Translations under genes and position numbers: made by a program | Shown here: positions 1-34,908 of the stretch, one piece after another | Position numbering within the stretch: position 1 is the first letter of the stretch | Layout: the number at the start of each line of letters is the position of its first letter | Notes under the pieces: generated by a model | The model's input: only the letters and a program-made list of their open reading frames with translations | Databases searched by the model: none | What the model was told of the DNA's origin: nothing | IMG/VR virus record: IMGVR_UViG_3300037851_000345 | Span: 188,067-222,974 of that record | Source of the DNA: a virus | Taxonomy: Duplodnaviria; Heunggongvirae; Uroviricota; Caudoviricetes | Direction: 5' to 3' (one strand) | Length of the DNA: 34,908 nt

Positions 1-2
1 CC

Positions 3-119
3 ACTTTCGAAAAGAAAAAAGACTTCACAGACAGAATATGGCTGTTCTACAACCTCAAATACTCCCGTGACTATGTAGCCAAAGTATTCGAATCCTACAT
101 TAAACACATCAAAGAATAA
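3..119 (+). CDS. 3' end of a hypothetical protein running in from the window edge
   Basis: Frame 3 is open from base 3 to TAA at 117-119 (TFEKKKDFTDRIWLFYNLKYSRDYVAKVFESYIKHIKE). RIWLFYNL resembles the paralog-family motif K/R-x-x-L-[WYF]-x-x-L. Confidence 0.35.
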   Translation, partial: TFEKKKDFTDRIWLFYNLKYSRDYVAKVFESYIKHIKE

Positions 120-658
120 TATAAGAATAACATAATTAAAACAGAGAGAAAAATAAAAACAAAGAACGATTTCGATCAAACCATCGAAAACACCGTATCC
201 TACTTCGATTGGAAAAATACACAAGATTATGACAGCATTAAATTGGCATTGGGGCCATGATAGAATTCTAAACATTTCTTGTAAGTGGTTCATACCGAAA
301 AAACGCTCTTTCGACTGCTGTTATCCCTATTCGGTAAGAAAAGTTAACCCTAAAACGTGTCCAAAAAGGGATTGTTTTCATACACGTTATAAAAACATGT
401 ACACAACATAGACACGTTGAATAAGGCGCAATTTTGTGCGGGTAGCACCTTCTATTTGCAAATAAATTGCAATCTTGTGCGGGTTGTAAATATGGAGTTC
501 CTTTTCGGATTTAATTCAACAATAAAAATACAAAAATATGAGACTCTATATCTCTATCCGAAAAAAAGATGTTATGGGGACATATATGACCCCGAATATG
601 GAGAGTCCTCTGAGTAAGCCCTATAATTATAATCTAACAATATCCCCCTAATGCGCCT

Positions 659-679
659 CCCCCCTAGGGGGGTATACCC
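659..679. repeat. Overlapping GC-rich palindromes CCCCCCTAGGGGGG and GGGTATACCC
   Basis: Perfect 14-bp palindrome at 659-672 overlaps a 10-bp palindrome at 670-679. TACGACC occurs at 690, 699 and 735. Confidence 0.8.
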
Positions 680-775
680 ACCCCCACCGTACGACCTCTA
701 CGACCCTACGTACAATACCGATAGTGCGCCCTTATACGACCTTAGGAATCCGTTCCAACCCCTTCAGCTAGGGGC

Positions 776-804
776 TTGACAAGTCCCCTCTATTATGTTA
801 TAAT
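776..804 (+). promoter_or_regulatory. sigma70/sigmaA-type early promoter with extended -10
   Basis: TTGACA(776-781)-N17-TATAAT(799-804), with TG at 796-797. Confidence 0.9.
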
Positions 805-810
805 AGGGGT

Positions 811-1143
811 ATGATAAGCAATAAGTTACTGAATGAGATAGATAAGATGGATATGGCTGACCTGATTGAACTGAATCATCAGGTCGTAAAACTTATCAAC
901 CACAAGCGTTCACACGAAGCAATGCTGAAGTCCTTATCCTTCAAGGTTGGGGATAAGGTGTCATTCAATTCCAAACGGTCAGGCCGCATGGTCGGAGAGA
1001 TTGTTAAGATCAACCGTACCAGGGCTGTCGTGGCTGTTCAGGTTAACGGTGTTATCAATAAGTCTATCCCTCTCAGTATGGTGTCTACTATCAAGTGGAA
1101 CGTCCCGTTCAGTATGCTCACCAAGGTTTCAAAGGGTCAGTAA
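811..1143 (+). CDS. Hypothetical phage protein with SH3/KOW-like beta-barrel
   Basis: 110 aa. FKVGDKVSF...G.IVKINRT.AVV...W.VP.SML pattern follows an N-terminal helix. Lies directly after a consensus promoter. Confidence 0.7.
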   Translation: MISNKLLNEIDKMDMADLIELNHQVVKLINHKRSHEAMLKSLSFKVGDKVSFNSKRSGRMVGEIVKINRTRAVVAVQVNGVINKSIPLSMVSTIKWNVPFSMLTKVSKGQ

Positions 1144-1196
1144 TATATCCCTTCTTCGTCAATCGTTCTCGTCACTCTTCATCCTTTTGGGGTTGT

Positions 1197-1382
1197 GTGG
1201 TTGAGACCCTCATCGTCCTAGGAATAGGGGTGATTGGGGTTGTACTGTCAATACTATGCAGGGGAACTGATGATGACTTGGGCCGATATCAAGGAGTTCT
1301 TGGTATGGTTCTTCACAAGTTGGGAATTCAAAAGGGACTTGAATTAACCCTTGACAAGCACATCAATTTGTGGTATAATTAA
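1197..1382 (+). CDS. Possible small membrane protein
   Basis: Hydrophobic stretch LIVLGIGVIGVVLSILC after GTG at 1197. The RBS is weak and the ORF end overlaps the next promoter, so it may be spurious. Confidence 0.25.
   Translation: MVETLIVLGIGVIGVVLSILCRGTDDDLGRYQGVLGMVLHKLGIQKGLELTLDKHINLWYN
1351..1379 (+). promoter_or_regulatory. sigma70/sigmaA-type early promoter with extended -10
   Basis: TTGACA(1351-1356)-N17-TATAAT(1374-1379), with TG at 1371-1372. AAGGAG RBS at 1391-1396. Confidence 0.9.
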
Positions 1383-1402
1383 GACATAATAAGGAGTCAA
1401 TA

Positions 1403-2743
1403 ATGGCGGGTTCAAAACAACACATGAATGTTCGGTCATTGAACATGAAGCAGTATCGGAACATCATCGTTCAGAAGATGGTAAGCCGATTGAAAGCGGT
1501 GGAATCGGGCAACTTCACCTTCAATACGCCCCTGTTTATTTGGGGCATGCCTGGAATCGGCAAGTCGCAGATTATCTCTGCTATCTGTCGTGAAACGTGG
1601 ACGAACGCTGTCAATGCCCAAGGTAAACCCCTGTTCGACCCTGCAATGCTCAACCGTTTGCGCCCTTGGGACGCTTCGGGTTGGAATTGGTTCAACAAGA
1701 CCGAAATTGCCGAATTCGAAAAGAATCCGGGTGGCTACGTTCTGATGGACGTACGGCTGTCTCAGGTTGACCCTGTTGAAATTAAGGGTGCGCCCTTTTA
1801 TGATACCGCCAACGGCAAAGCGGGGTTCATCCGCTTTAGTTCCATCCTTCCTGCTCCTGATTTCAAGTGGCCTGTCTACTTGCTGTTGGACGAACTGCCT
1901 CTTGCTCCTGACATGGTTCAGAGTGCTGGCTATCAACTTATCAACGACCGCAAAGTTGGCGATTACCGTCTGCCTGAGCGTTGCGTTGTTCTCGCTGCAG
2001 GAAACCCGTCTGAGTGTCCGGGTACGCACTTCGAAATGTCGTTGGCCTTGGAGAACCGCTTCGACCACATCAGCCTTGATATCGACTACGAAGGCTTCGT
2101 CAAGTACGTCAGCCAAGGCAATCACGGCTACGATGAGACGATGGTGGCCTTCCTTCAGTTCAGCAAGGAGCAGGACAAGGACATTCTCTATCACATCGAA
2201 GGTCAGTTGGGCAAGGGTAATTTCCCAACCTTCCGTTCGTGGGAAAAGGCTCTGATGAAGGTCAAGTTCGGTGAGAAGGAGTACGATGCCGTGGCTGATT
2301 CAGTCGGCCAGTCGTGCGCTGCCAAGTTCGAACACTTCAAGGAAACCACGAAAGACATCCCTGATGTCAAAACGCTCGTGGACAAGAAGATATACTACAA
2401 AGAGGTCGAGTTGCAACTTGTGGCGTCACAGAAGGTTGGCAACACCCTGCTCAACAAAGACGAGCTTGCCAAATTTAGCGACGATCGTGCCTTCGAAATT
2501 TTTCAGTACTTCGTCGACATGAAAAACCCGGAAGACAAGAAGGACAATCGTGAGGAATTAACTATTCTGTTCCTCGTCAACATCAAGGACGATATGGACG
2601 CTCTCGACAAAATTGACAAGGGATTTCAAAAGGCTCTGAAGGCTGGAAAAGTCACGGTTGAGAAGAATGCTGAGGGCGAGGACGTTATAGACATCTATAG
2701 CCTTATTTTCAGCAAGTGGCATTCATTGGCTGATATCGACTGA
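1403..2743 (+). CDS. MoxR-like AAA+ ATPase
   Basis: Walker A GMPGIGKS, DVRLSQVDPVEIKGAP, Walker B LLLDE, YQLINDRKVGDYRLP, sensor-1 VLAAGN and arginine finger LENRF. Good RBS. Confidence 0.9.
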   Translation: MAGSKQHMNVRSLNMKQYRNIIVQKMVSRLKAVESGNFTFNTPLFIWGMPGIGKSQIISAICRETWTNAVNAQGKPLFDPAMLNRLRPWDASGWNWFNKTEIAEFEKNPGGYVLMDVRLSQVDPVEIKGAPFYDTANGKAGFIRFSSILPAPDFKWPVYLLLDELPLAPDMVQSAGYQLINDRKVGDYRLPERCVVLAAGNPSECPGTHFEMSLALENRFDHISLDIDYEGFVKYVSQGNHGYDETMVAFLQFSKEQDKDILYHIEGQLGKGNFPTFRSWEKALMKVKFGEKEYDAVADSVGQSCAAKFEHFKETTKDIPDVKTLVDKKIYYKEVELQLVASQKVGNTLLNKDELAKFSDDRAFEIFQYFVDMKNPEDKKDNREELTILFLVNIKDDMDALDKIDKGFQKALKAGKVTVEKNAEGEDVIDIYSLIFSKWHSLADID

Positions 2744-2821
2744 GAATAAGTAGATAGATAACGATAAGAGAATTAAGGGTGAATCGGTGACCAGATTTTT
2801 TGAAATTGACTAAGGACTCCC

Positions 2822-2837
2822 TAGGCCGCAAGGCCTA
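2822..2837 (+). other. GNRA-tetraloop hairpin
   Basis: TAGGCC-GCAA-GGCCTA followed by TTTT. Confidence 0.6.
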
Positions 2838-2842
2838 TTTTG

Positions 2843-2877
2843 AAAGGGTCAGGCTTTCGCCAGCCTGACCCTTTTTT
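2843..2877 (+). terminator. Rho-independent terminator of the AAA+ ATPase gene
   Basis: AAAGGGTCAGGCT / AGCCTGACCCTTT stem, 6-nt loop, followed by a T tract. Confidence 0.85.
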
Positions 2878-3382
2878 CTATCCCTACATTTTCAGCAATC
2901 GTTGAAAATATCTGTCCGAGTAAAAATTATATATGTCTCTTAATGAATCAATATTATACATATTCCTAAGAGTAGTTTTAACGGGCCCACTGGTGATTAA
3001 ATTAGGGCCAAATCAGGCCGATATTATAATTTAGTTAAGGGGAGTAATTACTTAGGATATTTAGGTAATTCGAATAGTTCAGTACTATCGGCATTGTTTG
3101 CAAGTTAAGTCGAAAAAGGGTAGAAATTTGGCCCTGGTGCAGCAGGATAACGCAAGATGCGGCACGTTTTATTTAATTCGTAAAGTGCGAAAGTTCGTCG
3201 GGTCGGACGATTGGGCTTGAATTTAAATTGAATCATAAGGGATTCGTTATATTTTTAACAATTGAAAATTTAGATAGACCCCTCTACAATATGTTTTAAG
3301 TAGATACATTGGCTCTTAATGTGTTTTAAGCGGAAACGTGCTATTCTGTTCGTCCTGTGCGAGTCTAAGCTTAGGCCAATAG

Positions 3383-3423
3383 TGATATCATTCTGATATC
3401 ATTTGATATTATTTGATATCATT
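3383..3423. repeat. Four tandem TGATATCATT-like units (palindromic core TGATATCA)
   Basis: Units start at 3383, 3394, 3404 (TGATATTATT) and 3414. Confidence 0.85.
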
Positions 3424-3466
3424 TAAATACTAACAACATTAGGTATTCTACAAGCCTGAAATGGAC

Positions 3467-3495
3467 TTGATAAATGGGGCAAGATATGATATAAT
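3467..3495 (+). promoter_or_regulatory. sigma70/sigmaA-type promoter with extended -10
   Basis: TTGATA(3467-3472)-N17-TATAAT(3490-3495), with TG at 3487-3488. Confidence 0.8.
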
Positions 3496-3597
3496 ATACT
3501 TGTGTAATAGAATGAGATTATTATGTCTACAAACATCTTAAAAAGCAATTTGTATTCTAAGTATGCGCAGAAGTAGTATGATGATAGTAACCTGAAA

Positions 3598-3723
3598 ATG
3601 GGGTTTGAGTTGACCTCTGAAGAGTTGGTTAGATTGAAGAAAAAATACGAACTTTGGATATGGCAGTATGATGAAAAGTTTTATGTCGAAATGGTTCTAC
3701 CTTTTATAAAATGGGTAAAATAG
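3598..3723 (+). CDS. Small paralog-family member lacking the Cys core (41 aa, not in ORF track)
   Basis: MGFELTSEELVRLKKKYELWIWQYDEKFYVEMVLPFIKWVK carries the KxxLW motif and an IKWVK end. Confidence 0.55.
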   Translation: MGFELTSEELVRLKKKYELWIWQYDEKFYVEMVLPFIKWVK

Positions 3724-3730
3724 GTGAAGT

Positions 3731-3982
3731 ATGCTTGAGAATGTAAGGGAATTGGAGCGTTTGAAGAATAAGGCGAAGGTGTGGCAGTCTTTACATCCTG
3801 AAATATGTGGTGTTTGTGTTCTCTGTCCTCATTTAGGTAACTCCGAGTGGTGTCGCACTCACTTTCGTTTGGTGATGGATAACGATGCTAACAAGGCGAA
3901 AATGGCAGTAGGGATATTATTTAAGATGGGTTCTAATAGTACGTTTGGTTACACGTGCATAGAATGGGTGCGCTATGTTTAA
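3731..3982 (+). CDS. Small Cys-rich paralog-family protein
   Basis: KAKVWQSLH...CVLC...CIEWVRYV; 8-bp overlap with the next gene. Confidence 0.8.
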   Translation: MLENVRELERLKNKAKVWQSLHPEICGVCVLCPHLGNSEWCRTHFRLVMDNDANKAKMAVGILFKMGSNSTFGYTCIEWVRYV

Positions 3983-4358
3983 ATTCAAGAGAAGGTTGAA
4001 GCGGGAAGAGCGTAGGCATTTGCGAAAGGAGCAATCTAAATTACAACAAGAGGCCTTGGAATTAAAACGTCTACAGGACAAGTTTGATTTGTGGTGCAAG
4101 TTGAATCCGAAGAAGAGTACCAACAGGTGCGAGACGAGTTGCCCCCATTATAGAAGGATTGTGTACAGAAGGATTGGGCCTGGCGTCAAAGAAAGGATCA
4201 ACAAGTGCGATGCGAGTCACCCTCATTACAGAAGGATTGTGCTTGGCGTCCACGATTGTCCTAGGCCGTTTTTGCAGTTGGATTTGATGAATGGGAAGAT
4301 TTCGTTTTGCAATTGGGGAATACACATTAATTGCGTGGAGTGGATACGAAATGCCTAA
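3975..4358 (+). CDS. Small Cys-rich paralog-family protein with internal duplication
   Basis: KFDLWCKLN...CVEWIRNA. The segment C..SCPHYRRIV / C.ASHPHYRRIV occurs twice. Confidence 0.8.
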   Translation: MFKFKRRLKREERRHLRKEQSKLQQEALELKRLQDKFDLWCKLNPKKSTNRCETSCPHYRRIVYRRIGPGVKERINKCDASHPHYRRIVLGVHDCPRPFLQLDLMNGKISFCNWGIHINCVEWIRNA

Positions 4359-4665
4359 AAAGAACAACGAGTATTGGTTAGGTAAGATTAAGTTGTGGTT
4401 CGCCCTGCGCGGCGGGATAGGGACATGGTTACAACATCACCGAGAGGAAGAACTTTGCGAGAACTGCCGCTACTACCAATCAACTAAAAAGGTAAGGAGA
4501 TTGGAGACTCTAGTGTTGGGTGCGAACGGGTATCGCAATTTTGAATTTGTACGGGAGTGTAAGCGAAAGCAGGAGTTCAGGGGAAAGTTGATGGTGAGTT
4601 CTAATTTAAAGACAATCGAATTTTGCGACTCCTATCCGTTTCACTACATCTGTGCAGAAATGTAG
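4351..4665 (+). CDS. Small Cys-rich paralog-family protein
   Basis: ATG at 4351 overlaps the upstream stop. KIKLWFALR...CENCRYY, with a degenerate end ICAEM. Confidence 0.7.
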   Translation: MPKKNNEYWLGKIKLWFALRGGIGTWLQHHREEELCENCRYYQSTKKVRRLETLVLGANGYRNFEFVRECKRKQEFRGKLMVSSNLKTIEFCDSYPFHYICAEM

Positions 4666-4835
4666 CATCCTGTAAGCAAGCAAAGCAATACTACGATGAT
4701 TTATTGGAGTATGGGTATTATTACTTGGCATTCCTTCGGGAAGGGAATTACATAAAATAAACAGAAAGGGGTGTGGGTGTAATGGAAATAATGACGGGTA
4801 GATGGCCTTGCAAAGAATGGGTGAAATATGTTTAG
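4623..4835 (+). pseudogene. Paralog copy interrupted by in-frame TAA at 4758
   Basis: LRLLSVSLHLCRNVASC...YIK*TERG...WPCKEWVKYV*. It ends in the family motif with the usual 8-bp overlap onto ATG 4828. Confidence 0.55.
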
Positions 4836-5070
4836 CCGAAAGAAAGAAAAGCAAAAGTGGATAAACAAGTGGTTCTTGTGGCAAAAATTACACCCCGAAT
4901 TTGATATCAAAGAACATGGTTGTGGACAACGTGGTTGTAAACATTATAGCCCGAAGGGGTCCCACACGTGTCCTACGGGTTGTTTGATGTTGGATAAGAC
5001 GCTAAAGAAACTATTAGACCCTTGGGCAATAGAAGAATGTCATTGCATCGAATGGATTAAAAATGTTTAG
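4828..5070 (+). CDS. Small Cys-rich paralog-family protein
   Basis: NKWFLWQKLH...CHCIEWIKNV. Confidence 0.8.
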   Translation: MFSRKKEKQKWINKWFLWQKLHPEFDIKEHGCGQRGCKHYSPKGSHTCPTGCLMLDKTLKKLLDPWAIEECHCIEWIKNV

Positions 5071-5320
5071 TGATTCTATTTTAAACAAACTCAGGCTCTA
5101 TTTTAAACTGCATCCTGATTTTTGGCAGTTGTGGCAAGATGGAAATTTTGACTGTTGTTACAATTGTAAACACATCAAGAGCAGAGGCCGAGGATTCGAT
5201 TATATCGGTTGTAAGAAAAAATATATGATGTTGGTAGATAGAGAATTAACAGAAATTTTCTTTGGAGCCCCTTGGGCATTTAAAAACTGTTGTTGTGTGG
5301 AATGGGTGAAGGATGTCTAA
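5063..5320 (+). CDS. Small Cys-rich paralog-family protein
   Basis: NKLRLYFKLH...CYNCKH...CCCVEWVKDV. Confidence 0.8.
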   Translation: MFSDSILNKLRLYFKLHPDFWQLWQDGNFDCCYNCKHIKSRGRGFDYIGCKKKYMMLVDRELTEIFFGAPWAFKNCCCVEWVKDV

Positions 5321-5614
5321 AGAAGAACTGAGAAAATACCACAACAAGTATTTGTTGTGGCATAAACTGCATCCTAAGCAGGGGTTTGAACGCTGTCGGT
5401 TTTGTAAACACAGTCGTTCATATTATCAGATAGGGAGAAAGGAATTAATGTCTGCTTATTATATTGCCGCCATCATTCTGAAGAAAGACCGCATTGTAGA
5501 GCAGATAAACAGGCATTGAGAGTTAAACCTGATTTAAGTAAAATATATGGGCGAAATGATTTTGAATATTACTACCGTGGTACGTGGTGTACAGAGTGGA
5601 TAAAAGATGTCTGA
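5313..5614 (+). pseudogene. Frameshifted paralog-family member
   Basis: The N-half (NKYLLWHKLH...CRFCKH) is in the frame of 5313. The C-half (...NVCLLYC...HC...WCTEWIKDV*) is in the frame open 5408-5614. Confidence 0.7.
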
Positions 5615-5867
5615 GCAAGAATTGAAGAAGTGGTACAATAAATGGAAATTGTGGTCTGTACTTAACCACGATTGGAACAACAATACTCCGTATTGTTTCC
5701 TTTGTCAACACGTTGACCCCACAGATGGAACGAATACAAATTGCCCTCAGAAAGTACTTACCTTAAATTGGGATGACGCAGGTGAAGAATGGGTGAAAGA
5801 GTGTAATGTGAATCATACTTGGGATGGGTCGGGATATATGTGCCTAGAATGGATAAAAGATGTTTAA
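5607..5867 (+). CDS. Small Cys-rich paralog-family protein
   Basis: NKWKLWSVLN...CFLCQH...CLEWIKDV. Confidence 0.8.
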   Translation: MSEQELKKWYNKWKLWSVLNHDWNNNTPYCFLCQHVDPTDGTNTNCPQKVLTLNWDDAGEEWVKECNVNHTWDGSGYMCLEWIKDV

Positions 5868-6120
5868 ACAAGAGTTGAAAAAGTGGGAGAACAAGTTGAG
5901 ATTGTACTTGACGCTTCATCACAATGATGTACAATTGATGAATTGTCAGGTCTGCCCGTTCGGTGGTTACAACAGTACAAATCATATCACCCATAACCGC
6001 GAGGGCTGTCCTAATCCTTATCTTTCTCTTACTGAAGATGATAGGATGTTGTTTACTACTAAGGGAAACCCTAGTTTAAGGAGGATTTCGTATTGCGTGG
6101 AGTGGATTAAATATGTTTAA
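5860..6120 (+). CDS. Small Cys-rich paralog-family protein
   Basis: NKLRLYLTLH...CQVCPF...CVEWIKYV. Confidence 0.8.
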   Translation: MFKQELKKWENKLRLYLTLHHNDVQLMNCQVCPFGGYNSTNHITHNREGCPNPYLSLTEDDRMLFTTKGNPSLRRISYCVEWIKYV

Positions 6121-6155
6121 CGGTGGTTTGAATCGTTAGAATCTAACAATATGAC

Positions 6156-6184
6156 TTGACAAATGCTCTTTTTCGTGGTATAAT
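6156..6184 (+). promoter_or_regulatory. sigma70/sigmaA-type early promoter with extended -10
   Basis: TTGACA(6156-6161)-N17-TATAAT(6179-6184), with TG at 6176-6177. Confidence 0.9.
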
Positions 6185-6202
6185 AGGGTATAAAGGTAAA
6201 AA

Positions 6203-6433
6203 ATGGACAGACCTGATTTTACGAACATGAATGGCCTAGTGGCAGGCCGAATCCCAAAGGGGGTTCAATGCCCGTTTCGGCAACAATGTGTTTTTTGCGA
6301 CAAGGCTGACGTTACCATGCCAAAGAGTCAGCGTTGCAAGCGACATACTCCCGAAGTGATGAAGAACAACTTTTCCTGTGCCATGGCCAGAATGTTTTCG
6401 ATAATTGAAAACACAAACAAGGGGTTAAAATGA
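6203..6433 (+). CDS. Cys-rich hypothetical phage protein
   Basis: 76 aa. G.IP.G..CPF...C..C...C...FSCA.AR pattern; first gene after the promoter. Confidence 0.7.
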   Translation: MDRPDFTNMNGLVAGRIPKGVQCPFRQQCVFCDKADVTMPKSQRCKRHTPEVMKNNFSCAMARMFSIIENTNKGLK

Positions 6434-6843
6434 GTCAAAGTAAGTGGGTGAATAAATGGACGGTGCAATCGGAAAGTGATAGCACCAAGTTTTACACCGT
6501 TTCACAGGCTGAGGACAATTCATTCGGATGTTCTTGCCCTCAATGGATTTTTCGCAAGCAGATTTGCAAGCACATTCAGGATGTTGCTCAGACCATCATT
6601 GGCCTGACACAAACTGATGCGGCAATTGTAAACCGCTTGCGCTTCATCGCTAAAATCAACCACCTGAAACTGTCCTGCGGGAATTGTGAACACCACGAAT
6701 ATGATTACAGAGGCATGAACTCTTGTAAAGAGGGACACAACTTGCACAACAAGGCTGACCCGATATTCGTCAAGGGCGACAAAATGACGTTTTACATCCT
6801 AGGACGTTGTTGTAAATATTATGAAAAAGGTAAACCATCTTAA
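6430..6843 (+). CDS. SWIM zinc-finger protein with a second C-terminal Cys cluster
   Basis: YTVSQ...GCSCPQWIFRKQICKH matches SWIM CxC-xn-CxH, followed by CGNCEH...SC...CCKYY. Confidence 0.85.
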   Translation: MSQSKWVNKWTVQSESDSTKFYTVSQAEDNSFGCSCPQWIFRKQICKHIQDVAQTIIGLTQTDAAIVNRLRFIAKINHLKLSCGNCEHHEYDYRGMNSCKEGHNLHNKADPIFVKGDKMTFYILGRCCKYYEKGKPS

Positions 6844-7081
6844 TCTAGAAAGGCTTCGACTCTTCTGTAAATTGCGCTACATACACGATTGGCGGCTTAT
6901 ACCGAGATGTGGAAATTGCGATATTAAAAATTGTTTATTACTCAATGGTATAATGGTTGATATCAATACTTTTGAAATTCTCAATAAAATATTAGAAGAA
7001 ATAGATATCAAGCGATATGTTATACTCCAAGGGTGTGATAAATGGAAAGGTAAAGAGGAAAACTACAATGAACGCTTTTGA
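6821..7081 (+). CDS. Small Cys-rich paralog-family protein
   Basis: ERLRLFCKLR...CGNC...GCDKWK. Confidence 0.7.
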   Translation: MKKVNHLNLERLRLFCKLRYIHDWRLIPRCGNCDIKNCLLLNGIMVDINTFEILNKILEEIDIKRYVILQGCDKWKGKEENYNERF

Positions 7082-7499
7082 TTTTATCCTATTAGGACAC
7101 CTGATTGGGGATTACCTTTTTCAGAACAAGTGGATGGCAATGAACAAATCGGCTAGCCATTTCAAGTGTTTTGTACACTCAGCGATTTATACGTTAGTTA
7201 TTTGTTTAGTAACCCTACCTATTATTCAAAATCTGTGGTGGCCTTTAATCGTATTTGCTTCACACTATCCGATTGACCGTTGGGGGTTGGCTGACCGTTG
7301 GTTGAAACTTATTCGTGGTCGTTCACTTGAAGATTTCTTAAAAAACGGGAGCGAGAACATTCCTTCTAATGGTCAGCATTTTATGTGGCAGTACAATTAC
7401 CACGCCTTGCGGGGCGGGTTTTCTGCTGTTGTTTACACGGTTGTTGACAACACGATGCACCTGATTCTGATGCTTCTAGGATGGTGGTTGATAAAGTGA
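7068..7499 (+). CDS. DUF3307-family membrane protein
   Basis: LLGHLIGDYLFQNKWMAMNK...VHSAIYT...SHYPIDRW...DNTMH with hydrophobic helices. ATG at 7068 follows a GAGGA RBS. Confidence 0.8.
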   Translation: MNAFDFILLGHLIGDYLFQNKWMAMNKSASHFKCFVHSAIYTLVICLVTLPIIQNLWWPLIVFASHYPIDRWGLADRWLKLIRGRSLEDFLKNGSENIPSNGQHFMWQYNYHALRGGFSAVVYTVVDNTMHLILMLLGWWLIK

Positions 7500-7711
7500 G
7501 TATCAACTTAGGTAAAATCCACTTGTATTGTGTTCTACATCCACAGGGTAAAAAATCGATTCATTTTTTCTGTAAATATGCAGAGATAGAGTGTGTAAAT
7601 GGTGTTGATAGTACAATCGAAAGGGTTATTCTCTACCACATACTTTTACTCTTGAACAACCCGTTGGGATTCTTTAATTTTAATGGTTGCACTAAATGGA
7701 AAGAAAAATGA
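7481..7711 (+). CDS. Small paralog-family protein (start may be GTG 7496)
   Basis: GKIHLYCVLH...GCTKWKEK. Confidence 0.65.
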   Translation: MVVDKVSINLGKIHLYCVLHPQGKKSIHFFCKYAEIECVNGVDSTIERVILYHILLLLNNPLGFFNFNGCTKWKEK

Positions 7712-8151
7712 TAATTGACAAGTGGGTTGAGGGATATATCGAACGCAAGAAGCAGAAGAAAATAGATAAAACTAGGCTAGAGAATTGGTCTAAACTCTAC
7801 GAGAAACTACACGGCTACACGCCCCATTGTGGGTACTGTGCAAACTTTTCCGATTGTATTAAAAAGTATAAGAAATCAAGTAGGCTTCCAAAAATTAACG
7901 GAGTAACAAGTTGCAGGGAATTTAAAAGCGATGGTAAAGATAGACTCAGAGGCCACGTATCGGGGGTTTCAGGATGGTCGGGATTGTCAGGAGTCTCAGG
8001 TATCTCAGGAGTATCAGGCGTGTCAGCCTACAACAGTAGCGGACAACGGGTTGGAACGTGGCAACCACCTTGGAATCGGGGTGCGCAATCGTGCAACAGA
8101 CTGTGCAACAATTGCTCGTATCACAACGGCACATCTTGCACAAAACCGTAA
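7708..8151 (+). CDS. Paralog-family protein with an inserted Ser-Gly-X repeat
   Basis: WSKLYEKLH...CGYC...SCREFK, then VSGVSGWSGLSGVSGISGVSGVSAY, then CNRLCNNC...C. ATGA overlap at 7708. Confidence 0.75.
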   Translation: MIIDKWVEGYIERKKQKKIDKTRLENWSKLYEKLHGYTPHCGYCANFSDCIKKYKKSSRLPKINGVTSCREFKSDGKDRLRGHVSGVSGWSGLSGVSGISGVSGVSAYNSSGQRVGTWQPPWNRGAQSCNRLCNNCSYHNGTSCTKP

Positions 8152-8175
8152 CGGGGGTCGACCGGGGGTTTGAAA

Positions 8176-8400
8176 ATGTTGCTAGGAATAAAAGTTAAAT
8201 TCAACAAAGACCTGTTCAAGTTGATCGATAAATTATCAGGTGAGCCGATTTGTTGTGCTAGTTGCCGACACTTTTCATCCCCTGCCAAAACGGAGTGCAT
8301 GACCTCTCAGACCTATTATGAGTATAAGAACAGGCACGGGCAAATGCAACTCCTGTGCTTCTGCGAGAATTATACCCCAGACTCAAATGGAAAAAAATAA
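8176..8400 (+). CDS. Small Cys-rich paralog-family protein (divergent)
   Basis: LFKLIDKLS...CCASCRHF...CENY. Confidence 0.65.
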   Translation: MLLGIKVKFNKDLFKLIDKLSGEPICCASCRHFSSPAKTECMTSQTYYEYKNRHGQMQLLCFCENYTPDSNGKK

Positions 8401-8749
8401 TAATATTTCTACCAAAATTAAACTGTACTGTGCCTTGCACGGAAACAATGCCTTTGTGATGTGCAATGATATCACGAAGGAAAGCAATTGTAAAAAGTGT
8501 AGAGCCAAGAACGAAGGCATTTGCAACATCAGGTACAATAACAACAGACAAATTTTGTTCGAAAAGAAAACGGGTAAAATCATAACGATAAATGGGGATG
8601 GTCATCTAGAGAAGAACTGGGCTATTGGGAGGAGATTTATTATAACTGATGGAAAAATCTATAATAATTTTGCTGTGGATCGGAATTGGTTTTGTTTCGG
8701 CTTTCTAGAGAATAAAAATGAAAATAGAAAAACTCGTAAAAAAGTTTGA
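8387..8749 (+). CDS. Small Cys-rich paralog-family protein
   Basis: TKIKLYCALH...CKKC...C; ATG at 8387. Confidence 0.7.
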   Translation: MEKNNNISTKIKLYCALHGNNAFVMCNDITKESNCKKCRAKNEGICNIRYNNNRQILFEKKTGKIITINGDGHLEKNWAIGRRFIITDGKIYNNFAVDRNWFCFGFLENKNENRKTRKKV

Positions 8750-9020
8750 ACTGTATTTGAAATTAAGCGGGGGATTATCTAGGCAAGATGTCAAGGTACA
8801 AGATTGTACACAATGCCTTTTATATGGAGTATGTAAGCCCGAATCTGTTCGGAAGGTCTTCATCAAGATAGAGGAAGAAGATAAATCTATAAAAATTATT
8901 GGTTACGGTCTTGACTTTGGAATAAGGGACTATGTGGAAGATGAAAATGGAAAAGTTACCTTTAGGGTTTTAAAGGCATGCATAGAGTGGCTCGACCCTG
9001 ATCCTAGAATATTCAAATGA
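8718..9020 (+). CDS. Small Cys-rich paralog-family protein
   Basis: KKFELYLKLS...CTQC...CIEWLD. Confidence 0.75.
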   Translation: MKIEKLVKKFELYLKLSGGLSRQDVKVQDCTQCLLYGVCKPESVRKVFIKIEEEDKSIKIIGYGLDFGIRDYVEDENGKVTFRVLKACIEWLDPDPRIFK

Positions 9021-9241
9021 CTAAAAAACTACAGCGCAAGTTCGAATTGTGGCTAGCCCTGCACGGATATAAGGTTTTACCCGAAGAGATTTCTTGTGAT
9101 AAGATTTGTAAATTTGCTTCTACTTGCGAAAAGACAGAGAAAGAGAGAAAACTTTGGAACTATAAATATCAAAATAAAAATGAAGAAAATGAAATTGTAG
9201 ATATAAATACGTGTATCAGGTGGCTTGTTGATGATAAATAA
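9017..9241 (+). CDS. Small Cys-rich paralog-family protein
   Basis: RKFELWLALH...CDKICKF...CIRWLV. Confidence 0.75.
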   Translation: MTKKLQRKFELWLALHGYKVLPEEISCDKICKFASTCEKTEKERKLWNYKYQNKNEENEIVDINTCIRWLVDDK

Positions 9242-9422
9242 AACAACATTGGTACGCAAGGCTGATTTGTGGTTAAAACTACATGGGGTAAAAAAATTTC
9301 CTGAAGGAATGTGTGTCGTTTGTCCTCACAAAAAAAAATGTTGGGAGTCTCACAATGAAAAAGAATTTCTTTTTTACAAAGGAAAATGTATCCGTTGGCT
9401 TGACACCGAAGACAAAATGTGA
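9231..9422 (+). CDS. Small Cys-rich paralog-family protein
   Basis: RKADLWLKLH...CVVCPH...CIRWLD. Confidence 0.75.
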   Translation: MINKTTLVRKADLWLKLHGVKKFPEGMCVVCPHKKKCWESHNEKEFLFYKGKCIRWLDTEDKM

Positions 9423-9428
9423 TATAAT
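9400..9428 (+). promoter_or_regulatory. sigma70/sigmaA-type promoter overprinted on the end of the upstream CDS
   Basis: TTGACA(9400-9405)-N17-TATAAT(9423-9428). The TG of the extended -10 belongs to the TGA stop codon. Confidence 0.85.
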
Positions 9429-9436
9429 ATAAGATA

Positions 9437-9895
9437 ATGAATAAAATAGACAAAATTCACATTTCGATTATGTCGGCTGAAGTATTTAGACAGGTCAGCA
9501 GGGAATATCCTTATGACCACATCGTAATCAGGTACAAGACCCCTAGGGTCAACTACCAGCCAACTGTCCTTTCAAAATTCTGCCGTGGGCAGGTTGAATT
9601 GTTCGTCCACGACTACACGTCGAAGGAATCGATGGGGAACCCGCAGATTATTCTGTTTAGCAAGAACCACGCTAAGAAAATCCTGAGCCTACTTGAAAGG
9701 GAAAAGGATAATGTGTATCACATTATTTGCGTTTGCGACGCTGGTATCAGCCGCAGTTCGGCTACTGCTGCCGCAATCGGGAAAATCCTGTACAACGATG
9801 ATACGTTCGTATTCTACAATCCCCGTTACGTCCCCAATTTACATGTCTACAGCACCATTCTCAGGACGTATTTTGAGGGCAAAAATGGCGTTTAA
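9437..9895 (+). CDS. Protein-tyrosine/dual-specificity phosphatase-like protein (CX5R)
   Basis: Active-site loop IICVCDAGISRSSATA, upstream acid-loop candidate HD, C-terminal PN..VY..L. Confidence 0.8.
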   Translation: MNKIDKIHISIMSAEVFRQVSREYPYDHIVIRYKTPRVNYQPTVLSKFCRGQVELFVHDYTSKESMGNPQIILFSKNHAKKILSLLEREKDNVYHIICVCDAGISRSSATAAAIGKILYNDDTFVFYNPRYVPNLHVYSTILRTYFEGKNGV

Positions 9896-9909
9896 ATGCC
9901 TTTAAATCG

Positions 9910-10230
9910 ATGATACCCATTATAGAGGGCTACGAGCCGAAAAACAAGAGATTGATCCGCCTAGGGCGCAAGGCAAGGCTCCAGATAGTGTTAAATGGGG
10001 CAATCTCACGTCAGATGCTAAGTGAAATCAAAGATGCCGTCAGTTGTAGGAATTGTAAGTATTACAGTAGTGAAGGATTGGTAATAAGTAGATCAGTGTT
10101 GTCCTGTAGAAAAATCGGGGTAAAAACTAAAAAATACATGATGATGATGAATTCGATGACAAAAAACGGTCAGTTCTCCGTCGGCCTACAGATTGCCTAT
10201 TGTGTGCAGTTTAAAGAAAGAAAGGATTGA
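9910..10230 (+). CDS. Small Cys-rich paralog-family protein (divergent)
   Basis: RKARLQIVLN...CRNCKYY...CVQFK. Confidence 0.7.
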   Translation: MIPIIEGYEPKNKRLIRLGRKARLQIVLNGAISRQMLSEIKDAVSCRNCKYYSSEGLVISRSVLSCRKIGVKTKKYMMMMNSMTKNGQFSVGLQIAYCVQFKERKD

Positions 10231-10264
10231 AATTAATATATCCATTTTCAACCTCTACTATTGT

Positions 10265-11248
10265 TTATTGTTTTAGTAAAGTTTGAAAATCGTTTTTGAA
10301 GGTTTTATAGCCAAACCTTTTTGTTATCTCTTTTGAAATAAATTGTGAGATGGGGGTATAATCTTCTTCATCTTTTGCTATAAGGGTAAGATTTTCAATC
10401 AAAGTTTTAATGTTGTTGGTTACGTAGCACATATTACTAGCCCATTCAATCCAACTAGGGTTAAAATCTTTTCCCGAATCATCATTTAGAACAATAGGGA
10501 TAGTTCCGCACATGATGGCCTGTTGAAGCATCATGCAAAAAGTTTCGGAGCCGTGATGCGGGAAAATGATATATTTGTATTGGTTCAGAACCTTTCCAAC
10601 TTCTGCTTGTGGTATTTTTTCTTTCTTTTCCAAATTCTGTGAAGCGGCCAAAGCAAATGCCATGCGATATTTAGATGTAGTGAATTTTTCTAACACTTCA
10701 CCATATATATCAATTTGGGTAGGAATATAATGTGCTAAATTTAAAAAATCGAGATGAACTTTCAAAGGATAAATCCCGCCTATTATGCAAAAAAGATTAG
10801 GTCTAGCCTTCCAAGGTATTTCATTATGAAATATTTTAGGGTCAGAGGGACAGAACTTTAGATTTTCTTTCTGTAATATTTTATTTTGACTAGCATCTAA
10901 GGTATAAATAATGTCTGTTAATCTGAGTAAGTCCATTAATAAAACGTGTTGATTATCAGGTTCATTGGGGGTGATGAAATATTTTTGAGAATGAGAAAAT
11001 AGAATTACTTTAGTATTTGGAAATGCTAATTTATAAAATAGAACGGGAGAAATAATTCTAGAAAAAATCTCGTTTATTACAATAATATCGGGATGTTCTT
11101 CCAATAAACGAGACATTGTTGAGCCTTCTTTTGTTTGGTCTTTATATTCAACCAATTCCACAGGTAGTTCCTGTATCCATTTTTTGATGGTGTCCCCAAC
11201 TGCTTCTATTCCTGAACCGACATTAAGATTAATTAAAAAAACTTTCAT
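10265..11248 (-). CDS. GT-B fold glycosyltransferase (GT4-like)
   Basis: N-terminal K(V)FLI...GSG.E, HPDIIVINE, ILFSH; C-terminal YKYIIFP...ETFCMMLQQAIMCGTIPIV is an E-x7-E-type motif with Gln at the second position. Confidence 0.75.
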   Translation of the reverse strand: MKVFLINLNVGSGIEAVGDTIKKWIQELPVELVEYKDQTKEGSTMSRLLEEHPDIIVINEIFSRIISPVLFYKLAFPNTKVILFSHSQKYFITPNEPDNQHVLLMDLLRLTDIIYTLDASQNKILQKENLKFCPSDPKIFHNEIPWKARPNLFCIIGGIYPLKVHLDFLNLAHYIPTQIDIYGEVLEKFTTSKYRMAFALAASQNLEKKEKIPQAEVGKVLNQYKYIIFPHHGSETFCMMLQQAIMCGTIPIVLNDDSGKDFNPSWIEWASNMCYVTNNIKTLIENLTLIAKDEEDYTPISQFISKEITKRFGYKTFKNDFQTLLKQ

Positions 11249-11282
11249 ATTCGAATCCTTTTTATATTTTTATATCAAGTTA

Positions 11283-11798
11283 TTAAGTAACCGCTGGACA
11301 ATATACGTTATTAACTTCAGTATTATTATTTATATTTTCAAGAGCGTCATCACCAGGATAATGAGAACTGTTATTAATCCATTGAATTGTTATATTATGT
11401 TCTGCTAAATAAGAAGACTCTATTGCATTTTGATGAGTTGCATTATAAGTCGCATCATAACCTACATCGTGATTGTTATAATTTTGGTCATAGTGAGATG
11501 AAAGGTCGCCTGTATAATTTGTTACTTTATAAACAGAATTATGTAATGCTTTTTCTGCTGAGTCATTTGTGGCTTGATAAGTGGTATAATGAGTTGCATT
11601 GTAAGTCCCATTATGTCCTGAATCATCTGCTGAATAATGGGTTGCCCTAACAGTTGAATTATGACTTAGACAAGCCAAATTATCTTTTATCCAATCTACA
11701 TTTGTTTTAAACTCATTAATATCAACTGCTTCAACAATACCACCTGTAGCAATTGTTTCCGTCCAATCCTTACAACCACCTACTTTATTATAGCTCAT
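11283..11798 (-). CDS. His/Asn/Thr-rich tetrapeptide-repeat protein A (candidate radical SAM substrate)
   Basis: Leader-like W..TI..G..VEA...NEFK..VD, then C-x-x-H. All 10 His are in one 4-residue register. Confidence 0.8.
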   Translation of the reverse strand: MSYNKVGGCKDWTETIATGGIVEAVDINEFKTNVDWIKDNLACLSHNSTVRATHYSADDSGHNGTYNATHYTTYQATNDSAEKALHNSVYKVTNYTGDLSSHYDQNYNNHDVGYDATYNATHQNAIESSYLAEHNITIQWINNSSHYPGDDALENINNNTEVNNVYCPAVT

Positions 11799-11807
11799 AT
11801 TATTAAC

Positions 11808-12425
11808 CTAAGCGTCAAGTAAATCTACTGTTTGAACTGATACATTGTGAGAAGTTTGAACTGTCCCATTATCACCAGTATCAAGAGTACTATTGTTGCT
11901 ACTCTGATTAGTATTATCATGGGTTATAAAATAAGCGTCTTGGTGTCCATTATTATTTGAGGTATAATAAGTAATATTATGGGTTCCATGTAAGTCGGTA
12001 TCATGTGATGTATTATTGGTCGCATTATCTGTCGTATTGTGAGAATTTTGAACTGTGGCTTCATGGCTTGCTCTATTTGTTTCCAAATGACTTCCTAAAA
12101 CAGTTTGATTATCTATTTCTCGATAAGTAGTATAATGAGTTACCCGATATGTTATATCGTGAGTTGCTTCAACTGATGTTTCGTGAGTAGTCCGATGAGC
12201 AGAGCAAATATTTGCATCCCATGCTTGGTCTAAAGCGGTTTTTAATTCGGTATATTCAGTTGCCTCAATTTTCGTACCTATATTAATAGTTTTCACCCAT
12301 GAATAATTAGCAAGAGAAACATAACCTCTATCTGTATTAACATTTGCACGTATTTCGGCAATCCTTGCCGCTGTTGGTACATCTATTCCAGCAGTAACGG
12401 GCATTGTTGTCCAAGTGAAACCCAT
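11808..12425 (-). CDS. His/Asn/Thr-rich tetrapeptide-repeat protein B (candidate radical SAM substrate)
   Basis: Two copies of the leader-like motif, then C-x-x-H. 12 of 13 His are in one 4-residue register. AAGGAG RBS. Confidence 0.8.
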   Translation of the reverse strand: MGFTWTTMPVTAGIDVPTAARIAEIRANVNTDRGYVSLANYSWVKTINIGTKIEATEYTELKTALDQAWDANICSAHRTTHETSVEATHDITYRVTHYTTYREIDNQTVLGSHLETNRASHEATVQNSHNTTDNATNNTSHDTDLHGTHNITYYTSNNNGHQDAYFITHDNTNQSSNNSTLDTGDNGTVQTSHNVSVQTVDLLDA

Positions 12426-12443
12426 ATCAAGACTCCTTTATAC

Positions 12444-12450
12444 TATTTAT
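12444..12450 (-). promoter_or_regulatory. Candidate late-promoter motif ATAAATA
   Basis: One of six [A/C]TAAATA sites just upstream of minus-strand starts; overlaps a TAA stop. Confidence 0.35.
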
Positions 12451-12935
12451 TGATTTTGTTTATCAAAAGAAGCCAAATAATGTTTCGAAAGTTGCGTTGG
12501 TTGAAATCCTACGTGGCTTAATTCTTTGATAGTTTTTGATACCATTCTTAGATTTTGAAGTAATTCTACAGTAGTCAAGCGCAAATTCACAAAACGATTA
12601 AGTGTTTGTGTTAACAAACTGAAATCTTCATTTTTATGGATATTATTATTCCAATTATAGATTAGTGTGGAATAAGATTCTATAAATTTTGAACCTTCTT
12701 CAGAAATAACCTGCTCATTCAAAACCGCCAAAAGATATTTCAGACTATCCATAATCAAATTAATACCTGTCGGGGTTAAAGGCGATGGTACTTCATTTTT
12801 TTCACAAACAGAAGCGTCACGTTCAACCATTCCTATTATTTGTACAAATGACTCTTTTCTTTTCCCAAGAAGATAAGTGGCATCTGTATTCCCCAAATAA
12901 CACCTTAACTGTTTAACAAATTCATTCAATCCCAT
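12447..12935 (-). CDS. Helical hypothetical protein, radical SAM operon accessory
   Basis: 162 aa, Leu/Ile-rich amphipathic pattern; start overlaps the radical SAM stop. Confidence 0.65.
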   Translation of the reverse strand: MGLNEFVKQLRCYLGNTDATYLLGKRKESFVQIIGMVERDASVCEKNEVPSPLTPTGINLIMDSLKYLLAVLNEQVISEEGSKFIESYSTLIYNWNNNIHKNEDFSLLTQTLNRFVNLRLTTVELLQNLRMVSKTIKELSHVGFQPTQLSKHYLASFDKQNQ

Positions 12936-14266
12936 TTTATTTCCTCCATGACTCTCAAAACTTTGTTTATTTTATCTTTATTTACTGCACCCAAAATTAT
13001 ATCTAGCATCTCGCTTTCCTGAAAACCATCAAGGATGCCTTTTATTCTGTAAAATTCCATACGGCAAGCCGAAGGAATTGGTACAAACACATCGCCTGTA
13101 TTTTCAAATTGCGCCCCTAAACAACCATGGCTACACATTGAATTTATGACGCATTGTTCACACATTGGGAAATTATCCCCATCACTAGCATTGGTCGCTA
13201 TATGTAATTCGGGACTTATCGCTTCTATATCAACAATCTTATCATCTTTGGTTAGGAACTTAAACATCTTAAAATAATCATACATCAAACGATGACAAGG
13301 GAATGCAGTTAAATCCCCCATTCGTAAATAGATACCTGATTGTAATGAGCATCCTAACCCCCTGCCTGTCGTTGAAAATGGGCTTGATAGAGTATTAAAA
13401 GCCCAATGATTATGAAATAATTGATGAATAGGATTATCCATTTTTTTCAAACGTTCTCCTACCCAACTTGCTAATTTACGCATAAATTCATAAAGATGTT
13501 TTGATTGCTCTTCTGTCCATTCAGCATTTCGTACTTCAAGCAAATAAAGACTAGTGGGTGGGAATCCATATTCTTTAAATTTCTCTTGAAACCACATAAA
13601 ATTATCCCACCATTTTTCGATGTTGTTTGAGTAAATCATCGGATGGAAGCCTATTCTATATTTCTTATTAAACTTAAAAAGTTTATCGTAGAATACTTTA
13701 TCCCGTACTCTATCACTACGAAACGACCTGTTATCTTCCATAAAAATTCCATCAACAGATGCACTTATAATTAACGGGCAGTCTATCTTTTTTCCCCTTT
13801 CTATAAAATCTTCAACAAGTCTAGTTCTATTTTCGCTGAATAAGAAATTCATATTTGTTGGCACTACAATCTCTGTATAAATAGGTTGTCCCATTTCGGC
13901 TCTTTTGAGGGCTTCATCAACAATATCAAATCCTACATTTTGATTGAAGGCATCACCCCCGAATAATTCTAGTTTTGGCCGCATCTGGTTTTCCCACAAC
14001 CAATCCATTACAATATTTGCATTTTTAAATACCGTGGCAGGATTTTTCAATTCAGGCTTGGGATAATATTTATCACCAAATTTAACAACATAACAATAGG
14101 AACATTTTAATTCACAAGCGTCAGAAAGGTCAAATTCAAACCCCCGATAGTTGTTTAAGGCATATCCTTTATCTGTTTTAGCCTTCTTCCAATTTCTCCA
14201 AGAATTGAAAAAGGTGCGGTCTAAAAAGTTTTTTAAAAGTTCATTATTTTGCTCTTGAAAATTCAT
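12926..14266 (-). CDS. Radical SAM/SPASM-domain protein
   Basis: CELKCSYC, LFGGDA, PTN, ISASVDG; SPASM C-x17-CH...C-x2-C-x5-C-x3-C-x18-C. Confidence 0.92.
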   Translation of the reverse strand: MNFQEQNNELLKNFLDRTFFNSWRNWKKAKTDKGYALNNYRGFEFDLSDACELKCSYCYVVKFGDKYYPKPELKNPATVFKNANIVMDWLWENQMRPKLELFGGDAFNQNVGFDIVDEALKRAEMGQPIYTEIVVPTNMNFLFSENRTRLVEDFIERGKKIDCPLIISASVDGIFMEDNRSFRSDRVRDKVFYDKLFKFNKKYRIGFHPMIYSNNIEKWWDNFMWFQEKFKEYGFPPTSLYLLEVRNAEWTEEQSKHLYEFMRKLASWVGERLKKMDNPIHQLFHNHWAFNTLSSPFSTTGRGLGCSLQSGIYLRMGDLTAFPCHRLMYDYFKMFKFLTKDDKIVDIEAISPELHIATNASDGDNFPMCEQCVINSMCSHGCLGAQFENTGDVFVPIPSACRMEFYRIKGILDGFQESEMLDIILGAVNKDKINKVLRVMEEIKWD

Positions 14267-15626
14267 ATCTTGCTTCCTCTAAAATGATTTGAAATGCGCC
14301 GTTGCCAAACAATCTGAATAATGAAACAGGAGTGGTGAACAAACTTCCTGTTTGTAAAATATTTTCCATAGGACAACCTAAAGCATAGTTAATGAATATA
14401 GAGAACAAAGTGGCGAGGTTTTCATCTGCAAAATCTTCACTTATCTGTTTACTATATACTAATTCTTTGATAAGTGCTAAGGTTGTGGCCGTTTTATGTT
14501 TGGAAAAGGTTTGAAAACAAGACCAAGTATAAAATACCCTATCGACTTCCAATTGGTTATTGATATCTACGATATGCTTTTCCTTTACCAATTTTATTCT
14601 GTCTTTTTGCTGTAAATGGAAATCCCAATTCCCCTCATTTCTTAATTCTTTTTCATATTCAGGATGATTCATAAAAAGTGAACGATGACATAAATGAAGG
14701 TCTTGGAGTTCTCCTAATTGGTTTTGCGAGCGTCCTGCCGAACAGGAAAACATATCAGGCTTTGAAAAAAATTCCCTGCTGAAATCAAACAACCGTATCA
14801 ACCTGTAAGTATATGCATTGAATAAAGAGTTTTGGTGCTTTAAAAAGGGCCGTTGTCTTTGTTCATCAGACAAACGCTTTAAATGCCAACAGGTTTTTGC
14901 CCATATCTTGCCATCTTCTGAACTATATGTGCCAGGAACAGACATTGATGGAATCCCATTTAAGTCTAGATGAATATTTTTTTGCTTGTTAATTCCTTTT
15001 GCTAGGTCTATCCACTCATCAAAGAAATAAAAATAATAACGATATCTAGATTCCTCTCCATTAAGCCAATTTAGATTTTCAATTGACCAAGTTGATTTAA
15101 AATGAAACTTGACTTTTTTCTTCCCCAATTCTTCATTCTGAAGCAAACGTAAAACCTTTAAAAAATTACTTTTAATTGTTATTGTGGCACTACCTTGGCG
15201 GTTTTTATCTGTTACTTCTGGTGGGCCATCAATTGAGATTTGAACTTTGACTGAAATATCTCTATCTTTTGGCAAAGCCTGAATAAATTTAATTACACTT
15301 AAAGGATTGACCATCAAATTTGTTGAAAAACTAAATTCCCTTAATTTTGGGAAAGTATCTAATATTTTTGGAAGTATAGGGATTATCAAATCTAAAGTCA
15401 GAAGTGGTTCCGTACCCCAAAAAGCCAAACATTCAAGTTGGCCTCCATAAAGAGATTGTAATTCTTTGACATACTCCCCTGTCTGAATTTTCTTGATGAT
15501 ATCTTGGTGGAGTTTTTTCAAATGATCATTCTTCTCAATATAACAATAGGAACAATTCAAATTACAATAACCCGATGTAAAAATTTCTCCCGCTACTGCC
15601 TGTTGGCTTTTTAAAATCTTATCCAT
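14244..15626 (-). CDS. Radical SAM protein with reduced SPASM/Twitch-like domain
   Basis: CNLNCSYC, FWGTEPLL, STN, QISIDG; C-terminal CSAG...LCH...GCP lacks the C-x2-C-x5-C block. Confidence 0.88.
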   Translation of the reverse strand: MDKILKSQQAVAGEIFTSGYCNLNCSYCYIEKNDHLKKLHQDIIKKIQTGEYVKELQSLYGGQLECLAFWGTEPLLTLDLIIPILPKILDTFPKLREFSFSTNLMVNPLSVIKFIQALPKDRDISVKVQISIDGPPEVTDKNRQGSATITIKSNFLKVLRLLQNEELGKKKVKFHFKSTWSIENLNWLNGEESRYRYYFYFFDEWIDLAKGINKQKNIHLDLNGIPSMSVPGTYSSEDGKIWAKTCWHLKRLSDEQRQRPFLKHQNSLFNAYTYRLIRLFDFSREFFSKPDMFSCSAGRSQNQLGELQDLHLCHRSLFMNHPEYEKELRNEGNWDFHLQQKDRIKLVKEKHIVDINNQLEVDRVFYTWSCFQTFSKHKTATTLALIKELVYSKQISEDFADENLATLFSIFINYALGCPMENILQTGSLFTTPVSLFRLFGNGAFQIILEEARYEFSRAK

Positions 15627-15660
15627 TATTCTTCCTTTTTAGTCCTCATCTTTATATTGA

Positions 15661-15667
15661 TATTTAT
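15661..15667 (-). promoter_or_regulatory. Candidate late-promoter motif ATAAATA upstream of the radical SAM operon
   Basis: 34 nt upstream of the ATG at 15626; not part of a stop codon. Confidence 0.4.
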
Positions 15668-15681
15668 TCTTTCTTAGATTC

Positions 15682-15705
15682 TCTTCAGCCCATAAAGGCT
15701 GAAGA
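15682..15705. other. Perfect 9-bp inverted repeat upstream of the radical SAM operon
   Basis: TCTTCAGCC-CATAAA-GGCTGAAGA, with no U-tract on either strand. Confidence 0.6.
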
Positions 15706-15772
15706 TTGGTATAATGATTGGCTTTCAAAAATTCCTCTCTATCTTGAAGATTAAAGAAATCTAAGTGTTTTA

Positions 15773-17155
15773 CTACTTATCTTTACAATATTTGTCAATT
15801 TTTCCAAAAATACATTTGATAAAGTTTGAAATTCCAAACAGTTTGTCGTTCCAGTTTATATAGTAAAAACAGGAACATTTCTGTTCGGGTGGAATAGGAC
15901 AAGTATTACCTGTTTCTTTCCATTTTCCATTTTCACAGGTTGCTGTGATGATAACCGAACCATCATAACAAGTTTCAGTCTTGACTTCACCGATTTGACA
16001 TTCAGGCTTTACGTAGGGAACAGTCCATTTTCCCTTGTTTGCTAATGGCCCAATGTACTGTTCGTATGGAACTGCCATGGCCTCAAAGATTTTGAGTTGT
16101 TCTTCTTTGCAATCATCCCAAGGCTCATCATCAGGAAGATGTTCAATACCCATAATTGGCATTTCAATTCCGTTCCAAACTTTTGTAAGAGCTTCAGTTC
16201 CATGATAGGTACAGATACGAGTTACCATCTGTGTCCATTGGTCAACGCCTGGCCGGGGTGTAGCACCACCCATGCAGCCATCATCACTCACTTGCCAACG
16301 GATAGGATGAACAGCCCAATAATCCATAGCCTGTTCAAACACATTTACGCCTTGATTGTTTTCACAACCACAACAACCGTGGGTCGGACGAATAATACTC
16401 GTATCCCATCTATCTGCAGGGTCTTGTCTTAATGGATGCCACATAAACAAATTGTAGTCATAAATATAACTTGGAAGTTTCTTAAAAAGGTCATTACCAT
16501 TTGAGGGGATATCAGGACAAATTGCCCAAGCGTGCGGCCAAATTTTTTGCTGGTCCATTGTCTCCAAAATAAAATAACAAAAATCAAGACTTTCTGCCGT
16601 CATTTCATTACCCATTCCAAAAACAATTTTTAAACCCTTTTCCTTTGCTAGTTTGAACCACTCCAACATATATGCTAATGCATACTGACGATTTTCAATA
16701 TCATAAAGGTTCTTTATTCCCTGTACATTGTTACGCCAAGGGGAAAATTGTTGGTCATGACTATCATTGGTATATTGATAGAAAAGGTCTATCCAAAGAG
16801 AAATACCTGGGGCAGTATTTCCTGCTTTTTGTGAAGGATAATTCATAATACGAATCATCTGTTCTGCAATTTCCCAATATTTATTATTGCGTTTTGTTAA
16901 GTCAAACACACCCTCAGAAACTTGAACAAATGGGGTGAGGTTAGTTTTGTACCCATTAGAGTCAGACCAATTAGGCCAAACGCTCCATCCTAACCAACGG
17001 AACATATTAACACCACGATTTGCCATATCCATACAATAATTATACCATCGTTCTTCATTTAAAACCCAAGTTTGTTTCTCTTCATCCCACACACTCATTG
17101 TGGGGTCCATTAATGAAAACATTGAACTTGATATAAAATACATTTTATCTGTCAT
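15773..17155 (-). CDS. Probable clan GH-A-like TIM-barrel glycoside hydrolase with Cys-rich C-terminal module
   Basis: GVNMFRW, FDLTK.N..YW, LWIDLF, SPW.NNVQG, GMGNE (NE acid/base-like), C-terminal C..GE.K...C.DGS.I...C..GKW..T...CP. AGGAGG RBS. Confidence 0.55.
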   Translation of the reverse strand: MTDKMYFISSSMFSLMDPTMSVWDEEKQTWVLNEERWYNYCMDMANRGVNMFRWLGWSVWPNWSDSNGYKTNLTPFVQVSEGVFDLTKRNNKYWEIAEQMIRIMNYPSQKAGNTAPGISLWIDLFYQYTNDSHDQQFSPWRNNVQGIKNLYDIENRQYALAYMLEWFKLAKEKGLKIVFGMGNEMTAESLDFCYFILETMDQQKIWPHAWAICPDIPSNGNDLFKKLPSYIYDYNLFMWHPLRQDPADRWDTSIIRPTHGCCGCENNQGVNVFEQAMDYWAVHPIRWQVSDDGCMGGATPRPGVDQWTQMVTRICTYHGTEALTKVWNGIEMPIMGIEHLPDDEPWDDCKEEQLKIFEAMAVPYEQYIGPLANKGKWTVPYVKPECQIGEVKTETCYDGSVIITATCENGKWKETGNTCPIPPEQKCSCFYYINWNDKLFGISNFIKCIFGKIDKYCKDK

Positions 17156-17183
17156 TTTTATCCTCCTAACGATTATCCATATA

Positions 17184-17190
17184 TATTTAG
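17184..17190 (-). promoter_or_regulatory. Candidate late-promoter motif CTAAATA
   Basis: Intergenic, upstream of the AGGAGG RBS of the GH-like gene. Confidence 0.4.
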
Positions 17191-17213
17191 TGAATTTATC
17201 GTTTTAGATGAAA

Positions 17214-18065
17214 TTACGCTGTACGTTTCCATATATAAACAACAAAGTAAGGTGGAATATTATCCCCATTTCCTGAATCAAATTCGGCAATATCTGTAGT
17301 ATGGGTGTGATTATCAATAGGAATAACACTATCACTACCACCTGCTGCCCAATAACCCTGTGAACTTGGACCACCTGATGCTGTAGCAGGTGGGTCAACT
17401 TTATGTGTGTGTCCCGAAGCACCACCTGTTGCCTCAACGGTTCCAAATAATCCATCCCCTGACTTATATCCAACAAGAAATTGTCCTTGGGCAATTTGAG
17501 ACCAAGTACCAAATCCTAAAAGTGTATTAGGATTCGTAGAAACAACTGAAAGAAATACAGAACCTATAGGCCACGCACTATCAAGACTTGGAGTAGTGCC
17601 TGAGTAACCCGATACTCCTGAGTAACCCGATATCCCTGAGTAACCCGAATAGCCCGAATATGAAATCCAATTCGACCCATCATACCAATATGGAATATTA
17701 GTATCAGAATTAAAATACATTTGTCCTTCAACCGCACCCACTGGATTAGAAGTAAAAACAGGAAGAACAAATAATCCACCATCTGATAAGTTAACATTAT
17801 ATGTAACACCCGACACGTTCATGTTAAATGTGTCGCCGTCAACACCAAGCGTTATTGTGTTAGTGCCTTGACCTGAAATGATGGATGATTCTTCAAAAAC
17901 TAAATTTGCGGCAGAACCAACATCCCCAATTAAAACATCACCACTAGAACATCCAACAACAAGCGTTCCGCTTGCATCAACATAAATTGTGCAGAGATAG
18001 GTGTTGGATGCTGAATAAATATCTAATGTCTGACCATCAAGAATTTGTATTGGTGTTCTTGCCAT
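17214..18065 (-). CDS. Tail fibre protein with SGY repeat and T4 gp10-like C-terminal domain
   Basis: P...EGQMYFN...YDG..W, SG-X repeat, WPIGSVFLSV..TNP..LLGFGTW...GQFLVG...HTH...PPYFVVYIWKRTA. Confidence 0.8.
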   Translation of the reverse strand: MARTPIQILDGQTLDIYSASNTYLCTIYVDASGTLVVGCSSGDVLIGDVGSAANLVFEESSIISGQGTNTITLGVDGDTFNMNVSGVTYNVNLSDGGLFVLPVFTSNPVGAVEGQMYFNSDTNIPYWYDGSNWISYSGYSGYSGISGYSGVSGYSGTTPSLDSAWPIGSVFLSVVSTNPNTLLGFGTWSQIAQGQFLVGYKSGDGLFGTVEATGGASGHTHKVDPPATASGGPSSQGYWAAGGSDSVIPIDNHTHTTDIAEFDSGNGDNIPPYFVVYIWKRTA

Positions 18066-18075
18066 CTTATTTTAT

Positions 18076-20379
18076 TTATCTAATTCTGTTTCCAAGGAGT
18101 CTTGTGCCTGTTGCATTGGCGTTGCCCAATCTCCAAAAATTATGCATAACCCCCGCTTCCCAAATACAACCACCTGGGTCGATTTGGGGTTGGTCAAGCC
18201 ACATATTTGCCCCTGTCGTAAAATATCCCCCTAAGCGAATATATAAATATCTATCATCTGTACAAGTATAAGTTACTTTAAGATATTCCCAATCTGCTCC
18301 GGTTGCTTCATCTAATGCCAATGCGGTATTCAGGTCATCTCTAATTTCTAAATAAGGTCCATTAACAGTACCAGATTGTCTTGCCCAACCACCAACATTT
18401 ATTACTGCGCCCTTTCTTCCAGAAATAACTGCGAAGAATCCTAACATAAAATTAATATTACTAGATTCAGAAGTAAATTTCCAAGAATAATTAGGAGATT
18501 TTTTAATACTTTCATCTTTTTCTCCATATCCTCGCATATATAAAAGAATATGGTTTCCTTTTATTAAATTATAATTTTCTAATAGACCTACAGCATAACA
18601 AAGGTGTTGGGTACTAGTATAGAACATAGGATGTCCAAAGTTAGCCGCTACAATAGGTTTGCTAGTAGATGTATCACCATAAAAATTTCTCATAATAGGA
18701 TATTTACCAAGAGATTCTAAATAAGCCGTTTTTGAAGATACATTAGAAAGTTTTATTTTATTAATTGAACCTGATCCTGATTCAAAATTATATCCAAAAA
18801 ATACACCACTTACACAATAATTTATTCTAATATATTTTACTTCTAATGCTGGTTTTCCACTATATGCCGCTCCAAGTATTGAATAATTACTATAATATTG
18901 TAGAAATCCGTATCCAGCAGCCATTTCGGAAAAATTATAAACCACAGAATCATTACTATATCCATTTAGATAGAAACCACCACCATTTGTATAATCCGCA
19001 GCGAGAGAAATATTTCCGCTAACATATTCATTAGTAGCATTTCCTGTTAAATATATTCCTCTGCCAATATTATATGTAACACAATTTTTTAAAACATTAT
19101 ATGCCCCTTGGACTCCTAAATATCCATATGTTGCTATAGAAAGTCTACAACATACATTTAAGATAATATTTTTTCCTCCAGCCCAATTTCCTGCATTAAT
19201 CAAAGTAACATTATTTGTTGTAAGACCTGTATATCTTGTTTCTAAATTTTGTATATTTACTGTTCGAACATTAGTTCCTGTTGGTATTGAAATATATCCT
19301 GTACAACCCGTTTGTGAATCTGAAGTATTTCCATGAAAAATGCAATCTCTGTTTAATTTTACAACCAATCCAGCCACAGTATGAGTTGCCGAAAGATTGG
19401 AAGCAAAATTAATTCTATCGCTTCCCCCACTTCCACCACCTACGGAAATACTATCTATAATTTTCGCTTCCCTGCTTGTATAAACCGCGCCGCCGATGGC
19501 TATTGTGTCCCCGTTCGACCACCCCCCTGCAGAAGATACATCGATATAACTATTTCCTGAAGTTGCCTCGATGATGGTTGCGGCAAGTTTGTAAACATAA
19601 TCTCCCGAAGCGTGGGCAATTTCAACCCCGCCTTCGTAACCTTTAATTCCTATGGTGTGGTTCGCTGTTGCATTGGCTGTGGTATAAATTATTTTATTGT
19701 AGATATCAATACTTGATACTTCAAATACTTCCGTGTCAATAACAAACTTCATCCCCGCTTCCCACGCTCTCGTATCTTCTGAAATATGAAAACTGTTATT
19801 CCCTATTGATGTCTGCGTGGTCAAGGTAAATTCAGGGCCAACCATTCTTCGTACATAAACATTTGTTCCGCTTATGGCATGAATGTAGAATACTTCATCT
19901 GTTCTGTCATTGTATGCCATATTGGTATAGTCATAGACGCTTATCCAATCTCCCACTCCAAATCCCGAAATACTTGTCAACTGCAAGTATCCATCTCCAA
20001 CTGCCGCATCTGCAGAAAGAGTAGTTTGTGAATTTGGAACCGTTCCTGTTGCGGTAAAAACATTACCTGTTATATTTGCTACTGTTAAAGCACCCAAGCA
20101 TCTCAAAAATGTCCCGTCTTTGAGAATCAGGCTTCCCGCCGTAGTTGAACCTACCGTTATGCTTGAACATCGAAGAGTTTTTGTTCCAACCCCACCTGCC
20201 CATTGTAAAGTGCCGCCGCCGTTTATTGTGATGGCTCCTATCGTATTCACATCATCGTCTATGTCATAAGTTACTGTGTGCGTAATTGTTACTGTGTCTG
20301 TTGCCGCAGGAACACCAGATGGACTCCAAGTTCCTGGTGTTCCCCAATTACCATTTCCTGCACTTGCTTTTGCTGCCAT
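18076..20379 (-). CDS. Tailspike/fibre with right-handed beta-helix and C-terminal CBM-like jelly roll
   Basis: N-terminal GNWG..GTW.P.GVP...DTVTI motif, Asn/Gly/Tyr-rich beta-helix rungs, C-terminal WEYLKVTY...YIRLG...WLDQ. Confidence 0.7.
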   Translation of the reverse strand: MAAKASAGNGNWGTPGTWSPSGVPAATDTVTITHTVTYDIDDDVNTIGAITINGGGTLQWAGGVGTKTLRCSSITVGSTTAGSLILKDGTFLRCLGALTVANITGNVFTATGTVPNSQTTLSADAAVGDGYLQLTSISGFGVGDWISVYDYTNMAYNDRTDEVFYIHAISGTNVYVRRMVGPEFTLTTQTSIGNNSFHISEDTRAWEAGMKFVIDTEVFEVSSIDIYNKIIYTTANATANHTIGIKGYEGGVEIAHASGDYVYKLAATIIEATSGNSYIDVSSAGGWSNGDTIAIGGAVYTSREAKIIDSISVGGGSGGSDRINFASNLSATHTVAGLVVKLNRDCIFHGNTSDSQTGCTGYISIPTGTNVRTVNIQNLETRYTGLTTNNVTLINAGNWAGGKNIILNVCCRLSIATYGYLGVQGAYNVLKNCVTYNIGRGIYLTGNATNEYVSGNISLAADYTNGGGFYLNGYSNDSVVYNFSEMAAGYGFLQYYSNYSILGAAYSGKPALEVKYIRINYCVSGVFFGYNFESGSGSINKIKLSNVSSKTAYLESLGKYPIMRNFYGDTSTSKPIVAANFGHPMFYTSTQHLCYAVGLLENYNLIKGNHILLYMRGYGEKDESIKKSPNYSWKFTSESSNINFMLGFFAVISGRKGAVINVGGWARQSGTVNGPYLEIRDDLNTALALDEATGADWEYLKVTYTCTDDRYLYIRLGGYFTTGANMWLDQPQIDPGGCIWEAGVMHNFWRLGNANATGTRLLGNRIR

Positions 20380-20382
20380 TCC

Positions 20383-21801
20383 TTACCCCAATATCAAAAA
20401 TTTCAAAATCGCATTTTCAGGAAGAGCATAGGTGAAGTCTACACTTGTTGTTGATGTTTCCCAATAATCTGCATCGTTTGCTATGTTGCTTGTGTCGATT
20501 CGTTGCAAGAGACCATTGACGAACAAGTGTAAAAATTGTCTGTCGCCTGATTTTAGGCTATATGAATAACTATTTGGGACTGTGATGGCTGTTCCTGCTG
20601 CAACACCTCCTGCAGGAATTGCATAATAGAGCGTATAGTTTTGAACAAGACCGCTTATTCCTGAATATCCTGAGTAACCTGAGAATCCTGAGACTCCACT
20701 ATATCCACTAACTCCGCTGTATCCTGATACCCCTGAATTGCCGCTTTCACCACTAAATCCCGATGCTCCTATACTGCCGCCACCTCCACCGCCGCCTGAA
20801 ACAAAATAAGTTTCTGTTTCTCCATCCGTTGCGCCTTCTTGAATAACAGACCTACCAATAAGCATACAATGGTAGCGAAGAACAGAAGGAATTGTATCAT
20901 AAGGTGTTTCTTTTTTTGCTAAATCGGAAGTGTTGTAATAATTTCTTCCTAAAAGATAAAATATTTGGTTAACATCTCCAATGCTTCGATAAAACCATCT
21001 AACTGCATACTTATTTGCAGGGATGGGTGTTACGACTCCAGCATTACAATAGTCGGTATTGTTATATGTTGTTTCGTCCGAATATGTCCAAACTCCTGCA
21101 ATCTGGCGAGTAAAGGTCATTCTATCCACGGAAGAATCAAAATTACCTAGTGTTATTATTTGATTAAGGGCATAAACAGGACCACCCGTTACGGTAATTG
21201 TTCTATTTGTGGGTGTGGTGATTTCAGCAATACGGGCTGTTGTAAAATCACCATAAAATAATCTATAAGGGTCTGTCCATGCTTGGACAAACAACATTTT
21301 ATTGGTAAGTCCTTTACCGACAGTTCCCGTATCGATAGAATGGACTTCATCGATGACCCCATCATCAATACGCCATACAACAAAAACAATTACCTCATCA
21401 CTACTGCTAGTTTGGGTTGGATAATTTACTATTCTATATTCAGGACTGCCGCCGTTGTAATGAATAGTGATATATTGCATATCATTAATCGTCAATGGAC
21501 CTAGCGTATCCCCCGCCACAGGATATTCAATAATGGCTCCCGTGCTGTTGGGATTGTCCCGAAGGTGGACAGTTGTGGCTCCTATTGTTACTGTTCCATT
21601 ACCATTATCCTTAAAAGTTGGTACTGTTAAAACACCAACTGTTCTGTCATCGATGAAGTTCAGGTTAGGAATATTGTTGTATCCACTATGTCCTGATGCT
21701 TGGGCTAGGTCATCATAACCCTGCGTGTCTCCTGCTGTGATTACGCCATTATCTTCAATAGTAAAGACCTTATCACCATTTTGATATATTCTTCTGCTCA
21801 T
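20383..21801 (-). CDS. Virion structural protein with SG-X repeat
   Basis: 472 aa, beta-rich, poly-Gly then 13-14 S-G-X triplets, C-terminal LHLFVNGLLQ...DY.ET beta-domain typical of fibre proteins. Confidence 0.7.
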   Translation of the reverse strand: MSRRIYQNGDKVFTIEDNGVITAGDTQGYDDLAQASGHSGYNNIPNLNFIDDRTVGVLTVPTFKDNGNGTVTIGATTVHLRDNPNSTGAIIEYPVAGDTLGPLTINDMQYITIHYNGGSPEYRIVNYPTQTSSSDEVIVFVVWRIDDGVIDEVHSIDTGTVGKGLTNKMLFVQAWTDPYRLFYGDFTTARIAEITTPTNRTITVTGGPVYALNQIITLGNFDSSVDRMTFTRQIAGVWTYSDETTYNNTDYCNAGVVTPIPANKYAVRWFYRSIGDVNQIFYLLGRNYYNTSDLAKKETPYDTIPSVLRYHCMLIGRSVIQEGATDGETETYFVSGGGGGGGSIGASGFSGESGNSGVSGYSGVSGYSGVSGFSGYSGYSGISGLVQNYTLYYAIPAGGVAAGTAITVPNSYSYSLKSGDRQFLHLFVNGLLQRIDTSNIANDADYWETSTTSVDFTYALPENAILKFLILG

Positions 21802-22124
21802 TATAGTGGGAAATAAGTGATAGAGTGTTTAAAGATAGGAGCGATTCCTGTATTTGAGGAAATATACAATACCCTTACATATTCTTCATCAACAGAGGCA
21901 CAAAATAAGATTCCTGTTTCATCAAAATTAGCAACCGTTACAATTTGTGCGGTGTTCGTAAAGCGGTTATATGTCAGGTGAATTTCTCCCTGTTCGACTT
22001 GGTTGCCACGTATTACGCTGTAATTTATCAGCGCACCTTTGAATGTTTTTGTGTAGAAGGAGAGCAGATTGGCATAGGCGGCTTGGTTATTGTTTAGTAA
22101 AATTTCTCCTGCTCTTGTTGGCAT
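21801..22124 (-). CDS. Small hypothetical virion protein
   Basis: 107 aa beta-strand pattern (FKGALINYSV.RG...E.G.I); translationally coupled to neighbours. Confidence 0.65.
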   Translation of the reverse strand: MPTRAGEILLNNNQAAYANLLSFYTKTFKGALINYSVIRGNQVEQGEIHLTYNRFTNTAQIVTVANFDETGILFCASVDEEYVRVLYISSNTGIAPIFKHSITYFPL

Positions 22125-22145
22125 CTATAGTTTAACATCCTTATT

Positions 22146-23054
22146 TTACGTTATAGAAATTATTACAATTCGGCCTGCAAATCTTCCGTCAACGCCAGGA
22201 GTTTGGTTAACTTGCAAACGAAGTTCATTAGCCCCTCTCTTCACAAGTTGGTAAGGTTTAGGAACTGTTTGTGTCTCGTAGTACGGGGCAACAGGAACAG
22301 GGTCGTAACCTGAATATCCTGGCGAAACCGTTTCGTCCCAAACTTGTACAACCAATTTCTGTGAGTTCAGACTGTGGGTGAAATCGATTTTGTAGTAGGT
22401 GGTCATATTCGACCATGATGCGCTTGCATCAAATGTTGTCGAATAAACGCCAGCAACTCCTAAGCCGCTGAATCCTGATATGCCACTATAGCCTGACTTG
22501 CCACTGTAACCCGATATGCCGCTATATCCCGACTTGCCACTATAACCTGATAACGAAGAGTAGCCTGATACGCCTGAATATGCGGAGTAGCCTGATACTC
22601 CGCTATAACCTGATACACCGCTGTAGCCCGACTTGCCGCTGTAGCCTGAGTATCCCGACTCGCCGCTGTAGCCTGATATGCCACTATAGCCTGACGGCCC
22701 GGAGTAACCTGAATAATTTGGTCCGACATCAGCACCTGAATATCCTGAGATTCCCGAATATGCAGAGAAGCCCGATATACCACTATACCCCGATTCGCCA
22801 CTGTAACCGCTGAAGCCCGCGCCAGAAAAACCACTTGTGCCTGAATATCCTGACCACGCAGAATAGCCTGATATGCCACTGTCACTAGAAAATCCGCTGA
22901 AGCCCGAAATGCCCGATGCACCAGGATTTTCTCCACTCCAGCCCGATATCCCTGAGAAACCTGAGTATCCTGATTGGCCTATTCTACCACTATAACCGGA
23001 TAGTCCTGATGAGGCCCCCAATCCCATTATTTCACGAGCGTCTATATTTGGCAT
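22146..23054 (-). CDS. Ser-Gly-X repeat fibre protein
   Basis: About 185 aa of S-[GAS]-X triplets, then a beta-domain IDFTHSLNSQKLVVQVWD. Confidence 0.8.
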   Translation of the reverse strand: MPNIDAREIMGLGASSGLSGYSGRIGQSGYSGFSGISGWSGENPGASGISGFSGFSSDSGISGYSAWSGYSGTSGFSGAGFSGYSGESGYSGISGFSAYSGISGYSGADVGPNYSGYSGPSGYSGISGYSGESGYSGYSGKSGYSGVSGYSGVSGYSAYSGVSGYSSLSGYSGKSGYSGISGYSGKSGYSGISGFSGLGVAGVYSTTFDASASWSNMTTYYKIDFTHSLNSQKLVVQVWDETVSPGYSGYDPVPVAPYYETQTVPKPYQLVKRGANELRLQVNQTPGVDGRFAGRIVIISIT

Positions 23055-23066
23055 TACAAACTTCTC

Positions 23067-24323
23067 CTATACCTTTTGAATAATATACAAACCGCAATAC
23101 TGTGGATAGAATGATAAATTTAATCCTTGACTTAAAGGATGGTCATGGTCAACATCTCTACGTTCGTGGTAAGTTCCAGGTCGTTCCGTATTTTCATTCA
23201 AAGCAGGATTTGGTGTATCTACATCTTCAGTACTTCCCGTACTATCTTGAAAATGAGTATGAGAAAGTTCTCCGCCGCCTAAAGGTCTATCAGAAAATTT
23301 CTGCATCGCTAATAAATTTCCTGATGTTGGGGTGATACTAATAACGTTAGTTCCTGTCCTTGTACCTCTGTTAGCATTAGTACTCATTATAATGAAATGT
23401 TCTCTCATATCGATTGTTCCATTAGTCCCATCACATACTGACCAACCCGCAGGACATGGAAGTGCAGCGTCCCAAAATCCAATCATTCCCTTAAATCCGT
23501 AGAATGATACTGCAGCAGTCCATGCTGTTACATAGGCTCTTTTGATATTATCTGTAAGTGTTACTGAATTGATTTCATGATTATGATAGCCGTCTCGTCC
23601 ATCATAAATCCATCCGGCCGGAGAAAGAAATATTCTAGAATAGTTTGATTGGGGTTGACCAGGTGAACCGATTGATGGTGGTTGATAATAATCCCATTCG
23701 TGAACATGTTTACCTCCTAAGATACCTATTGATTCGTCAGCCCATTGAACGATATTAACAGAAGTTTCACCTGTTGCTGTTCTATTTCCTGCTCGTAAAT
23801 ACTTTCCTTCTGTTGCTGTCTGTGTTAACCACGGAATGTTAGAGTGAATGGTATTAAGAAGAATTGAATTACTTGGGAGTTTTTCTGTTGGCCCAGTTGC
23901 TTTAATGAATTGATATTGATTATATCCTATTGTCGGGGTACAAAGCAATCTGTGATTATGGTTCCCGGCCGCTTGACCACCTGCTCTACGATGGGGGTCC
24001 CAACCATTTGCATAATATTTTCCTGTGCAAGCCGTAATAGGCCAAACTCGCCCGCCTGCCCCATCAACACTATGAAGGCCGTCTGAGGTTGTGAAAAATG
24101 ATACCTTACCATTTGGAGACCCACCTATTCCTGAAGAGCCGACTGCTACCGTGCCGCCTGCGCCTCTGATGTAACAACCGCTAAACCCCACTCCAACGCC
24201 AACGTTGGGAGTAGTTAAAAGAGACCATCCTGTAGGTGCGGATTCACCATAACCCCCTGCCCACGGAACAATTATTCCAGTAGGAAGGTTGTTAAATTCG
24301 AAAGTATCAATGAAACCAATCAT
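23067..24323 (-). CDS. Tail fibre protein with tandem tail-collar-like/HxH units
   Basis: PTGIIVPWAG..APTGW...YIRG; GMIGFW...CPAGWSVCDGTNGT.D.R..FI; several HxH motifs; P.Y..L.II.K end. Confidence 0.8.
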   Translation of the reverse strand: MIGFIDTFEFNNLPTGIIVPWAGGYGESAPTGWSLLTTPNVGVGVGFSGCYIRGAGGTVAVGSSGIGGSPNGKVSFFTTSDGLHSVDGAGGRVWPITACTGKYYANGWDPHRRAGGQAAGNHNHRLLCTPTIGYNQYQFIKATGPTEKLPSNSILLNTIHSNIPWLTQTATEGKYLRAGNRTATGETSVNIVQWADESIGILGGKHVHEWDYYQPPSIGSPGQPQSNYSRIFLSPAGWIYDGRDGYHNHEINSVTLTDNIKRAYVTAWTAAVSFYGFKGMIGFWDAALPCPAGWSVCDGTNGTIDMREHFIIMSTNANRGTRTGTNVISITPTSGNLLAMQKFSDRPLGGGELSHTHFQDSTGSTEDVDTPNPALNENTERPGTYHERRDVDHDHPLSQGLNLSFYPQYCGLYIIQKV

Positions 24324-24339
24324 AATTTAGTCTCCACTT

Positions 24340-25515
24340 TTATAGTTTGTTGCCGATGAAATATACTTTCAGGCCCGCAGCATTTGTTCCTGCCGAGTTT
24401 ACCCCTATTAGGATTTCTGAATCGTTAGGAAGAGTTGGAATGGATATGCCGCCGCCTGCGAGAACCGTTGCCGATTTTGTTCCTAAAGGAATCGTAAGGA
24501 ATGTGGTCAACATATTACTTCCTGTGCTTCCGGGATAATCTGCATTAAGTCGGATTGCTACCGTTGTATTTGTGGAAGCAACGGCTGTTAACGAGGCTTT
24601 AACACTAGTCAAAAGCATCCCATATGGCATACGGAAAATGGTTTTCCAACCTGTCGTGAGAGGAGTTGATTCATCTGAACACGTTACGAGAATACATTCT
24701 GACCCTGTGCTTCCTGAAAAGCCTGACGTGCCTGAGTAGCCGGACCGGCCACTGTAACCACTAAGACCCAATCCTGAAAATCCTGAAATTCCTGAGTAAC
24801 CTGAGTATCCTGGGTTCTCGCCGCTGTATCCTGATATGCCTGAGTAGCCCGAGTCGCCTTGCAACGCTGCTGCACCATCCACTCCCGAATATCCTGAGAA
24901 TCCTGAGTCAGAAGAAAAACCAGAAAATCCCGAAAATCCCGAAACACCGATTTCTCCTGAAAATCCCGACCACCCATTCAGTCCCGAATACATTGAGGCT
25001 GTAGTTTGGCCAGCAGTTGTATTGCTACTTACCAAGCCAGGGGTTGAACCGCCACCTGCTGTAGAGTCAATTTCGACAGTTCCAAATTGAACATAATTTT
25101 CACCAGACGCAATAAGAAGAGCCATTTCAGCAGGAGTTTTTAGATAAAACTCTACTCCACGGTACTCATCATCATCATTTGCCCATTGTGCTATCAATGC
25201 ATATCCTACTCCATCGGCATAGATAGGAAGAGTATAGTCGAGAATCATATCAACTTTGGCAATTTTTTCATTAGGAGAAACTGCATCTTTTTGTTTAATT
25301 AAAAAGGAAGTCCCTGCTGGAATAGTCGGCCCTACAGTTGGTGGGTCTCCACCCGCAGTATCAGGACTTGGTGTATAAAACAATACACCTTGTTCAAAGA
25401 TATTGACGAACCAACGATTTAGAACATCTCTGTCAATGTCTGTTTTATAATGCCAAATTACGGATTGAGGATATGCTGTTCCTCCATATCCTTGTTCTGC
25501 GACATATTTACTCAT
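24340..25515 (-). CDS. Tail fibre/baseplate protein, paralog 4, with SG-X repeat
   Basis: N-terminal Q.V.WHY...LN..F..IF..GV domain, long SG-X tract, C-terminal beta-sandwich. Confidence 0.7.
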   Translation of the reverse strand: MSKYVAEQGYGGTAYPQSVIWHYKTDIDRDVLNRWFVNIFEQGVLFYTPSPDTAGGDPPTVGPTIPAGTSFLIKQKDAVSPNEKIAKVDMILDYTLPIYADGVGYALIAQWANDDDEYRGVEFYLKTPAEMALLIASGENYVQFGTVEIDSTAGGGSTPGLVSSNTTAGQTTASMYSGLNGWSGFSGEIGVSGFSGFSGFSSDSGFSGYSGVDGAAALQGDSGYSGISGYSGENPGYSGYSGISGFSGLGLSGYSGRSGYSGTSGFSGSTGSECILVTCSDESTPLTTGWKTIFRMPYGMLLTSVKASLTAVASTNTTVAIRLNADYPGSTGSNMLTTFLTIPLGTKSATVLAGGGISIPTLPNDSEILIGVNSAGTNAAGLKVYFIGNKL

Positions 25516-25533
25516 ATTTTCACTCCTCTATGT

Positions 25534-25540
25534 TATTTAT
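25534..25540 (-). promoter_or_regulatory. Candidate late-promoter motif ATAAATA
   Basis: Intergenic, upstream of the GAGGAG RBS of the 391-aa gene. Confidence 0.4.
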
Positions 25541-25558
25541 CGAATTTAGTAAAAACAC

Positions 25559-27154
25559 CTAAGCCAATTCACCTATGGCTATCCAATGGGTCGAGAAATC
25601 CGCTGAGGTATCAGAAACTAGGCTTGTTCCTGATGTGCCTTCGTGATGGTGAACCCAAAATCCTGTAGTGGTGATAGCAGTCTCGTTTACCGACTTCCAC
25701 TCATCAGTCTCTTGGTTCAAAAGGAAAACTCTAGGAGCGTCTGCAAACGTTTTGCGGAATGTTACTCCTGATGAGCCCCCTTTACCGATTTCTCCTCCAA
25801 GCATAAATATCTTTTTTGGAATTGCAAGGTCGTAGCGAAACGGAACTGTCAGGCTTTGATGGCGATATTCTAGTGTTTTTGCTGCTAGTGAATCTGCTAT
25901 TACGTAACCATTTTCGTTCACGTTCATGATTTTTTTGTATGTCAGGCCATCGGCAATTTCATCTAAACGATGAGTATGTCCTGCTGAAGAAAATTCAGAG
26001 ACTTTGTAACCATCAAAATATTCTGTATTAAGAGATGTTTGAAGAACAGTATTACTTACGGGTAAATATCCTGAGTAGGCCGAGAAGCCCGACACCCCAC
26101 TCCAACCCGATACGTTGTATCCTGAGAAACCTGTGTAACTAACAAGTCCCGACTGACCGATTGCGTACTCATACCCGCTACGAAGCAATCTTGCACCAAT
26201 CATATTGATCGAGAGAACTTCATTCTTCAGGCCGATACTATTTGCGGCATCGCTAACAGTAATCCCATTCAAGTATTGGGCGTTAAGTCCTACATTCATT
26301 GTACTATTGCTTAAAGGAATATTTCCTGACATATTACCAATGTGTCTTTGTGTAGTTCCATCATCGATGTAGCTGGGGTTACTTCCTTCAAGGGTTCTTA
26401 CTCCCGAACGAATCAACGTATCATAATTGATGCAGTTATCGTTCAGGTAAACTTGGGTTTGATAAGACGAGTCCAAGGTTCCGACACTCATTTTACCAAT
26501 GATGATATCATAATCTGAACTAATTGCGTTTTCTTCCACAAAAGAAAACTTCACAATATGAGAGTTTATCTTTTTGAAATTCAAAGTTTGCACCTCTTTC
26601 GAATAAGTTACGAATGCCTCACCTCCTGCGGTATCTGATACTGTAAATGCTTCTGGAAATACTTCTAACACATAATAGTTTTGGTCTTGGATAATTCCCG
26701 CCTTAGTTACATCAAAACGAACGACATCTCCTACTGCAAGATTGTGAGCAATTGGGGTAGTATTGATACTGCTGTCTAATTCTATTTTGCAAGGAATAAT
26801 ATCTTCGATATAGTATCCTGAATATCCTGAAATTCCGTAGTCGGCTGTCTCGTAGTTAAATCCGTTTGGCGGGGTTATCCAATCCATATTGGCAACTAGA
26901 TAAGTATCATTTGCACCGACTACCACTTTTACTGAAGTCATCGTGTCTACTTTAACCAAAAAGTTTTTGGTCTTTGGTCGTATTAAGGCAGAAAAAGAAT
27001 TAATCTCTATCTCACTACCAGATAATGTGTGGTTAAATTTCAGAACGCCAGGTGTAAAAGTCGAGTAGAGAAGTTTGTTAAGATTTTCAGCAACGAACTC
27101 GTGGACAAAATTGAAATTGATTACTTGTCCTGCAGACCCCACTTTCTGTGGCAT
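25559..27154 (-). CDS. Tail fibre/baseplate protein, paralog 3
   Basis: Shared N-terminal domain, IP.SN..LN..LNA..L.G repeats, HTH.LDEI.D, short SG-X tracts, one H.L..GD.V.F module. Confidence 0.75.
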   Translation of the reverse strand: MPQKVGSAGQVINFNFVHEFVAENLNKLLYSTFTPGVLKFNHTLSGSEIEINSFSALIRPKTKNFLVKVDTMTSVKVVVGANDTYLVANMDWITPPNGFNYETADYGISGYSGYYIEDIIPCKIELDSSINTTPIAHNLAVGDVVRFDVTKAGIIQDQNYYVLEVFPEAFTVSDTAGGEAFVTYSKEVQTLNFKKINSHIVKFSFVEENAISSDYDIIIGKMSVGTLDSSYQTQVYLNDNCINYDTLIRSGVRTLEGSNPSYIDDGTTQRHIGNMSGNIPLSNSTMNVGLNAQYLNGITVSDAANSIGLKNEVLSINMIGARLLRSGYEYAIGQSGLVSYTGFSGYNVSGWSGVSGFSAYSGYLPVSNTVLQTSLNTEYFDGYKVSEFSSAGHTHRLDEIADGLTYKKIMNVNENGYVIADSLAAKTLEYRHQSLTVPFRYDLAIPKKIFMLGGEIGKGGSSGVTFRKTFADAPRVFLLNQETDEWKSVNETAITTTGFWVHHHEGTSGTSLVSDTSADFSTHWIAIGELA

Positions 27155-28479
27155 TAGATTATCTCCCCAATCACAAAGTAATAGTATTGATTTGCGCCTG
27201 CATCAGATGCATCTGTTCTTTTGTAGTCGCTTCCCGATTTTACGATACTACCCATCTGTCTTGCTTTGAAGAATGTATTTGTAATTTGTGTTACCTTAGC
27301 ATATCTTTTTTCCAATCCTGCGGCAATTGCTCCTTCTCCGACGGCAGGAACTCTCTGCAAGAAGACACGAGCATTTTTCATTTCTCTAGTAAGTGGAACT
27401 GTCCCTACAATATTTCCCGTTAAAGTAAAACTTCCTGTTTCGTAGACGGGTTGGTACCAATTCATAATTCTCGCATCGTAGGCAATAGCATCGATATTAG
27501 TATATTCAATATCGTCTTCTTCGATGGAATCAGGGGTTGGTGTATTACCTTCTACTCCTGCCACACGATAATAGGTAGTGCTTGACGGGTTTGCGTCATC
27601 AAGGATTTCATCTAGTGTGTGAACGTGGGTTGACTTGGAAAATTCTGACTGTGGATAATTACCTACGAACTCAGCGTTCAGGTTTTTCTGTAAAACTGTA
27701 TTTGCTACAGGAATTTGGTCTTGGAATCCTGGCAAAGTCGCACCGTCTTGTGGTTGTATTTTTTTACCCATCACGTACTCTGCTGTAACACCTTCACCAA
27801 GGTCAACCGCATCAGAATCCATCCAAGATGGATAAACAGGATATGTGATGATAGTATTTCCTCCAGCGTCAAGCGTAATACTCGAAACGTCTTTAGAAAC
27901 CACGTATTCTGTGATTTCTTTGCCGTTAAAGAATTGAGCATTAAGGTTAGTATTCAGTTCCCCGTCCGATATAGGGAGTTGACTCGATTCGTGTCCTGGG
28001 AAGTAACCGTCAAGTTTTGCAATCAGGGGGAAAGCGGTATCTTTCTGAATCACCTTTAATCTTGCCCTTTCCTGAACATCGTAATTAAGAGCCGTGATTT
28101 TTCCGTCTTGGTCGAGGGTCAAGCCAACGAGAATCACGTCCGTTCCGATGACAGTCGCATCATCTACGAACAGGAACTCTGCACCTACGTTGGCATTTTC
28201 CCAACGGTATCTTGCCACTAGGTAGATGCTTGTCGGAGAAGTCTTCGTTATCGTAATTGCTTCGGTAGTGTCGATGCGCACAAGCAAATCTGTTTGATTT
28301 TGTGGATGAACAAGAAAAGACACGACATTGATTGTAACTGTGCTAGGACTAAAGTCGAAATTTCCTTCAATCAGGCCAGCCGTAAACATCTGATAGAAAA
28401 TCTTGTTCAGAATATCAGGGGCTAGTTCTTGGTGGTAGTGAATATTTAATATTTCTGTGCCGTTATTTAAAGTCTTCAT
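27154..28479 (-). CDS. Tail fibre/baseplate protein, paralog 2
   Basis: Likely start ATG 28479 (TAATG overlap). Shared N-terminal domain, LP.S.G.LNTNLNAQFFNG repeats, HVHTLDEI.D. Confidence 0.75.
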   Translation of the reverse strand: MKTLNNGTEILNIHYHQELAPDILNKIFYQMFTAGLIEGNFDFSPSTVTINVVSFLVHPQNQTDLLVRIDTTEAITITKTSPTSIYLVARYRWENANVGAEFLFVDDATVIGTDVILVGLTLDQDGKITALNYDVQERARLKVIQKDTAFPLIAKLDGYFPGHESSQLPISDGELNTNLNAQFFNGKEITEYVVSKDVSSITLDAGGNTIITYPVYPSWMDSDAVDLGEGVTAEYVMGKKIQPQDGATLPGFQDQIPVANTVLQKNLNAEFVGNYPQSEFSKSTHVHTLDEILDDANPSSTTYYRVAGVEGNTPTPDSIEEDDIEYTNIDAIAYDARIMNWYQPVYETGSFTLTGNIVGTVPLTREMKNARVFLQRVPAVGEGAIAAGLEKRYAKVTQITNTFFKARQMGSIVKSGSDYKRTDASDAGANQYYYFVIGEII

Positions 28480-29810
28480 TAAAACGCACTCCCACTGTAG
28501 TAACCTACTGCAAGCCATTGAACCGTGAGGGTTGATATTGCCATCGATGTGTACTGCTCCGTGTCAAGTCCTGAGTAACCTGTATATTTTAGGGTGAAAT
28601 GAGATGGATGAACATCGACTGCCTCTACCTTTATATAGTGTCTATCGTCATAGGTCGGAGTTCTATCAATTATTTGAAGCATAACATCAGGTGGGTCATC
28701 GAAGGCGAAGTACAGTTGATTTTCAGGATTGAACGGAATATGCGTGTAGTTGGCAGTTACCGTCGTTTCTCCTGTGATTATCAGCGGCGGCCCGCCGCGG
28801 TCATCATTCCGAGCGAAGAAGCACTCGTCTCCAATCTTCTCTCTCGTGATAGCACGAGTTTTGAATGAGTCGTGAGTCAAATGATGGTCTACGTTGACTC
28901 CTACTGGCCGCTTAAAGACGGAGTTCATATCCTGAATATCGTCTAAGTTGTGCTGATGATTGGAACGAGAAAAGGACATGTATCCTGACCCGCCTACAAA
29001 TTCAGCGTTCAACCCTACGTTCAGCGTTTTGTTGCTTAACGGAATATTTTTAACAGCGTTTCCAGGCTGATAAAAAATACCGAACTCATCGGCTACATAT
29101 TGAATGTTAAGTCCTGAATTCTGTTCCCACTTCACAGCCACTTCATTACCTGAGTAGCCATTAATCATTTCGGCATTCAATCCTGAACACATCATACCGT
29201 TTGAAATTGGGACGTATCCTGATTCGTTGCCTGCTTGGTAGCCGTCAATCCTATAAACGTTCATCTCGTAGAGGATAACAGGATTCAATTCTGCAACTTC
29301 TTGGTCGTTAAAATTTACTTCTTGTAAATAGGCTCCTGATGGTATTACTTTACCCAAGATAATACTATTGTTGATGGGTTTAGAGGAAACAATGCTAAAT
29401 TCCACAGGTAAATCTGAGAACTCTAAATAATTGTACTTGGCAATCAACCAACCACCACCTGAACTAGATGGAACTACGCAGAAATCCTTCACGATGTCGC
29501 ACTTCAAAATTTGCTGTTCAAGAATTTGCTGTTCTAGGGTTGATAAGGCTTCAAAATTTTCTTGAATGACGCCGCCTTCGTAACGGTTATTTGGGGAGAT
29601 AAGAAAACTAAATCCCGCAGGAATTTTGACTTGTGTTCCCTGAGTGCTTGTGTTGTAATCCACATCCACCGTTATCGGTATTCCTGATTCGGGAATCACT
29701 CCTGTGGTGAATATATTTTGGAACAACTTGTTTTGGTACGAGGAAATCAGTCTAGTCTTGTAGTGCCAGTTTACCGCTTGCGTACCATCTAATCCATAAT
29801 TTATCGGCAT
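28479..29810 (-). CDS. Tail fibre/baseplate protein, paralog 1
   Basis: GTQAVNWHY...QNKLFQNIFTTGV domain, VPISNG...GLNAEMING repeats, HQHNLDDI.D. AGGAGA RBS. Confidence 0.75.
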   Translation of the reverse strand: MPINYGLDGTQAVNWHYKTRLISSYQNKLFQNIFTTGVIPESGIPITVDVDYNTSTQGTQVKIPAGFSFLISPNNRYEGGVIQENFEALSTLEQQILEQQILKCDIVKDFCVVPSSSGGGWLIAKYNYLEFSDLPVEFSIVSSKPINNSIILGKVIPSGAYLQEVNFNDQEVAELNPVILYEMNVYRIDGYQAGNESGYVPISNGMMCSGLNAEMINGYSGNEVAVKWEQNSGLNIQYVADEFGIFYQPGNAVKNIPLSNKTLNVGLNAEFVGGSGYMSFSRSNHQHNLDDIQDMNSVFKRPVGVNVDHHLTHDSFKTRAITREKIGDECFFARNDDRGGPPLIITGETTVTANYTHIPFNPENQLYFAFDDPPDVMLQIIDRTPTYDDRHYIKVEAVDVHPSHFTLKYTGYSGLDTEQYTSMAISTLTVQWLAVGYYSGSAF

Positions 29811-29818
29811 TTATTCTC

Positions 29819-30319
29819 CTAGAATTGTAAGAGCACTCTGAAGTTCACTCCGTATTGTTCTGTCTTTGTGATTTCGGGAAAAATACCCCACATAAATGAT
29901 TTATAAGGGTCTACTAGTGTTCCTGAACCTGTATACAGCATTATTTCGTTGCAAGTGAAAGATGTTCCCGCAGTTGGTGGAATATAGCAGTCTATTTCAA
30001 CTGTAATACTGTCAGCCATTTTTATATTGTTTACTGTAACGTAGCCGTTTACGGCATCAGCAGTAAGTCCTGCAGAGTAAAGTGCTTGGGCTACAGTTAA
30101 GTCAGAATGTAAAGTATTAAAGTCTTCTGCGGTCATCGGCATATAAAATGAATCGGGGTCTAAACCTGTGTATTGTTTATGAGATTCATAAAATGTTTCG
30201 TCTCCTTTGTCAGTCAAACGAAATTTTCTGATTGTGAAAACTGTTTGCTCCCCAACCATAGTGGCGATGCTTTCCAATCCTTCGGAAGTAACTGCGATTT
30301 GAATACTATTAACAGCCAT
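29819..30319 (-). CDS. Tail-collar fibre attachment protein (DUF3751-like)
   Basis: VT.EGL..IA...F.L.D...I.C.IP...G.SF...EI.LY...FM.G.FPEI.K...F.V.L.F pattern. Confidence 0.65.
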   Translation of the reverse strand: MAVNSIQIAVTSEGLESIATMVGEQTVFTIRKFRLTDKGDETFYESHKQYTGLDPDSFYMPMTAEDFNTLHSDLTVAQALYSAGLTADAVNGYVTVNNIKMADSITVEIDCYIPPTAGTSFTCNEIMLYTGSGTLVDPYKSFMWGIFPEITKTEQYGVNFRVLLQF

Positions 30320-30338
30320 ATTTATTCTCCATACTTAT

Positions 30339-33300
30339 TTAGTCTACGTAACTTAAAAATCTCTTTCTGTTCCTGTACGTATCTGTAGTCAATCCATTCG
30401 GATAAGCAGAGAACGGAGCGTAGTAGATGAGTGTTTGGTTTGGATAACCCTCTCTCCAAGTGTAAAAGAAACTTGCAAACTGGCCGTAGTCGTATACCGA
30501 ATCCAAAGTAATGATAGGTAAGTTATAGGTTTTGTCGATGATACCATCAGCCGTATTGTGGTCGAGGTCGATACGGAATTCTGAAGGTGGGGCTTGGGTG
30601 ATTGCTACTGTACCTGTTATGGTCATTGTTATCGGCGCACCGCCATCCGTTGCAGAAATAGTAAATGTGGTTTCAGAAGGGACTGATTCTACGTAATAAA
30701 CTGTACCGAAAACTGTTGGTGAACCAAATTCAATATAAACCGTTTCTCCTACGTGCAAGTCGTGATAGGTTGGATTCGTTGCCGTAATGATTGTTGACAA
30801 GTTGGTAATTGTGGCTGAGAACGTACGGTAGGCATCGCTCATCAAATTCTCCGTCTCGTAGTACTCCATCATCGGGGTTATACCTACTTGATTGCCTCCG
30901 AGTGGATACGTAATAGTCAAGTCTGCTACCGTGTGTTTTGGCTTGTACTGTTTTAACTTTTTCAATACGAGTTCAACTACTTCGTCTGGCGGGAAGTTGG
31001 TAATATCCTCTGTCGAAATTTCGAAGCCGTACTTAAAGTGCGGAGTCGGCCAGATGATTCCGTCCTTAACTCCTGTATAGGTGTCTAGTTTTTTTGCCGC
31101 AAGTTCTGTCGTGGTCAAACCATAGACTAGCGGTAGGTCGTTTCCATTAACTTCATTATCAAGTCTCCACAACAAGTGTTGGATGAGTGAATAACGGTGC
31201 TGATATCCCTCTTCGACAGAGAGAACTCTTGTACCTGAAACCATGTAAGTGTTTATCGGGTCTTTAATGTTTGTGATAGCAATAGATGAGTAGGATATAG
31301 TATTTCCACCTGGCACAATCAGAGGCACTATTTCACCTGTTGATACGCTTCTAATTTTAAAAGTCAATCCTGTAAGACCAACACTAGATACTAAGTAATG
31401 TTGTCCTGCACTTACGCCACCAGCTAACGGTCCGCTGTCTTCGAAAACAATCAAGTCCCCATCGTTTAAGCCATGAGCAGTAGCACAACTCCAAGTGTCG
31501 TTTACTCCTGCTAGTACAATCTTACCCCAAGGGGTCATCGATTGAGTAAGTTCAAAGGCAGTAGGTGTCGGACATTTCACGTAGTAGTTTTCATAGGCAT
31601 CGATGTTGCCTACACTTTTCAAGAAAAATACCGTGTCTCCGTCTGAAAGGTCGTGAGTAAGTGTTGTGTAGGGAGTGGTTGAAGTATCTACGTAACTAAT
31701 TTGGAAAGTGCTTTTGTTAATTTCACAGTCGTATTCCGTAGATGAAGAGATAGATGGTAAGCCTGCACCTACTTCTGTCAGTACCGCTGGTATCGGGTTG
31801 ATTCCAGTTACAAAATTAATACCGTAAGTGTAGGTCTCGGCGCAGTGGTCGTAAGTATTTACCACGCCTGTGATAAGGTGGCGATAATCGTACGCTGTCT
31901 GCACCAACTGTAAGTAGTCTCCCACTTGAACTCCGTAACCCTGCGGGTCTCGTGTTAGCACAAGTTGAAAGTAAATCTTGTAGCAGATGACACGGGTATT
32001 TGATGTGATATCGACAGGAGTCACTGAAGTGGTAATCGGTGTCAATGAAATTTGAAACCTGTCGGAGTCTAGTTGATAAACGTAGTAGTAATATGGAACA
32101 GCATCAGTTGTTTTTGTTCCCGTGATGCCGCCGCCGTTAACATCAGGAGCGAAAAGGATGATATCGTTCGTCTCTAGTCCATGGTTGATGTGAGTCAACG
32201 TGTCGGTGGGGATGTCTACATCGCAGTCAATTACTTGTGGTAGATAAATTACTCTGACGTAGCAATTATTCAACAGCCTTTCATTGTCTTCATACTGATA
32301 GAGATTAATTCGATAGTCGGCGGCTGTTGTGCCGTTTACTCCTCGATTACAACCCGTGAGCAAGTACTTCTTGTTCGTAAACGTACCTGTATGGTTGTCG
32401 TAGAATTCGACCCCTGTGTAGGAAATTACTTCATCTCCAAACTTGACGAATCCCTTAGGAACAATTCTTGGATTCGTACCTAATACAATGTGGTCGGCAG
32501 GGTCGTATAGTTTTCCTTCTAAGACCTTTACCAAAATTTCTGTATCGGAGGATGAAGTATTATGGTCAAGGATTAGTCTGGCGTTACCTTGGTCGCTTGT
32601 TAAATCTCGCAGAACTTCAAGGTCTGTTCTTAGTGGCTGTAGGCGGTCAGCAACTGTGCAGTAGTCAAAAATGCTTTCGGTATCGATGTCGGTAATCCAC
32701 TCGAACGGAATGTCTGAGATAAGTCCTTCATCTGTTTTGGTCGGGGAACAATCTGTAGATTCCGTAGGCATCGTATCCTTCTCAGCGTCTAACTGTTCTT
32801 CAAACTTGAACAGGTCAACATCGTAGTCTTCCACGTAGAACGGAAGTGGAATCGTGTCCCCTGTAGAGCGCACTTGGAGTTCTACGTTCGTTGTGTCGTA
32901 GAAGATGTCGAGGTCATCCAAGGAGTCGCAGGGAACAACCTTATCATCAAAACTACCACCGTCAGAACTTTTCACATCATCATCCGTCTTGCGAAAGTAT
33001 TCCCAATCGTAAATAAGGAGTTTCAGGTCGGGAACAGCGTGGGTATCGATTTCCTTATTTTCGTAAAACTCAGCCAATTCTTCTTGTAATGCCTTTGAAA
33101 TCTGTGGACGGAAGAAGTTCTCGTTGTTTGGGTAGAACGTTCTGAGCGACTCGTAAAGAATTAAGACGAGGAACGGTAGCGAATAAAAGGAGCAGTAGTT
33201 GAACGTCCACAAGTCCTGATACGAGGTTAACGGTTCGGAGATGACCAAGTGCCACAATTTCAACGCTGAAATTAGGCCTTTTTCCTTGTAGATATTCACC

Positions 33301-34907
33301 AATTCCTTCGTAAAGAGACGTACACGGTAGTCGTTGCCTACAATCGTGTTACTTTCACCTAGCGTCAAAGGAACGATTTCTCCTGTCGTGATTTCTTCAA
33401 TTTGGAATTTAATATTTGTCCTGTTCGCAACGATGTAGTGTTTATTCGGGTTAACCCCACCTCCACGGCCTGAAAAGACAATCGAATCTCCGTTGTTAAG
33501 TTTGTGGTCTGTTGTGGCAGTCCAATAATCTCCCGTAGTTGCCGTTACGTTTCTCGTGCGACTTGATACGGTGAAGAAAGGTAAGTTTTGATAGTCCTCT
33601 AGATTCTCACCCAATTGGTTCACTATGTACTGCAAGTAGTCAGCATTTACCTTATCGGCATCAGAGAAGTTTTCAAACTGATTTATTTTCGTGTTGATTG
33701 CCAAGTCTAAGTGTTCTGCTACAGAGTGGATGAAGTCAATCAGGTACGAATTCTCATCTTCGAAGTGGTAGGTGGTGATAATGGAACCTGTATCGTGGCC
33801 TTCGATTATCGAAGTAACATTGGAGCCTGTGATGTGATAGGCTGTTTTGGAAACTAGGGCGGGTCTAGAATCAATGTAGAAGAAGTCCTCATCTAAGTAC
33901 CAATACTTGAAGTACTCGTTGCCGATGCGGAAGAATCCCGTAGATTCCAATTCCGTGTGTCGGCGTTCAGTCATGGCCACTCCTACAGCGTGTGTGTCTG
34001 CGGTACTTCCGTAAAGACCGCGGTATAAGCCTGAAAACGTTCTCGTTACTTCATCGTAATCTGTGTATTGAATGTATTCGTCTTCAATCAAAAATTCACC
34101 GTTGTTCGGGAACGTACAGTAAACGTAGGGATAATAAGAATTGACAATATCCACAACGTGAGAAGCTGCTCTTGTCCCCTGACTTCCCCTAGTACATTCT
34201 TCAAGCCTGCCGCTGTCTGGTGTTGCAGAATCCACAATGAAATTTCCGTAGCGGATAATTTCATTATCAATTAAAATGTAGCCATTCTTTGGAACAGTTC
34301 CCGTAATACCCTGTAAGAAAATAATCTTATCATTGACAACTGTAGATGATGCTAGTCGTGCTAAAAATTTCTGATTGATTACTATCTCTGTCGATGTAGC
34401 AGTCAATGCCGTAGCTAGTGTGGCTGTCCACAATCCATTGTCGTACTTCACGGTGTCTAATTGCGTGATGAGCAAGTTCTCATATTCTTGAATATAGGAG
34501 CCTTGAGCGTGTTTGACAGCAGATGTGCCGCCGCCGCCTCTTGTAACACCTTCAAATTGGTAGCCGTTTAACCATTGGCTGTAACTTGTGTAGGAAATTT
34601 CTTCAAGATCACCAGCATCTGAGAAAATTGCAAACTTTCCTTGTTTCGGGATGACATCGATATTTGTTACGGACGTAAATTTGACAGTTGTGGTATAGGC
34701 ATCGAGGTCTTCAGCAAGCAGAGCGTTCCACAATACGGTATTACAATGCGCCGTCGCCTCAGTTCCCAAGAAGCCCCTTTCAAGGTTTGTCAACTTGTGG
34801 TTTACCAAGTCATTTGTTTCATACTTGATGTACTCATTCTCAATCTTAACAATACCCCTGTCCTTAAACAAATTGAGGTTATCCCCGTAATCGTATTCGA
34901 TTTCAGT
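30339..34907 (-). CDS. Giant baseplate wedge protein (gp7/gpI-like), 5'-truncated by the window edge
   Basis: Frame is open to the window end (TEIEYDYGDNLNL precedes the listed TTG). Wedge motifs YLQYIV.QLG...RLF.KELV.IYK.KG and LK.YKPKHT, plus many repeated accessory modules. Confidence 0.8.
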   Translation of the reverse strand, partial: TEIEYDYGDNLNLFKDRGIVKIENEYIKYETNDLVNHKLTNLERGFLGTEATAHCNTVLWNALLAEDLDAYTTTVKFTSVTNIDVIPKQGKFAIFSDAGDLEEISYTSYSQWLNGYQFEGVTRGGGGTSAVKHAQGSYIQEYENLLITQLDTVKYDNGLWTATLATALTATSTEIVINQKFLARLASSTVVNDKIIFLQGITGTVPKNGYILIDNEIIRYGNFIVDSATPDSGRLEECTRGSQGTRAASHVVDIVNSYYPYVYCTFPNNGEFLIEDEYIQYTDYDEVTRTFSGLYRGLYGSTADTHAVGVAMTERRHTELESTGFFRIGNEYFKYWYLDEDFFYIDSRPALVSKTAYHITGSNVTSIIEGHDTGSIITTYHFEDENSYLIDFIHSVAEHLDLAINTKINQFENFSDADKVNADYLQYIVNQLGENLEDYQNLPFFTVSSRTRNVTATTGDYWTATTDHKLNNGDSIVFSGRGGGVNPNKHYIVANRTNIKFQIEEITTGEIVPLTLGESNTIVGNDYRVRLFTKELVNIYKEKGLISALKLWHLVISEPLTSYQDLWTFNYCSFYSLPFLVLILYESLRTFYPNNENFFRPQISKALQEELAEFYENKEIDTHAVPDLKLLIYDWEYFRKTDDDVKSSDGGSFDDKVVPCDSLDDLDIFYDTTNVELQVRSTGDTIPLPFYVEDYDVDLFKFEEQLDAEKDTMPTESTDCSPTKTDEGLISDIPFEWITDIDTESIFDYCTVADRLQPLRTDLEVLRDLTSDQGNARLILDHNTSSSDTEILVKVLEGKLYDPADHIVLGTNPRIVPKGFVKFGDEVISYTGVEFYDNHTGTFTNKKYLLTGCNRGVNGTTAADYRINLYQYEDNERLLNNCYVRVIYLPQVIDCDVDIPTDTLTHINHGLETNDIILFAPDVNGGGITGTKTTDAVPYYYYVYQLDSDRFQISLTPITTSVTPVDITSNTRVICYKIYFQLVLTRDPQGYGVQVGDYLQLVQTAYDYRHLITGVVNTYDHCAETYTYGINFVTGINPIPAVLTEVGAGLPSISSSTEYDCEINKSTFQISYVDTSTTPYTTLTHDLSDGDTVFFLKSVGNIDAYENYYVKCPTPTAFELTQSMTPWGKIVLAGVNDTWSCATAHGLNDGDLIVFEDSGPLAGGVSAGQHYLVSSVGLTGLTFKIRSVSTGEIVPLIVPGGNTISYSSIAITNIKDPINTYMVSGTRVLSVEEGYQHRYSLIQHLLWRLDNEVNGNDLPLVYGLTTTELAAKKLDTYTGVKDGIIWPTPHFKYGFEISTEDITNFPPDEVVELVLKKLKQYKPKHTVADLTITYPLGGNQVGITPMMEYYETENLMSDAYRTFSATITNLSTIITATNPTYHDLHVGETVYIEFGSPTVFGTVYYVESVPSETTFTISATDGGAPITMTITGTVAITQAPPSEFRIDLDHNTADGIIDKTYNLPIITLDSVYDYGQFASFFYTWREGYPNQTLIYYAPFSAYPNGLTTDTYRNRKRFLSYVD

Positions 34908-34908
34908 C

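Follow-up and report, generated by a model that had tools for sequence, protein, structure and literature searches.

A conserved phage tail-module cassette of two radical SAM enzymes, a helical accessory protein and period-4 repeat proteins: a candidate RiPP-like protein-maturation system

A six-gene cassette in a 223-kb uncultivated phage, located where the tail-fibre genes end, encodes two radical SAM enzymes (rSAM-A and rSAM-B), an accessory protein (acc), two paralogous repeat proteins (RepA and RepB) and a glycosyltransferase (GT). About 37 distinct loci share the core Rep-Rep-rSAM-A-rSAM-B-acc, with identities of 28-91% and a variable gene order. What we observed is which genes are present, how well they are conserved, their sequence features and the class of the enzymes. 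We put at about even the chance that the cassette matures proteins in a RiPP-like manner and that these end up as fibre or adhesin proteins, tail-associated or extracytoplasmic. We found no description of a protein-maturation system of this type in the literature searched.

The cassette and its upstream neighbours lie as follows in the window (the whole 34,908-nucleotide stretch of DNA analysed).

10265-15626, minus strand: six-gene cassette, from the list of open reading frames
10265-11248, minus strand: GT-B/GT4-like glycosyltransferase (327 aa), an optional tailoring gene
11283-11798, minus strand: RepB, a RepA paralogue (171 aa) with one N-terminal unit, a junction Cys and a RepA-type period-4 repeat
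11670-11672, minus strand: junction Cys43 of RepB
11808-12425, minus strand: RepA repeat protein (205 aa) with an N-domain, a junction Cys and a period-4 repeat
12204-12206, minus strand: junction Cys74 of RepA
12447-12935, minus strand: acc, all-helical accessory protein (162 aa) outside known families
12926-14266, minus strand: rSAM-B, radical SAM/SPASM enzyme (446 aa) with CELKCSYC and a full seven-Cys SPASM domain
14244-15626, minus strand: rSAM-A, radical SAM enzyme (460 aa) with CNLNCSYC and a twitch-like C-terminal domain (one auxiliary cluster)
15773..17155, minus strand: 460-aa protein of unassigned family, directly upstream of the cassette and kept solely in the window's clade
17214..18065, minus strand: baseplate/tail-fibre protein with a Gp10_C domain (Pfam, 3.1e-20; also tail PHROGs) and SGY repeats

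The rSAM-A and rSAM-B genes overlap by 23 nt and the rSAM-B and acc genes by 10 nt, and the acc/RepA, RepA/RepB and RepB/GT gaps are 21, 9 and 34 nt, in agreement with the original prediction of six packed or overlapping minus-strand genes. That prediction was also correct in placing them at the distal end of the tail-fibre cluster, because the upstream minus-strand genes comprise the Gp10_C baseplate gene and, farther upstream, tail-fibre PHROGs. The intervening 460-aa protein had no family match in Pfam, NCBIfam or PHROGs. As had likewise been stated, there was no peptidase or ABC exporter within or beside the cluster, and we found no protease or exporter in any cassette locus examined.

The two genes with CxxxCxYC motifs (CNLNCSYC at residues 21-28 of rSAM-A, CELKCSYC at residues 51-58 of rSAM-B) both match Radical_SAM and RiPP-maturase models, as expected from the original prediction. 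Pfam matches of rSAM-A were to Radical_SAM (3.5e-6) and Fer4_12 (2.5e-5), and in an alignment of 22 relatives C21, C25, C28, C295 and C313 were invariant and C418 near-invariant. Its N-terminal region matched the NCBIfam models PapB, YhhB, GrrM and HxsB, each far under cut-off, and its PDB sequence matches were ChlB (5.3e-13, the best solved structure), CteB, anSME and SkfB. In rSAM-B, which has 372 homologues at E<=1e-10, C306, C324, C369, C372, C378, C382 and C401 were invariant among 21 relatives and fit the SPASM motif (SPASM domain, 3.4e-4); the protein matched the PapB model over its full length (1.8e-14; 53.7 bits against a cut-off of 340) and CteB in the PDB (1.4e-15). The family searches that had been proposed as a check thus returned, as best family and PDB matches for both enzymes, peptide or protein maturases (PapB, YhhB, CteB, ChlB, QhpD and anSME, with GrrM and the SCIFF maturase CteB also among the NCBIfam matches) and not cofactor or nucleotide enzymes. 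All scores against characterised maturase families were 5-10 times under the cut-offs, and the cassette reached none of the defining family models of the HXS, CXXX-repeat, triceptide and PapB systems.

The accessory protein, kept beside rSAM-B in about 33 loci, had no match in Pfam, NCBIfam, PHROGs, PADLOC or the PDB and only two unnamed relatives in AFDB; its AF2 model consists of six helices (pLDDT 88.7). Its identification as HxsD was rejected, an hhalign comparison with an HxsD-type protein giving a probability of 0.1%. For the predicted GT-B enzyme the evidence was weaker, but the assignment stands: the score against Pfam Glycos_transf_1 (PF00534) was 1.4e-5 and 25.1 bits, slightly under the gathering cut-off of 26.4; the protein matched phrog_2170 (glycosyltransferase); and its family profile matched GT4/GT-B structures (WbaZ-1 at 1e-5). 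The first Glu of its EX7E motif is invariant and the second is Gln in the window's clade. Its membership in the cassette is optional, with a GT gene in about 13 of the 37 loci, but in one of these (L047) a GT domain annotated PF00534/PF13692 is fused to rSAM-A.

RepA and RepB do share an N-terminal motif, as had been noticed: both have an N-terminal unit followed by a D-x-N-x-x-C-x-x-H junction. The RepA N-domain spans residues 1-73 and comprises two helix units, and the period-4 [T/S]-[H/Y] repeat then extends to the C-terminus. His falls in one four-residue register in 12 of 13 cases in RepA and in all 10 in RepB, which none of 20,000 shuffles matched (p<5e-5). W5, E24, D66 and C74 were invariant in 24 relatives, and the predicted RepA structure had a pLDDT of 81-94 in the N-domain and <50 in the repeat. 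In the window Rep proteins we found no signal peptide, transmembrane segment, membrane anchor or peptidoglycan-binding domain, and no Pfam or beta-helix match. Constant across the family are a folded N-terminal domain (MxFxW plus helices), a near-invariant junction Cys, followed in many relatives by Asp, Asn or His at +3/+4, and an acidic period-4 repeat. The proteins as a whole are acidic (pI 5.1 for RepA and 4.8 for RepB; family median 4.2, with 45 of 47 below pI 7). The period of 4 holds across clades, cores reach 100-430 residues, and Rep proteins carry 20-80 repeats. The label "HXXX-repeat" in the original prediction, however, is not supported for the family, His being frequent only in some clades and replaced elsewhere in that register by Tyr, Asp, Asn or Val. 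Asp-rich relatives, among them that of locus L011, have few aromatic residues. Because the register residue differs between clades, one chemistry along the whole repeat is doubtful, and modification may be restricted to the junction.

Most cassette loci are phage contigs, in which the cassette lies close to the distal end of the tail module or right at it. The upstream flanks in other phages are dominated by PHROGs for tape-measure, tail and tail-fibre proteins, and packaging or replication genes make up most of the downstream flanks. Genes of a tail-fibre-like family precede Rep by 1-14 nt in six loci and occur within a few kb in four more, and in L049 the order is TMP-...-Rep-Rep-rSAM-A-rSAM-B-acc-...-1211-aa DUF2341. 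A 960-aa protein that contains DUF5000/F5_F8-type galactose-binding domains ends in a RepA module, and RepB, rSAM-A, rSAM-B and acc come immediately after it; an 815-aa open reading frame in L024 ends in a Rep-like tail; and the Asp-rich RepA relative of L011 passes the Pfam cut-offs for Gp5_trimer_C and DUF2345 (VgrG/T4 gp5 beta-helix repeats). Four loci are bacterial contigs of the type of CPR, a group of tiny-celled bacteria. Three of these adjoin tatC-tatA, with the cassette directly after tatC-tatA and a small protein carrying an RR(K/N)FLK signal, and in one Rep of CPR origin a membrane anchor at the N-terminus replaces the MxFxW domain. The cassette is present in cells as well as phages and has been exchanged between them. 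A tblastn search of an isolate phage genome collection with rSAM-B returned no relative, so cultured phages in that collection apparently lack it.

The proposed RiPP-like logic is supported by the linkage of the radical SAM pair, acc and repeat proteins, which persists at identities as low as 28% across the roughly 37 loci, and by the maturase-type best matches; because the genes travel together and those matches are maturases, neither line of evidence turned against it. CPR-like bacterial chromosomes also carry the cassette, beside tatCA, so it is not restricted to phages. A role as virion appendage is plausible and no more, although tail-module position, fusions to carbohydrate-binding fibre-like proteins and the one gp5/VgrG beta-helix match speak for it. 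The distal end of the tail module is a classic site of cargo ("moron") genes and the genes downstream are mostly for packaging or replication, so a structural role does not follow from the location by itself.

We propose that RepA and RepB, very probably the substrates, would be synthesised as full-length proteins. Their N-terminal domain (MxFxW together with one or two helix units) would have a recognition or attachment role. The acidic repeat would be intrinsically unstructured; in its strict four-residue register a small residue (T/S/G) is followed by H/Y/V/D/N and a variable pair. The CxxxCxxC motifs of the enzymes start at residues 21 and 51, too near the N-terminus for a fused RRE domain, and rSAM-A and rSAM-B would therefore work jointly with the helical acc, installing radical-mediated modifications at the junction and in the repeat region. 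Intramolecular side-chain cross-links would be the likeliest chemistry, a reading that could go either way; they might be of the cyclophane type, spanning the three residues of [H/Y]-x-x units, or a thioether from the junction Cys, or both. Where present, the GT-B enzyme would probably add sugar to the Ser/Thr-rich repeat. Because no protease or exporter is involved, the product would remain a protein. In phages it would most likely form part of a fibre, needle or adhesin associated with the tail, and in CPR bacteria it would most likely be a surface protein exported by Tat. Overall, we consider the odds balanced that the product is a virion or extracytoplasmic structural protein.

Rep proteins could instead be ordinary trimeric beta-helical or metal-binding needle or fibre proteins that require no covalent modification, their His/Asp/Tyr ladder binding Fe or Ca; the precedents for such a ladder are the gp37 tip and the gp5 needle of T4. 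The radical SAM pair would then have a different target, for example a small molecule or some other tail protein, or would serve only as an assembly factor. The L011 match fits this, as do the good metal ligands (His, Asp, Asn and Tyr) along one face of a period-4 strand and a repeat composition that drifts freely among clades, as expected of a scaffold more than of an enzyme substrate. We nevertheless consider it improbable, since it leaves unexplained both the linkage of the enzymes and acc with Rep in cells and phages and the strong conservation of the N-domain and junction Cys, and both enzymes group among peptide or protein maturases. Far less probable still is a classical RiPP, in which the N-domain would be a cleaved leader and the repeat a secreted bioactive peptide (a bacteriocin or signal). 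A conserved leader-like N-terminus, a variable core and RiPP-type enzymes would suit it, but the loci lack a protease or exporter, the cores are long, the module is fused to 815-960-aa proteins, and the N-domain is predicted to be a folded 70-residue domain.

The main rival, which we regard as unlikely, is a phage-borne analogue of HXS (HxsABCD, His-Xaa-Ser), an anti-phage system (Li et al., Nat Commun 2026, PMC13128918), in which the radical SAM pair and small partner would mature a repeat effector that exits the cytoplasm and stops competing phages from delivering their genomes (superinfection exclusion); a CPR bacterium would carry it as an ordinary defence system. In HXS the small partner binds one of the two radical SAM enzymes and the effector is modified on S-H-x-x-S (PMC13128918). 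The architectures are alike: a pair of radical SAM enzymes is combined with a small non-enzymatic partner and a His-repeat effector that stays a protein after modification, and neither operon includes a dedicated protease or ABC exporter. The modified pentad S-H-R-S-S has the spacing of the window's [S/T]-H-x-x-[S/T], and the cargo-gene position, the exchange between cells and phages and the Tat linkage in CPR loci would also fit. By sequence, however, the cassette proteins fall outside the Hxs families (HxsB, 33 bits against a cut-off of 370; no match to HxsC, HxsD or HxsA), as the acc comparison above also indicates, and PADLOC gave only weak generic radical SAM matches (viperin, pVip) for the enzyme pair and none for the remaining four proteins. 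HxsA is basic, carries a signal peptide and a domain that binds peptidoglycan, and acts through basic, DNA-binding repeats (five, of period 3), whereas the window Rep proteins are acidic, lack both the signal peptide and such a domain, and have an MxFxW helical N-domain, a junction Cys, two paralogues and many more, period-4 repeats. HXS is 99.7% in Pseudomonadota and mostly chromosomal (PMC13128918), and the window-type cassette occurs chiefly in the tail modules of phages and in CPR genomes. The fusions to fibre-like proteins also fit a structural role better.

Other known systems resemble parts of the cassette. The triple-stranded beta-helix needle of T4 gp5 (C-terminal) and VgrG shares the L011 matches, a repeat period of 8 (2x4) and a tail-module context, but the window Rep proteins do not match it, and gp5 and VgrG require no radical SAM maturation. 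The CXXX-repeat system (TIGR04115 plus accessory protein) likewise combines a period-4 repeat substrate, a radical SAM maturase and an accessory protein, and the distant look-alikes that a language-model search gave for the Rep N-domain included a cluster of CXXX targets, partly viral (a lead only); the Rep register residue is, however, His, Tyr or Asp, not Cys, Rep has no Pfam match, and TIGR04115 scored 30 bits against a cut-off of 350. Among thioether-forming SPASM maturases, PapB (CX3D ranthipeptide), CteB (SCIFF) and QhpD are the best full-length NCBIfam and PDB matches of rSAM-B, and Rep proteins have the one near-invariant Cys, with Asp, Asn or His at +3/+4 in many relatives. QhpD provides a precedent for radical SAM cross-linking of a protein subunit (QhpC), not a secreted peptide. 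The rSAM-B score is far under the PapB cut-off, no quinohemoprotein partners are present and, because there is a single conserved Cys, there would be at most one thioether per Rep. Triceptide synthases (ChlB, HaaB, HtkB, XyeB and GrrM/OscB) are radical SAM/SPASM-type maturases acting on repeated aromatic-X-X motifs, including those with His and Tyr; the motifs include HAA, HTK and YDR, the last native to ChlB (PMC11499958). The cassette enzymes score far under the triceptide family cut-offs and are two, with a separate helical partner; Rep proteins are 100-500 residues long with dozens of units, whereas triceptide substrates are short peptides, and the aromatic register residue is not kept in all clades. 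ChlB is nonetheless the best solved structure for rSAM-A, whose top NCBIfam matches include YhhB and GrrM, and an [H/Y]-x-x unit with a one-residue spacer gives a period of exactly 4.

The six minus-strand open reading frames (ORFs) that the original prediction had placed at 10265-15626 were all borne out, within those coordinates. The window forms the final 35 kb of a phage genome of 222,974 bp that is complete, with direct terminal repeats, according to IMG/VR, and the cassette within it is laid out as follows.

Genes of the cassette in the window
14244-15626, minus strand: rSAM-A, radical SAM enzyme, 460 aa, CNLNCSYC at residues 21-28
12926-14266, minus strand: rSAM-B, radical SAM enzyme, 446 aa, CELKCSYC at residues 51-58; overlaps rSAM-A by 23 nt
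12447-12935, minus strand: acc, accessory protein, 162 aa; overlaps rSAM-B by 10 nt
11808-12425, minus strand: RepA, repeat protein, 205 aa
11283-11798, minus strand: RepB, repeat protein, 171 aa
10265-11248, minus strand: GT, putative glycosyltransferase, 327 aa

The same strand carries, upstream of the cassette, genes for a protein of 460 aa, a baseplate protein (Gp10_C) and then a series of tail-fibre-type proteins; downstream of the cassette the coding strand switches. We found no peptidase or exporter gene in or beside the cassette, and a scan of window positions 9800-17400 for sigma-70 promoters and terminators gave no signal above that of shuffles. The 460-aa protein (15773-17155, minus strand), directly upstream of rSAM-A, is kept only in the clade of the window (relative loci L002-L004 and L006) and matches no family; it has a GMGNEM stretch resembling clan GH-A glycosidases and a Cys-rich C terminus and may be a tail-associated depolymerase. 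Just past GT on the opposite strand, a 152-aa ORF (9437-9895, plus strand) contains the sequence VCDAGISRS, a C-x5-R-S motif typical of Cys-based protein or dual-specificity phosphatases; L004 has a conserved counterpart of 147 aa. Three more radical-SAM-like ORFs of 410, 367 and 385 aa lie in the phage genome outside the window (G000:C1, near 74001-74180, 139047-139421 and 157350-157763).

Both enzymes have the CxxxCxxC motif and the Radical_SAM core (Pfam/NCBIfam) that define the superfamily, and the motif is invariant in 22 relatives of rSAM-A and 21 of rSAM-B. In a six-frame search of the genome rSAM-A scored above the Pfam cut-off; rSAM-B was weak in Pfam (15 bits), and its profile matched CteB, its nearest solved structure, at 1.4e-15. 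The SPASM signature, a C-terminal seven-Cys motif (CX9-15GX4C ... CX2CX5CX3C ... C) that holds two auxiliary clusters, is present in rSAM-B, where C306, C324, C369, C372, C378, C382 and C401 are invariant in 21 relatives and TIGR04085 matches at 3.4e-4. It is absent from rSAM-A, which would be a twitch-like enzyme with at most one auxiliary cluster, because only C295, C313 and C418 are conserved past its SAM cluster among 22 relatives. The similarity between the two enzymes is confined to the core. The nearest solved structure to rSAM-A is the triceptide synthase ChlB (5.3e-13, residues 13-160 only), whose native motif is Tyr-Asp-Arg (PMC11499958); CteB, anSME and SkfB come next.

The best NCBIfam matches of the pair are all peptide or protein maturases (PapB, YhhB, GrrM, geopeptide, Nif11, HxsB, QhpD, SCIFF and the CXXX-repeat family), with scores for both enzymes 5-10 times under the curated cut-offs, so that the two appear to constitute a new subfamily within the RiPP/protein-maturase branch. 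The original prediction had named cofactor- or nucleotide-modifying enzymes as the best matches that would count against it; we saw no sign of these, and the NCBIfam and structure matches alike point to maturases. PADLOC returned nothing beyond weak matches to the viperin (pVip) core. An N-terminal RRE domain is typical of RiPP maturases, and neither enzyme has space for one, the CxxxCxxC motif beginning at residue 21 in rSAM-A and residue 51 in rSAM-B. Two insertions were seen among the relatives. In L006 (2558-5008), rSAM-A has 816 aa and contains an intein (Pfam Intein_splicing, LAGLIDADG), and in the 91%-identical relatives L002 and L003 a ~1.6-kb insertion (4238-5845) between the 460-aa gene and rSAM-A holds a 56-aa ORF with a match to the rSAM-A profile (2e-22), which may be what is left of a duplicated copy or of a mobile insertion.

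rSAM-B alignments, used as queries against IMG/VR, retrieved 36 loci with identities of 28-91%, and an rSAM-B profile run against 5.8 billion proteins gave at least 372 homologues at E<=1e-10, nearly all unnamed. Neither the cassette region (megablast) nor rSAM-B (tblastn) had a match among INPHARED phages, so that the isolate genomes there appear to lack the cassette, and a scan of genome contigs with a three-sequence rSAM-B alignment found no relative. We annotated all ORFs of the loci by iterative HMM search, which left about 37 distinct loci once duplicates were removed. rSAM-A and rSAM-B co-occur in every one of these, acc is present in about 33 and GT in about 13. At least one Rep gene, and usually one A-type and one B-type, is found in all but a few loci, those being truncated or atypical, so the outcome that the original prediction would have found damaging, enzyme pairs occurring mostly without repeat proteins, did not materialize. 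The commonest gene order is Rep-Rep-rSAM-A-rSAM-B-acc, and that of the window is a clade variant.

RepA and RepB share a plan in which an N-domain opening with MxFxW is followed by a junction (D-x-N-x-x-C-x-x-H) and a period-4 repeat. The N-domain contains a helix unit, I-x-A-x-x-x-x-E-[IL]-[RK]-x-N-x-D, in two copies in RepA and one in RepB, and a strict 4-residue register starts at the junction Cys in both proteins. Register position 2 is Thr or Ser in 20 of the first 25 units of RepA and 13 of the first 25 of RepB, and position 3 is His, Tyr or Asn in 19 of 25 in each. The repeats had been described as His-periodic, which holds for the two proteins of the window (12/13 His residues of RepA and 10/10 of RepB fall in a single register, equalled in 0 of 20,000 shuffles) but not for the family as a whole, since in many relatives the register position is occupied by Tyr, Asp, Asn or Val. 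The Rep protein of L011, for example, has ~40 octads rich in Asp, Thr and Val. What the family keeps throughout is W5, E24, D66, the junction Cys and an acidic period-4 repeat: the pI is 5.1 for RepA and 4.8 for RepB, and across the family the median is 4.2, with 45 of 47 proteins below pI 7. Neither window protein has a hydrophobic segment.

AlphaFold modelled the Rep N-domain with a pLDDT of 81-94 and the repeat with one below 50, and the RepA N-domain model had no convincing fold match in BFVD or in a wide fold search (VIA, best Z 4.7). No match to the gp5C/VgrG beta-helix families Gp5_trimer_C and DUF2345 was found at E<=1 for RepA or RepB of the window; the RepA relative of L011 passes the Pfam thresholds for both (41.2 and 52.8 bits, respectively). 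We found no further gene with the Rep N-domain in the phage genome. A profile search with this domain returned 3,274 cluster representatives, mostly short Rep-like proteins, and tandem copies of its helix unit (~33 residues) are also found terminally in large extracellular-type proteins that contain BACON and cadherin-like domains. Four such homologues (P0241, P0193, P0259 and P0161) are large bacterial proteins of secreted type, whose repeats are BACON, cadherin-like or propeller-like, and they carry two or three tandem copies of this unit (W-T-D ... I-K-A-x-H-I-x-E-L-R) at their termini; in these four the unit, a widespread module, matched no Pfam family.

Several weak lines of evidence suggest that GT is a GT-B/GT4-like glycosyltransferase. 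It scored 25.1 bits against PF00534 (gathering score, 26.4), its profile matched GT4/GT-B structures at 1e-5 to 1e-3, and its EX7E motif has an invariant first Glu, the other Glu being replaced by Gln in the window clade and kept in 6 of 11 relatives. The GT homologue of L047, which is fused to rSAM-A, carries PF00534/PF13692. This natural fusion (L047 7488-9980) has 830 aa and lies on a CPR-like contig of 291 kb; in L048, GT is a separate gene behind acc. N-glycosylation at N-x-S/T sequons was considered as the role of GT and rejected, there being 12 and 10 sequons in the window Rep proteins and 1 and 1 in those of the GT-bearing locus L005; the density in the window is more likely a by-product of a composition rich in Asn, Ser and Thr. 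The accessory protein belongs to no family in Pfam, NCBIfam, PHROGs or PADLOC. Together with 19 relatives, it gave a confident six-helix fold (AlphaFold model, pLDDT 88.7), for which a fold search found no convincing PDB match, and the AlphaFold DB clusters contain just two relatives, both unnamed. A predicted complex of acc with RepA residues 1-92, run without controls, scored 0.03.

In phage contigs, the named upstream neighbours of the cassette are chiefly tape-measure, tail and tail-fibre families and the downstream neighbours are mostly packaging or replication genes; the cassette thus usually closes the tail module. The distal end of a tail module is also a favoured spot for cargo genes. 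A tail-fibre-like family with a common C-terminal domain is found near the cassette in ten loci, ending 1-14 nt ahead of the first cassette gene in six and lying within a few kilobases, on either side, in the other four. In L049 the order is tape measure, 480-aa protein, 68-aa protein, RepA, RepB, rSAM-A, rSAM-B, acc, 283-aa protein and a DUF2341 protein of 1211 aa. Furthermore, in L050 the RepA module forms the C terminus of a protein of 960 aa that has four galactose-binding domains (DUF5000/F5_F8-type) and is immediately followed by RepB, rSAM-A, rSAM-B and acc, and in L024, which has no separate Rep gene, a Rep-like junction and repeat make up the end of a downstream ORF of 815 aa. The L050 fusion, the L024 ORF and the beta-helix match of L011 suggest a more direct tie between Rep and fibre-like proteins.

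The cassettes of L021 and L027 (5467-11277) are fragmented under translation table 11 and complete once TGA is read as sense, whereas reading TAG as Gln fails to close the ORFs. These phage contigs, with 28% GC, use TGA for Trp, because the TGA codons sit on invariant Trp columns of rSAM-A and rSAM-B. The same observation rules out TGA as Gly (table 25), the code of SR1/Gracilibacteria, which would have linked these phages to such hosts. The cassette also appears fragmented in L025, L026 and L032.

The cassette is not confined to phages. Four long contigs (L044, L045, L047 and L048), assigned by NCBI names to Parcubacteria/Paceibacterota, carry it alongside housekeeping genes that include those for NusA, RNase Y, H+-PPase, pyruvate:ferredoxin oxidoreductase and type IV pili. 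In three of these CPR-like loci, tatC comes first, then tatA. Genes for a protein of 76-89 aa with a twin-arginine signal, RR(K/N)FLK, and for a zinc-ribbon protein of ~120 aa follow in that order, and after them Rep, Rep, rSAM-A, rSAM-B and acc, with or without GT.

Genes preceding the cassette in three CPR-like loci (tatC, tatA, twin-arginine protein and zinc-ribbon protein)
L045: 5278-7024
L047: 4614-6306
L048: 6101-7811

In the fourth, the MxFxW domain of Rep is replaced by a membrane anchor at the N terminus. The tatC-tatA block may be a module dedicated to Tat export or to anchoring. The Sec pathway cannot pass a cross-linked, folded protein, and together with the Tat linkage this gives a hint that the mature product might be folded or cross-linked before export and act outside the cytoplasm. 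The three Tat-linked cellular copies group as one clade in the rSAM-B tree, and the fourth is sister to phage copies (97/96 support), which suggests that the cassette moves between phages and CPR-like cells. A second module adjoins the cassette on the 539-kb contig of L044 (4718-8021); it consists of a Pfam HxsD (PF27806) match, an 82-aa ORF, a 479-aa rSAM/SPASM-like enzyme and a TPR protein.

Taken together, these results make the Rep proteins probable substrates of the enzymes. For the overall model, in which the cassette matures Rep into a structural or surface protein, we infer both chemistry and location, and we give it about an even chance of being right. The strongest rival is an entry-exclusion effector like that of the His-Xaa-Ser (HXS) system, which consists of two rSAM enzymes, HxsD and a His-repeat protein that blocks phage DNA entry from the periplasm and whose essential modification is a +8-Da change on S-H-R-S-S (PMC13128918). 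The architecture matches, as does the S-H-x-x-S spacing, but no Hxs family model accommodates the proteins: rSAM-A scored 33.4 bits against HxsB (TIGR03978; cut-off, 370), neither enzyme matched HxsC (TIGR03977) at E<=0.1, acc had no match to HxsD (hhalign probability of 0.1% against a PF27806-type protein) and HxsA (TIGR03979) is absent from the phage genome. Moreover, HxsA has a signal peptide, a peptidoglycan-binding domain and basic HxS repeats through which it binds DNA, whereas the window Rep proteins are acidic, with neither a hydrophobic N terminus, a signal peptide nor a peptidoglycan-binding domain, and we consider this rival unlikely. Less probable still is the reading that Rep is a beta-helical fibre that binds metal and goes unmodified, and that the rSAM pair works on something else, as this leaves the tight genetic linkage of the pair to Rep unexplained. 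A secreted RiPP peptide is so improbable that we reject it, given that the cores run to hundreds of residues, that Rep modules are also fused to large proteins and that a protease or exporter is lacking.

Under the Rep-maturation model, acc would stand in for the absent RRE and would either present the substrate or partner an enzyme, the role that HxsD has for HxsC, and rSAM-A and rSAM-B would act one after the other on the junction and the period-4 repeat. One candidate reaction is the formation of aryl-to-C-beta cyclophane rings on [H/Y]-x-x units, each followed by a one-residue Thr/Ser spacer, an arrangement that would reproduce the period of 4. A second candidate is a thioether from the single junction Cys, the best matches of rSAM-B presumably all being thioether-forming enzymes; epimerization would be less likely. 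Precedents for the cyclophanes are HAA, HTK and YDR (PMC11499958). GT, if present, would decorate the Ser/Thr-rich repeat, and the product would stay a protein, located on the surface of CPR cells and, in phages, serving as a fibre, needle or adhesin associated with the tail.

A bolder and more doubtful proposal is that phages and episymbiotic CPR bacteria build attachment fibres with an enzymatically "stapled" protein shaft. Dozens of rSAM side-chain cross-links at strict 4-residue spacing, with optional glycosylation, would make a rigid rod, proof against proteases, or a metal-binding needle out of a disordered acidic repeat. If true, a virion structural protein would for the first time be seen to undergo post-translational maturation by radical SAM enzymes, and its class, that of protein-sized poly-cyclophane or poly-cross-linked RiPPs, would be new. 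A conserved two-enzyme system reserved for large repeat proteins in phage tail modules would bring a new kind of virion or host-interaction chemistry, would offer enzymologists a natural substrate in which 20-80 target units are repeated and would link uncultivated anaerobic phages and CPR bacteria via a common, exchanged cassette. The enzyme homologues number at least 372 and the cluster representatives of the N-domain over 3,000, nearly all of them unnamed and unstudied.

Among the known systems, the triceptide (3-CyFE) maturases, whose hallmark is an aryl-to-C-beta cross-link with a loss of 2 Da per ring, do not include the pair. No membership in XyeB, GrrM, FxsB, YhhB or AmcB was found, and the scores, which concern the N-terminal core only, were 41.9 bits for YhhB (cut-off, 445) and 36.5 for GrrM (cut-off, 310). 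On the substrate side, where these systems have aromatic-X-X motifs, His and Tyr hold one register of 4 in the window Rep proteins, with Val, Asp or Asn there in other clades. The CXXX-repeat system (TIGR04115, 30.4 bits; cut-off, 350) and the PapB-type ranthipeptide system (53.7 and 44.4 bits; cut-off, 340) do not fit either, each Rep having a single conserved Cys where the former calls for Cys at each fourth target residue and the latter for repeated CX3D motifs; a C-x-x-x-D at the junction occurs in some relatives, not in the window proteins. A literature search (CXXX-repeat, phage RiPP, SPASM with tail) returned no description of the cassette. Small secreted peptides and one enzyme subunit (QhpC) are known targets of radical SAM maturases, and radical SAM maturation of one defence effector, HxsA, has been known since 2026 (PMC13128918). 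The maturation of repeat substrates by radical SAM enzymes is therefore known already; new here are the enzyme pair, the helper fold, the substrate family and the biological setting.

Follow-up and report, generated by a model that had tools for sequence, protein, structure and literature searches.

Why should two neighboring virus proteins confine their histidines to one fixed register of four residues, and what do the radical SAM enzymes encoded beside them have to do with it? The proteins, here called A and B, lie in a 34,908-nucleotide stretch of DNA (the window) from a virus of the class Caudoviricetes. A reading made from the letters alone (the sequence-only reading) had offered two alternatives: a leader-plus-core architecture for iterative radical SAM modification, or a metal-stacking beta-solenoid fiber with a helical anchor. 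Each of these appears partly right; they are compatible, and the evidence favors both together. In our best reading, A and B make up a phage fiber, probably beta-helical, that radical SAM enzymes mature; the system would be sister to the CXXX-repeat radical SAM target system but poor in Cys. We think this explanation as a whole, taking in A and B as substrates of a radical SAM cassette, the fiber fold, and the modification, somewhat likelier to be right than wrong.

A shared histidine register in two paralogous proteins

Both proteins are encoded on the minus strand, and each carries one or two N-terminal units, a junction cysteine, and a repeat region.

11283-11798, minus strand: protein A (171 aa), with one N-terminal unit, junction Cys43, and a repeat with 10/10 His in register
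11694..11765, minus strand: N-terminal unit of A, residues 12-35, an exact match to the pattern given by the sequence-only reading
11286..11672, minus strand: junction (C43-L-S-H46) and repeat region of A, residues 43-171
11808-12425, minus strand: protein B (205 aa), with two N-terminal units, junction Cys74, and an octad/tetrad repeat with 12/13 His in register
12228..12413, minus strand: N-terminal domain of B, made up of two strand-helix units (unit 1, ~residues 5-30; unit 2, residues 43-66)
11811..12206, minus strand: junction (C74-S-A-H77) and repeat region of B, residues 74-205

A recount bears out the register that had been reported for both proteins. All ten His of A (at 46, 54, 62, 70, 86, 102, 110, 122, 134, and 146) stand at 2 mod 4, and 12 of the 13 in B stand at 1 mod 4, H146 being the sole exception; 0 of 100,000 shuffles of either repeat region matched these counts. 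Across most of A and B the distance from one His to the next is 8 or 16 residues (spacings of 4, 8, 12, or 16 occur). As reported, Ser or Thr tends to stand directly before His, doing so for 6 of the 10 His of A and 9 of the 13 of B, and the reported C-x-x-H heads the repeat in both proteins (CLSH from residue 43 in A, CSAH from residue 74 in B). Where the register position lacks His it holds Tyr, Val, Asn, or Asp, as described, together with a few Ile, Glu, and Leu that the description had omitted. The register is conserved in orthologues from four other phage contigs, with 14/14, 10/10, and 10/12 His in register in the A orthologues of contigs L005, L006, and L003, and 11/12, 12/14, and 11/14 in the B orthologues of L006, L003, and L005, respectively. 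As judged from their sequences, A and B are paralogues within one family; A has three Cys and B has one.

An octad repeat behind a conserved junction

The family comprises at least 309 cluster representatives, and searches of Pfam, NCBIfam, and PHROGs recognized neither A, B, and 50 family members nor h162, the 162-aa helical protein encoded next to B. Across the family, the repeating unit spans eight residues (an octad) with a sub-period of four, [D/N/Y/C]-[S/T/A/G]-[T/S/G]-[H/Y/V/D/N], preceded by a conserved D-x-N-x-C-x-[ST]-H junction (in the consensus of 182 proteins, Asp at -4 in 54%, Asn at -2 in 61%, the Cys, His at +3 in 50%, and Asn at +4 in 43%). Self-identity at lags 4, 8, 12, and 16 is 0.155, 0.191, 0.163, and 0.214, compared with ~0.09 in shuffled sequences, and it is depleted to ~0.04 at lags 2, 6, 10, and 14, the residue alternation that would be expected of beta strands.

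Counting from the junction Cys, Asn and Asp are frequent at offset 0 and Thr and Ser at offset 2 across the family, 773/1102 His fall at offset 3, and 135/226 of the Cys that follow the junction hold the junction-Cys register. His is the commonest residue at its own register position, yet it is dispensable there. Its octad sub-position is common to Asp and Asn, and Val recurs at a different one; we therefore rejected a model in which His takes the place of the inward core Val of a gp5-type octad. We propose that the His register is a lineage-specific flavor of the repeat, possibly cation-binding, rather than a universal enzyme target.

A conserved cassette with two radical SAM enzymes

The remaining features that concern us lie to either side of A and B.

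12447..12935, minus strand: h162, a 162-aa all-helical partner protein of no known family
12926..14266, minus strand: rSAM2, a 446-aa radical SAM/SPASM enzyme
14244..15626, minus strand: rSAM1 (460 aa), a radical SAM paralogue of rSAM2 that has fewer C-terminal Cys
10265..11248, minus strand: glycosyltransferase, 327 aa, GT4-like, an optional sixth cassette gene
15773..17155, minus strand: a 460-aa protein with no family match, outside the core cassette, with homologues only in L003, L005, and L006

In the window, the cassette genes overlap or leave little space between them. Homology to rSAM2 (28-45% identity outside the window's own clade) yielded ~50 loci, in which a B-type and an A-type protein, rSAM1, rSAM2, and the 162-aa helical protein form a conserved cassette; rSAM genes also adjoin a family member in 7/8 independent look-ups. 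The suggested tie of A and B to radical SAM enzymes is thus strongly supported by conserved gene order, and the N-terminal motif is linked to rSAM genes rather than being a generic anchor that occurs independently of them. The h162 gene follows rSAM2 in nearly all loci, with a second copy after rSAM1 in L009, L018, and L019. Orthologues of the glycosyltransferase, which scores 25.1 bits against Pfam Glycos_transf_1 (just under the cut-off of 26.4), adjoin the cassette in ~13 of the ~50 loci, about a quarter. The protein at 15773..17155 is a neighbor in the closest clade only. A scan for promoters and terminators returned signals no better than those of shuffled sequences.

Neighbors of the cassette include collagen-like and gp10-like tail proteins, a T4-type portal, and a Bd2133-like fiber. 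Some cassette loci come from contigs that binning assigned to CPR bacteria or archaea and have TatC or POR genes close by, which weakens the case for a strictly viral, structural role. Among cultured phages in GenBank there was no DNA or protein match to the cassette, B, rSAM2, or P0152, a family member encoded between rSAM genes. Close to the L009 cassette there is an MFS transporter gene.

Both enzymes look functional, given that the CxxxCxxC motif and the seven-Cys SPASM set are invariant in 43/43 rSAM2 orthologues (C51/C55/C58, followed by C306, 324, 369, 372, 378, 382, and 401). The C-terminal set of rSAM2 includes the CxxCx5Cx3C of the SPASM pattern, and its TIGR04085 score falls below the cut-off (21 vs 27 bits). 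For rSAM1, 40-43 of 43 orthologues keep C21/C25/C28 and just three extra Cys (C295, C313, and C418). The best NCBIfam matches of rSAM2 are to PapB, ScfB-related, SCIFF, and QhpD maturases, all far below cut-off, and its best PDB match, a weak one, is CteB (5wgg). Residues 17-188 of rSAM1 match Pfam Radical_SAM/Fer4_12 and many NCBIfam peptide-maturase models, again all far below cut-offs. As the known maturase families are matched weakly and over the core only, any modification chemistry that we name is a guess. Two observations on the substrates nonetheless bear on it: Cys is absent from 5/72 of them, and a thioether therefore cannot be the sole reaction; and one pair of substrates (L018) is almost free of His while both rSAM enzymes are retained, for which reason we rate a His or Tyr cyclophane unlikely as the universal reaction.

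The N-terminal units are folded and are found elsewhere

The shared motif, beginning W-x-x-x-I, had been described as occurring once in A and twice in B. We find one exact match in each (residues 12-35 of A and 43-66 of B); the claimed second copy in B (~residues 5-30) is a loose fit, with its spacing off by one. A 50-sequence family alignment does support two units in B-type proteins, with W5 invariant and W43 near-invariant. In the AF2 model of B, the N-terminal domain has helices at 19-35 and 55-71 with a pLDDT of about 93, and, with an rmsd of ~3 A across 73-78 residues, it can be superposed on ESM Atlas domains that belong to viral and bacterial Ig/FN3/discoidin proteins. PDB sequence searches, both by the family profile and by a tandem-unit protein, yielded hits at chance level only. 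Large adhesin-like proteins carry the motif as well, either internally or at their C-terminal end (the latter in proteins of 376-960 aa), and secreted bacterial proteins lacking His and Cys repeats contain 3-4 copies in tandem.

The proposal of a leader plus a core with iterative His modification consequently loses its footing in the form in which it was made: the putative leader is a confidently folded strand-helix unit with a life elsewhere, the window's cassette holds no recognition domain, protease, or transporter, and the nearly His-free L018 pair keeps both enzymes. The same observations bear on a classical RiPP pathway, in which the N-terminal units would be a cleaved leader and the modified repeat would be freed as a bioactive peptide such as an antimicrobial or metallophore. 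Much about the locus recalls such a pathway, including a conserved N-terminus joined to a hypervariable core beside rSAM/SPASM maturase-like enzymes, a precursor gene that adjoins its maturase, a transporter in the case of L009, and a resemblance to the CXXX-repeat and His-Xaa-Ser radical SAM systems. However, no protease or transporter is present in the window's cassette or recurs among the neighbors of other loci, most of which have none; cores reach more than 300 residues in substrates of 100-390 aa; and the supposed leader stands at the C-terminal end of the adhesin-like proteins in some relatives, while others end in S74 fiber chaperones, in a tail-fiber gene setting. With only ~20 residues ahead of CxxxCxxC in rSAM1 and ~50 in rSAM2, neither enzyme has space for an N-terminal recognition domain, and no PqqD-like recognition element (RRE), fused or separate, was detected in rSAM1, rSAM2, or h162. 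The AF2 model of h162 (pLDDT 91) has six helices and is not a winged-helix fold; it had no PDB fold match and nothing informative in an Atlas search, and its clear AFDB matches were two uncharacterized clusters, probably its own family. A predicted complex of h162 with residues 1-84 of B, run without controls, scored 0.02, which counts neither for nor against an interaction. We consider the classical pathway unlikely.

Relatives point to a beta-helical fiber

The fold of the repeat is indicated by relatives and by periodicity. The repeats of P0152 exceed the Pfam cut-offs for DUF2345 (52.8 vs 30.7 bits) and Gp5_trimer_C (41.2 vs 30.9 bits) and match the beta-helix of PDB 9gtr (E 3.6e-4). Another family member, P0075, matches Pfam Peptidase_S74 above cut-off, and inspection by eye alone suggests much the same C-terminal stretch in its A-type partner (L066); further members are fused behind LamG or discoidin domains. 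From these relatives together with the octad, we infer that A and B probably fold as a trimeric, beta-helical fiber, although A and B themselves matched no Pfam model, Gp5_trimer_C and DUF2345 included. Of the earlier suggestion of a beta-solenoid fiber with a helical anchor, the fiber thus gains real support from these relatives; any metal stacking would involve a His that shares its octad sub-position with Asp and Asn, not with the core Val.

A fiber of this kind might need no enzyme at all. A and B could fold by themselves, with the His/Asp/Asn ladder binding cations, while the rSAM enzymes act on another protein, a sugar, or a nucleotide. Phage fibers and spikes with Fe or Zn buried on His are known (PMC6116203), and the beta-helix and S74 signals in relatives would suit such a fiber. 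Against this stand the very tight synteny of exactly two substrates and two enzymes over ~50 divergent loci, the resemblance of both enzymes to peptide or protein maturases (one with a full SPASM domain), and the absence of the HxH motif from A and B, and we judge an unmodified metal-binding fiber distinctly improbable.

It is very unlikely, in our estimation, that A and B are instead disordered, heavily glycosylated decoration proteins, in which the glycosyltransferase would use the D/N-x-S/T ladder as a sequon array and the His register would be a by-product of the repeat. The sequons are certainly numerous (10 N-x-S/T in A and 12 in B), the family-wide preferences at offsets 0 and 2 conform to them, and the GT4-like gene adjoins A; but a glycosyltransferase accompanies only about one cassette in four, the sequon count varies from 5 to 12 among close orthologues, and the two rSAM enzymes are left unexplained. 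Glycosylation is compatible with our best explanation as an add-on.

Least probable is an alpha-helical rod or coiled coil, since the AF2 monomer of B, which renders residues 75-192 as a single long helix, does so at a pLDDT of just 55-80, the T, S, N, G, H, and Y composition is unfavorable by established helix propensities, the period is exactly 4 and 8 with lag-2 depletion as in beta strands instead of the 3.5-3.67 residues of coiled coils, and a relative matches beta-helix profiles. A fold search of the B model against viral models found nothing, the long predicted helix making that model unsuitable.

A proposed fiber matured by a radical SAM pair

In the explanation that we prefer, a radical-SAM-matured fiber, A and B would be the two substrate proteins of a cassette conserved in uncultivated phages, each built from one (A) or two (B) strand-helix units, a D-x-N-x-C-x-[S/T]-H junction, and a hypervariable octad repeat. 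The repeat would form a trimeric, gp5/VgrG-like beta-helical fiber or spike attached to the tail. Even positions of the octad would alternate in the order small residue, V/Y, small residue, H/D/N, and odd positions would bear an outward D/N-x-S/T ladder; the strict His register would then follow from placement of His at one fixed octad sub-position, common to Asp and Asn. Covalent modifications would be installed ahead of folding or in its course by the paralogous radical SAM pair, aided by the helical protein; the likeliest kind may be a thioether from a register Cys (as in the junction C-x3-N/D), with other cross-links or epimerization as further candidates. Where a glycosyltransferase is present, it might decorate the outward Ser, Thr, and Asn.

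The most specific form of this claim, that a dedicated radical SAM pair cross-links or otherwise rewrites a trimeric beta-helical phage tail fiber or spike, is one that we put forward tentatively and would not bet on. We know of no precedent for radical SAM enzymes modifying a structural protein of a virion; our literature search found no description of rSAM-modified phage fibers or of the CXXX system. If true, RiPP-type chemistry would be part of virion assembly, adding an enzyme-installed covalent step to that of the phage tail fiber, and radical SAM peptide-maturase chemistry would reach beyond small secreted peptides to viral fiber proteins of 100-390 residues. The His/Asp/Asn ladder would be a tunable cation-binding stripe, and new protein families would be defined by the substrate, its N-terminal unit, and h162, three in all. 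With five or six genes, the compact cassette lends itself to heterologous co-expression.

Comparison with known systems

Among structural proteins, a close analogy is with the triple-stranded beta-helix of VgrG and the T4 gp5 C-terminus, which shares the octad periodicity and alternating residues, and for which P0152 alone passes the profile cut-offs. A and B differ in being rich in His, Tyr, Asn, and Thr rather than Val and Gly, in having no OB-fold or lysozyme domains, and in their radical SAM companions, which known beta-helices do not need. With tail fibers and spikes that carry an S74 chaperone the family shares the S74 match of P0075, the similar end of its A-type partner, and the genomic setting, although A and B of the window have no S74 domain. 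HxH iron or zinc sites occur in T4 gp37 and gp12, P2 gpV, phi92 gp138, and R-pyocin fibers (PMC6116203); the recurrence of His in a regular register, in what would likewise be a trimeric phage fiber, is similar, whereas H-x-H is lacking in A and B and Asp and Asn share the His position.

On the enzyme side, rSAM2 has the full SPASM Cys set in common with PapB, CteB, and QhpD, and its best profile matches are to thioether formers. PapB acts on a C-x3-D motif, which the C-x3-N/D of the A/B junction resembles. The His-Xaa-Ser system (HxsB/HxsC) likewise pairs two radical SAM enzymes with a small protein and a His-rich repeat target, but its repeat has a period of 3 rather than 4, and the HxsB model gives 33 bits against a cut-off of 370. 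In both comparisons the scores are an order of magnitude under the cut-offs, and the A/B-type substrates are larger (100-390 aa) and include a folded domain.

The CXXX-repeat system (target TIGR04114, maturase TIGR04115, associated protein TIGR04116) is defined bioinformatically, and we know of no experimental characterization of it. Like the A/B cassette, it places a target with a four-residue repeat beside a radical SAM maturase and a small accessory protein, and the Cys of the A/B family fall at the same register position (offset 0). It differs in having Cys at every fourth residue, where the A/B family mostly has Asp, Asn, or Tyr and keeps Cys mainly at the junction; the A/B cassette also has two enzymes, two substrate paralogues, and a different accessory protein, and with the TIGR04115 model rSAM1 reaches 30 bits, where the cut-off is 350. 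Neither TIGR04114 nor TIGR04116 finds a match in the window's genome. On another viral contig, L041, a TIGR04114 protein scoring over cut-off is encoded upstream of a homologous rSAM pair, and the Atlas clusters nearest to A, which we treat as a lead only, are viral "Cys-rich repeat modification target" clusters (score 0.83). If our reading is correct, the likely biological setting of the CXXX-repeat radical SAM system would be phage or surface fibers.

Gene order at the distal end of the tail-gene row

The IMG/VR record spans 222,974 bp with direct terminal repeats, so it belongs to a jumbo phage; the window forms its final 35 kb. The minus strand holds nearly all genes, from ~34.9 kb down to 10.3 kb, in which a long row of tail genes encodes collagen-like fibres, a tail-collar-like protein, a gp10_C baseplate-type protein and a G8-domain protein. 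Seven genes, tightly packed or overlapping, close the distal end of this row:

15773-17155, minus strand: 460-aa protein, family unknown
14244-15626, minus strand: rSAM1, a radical SAM enzyme
12926-14266, minus strand: rSAM2, its paired radical SAM enzyme
12447-12935, minus strand: h162, a 162-aa helical protein
11808-12425, minus strand: protein B (205 aa)
11283-11798, minus strand: protein A (171 aa)
10265-11248, minus strand: glycosyltransferase, GT4-like

On the plus strand, three small tandem Cys-containing ORFs of 100, 74 and 65 aa (8718-9422) share a K-F-E-L-W-L-K-L-H-G-like start, and similar ORFs occur in L005, a locus from another contig. The adjacent 152-aa ORF (9437-9895, plus strand) has, on reading of the sequence only, the C-x5-R-S signature typical of Cys-based protein phosphatases (C-D-A-G-I-S-R-S); a similar 147-aa ORF adjoins the L005 cassette, and one of the same size stands at the same place in L006. 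Positions 2750-6400 hold few ORFs of at least 90 aa, and GC skew there is strongly positive (0.23-0.32). The window yielded no tRNA genes.

A histidine register shared by a large protein family

The sequence-only reading had placed the histidines of A and B in a strict 4-residue register, and this observation is confirmed: every one of the 10 His in A falls at 2 mod 4, and in B 12 of the 13 fall at 1 mod 4, counts reached by none of 100,000 shuffles of each repeat region. As also noted there, C-x-x-H opens both repeats, and Ser or Thr mostly precedes His. The N-terminal pattern reported once in A and twice in B holds for A; in B only one copy matches exactly, and unit 1, despite its loose fit, is supported by the family alignment. 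A and B are paralogous (BLASTP 3e-10), and orthologues in four further contigs (L003, L004, L005 and L006) keep the register, with, for example, 14/14 His in the L005 A protein.

Searching 1.84 billion proteins with a profile built from A, B and two orthologues gave 309 cluster representatives (E<=1e-3); none of 50 family members had a meaningful match in Pfam or NCBIfam. B-type members have an M-x-F-x-W start and two strand-helix units, with W5 and the junction Cys, C74, invariant in their alignment, and A-type members have one unit. Across 182 proteins, the junction between these units and the repeat reads D at -4 (54%), N at -2 (61%), Cys, S/R, T/S/A, His at +3 (50%) and N at +4 (43%). Counted from the junction Cys, the repeat holds D/N/Y (Cys 7%) at offset 0, S/T/A/G at offset 1, T/S/G at offset 2 and H/Y/V/D/N at offset 3; 773 of 1102 family His occupy offset 3, and 135 of the 226 later Cys occupy offset 0. 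Self-identity is maximal at lags 4, 8, 12 and 16 (0.155, 0.191, 0.163 and 0.214, versus ~0.09 when shuffled) and halved at lags 2, 6, 10 and 14, so that the repeat unit is 8 or 16 residues long, is subdivided into tetrads and alternates strictly, like beta strands. The eighth residue after His is His in 26% of cases and Val in 7%, Val recurs 8 and 16 residues after Val (15% and 21%), the residue 4 after Val is mostly D, H or N, and the octad sub-positions differ for His and Val; from these recurrence patterns, Asp and Asn share the sub-position of His. Histidine is optional: among the 72 members linked to a cassette, 6 have one His or none.

The idea that the N-terminal unit is a dedicated leader fared less well. 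The unit is not private to the cassette: secreted bacterial multidomain proteins lacking any His or Cys repeat end in three to four tandem copies of it. In these proteins (P0113, P0128, P0134, P0148, P0149 and P0151) the strand-helix repeat is ~36 residues long, reads roughly T-D-x-x-x-x-x-G-x-x-I-K-A-x-H-x-x-E-L-R-x-A-x-N-x-x-R and is covered by no Pfam model. In the ESM Atlas, viral and bacterial Ig/FN3/discoidin proteins contain domains on which the modelled two-unit domain of B (pLDDT ~93) can be superposed.

Conservation of the cassette and its enzymes

We fetched 54 loci by rSAM2 homology alone from viral contigs and GTDB metagenome-assembled genomes (MAGs), with rSAM2 identities of 28-45% beyond the window's own clade. 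Nearly all loci that are long enough and clean in code 11 contain a B-type and an A-type protein, rSAM1, rSAM2 and h162; a glycosyltransferase is present in about a quarter, and a second h162 follows rSAM1 in three. In the reverse look-up by exact sequence, 7 of 8 family members adjoin rSAM1 (plus rSAM2 and h162, contig permitting), the sole exception being a 5.9-kb contig. The cassette was found in no cultured phage. The contigs of some loci were binned to CPR bacteria or archaea, several long ones to Parcubacteria or archaea, and among 91 cassette-neighbour proteins four match TatC and two pyruvate:ferredoxin oxidoreductase; given these bins and neighbours, cellular genomes or prophages within them may harbour the cassette too.

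In four loci (L009, L018, L019 and L064), either rSAM1 is followed directly by a second h162 paralogue or the substrate pairs are doubled, with four family members and two h162 in L064; these duplications hint that a separate helper is possible for each enzyme. In L030, L033-L035, L040, L041 and L062, both viral and MAG, the rSAM1 and rSAM2 homologues, when read in code 11, fall apart into numerous short ORFs, which suggests stop-codon reassignment or decay.

The CxxxCxxC motif and all seven SPASM cysteines are kept in 43/43 rSAM2 orthologues, and rSAM1, a paralogue of rSAM2, keeps CxxxCxxC and three further Cys. The best profile matches (PapB, SCIFF/CteB and QhpD maturases for rSAM2; PapB, YhhB, GrrM and HxsB, over the core only, for rSAM1) are to peptide or protein maturase families, at scores far below the family cut-offs. 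The confident model of h162 (pLDDT 91) has six helices and matches no family and no PDB fold. In L003 (2558-5008) the rSAM1 orthologue reaches 816 aa through an intein that contains a LAGLIDADG-type insert (PF14890 on record) and immediately precedes the third Cys of CxxxCxxC, the would-be +1 residue; the 803-aa L048 orthologue may carry the same insert, and L006 has a 56-aa N-terminal rSAM1 piece ~760 bp upstream of the main ORF.

Evidence for a possible trimeric fibre

Several relatives of A and B point to a trimeric fibre. P0152, a 390-aa B-type member in L018 flanked by rSAM1-h162 and A-type-rSAM2-h162, has D-x-T-V-D-[A/S]-G-D octads that score above the cut-offs of two Pfam models, DUF2345 (VgrG C-terminus) and Gp5_trimer_C, and also match the beta-helix in the gp5/VgrG structure 9gtr (E 3.6e-4). 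P0075 has a match to Peptidase_S74, an intramolecular chaperone characteristic of phage fibres and spikes that are trimeric; the A-type protein paired with it in L066 has a C-terminal stretch that is, by eye only, closely similar, and rSAM1 follows both. Other members form the C-terminal end of 376-960-aa proteins with LamG or discoidin-type domains, and neighbours in other loci include collagen-like fibres, a T4-type portal and a homologue of the Bdellovibrio Bd2133 fibre. A and B themselves matched no beta-helix profile, and the AF2 monomer of B models the repeat as a single long helix (pLDDT 55-80). We give this helix little weight because a trimer of intertwined chains is beyond a monomer, because the residue composition is unfavourable to helices and because the periodicity suits strands; as a prediction, it still counts against a beta-helix.

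Proposed mechanism

With the register, junction, family, synteny and intact enzyme motifs established, we propose that rSAM1 and rSAM2 act on A and B as their substrates, that h162 would serve these enzymes as adaptor or chaperone, and that the repeat would build a trimeric beta-helical fibre. At a minimum, the SPASM enzyme would convert the register Cys to a thioether. This cannot be the sole reaction, since 5 of 72 substrates lack Cys; further cross-links or epimerisation could fall on the universal D/N, S/T or small residues. Since both enzymes persist in relatives with almost no His, histidine is unlikely to be a universal target; by analogy with metals buried in phage fibres, a His/Asp/Asn stripe could plausibly bind cations. 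Where present, the glycosyltransferase might decorate an outward D/N-x-S/T ladder. The two readings first offered, a leader plus core for iterative radical SAM modification and a metal-stacking beta-solenoid fibre with a helical anchor, are each partly right, and probably both apply. We regard the cassette as a widespread, undescribed variant of radical SAM-dependent protein maturation in a phage fibre context, its chemistry and fold being predicted.

Comparison with known systems

Phage fibres contain buried metals, for which HxH is the defining motif (PMC6116203), but this motif has no counterpart in A or B. The Atlas clusters nearest A are viral 'Cys-rich repeat modification target' clusters with PF27846 (score 0.83; a lead only). 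Neither NCBIfam CXXX-repeat model, TIGR04114 or TIGR04116, matches in the window's genome; in the viral contig L041, a true CXXX-repeat protein above the TIGR04114 cut-off lies 3.5 kb upstream of a homologous radical SAM pair. The Cys of the A/B family keeps the CXXX register, and from this and the L041 pairing the His-register proteins look like a Cys-poor sister of the CXXX system, itself bioinformatically defined and uncharacterised. PapB acts on a C-x3-D motif, which the C-x3-N/D of the family's junction resembles.

What the first reader, a model, noticed from the sequence alone, without database searches (positions are those of the whole stretch)
17598..26840. Ser-Gly-X (SGYSGX) repeat shared by at least five tail proteins, with Ser rather than Gly invariant
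Seen: tracts in the 283-, 472-, 302-, 391- and 531-aa proteins, the longest about 185 aa (22460-23015). Gly is repeatedly replaced (SAY, SAW, SSD, SSL) while Ser stays at every third position. Aromatics (Y/F/W) tend to alternate with I/V/K/E, and Pro is nearly absent. Known: a collagen helix needs invariant Gly and is usually Pro-rich, so this is not typical collagen. Inference: a polyglycine-II or beta-solenoid fibre whose Ser hydroxyls or aromatic residues may be targets of the GT or radical SAM enzymes encoded downstream.
Basis: partly seen in the sequence, partly recalled or inferred. Interest (0 to 1): 0.7.

Follow-up and report, generated by a model that had tools for sequence, protein, structure and literature searches.

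The report
Proline-free Gly-Tyr-Ser collagen-like phage fibre stalks
The "SGYSGX" tracts are real but are collagen-type Gly-X-Y repeats read one residue out of register; they most likely form length-variable three-chain stalks in this jumbo phage's tail-fibre proteins, are unconnected to the neighbouring radical-SAM operon, and travel across viruses with a different sugar-transferase family encoded elsewhere in this genome.

Summary
The tracts exist in all five proteins, and in at least three more proteins of this 223-kb phage. Read as G-X-S they are Gly-X-Y repeats: Pfam's Collagen model passes its cut-off in two proteins, and PDB sequence matches are mainly collagens. "Ser, not Gly, invariant" is a small-sample impression. 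Here Gly is replaced 7 times and Ser 3 times in 138 triplets. In 9,858 triplets from 120 other viral loci, Gly is kept in 98.5% and Ser in 92.5%, and Gly gives way almost only to Ala or Ser. Aromatic alternation and near-absence of Pro are confirmed.

The link to the downstream radical SAM/GT operon fails both ways. 31 of 32 repeat-bearing viral records lack the enzyme, and nine distant cassette loci have no such tract but keep their own adjacent repeat proteins. A different enzyme does co-travel: a viral family-2 glycosyltransferase lies beside these repeats in 55 of 80 loci chosen by the enzyme alone, against 2 of 80 control loci. This genome encodes it outside the window, at 24-29 kb.

So this is a proline-free, Tyr/Ser-rich variant of known phage collagen-like fibres, possibly O-glycosylated. 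Neither helix nor sugars are shown. The scan has noted this repeat type several times on other DNA.

The parts
17214..18065 (-). p283: N-terminal domain, then a G-X-S tract of 8 triplets (17592-17663), then a Gp10_C baseplate-type domain that starts directly after the tract
   Evidence: Pfam Gp10_C covers residues 161-282 at 74 bits.
20383..21801 (-). p472: 335-aa N-terminal domain, then a Gly run plus G-X-S tract of 17 triplets (20644-20796), then an 86-aa C-terminal domain
   Evidence: Pfam Collagen scores 20.2 bits, below the cut-off. The orthologue in L010 keeps the N-terminal domain at 94% identity but has 26 triplets and an unrelated C-terminal part.
22146..23054 (-). p302: four G-X-S segments (22926-23024, 22815-22922, 22728-22817, 22458-22709) covering residues 11-199, then a roughly 100-aa all-beta C-terminal domain
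   Evidence: Pfam Collagen scores 67.6 bits against a cut-off of 27.2. Collagens are the top PDB sequence matches. A homotrimer model passes, with confident contacts only in residues 198-302. Orthologues have 46 and 84 triplets with 85% and 98% identical C-terminal domains.
24340..25515 (-). p391: N-terminal domain that by eye resembles those of the 531-, 454- and 443-aa neighbours, then four G-X-S segments (24697-24984), then a C-terminal domain
   Evidence: Pfam Collagen scores 41.4 bits. Against the L010 orthologue, identity is 86% before the tract and 61% after it.
25559..27154 (-). p531: two short G-X-S tracts (26063-26107, and about 26815-26841) in a fibre protein with a weak H-type-lectin / gp53-like C-terminal match
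   Evidence: repeat family D5, copy at 26815-26841.
7963..8025 (+). Seven G-X-S triplets (G-V-S, G-W-S, G-L-S and so on) inside a 151-aa Cys-rich ORF (7696-8151), outside the fibre module

Best explanation
The tracts are collagen-like Gly-X-Y segments with X = Tyr/Phe/Trp alternating with Ile/Val/Leu/Lys/Glu, and Y = Ser. They most likely form the three-chain stalk of several trimeric tail-fibre or baseplate-attached proteins of a T4-like jumbo phage. Each protein is built as an N-terminal attachment domain, a stalk, and a C-terminal globular domain.

The C-terminal domain probably trimerises and sets the register of the three chains. The stalk acts as a stiff spacer whose length is easily changed, and as a junction at which heads are exchanged. 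At the collagen rise of about 0.29 nm per residue (textbook value), the 84-residue run would be about 24 nm long.

With Gly in the core, the Ser and Tyr side chains point outwards. The Ser hydroxyls are plausible O-glycosylation acceptors. The best candidate enzyme is a viral family-2 glycosyltransferase / FkbM-methyltransferase module at genome 24-29 kb, not the radical SAM/GT1 operon next door.

Shown: the repeat and its register, the substitution pattern, selection at the protein level, tract-length plasticity, the lack of linkage to the radical SAM operon, and the linkage to the GT2 family.
Inferred: the triple helix itself, trimer stoichiometry of the stalk, and glycosylation.
For: 1. Register and constraint. 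Gly is kept in 94.9% of 138 triplets here and 98.5% of 9,858 triplets in 120 viral loci. Of its 149 replacements there, 145 are Ser or Ala, the smallest residues. Ser at Y gives way to Thr, Gln, Asn, Asp, Ile, Ala or Val.

2. Family matches. Pfam Collagen scores 67.6 bits (p302) and 41.4 bits (p391) against a cut-off of 27.2. PHROG 'tail fiber' and 'collagen like minor tail' families match. The best PDB sequence matches are collagens, with BclA also listed.

3. Selection on protein, not DNA. Ser at Y uses both codon classes (TCN 74, AGY 28) and Gly uses all four codons. DNA identity between tracts is only 60-80% over 27-62 nt.

4. Trimer context.
- A model of three copies of p302 residues 100-302 scores 0.80 against a best control of 0.00.
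- That mark was reached by 21 of 30 proteins solved as pairs of one chain and 0 of 23 solved as single chains. The counts hold only roughly, because the calibration used two copies.
- The three runs agree in at least 66% of contacts and pLDDT is at least 50.
- Confident contacts are confined to residues 198-302, starting where the tract ends.
- In p283 the tract abuts a Gp10_C domain; T4 gp10 is a trimer (established knowledge).

5. Plastic spacer and swap point. p302 orthologues have 46, 55 and 84 triplets with 85-98% identical heads. The p472 orthologue is 94% identical before the tract and unrelated after it.

6. GT2 linkage.
- Clustering the neighbours of repeat genes, with no prior assumption, finds a GT2 family in 40 of 120 loci, against terminase in 9.
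- The GT2 genes lie a median of 969 bp from the nearest tract, and 62 of 62 are on the same strand as it.
- Of 80 viral loci chosen by GT2 similarity alone, 55 carry runs of four or more G-x-S triplets, against 2 of 80 terminase-chosen loci (Fisher p about 2e-20).
- This genome has the family at 24-29 kb, immediately upstream of further repeat-bearing fibre genes. The family alignment has an invariant Asp-Asp-Asp.

7. Precedent. The C. difficile GT gene sgtA lies immediately upstream of bclA3. Its product adds O-GlcNAc to the Y-position Thr of Gly-Pro-Thr repeats and also accepts Ser (PMC7157674).
Against: - No experiment or confident model shows a triple helix for this sequence class. The trimer model gave no confident contacts within the tract.
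- In published host-guest scales (Persikov et al. 2000, recalled and not checked here), Tyr and Phe at X and Ser at Y are among the least favourable residues for triple-helix stability. Pro is almost absent.
- Gly-to-Ala or Gly-to-Ser replacements at about 5% of triplets here would locally perturb a triple helix.
- Glycosylation is inference only. The GT2 family is present in just 12 of 32 repeat-bearing records and 1 of 6 near-complete ones. So the repeat does not depend on it.
- In this genome the GT2 genes are far from the window's five genes.
- The co-occurrence counts are not corrected for shared ancestry.
Confidence: 0.75

Rival explanations
1. One reading: a non-collagen fibre (polyglycine-II bundle or beta-solenoid) organised around an invariant Ser, whose Ser or aromatic residues are modified by the radical SAM enzymes or the GT1-like enzyme encoded just downstream.
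For: - The operon is physically close: the radical SAM gene ends about 2 kb from the nearest tract.
- Both radical SAM proteins resemble peptide-modifying SPASM-type maturases, including cyclophane-forming ones that act on aromatic residues.
- In this genome Ser is replaced slightly less often than Gly, 3 against 7.
- The three closest relatives carry both the cassette and the repeats.
Against: - The radical SAM enzyme is absent from 31 of 32 repeat-bearing viral records, and from all 6 near-complete ones. The GT1-like protein is absent from all 32. Positive controls gave 3 of 3.
- Nine loci carrying eight distant cassette proteins (32-41% identity) have no G-x-S run of four or more triplets within 10 kb. 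One locus lies in a bacterial gene context.
- Every cassette keeps adjacent proteins with a shared M-x-F-x-W head and a four-residue repeat. These are the likelier substrates.
- Gly is one third of the residues, runs reach 84 residues without turns, and X is bulky. Polyglycine-II bundles have higher Gly content, with short helices joined by turns.
- No hexapeptide or solenoid family matched at E <= 0.1, whereas Collagen did.
Confidence: 0.04
2. The tracts are not a triple helix. They are flexible low-complexity linkers, or aromatic-rich segments that self-associate through kinked beta contacts as in the [G/S]-Y-[G/S] motifs of FUS-type low-complexity domains. They would serve as tethers or sticky coats.
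For: - The composition (Gly, Ser, Tyr) resembles such domains (my knowledge, not tested).
- Tyr, Phe and Ser have low triple-helix propensity (recalled).
- The trimer model is not confident within the tract, and overall pLDDT is only 51-53.
Against: - Strict three-residue periodicity runs for up to 28 triplets here and far longer elsewhere.
- Gly is replaced almost only by Ala or Ser, which a disordered linker would not require.
- A hexad alternation of X is maintained across thousands of triplets.
- The tracts are placed between folded domains, with a modelled trimeric head starting exactly at the tract's end.
Confidence: 0.12
3. The repeat is kept mainly as a recombination substrate. Shared repeat DNA lets fibre genes exchange heads, and the protein structure is secondary.
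For: - One orthologue pair switches from 94% identity to unrelated sequence exactly at the tract. Another drops from 86% to 61% across it.
- Tract length changes fast between relatives.
Against: - Tracts in different genes share only 60-80% DNA identity over 27-62 nt, with no long identical stretch.
- Synonymous codons are highly mixed, including both Ser codon classes. That points to selection on the protein and is poor substrate for homologous recombination.
- This reading is compatible with the best explanation rather than an alternative to it.
Confidence: 0.08

Closest known systems
Collagen-like tail-fibre and minor-tail proteins of phages and prophages ('Bacteriophage collagen', Smith et al. 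1998, cited in PMC1079782; E. coli O157 prophage proteins, PMC3368898; P-SSM2 orf023/orf028, PMC1079782; PHROGs 5073, 6320, 1806)
   Same: Gly-X-Y tracts lie between globular domains of fibre proteins. The Pfam Collagen model matches and PHROG tail-fibre families match. The P-SSM2 paper already notes X and Y 'often proline, serine or threonine' in a T4-like cyanophage.
   Different: Here Y is Ser in 98% of triplets, X is aromatic or aliphatic in a hexad alternation, and Pro is under 1%. Described prokaryotic collagen-like proteins have 19-31% Pro at X and 32-48% Thr at Y (PMC8968730). I found no paper on this flavour.
BclA (Bacillus) and BclA3-SgtA (Clostridioides difficile) exosporium filaments
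   Same: A collagen-like region with a hydroxyl residue at Y, and a globular C-terminal domain. The GT gene sits beside the collagen-like gene. SgtA O-glycosylates the Y-position Thr and accepts Ser (PMC7157674). BclA appears among the PDB sequence matches.
   Different: Those repeats are Gly-Pro-Thr in bacterial spore proteins. The enzyme here is a viral GT2, often fused to further GT2 domains and an FkbM methyltransferase domain, and no glycosylation has been shown. Any relationship between this GT2 and SgtA was not tested.
Polyglycine-II helix bundles (snow-flea antifreeze proteins; phage S16 gp38 tip)
   Same: Gly-rich extended helices of the polyproline-II type, and one example sits in a phage fibre.
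   Different: Those bundles have higher Gly content (the synthetic two-layer sheets about two thirds) and short helices joined by turns. These tracts have one third Gly, bulky X residues and up to 84 residues without a turn.

Membership tests
Collagen triple-helix repeat (Pfam PF01391; Gly-X-Y) | Gly at every third residue over many consecutive triplets | tested here: met
   131 of 138 triplets in this genome and 98.5% of 9,858 triplets in 120 viral loci. Exceptions are almost only Ala or Ser.
Collagen triple-helix repeat (Pfam PF01391; Gly-X-Y) | Score above the family's curated cut-off | tested here: met
   p302 scores 67.6 bits and p391 41.4 bits against a cut-off of 27.2. p472 scores 20.2 bits (below). 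p283 and p531 are too short to match.
Collagen triple-helix repeat (Pfam PF01391; Gly-X-Y) | High imino-acid (Pro/Hyp) content, or another known stabiliser such as charge pairs or glycosylated Thr | tested here: not met
   Pro is 0.7% of X positions. Lys, Glu, Asp and Arg together are about 10% of X here and lower in other loci. This feature is typical of collagens rather than strictly defining.
Collagen triple-helix repeat (Pfam PF01391; Gly-X-Y) | Three chains wound into a triple helix (CD signature, protease resistance, solved structure) | not testable with these tools
   The homotrimer model passes (0.80 against 0.00 for the best control), but its confident contacts lie only in the C-terminal domain, residues 198-302.
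Polyglycine-II helix bundle | Gly content well above one third, with short helices joined by tight turns | tested here: not met
   Gly is one third of the residues and unbroken runs reach 84 residues. The criteria are taken from 10.1101/2023.11.25.568672.
Beta-solenoid / hexapeptide-repeat left-handed beta-helix | Match to a solenoid or hexapeptide repeat profile | tested here: not met
   No such Pfam family appears at E <= 0.1 for any of the five proteins.
Substrate of the neighbouring radical SAM / SPASM maturase cassette | Substrate gene co-occurs with the maturase across genomes | tested here: not met
   31 of 32 repeat-bearing records lack the enzyme. Nine distant cassette loci have no G-x-S run of four or more triplets within 10 kb. 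Those cassettes keep other adjacent repeat proteins.
Glycosylated collagen-like fibre (BclA3-SgtA type) | GT gene linked to the collagen-like gene | tested here: met
   55 of 80 GT2-chosen loci carry tracts against 2 of 80 controls. The GT2 genes lie a median of 969 bp from a tract, always on the same strand. In this genome the GT2 genes lie beside the other repeat-bearing genes at 24-35 kb, not beside the window's five.
Glycosylated collagen-like fibre (BclA3-SgtA type) | Sugars attached to the Y-position hydroxyl residues | not testable with these tools
   This needs mass spectrometry or an in vitro transfer assay.

The most novel reading that the evidence does not exclude
Gly-(aromatic/aliphatic)-Ser tracts are a distinct, widespread viral class of proline-free collagen. 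Their Y-position serines would be O-glycosylated, and perhaps methyl-sugar decorated, by a dedicated virus-borne GT2/FkbM-methyltransferase module. Sugars and stacked aromatic ladders, rather than imino acids, would then stabilise the triple helix and coat the fibres.
Probability: 0.35. Interest if true: 0.65.

Novelty: new variant of a known kind. Interest (0 to 1): 0.42.

Why it matters
Collagen-like stalks in phage fibres are known. It appears undescribed in the papers I could search.

If it does form a triple helix, it extends the sequence rules for collagen stability. It would also offer a simple, length-tunable, Pro- and Hyp-free building block.

The tight and asymmetric linkage with one viral GT2 family gives a directly testable enzyme-substrate pair for virion glycosylation in phages.

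Tried and rejected
- **BLAST against deposited phages:** the 7.7-kb fibre region, p302, the radical SAM protein and the tract DNA all gave no match. The low-complexity filter probably hides the repeat, so this says nothing about cultured phages.
- **Homologue search with the p302 C-terminal domain:** nothing at similar lengths. 'Longer' and 'shorter' were not tried.
- **AlphaFold2 monomer of the p302 C-terminal domain:** all-beta but pLDDT 56. That is too weak, so no fold search was run.
- **Trimer model:** it does not resolve the tract itself, so it cannot decide between a triple helix and disorder.
- **Alignment-based locus search with the radical SAM enzyme:** only close kin returned. I used the protein database plus contig look-ups instead.
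- **His-every-fourth-residue pattern search:** my simple regular expression found nothing, even in this window. The four-residue register was judged by eye from the printed proteins.
- **PDB chain 8zxl 'spindlefibril/axialfibril':** it looked like a possible special match but is an ordinary collagen assembly.
- **Literature searches** for Gly-X-Ser, Gly-Tyr-Ser or proline-free phage collagen: nothing relevant.
- **Recent gene conversion between tracts:** rejected on DNA identity.
Full report
**Setting.** The window is the last 34.9 kb of a complete 222,974-bp virus record with direct terminal repeats. Earlier notes of this scan call it an uncultured freshwater relative of T4. From 34.9 kb down to 17.2 kb the minus strand carries a run of large structural genes. 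Several have weak or clear tail-fibre or baseplate signatures: Gp10_C, tail collar, H-type lectin / gp53-like C-terminus, and a tail-collar fibre N-terminus. Downstream at 15.6-10.3 kb lie two radical SAM genes, a small protein, two His/Tyr/Thr/Asn-rich proteins and a GT1-like gene.

| Protein | Tract (window) | Triplets |
|---|---|---|
| p283 | 17592-17663 | 8 |
| p472 | 20644-20796 | 17 |
| p302 | 22458-23024 | 11 + 12 + 10 + 28, in four segments separated by one- to six-residue register breaks |
| p391 | 24697-24984 | four segments |
| p531 | 26063-26107, plus a short one near 26815-26841 | 5, plus about 3 |

- The same repeat occurs elsewhere in the genome. It is in a 785-aa and a 167-aa protein at 30.6-34.9 kb, and in a 151-aa Cys-rich ORF at window 7696-8151.
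- Only 2 of 80 control viral loci (1.1 Mb) hold four consecutive G-x-S triplets, so chance is excluded.
- The 158-aa ORF at 22460-22936 is a shadow frame of the repeat.

**Register.** Written from Gly, the unit is G-X-S.
- To avoid favouring either residue, I seeded tracts on four perfect G-x-S triplets. I then extended them while either Gly or Ser was present, and trimmed the ends.
- In this genome Gly is kept in 131 of 138 triplets (otherwise Ala 4, Ser 3) and Ser in 135 of 138 (otherwise Ile 2, Leu 1).
- In 120 other viral loci with the repeat (9,858 triplets), Gly is kept in 98.5% and Ser in 92.5%.
- Gly gives way to Ser or Ala in 145 of 149 cases. Ser gives way to Thr, Gln, Asn, Asp, Ile, Ala or Val.
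- So the position that tolerates only the smallest residues is Gly, as in a collagen core.
- The other details hold. Pro is under 1%. Aromatic X alternates with non-aromatic X, giving a hexad G-Ar-S-G-x-S.

**Known families.**
- Pfam Collagen passes its cut-off in p302 (67.6 bits) and p391 (41.4 bits), and nearly does in p472.
- PHROG tail-fibre and 'collagen like minor tail' families match.
- NCBIfam collagen-like adhesin models match weakly.
- The best PDB sequence matches are collagens, with BclA also listed.
- No solenoid or hexapeptide profile matched.
- Polyglycine-II bundles have higher Gly content, with short helices joined by turns. These tracts have one third Gly and run up to 84 residues.

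**Selection and dynamics.**
- Ser at Y uses both codon classes (TCN 74, AGY 28) and Gly uses all four codons.
- Tracts in different genes share only 60-80% DNA identity over short stretches. The repeat is therefore held by selection on the protein, not by recent DNA duplication.
- Between close relatives the tract length changes while the heads stay put. p302 has 55 G-x-S triplets and its orthologues have 84 and 46, with C-terminal domains 98% and 85% identical.
- The p472 orthologue is 94% identical up to the tract and unrelated after it. In p391, identity drops from 86% to 61% across the tract.
- The tract thus behaves as a length-variable spacer and a module boundary.

**Trimer context.** Three copies of p302 residues 100-302 were modelled.
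- The score was 0.80 against 0.00 for the best of three controls.
- That mark was reached by 21 of 30 proteins solved as pairs of one chain and 0 of 23 solved as single chains. The counts are only roughly applicable, because the calibration used two copies.
- The three runs agree in at least 66% of contacts, and pLDDT is at least 50.
- All confident contacts lie in residues 198-302 and begin at the end of the tract.
- This supports a trimerising C-terminal head, which is the usual arrangement for collagen-like fibres. It leaves the conformation of the tract unshown.
- In p283 the tract runs straight into a Gp10_C domain. T4 gp10 is a trimer (established knowledge).

**The proposed link to the radical SAM/GT operon.** It fails in both directions.
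- *Forward.* Of 32 repeat-bearing viral records that could be searched whole, one has a weak match to the radical SAM enzyme (E = 5e-5). None of the six near-complete records has a match. None of the 32 has the GT1-like protein. Positive controls on this genome and two relatives gave 3 of 3 for both proteins.
- *Reverse.* The radical SAM enzyme has 123 relatives in the protein database. I fetched nine loci for eight of them, at 32-41% identity. None has a run of four or more G-x-S triplets within 10 kb. The only Gly-X-Y run of six triplets is a Ser-free one in L135. The three close relatives (67-76% identity) do carry the repeat.
- One distant locus, L135, sits among bacterial housekeeping genes.
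- All cassettes keep neighbouring proteins with a shared M-x-F-x-W head, a C-x-x-H junction and a four-residue repeat. Those proteins are the natural substrate candidates, as earlier notes proposed. The cassette is an independent neighbour.

**A different enzyme does travel with the repeat.** Earlier notes on other genomes claimed that a sugar-transferase cassette accompanies such fibres. I tested this without assuming any family.
- I took all ORFs from the 120 repeat-bearing loci, masked the repeats, and clustered them.
- The most recurrent non-repeat family, in 40 loci, is a family-2 glycosyltransferase. A small unknown protein follows in 27 loci. Terminase appears in only 9.
- The GT2 genes lie a median of 969 bp from the nearest tract. 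All 62 are on the same strand as it.
- In reverse, 80 viral loci fetched by GT2 similarity alone carry tracts in 55 cases, and in 34 of the 45 loci of at least 12 kb. Terminase-chosen loci carry them in 2 of 80 (Fisher p about 2e-20, not corrected for ancestry).
- This genome encodes the family outside the window. A 425-aa GT2 protein and a 1,151-aa protein (GT2, FkbM methyltransferase, GT2, GT2) lie at 24-29 kb. The small protein and an LtfC-like protein follow, and then the other repeat-bearing fibre genes.
- The family alignment has an invariant Asp-Asp-Asp. It has no PHROG match.
- The link is asymmetric. Only 12 of 32 repeat-bearing records, and 1 of 6 near-complete ones, have this GT2. 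In bacterial and archaeal genomes the repeat occurs almost without it.
- That pattern fits an enzyme that needs the repeat, and a repeat that does not need this enzyme.
- SgtA and BclA3 of C. difficile give a tested precedent for a GT encoded beside a collagen-like gene. SgtA glycosylates the Y-position hydroxyl residue and also accepts Ser.

**Comparison with what is known, and verdict.**
- Collagen-like tracts in phage fibres have been known since 1998. The P-SSM2 paper already notes Ser and Thr in such repeats of a T4-like cyanophage.
- Described prokaryotic collagen-like proteins are Pro-rich at X and Thr-rich at Y. The Tyr/Phe-Ser, Pro-free flavour here is different, very common in uncultivated viruses, and absent from the papers I could search.
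- This scan has met it at least eight times on other DNA.
- I therefore class it as a new variant of a known kind.
- The general idea of enzymatic decoration of the serines survives with another enzyme, as an inference.
- Open points are whether such a sequence really forms a triple helix, given the low helix propensity of its residues, and whether it is glycosylated.

Noticed in passing
Genome 24,048-29,006 (L261:3049-8006, + strand), outside the window: A 425-aa GT2 protein and a 1,151-aa protein with four Pfam-matched stretches (GT2_4, FkbM methyltransferase, GT2, GT2). A conserved 163-aa unknown protein and an LtfC-like protein follow, directly upstream of repeat-bearing fibre genes of 785 and 167 aa. 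The GT2 family has no PHROG match.
   Followed up: yes
Window 10265-15626 (-), and loci L132-L140: The cassette of two radical SAM genes plus a helper is conserved at 32-41% identity in phage tail regions and in one bacterial context (L135). It always sits beside proteins with an M-x-F-x-W head, a C-x-x-H junction and a four-residue repeat (for example I-G-E-D in L133). In several loci these proteins lie upstream of the enzymes rather than downstream.
   Followed up: partly
Window 7696-8151 (+): A 151-aa Cys-rich ORF in the early-gene paralogue array carries seven to eight G-X-S triplets (G-V-S, G-W-S, G-L-S and so on). It is the only such tract outside fibre genes, and its meaning is unknown.
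   Followed up: no
Window 24340-29810 (-): By eye, the 391-, 531-, 454- and 443-aa proteins share an N-terminal segment of about 40-60 aa (W/F-H-Y ... N-x-x-F ... G-V/L). The last three also share internal L-N-A-E/Q-F/Y-x-x-G motifs. This suggests a paralogous set of fibres with one attachment domain and different distal parts.
   Followed up: no
Window 20383-21801 (-) compared with L010:4914-6596: The orthologue is 94% identical over the first 335 residues, then has twice as many triplets and an unrelated, longer C-terminal part with a second tract. This is a head swap located at the repeat.
   Followed up: partly
L012/L023 (IMGVR_UViG_3300032401_001536); match at G001:C1:1524-1952: The only repeat-bearing record with any radical SAM match (E = 5e-5, 33% identity over 140 residues, in a 557-aa frame). 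The record is also extremely rich in G-Y-S tracts, with 26 pattern matches.
   Followed up: no
L013, L026, L031, L054, L057, L076, L079, L084 (GVMAG contigs): The G-Y-S-G-x-S pattern also occurs in contigs labelled as giant-virus MAGs, so this repeat flavour is not confined to phages.
   Followed up: no
Window 22460-22936 (-): The 158-aa GTG-started ORF in another frame of the p302 repeat is a shadow of the repeat, not a gene.
   Followed up: partly
Window 15773-17155 (-): A 460-aa protein with no Pfam or NCBIfam match lies between the last fibre gene and the radical SAM genes. It is Trp- and Cys-rich and its role is unknown.
   Followed up: no
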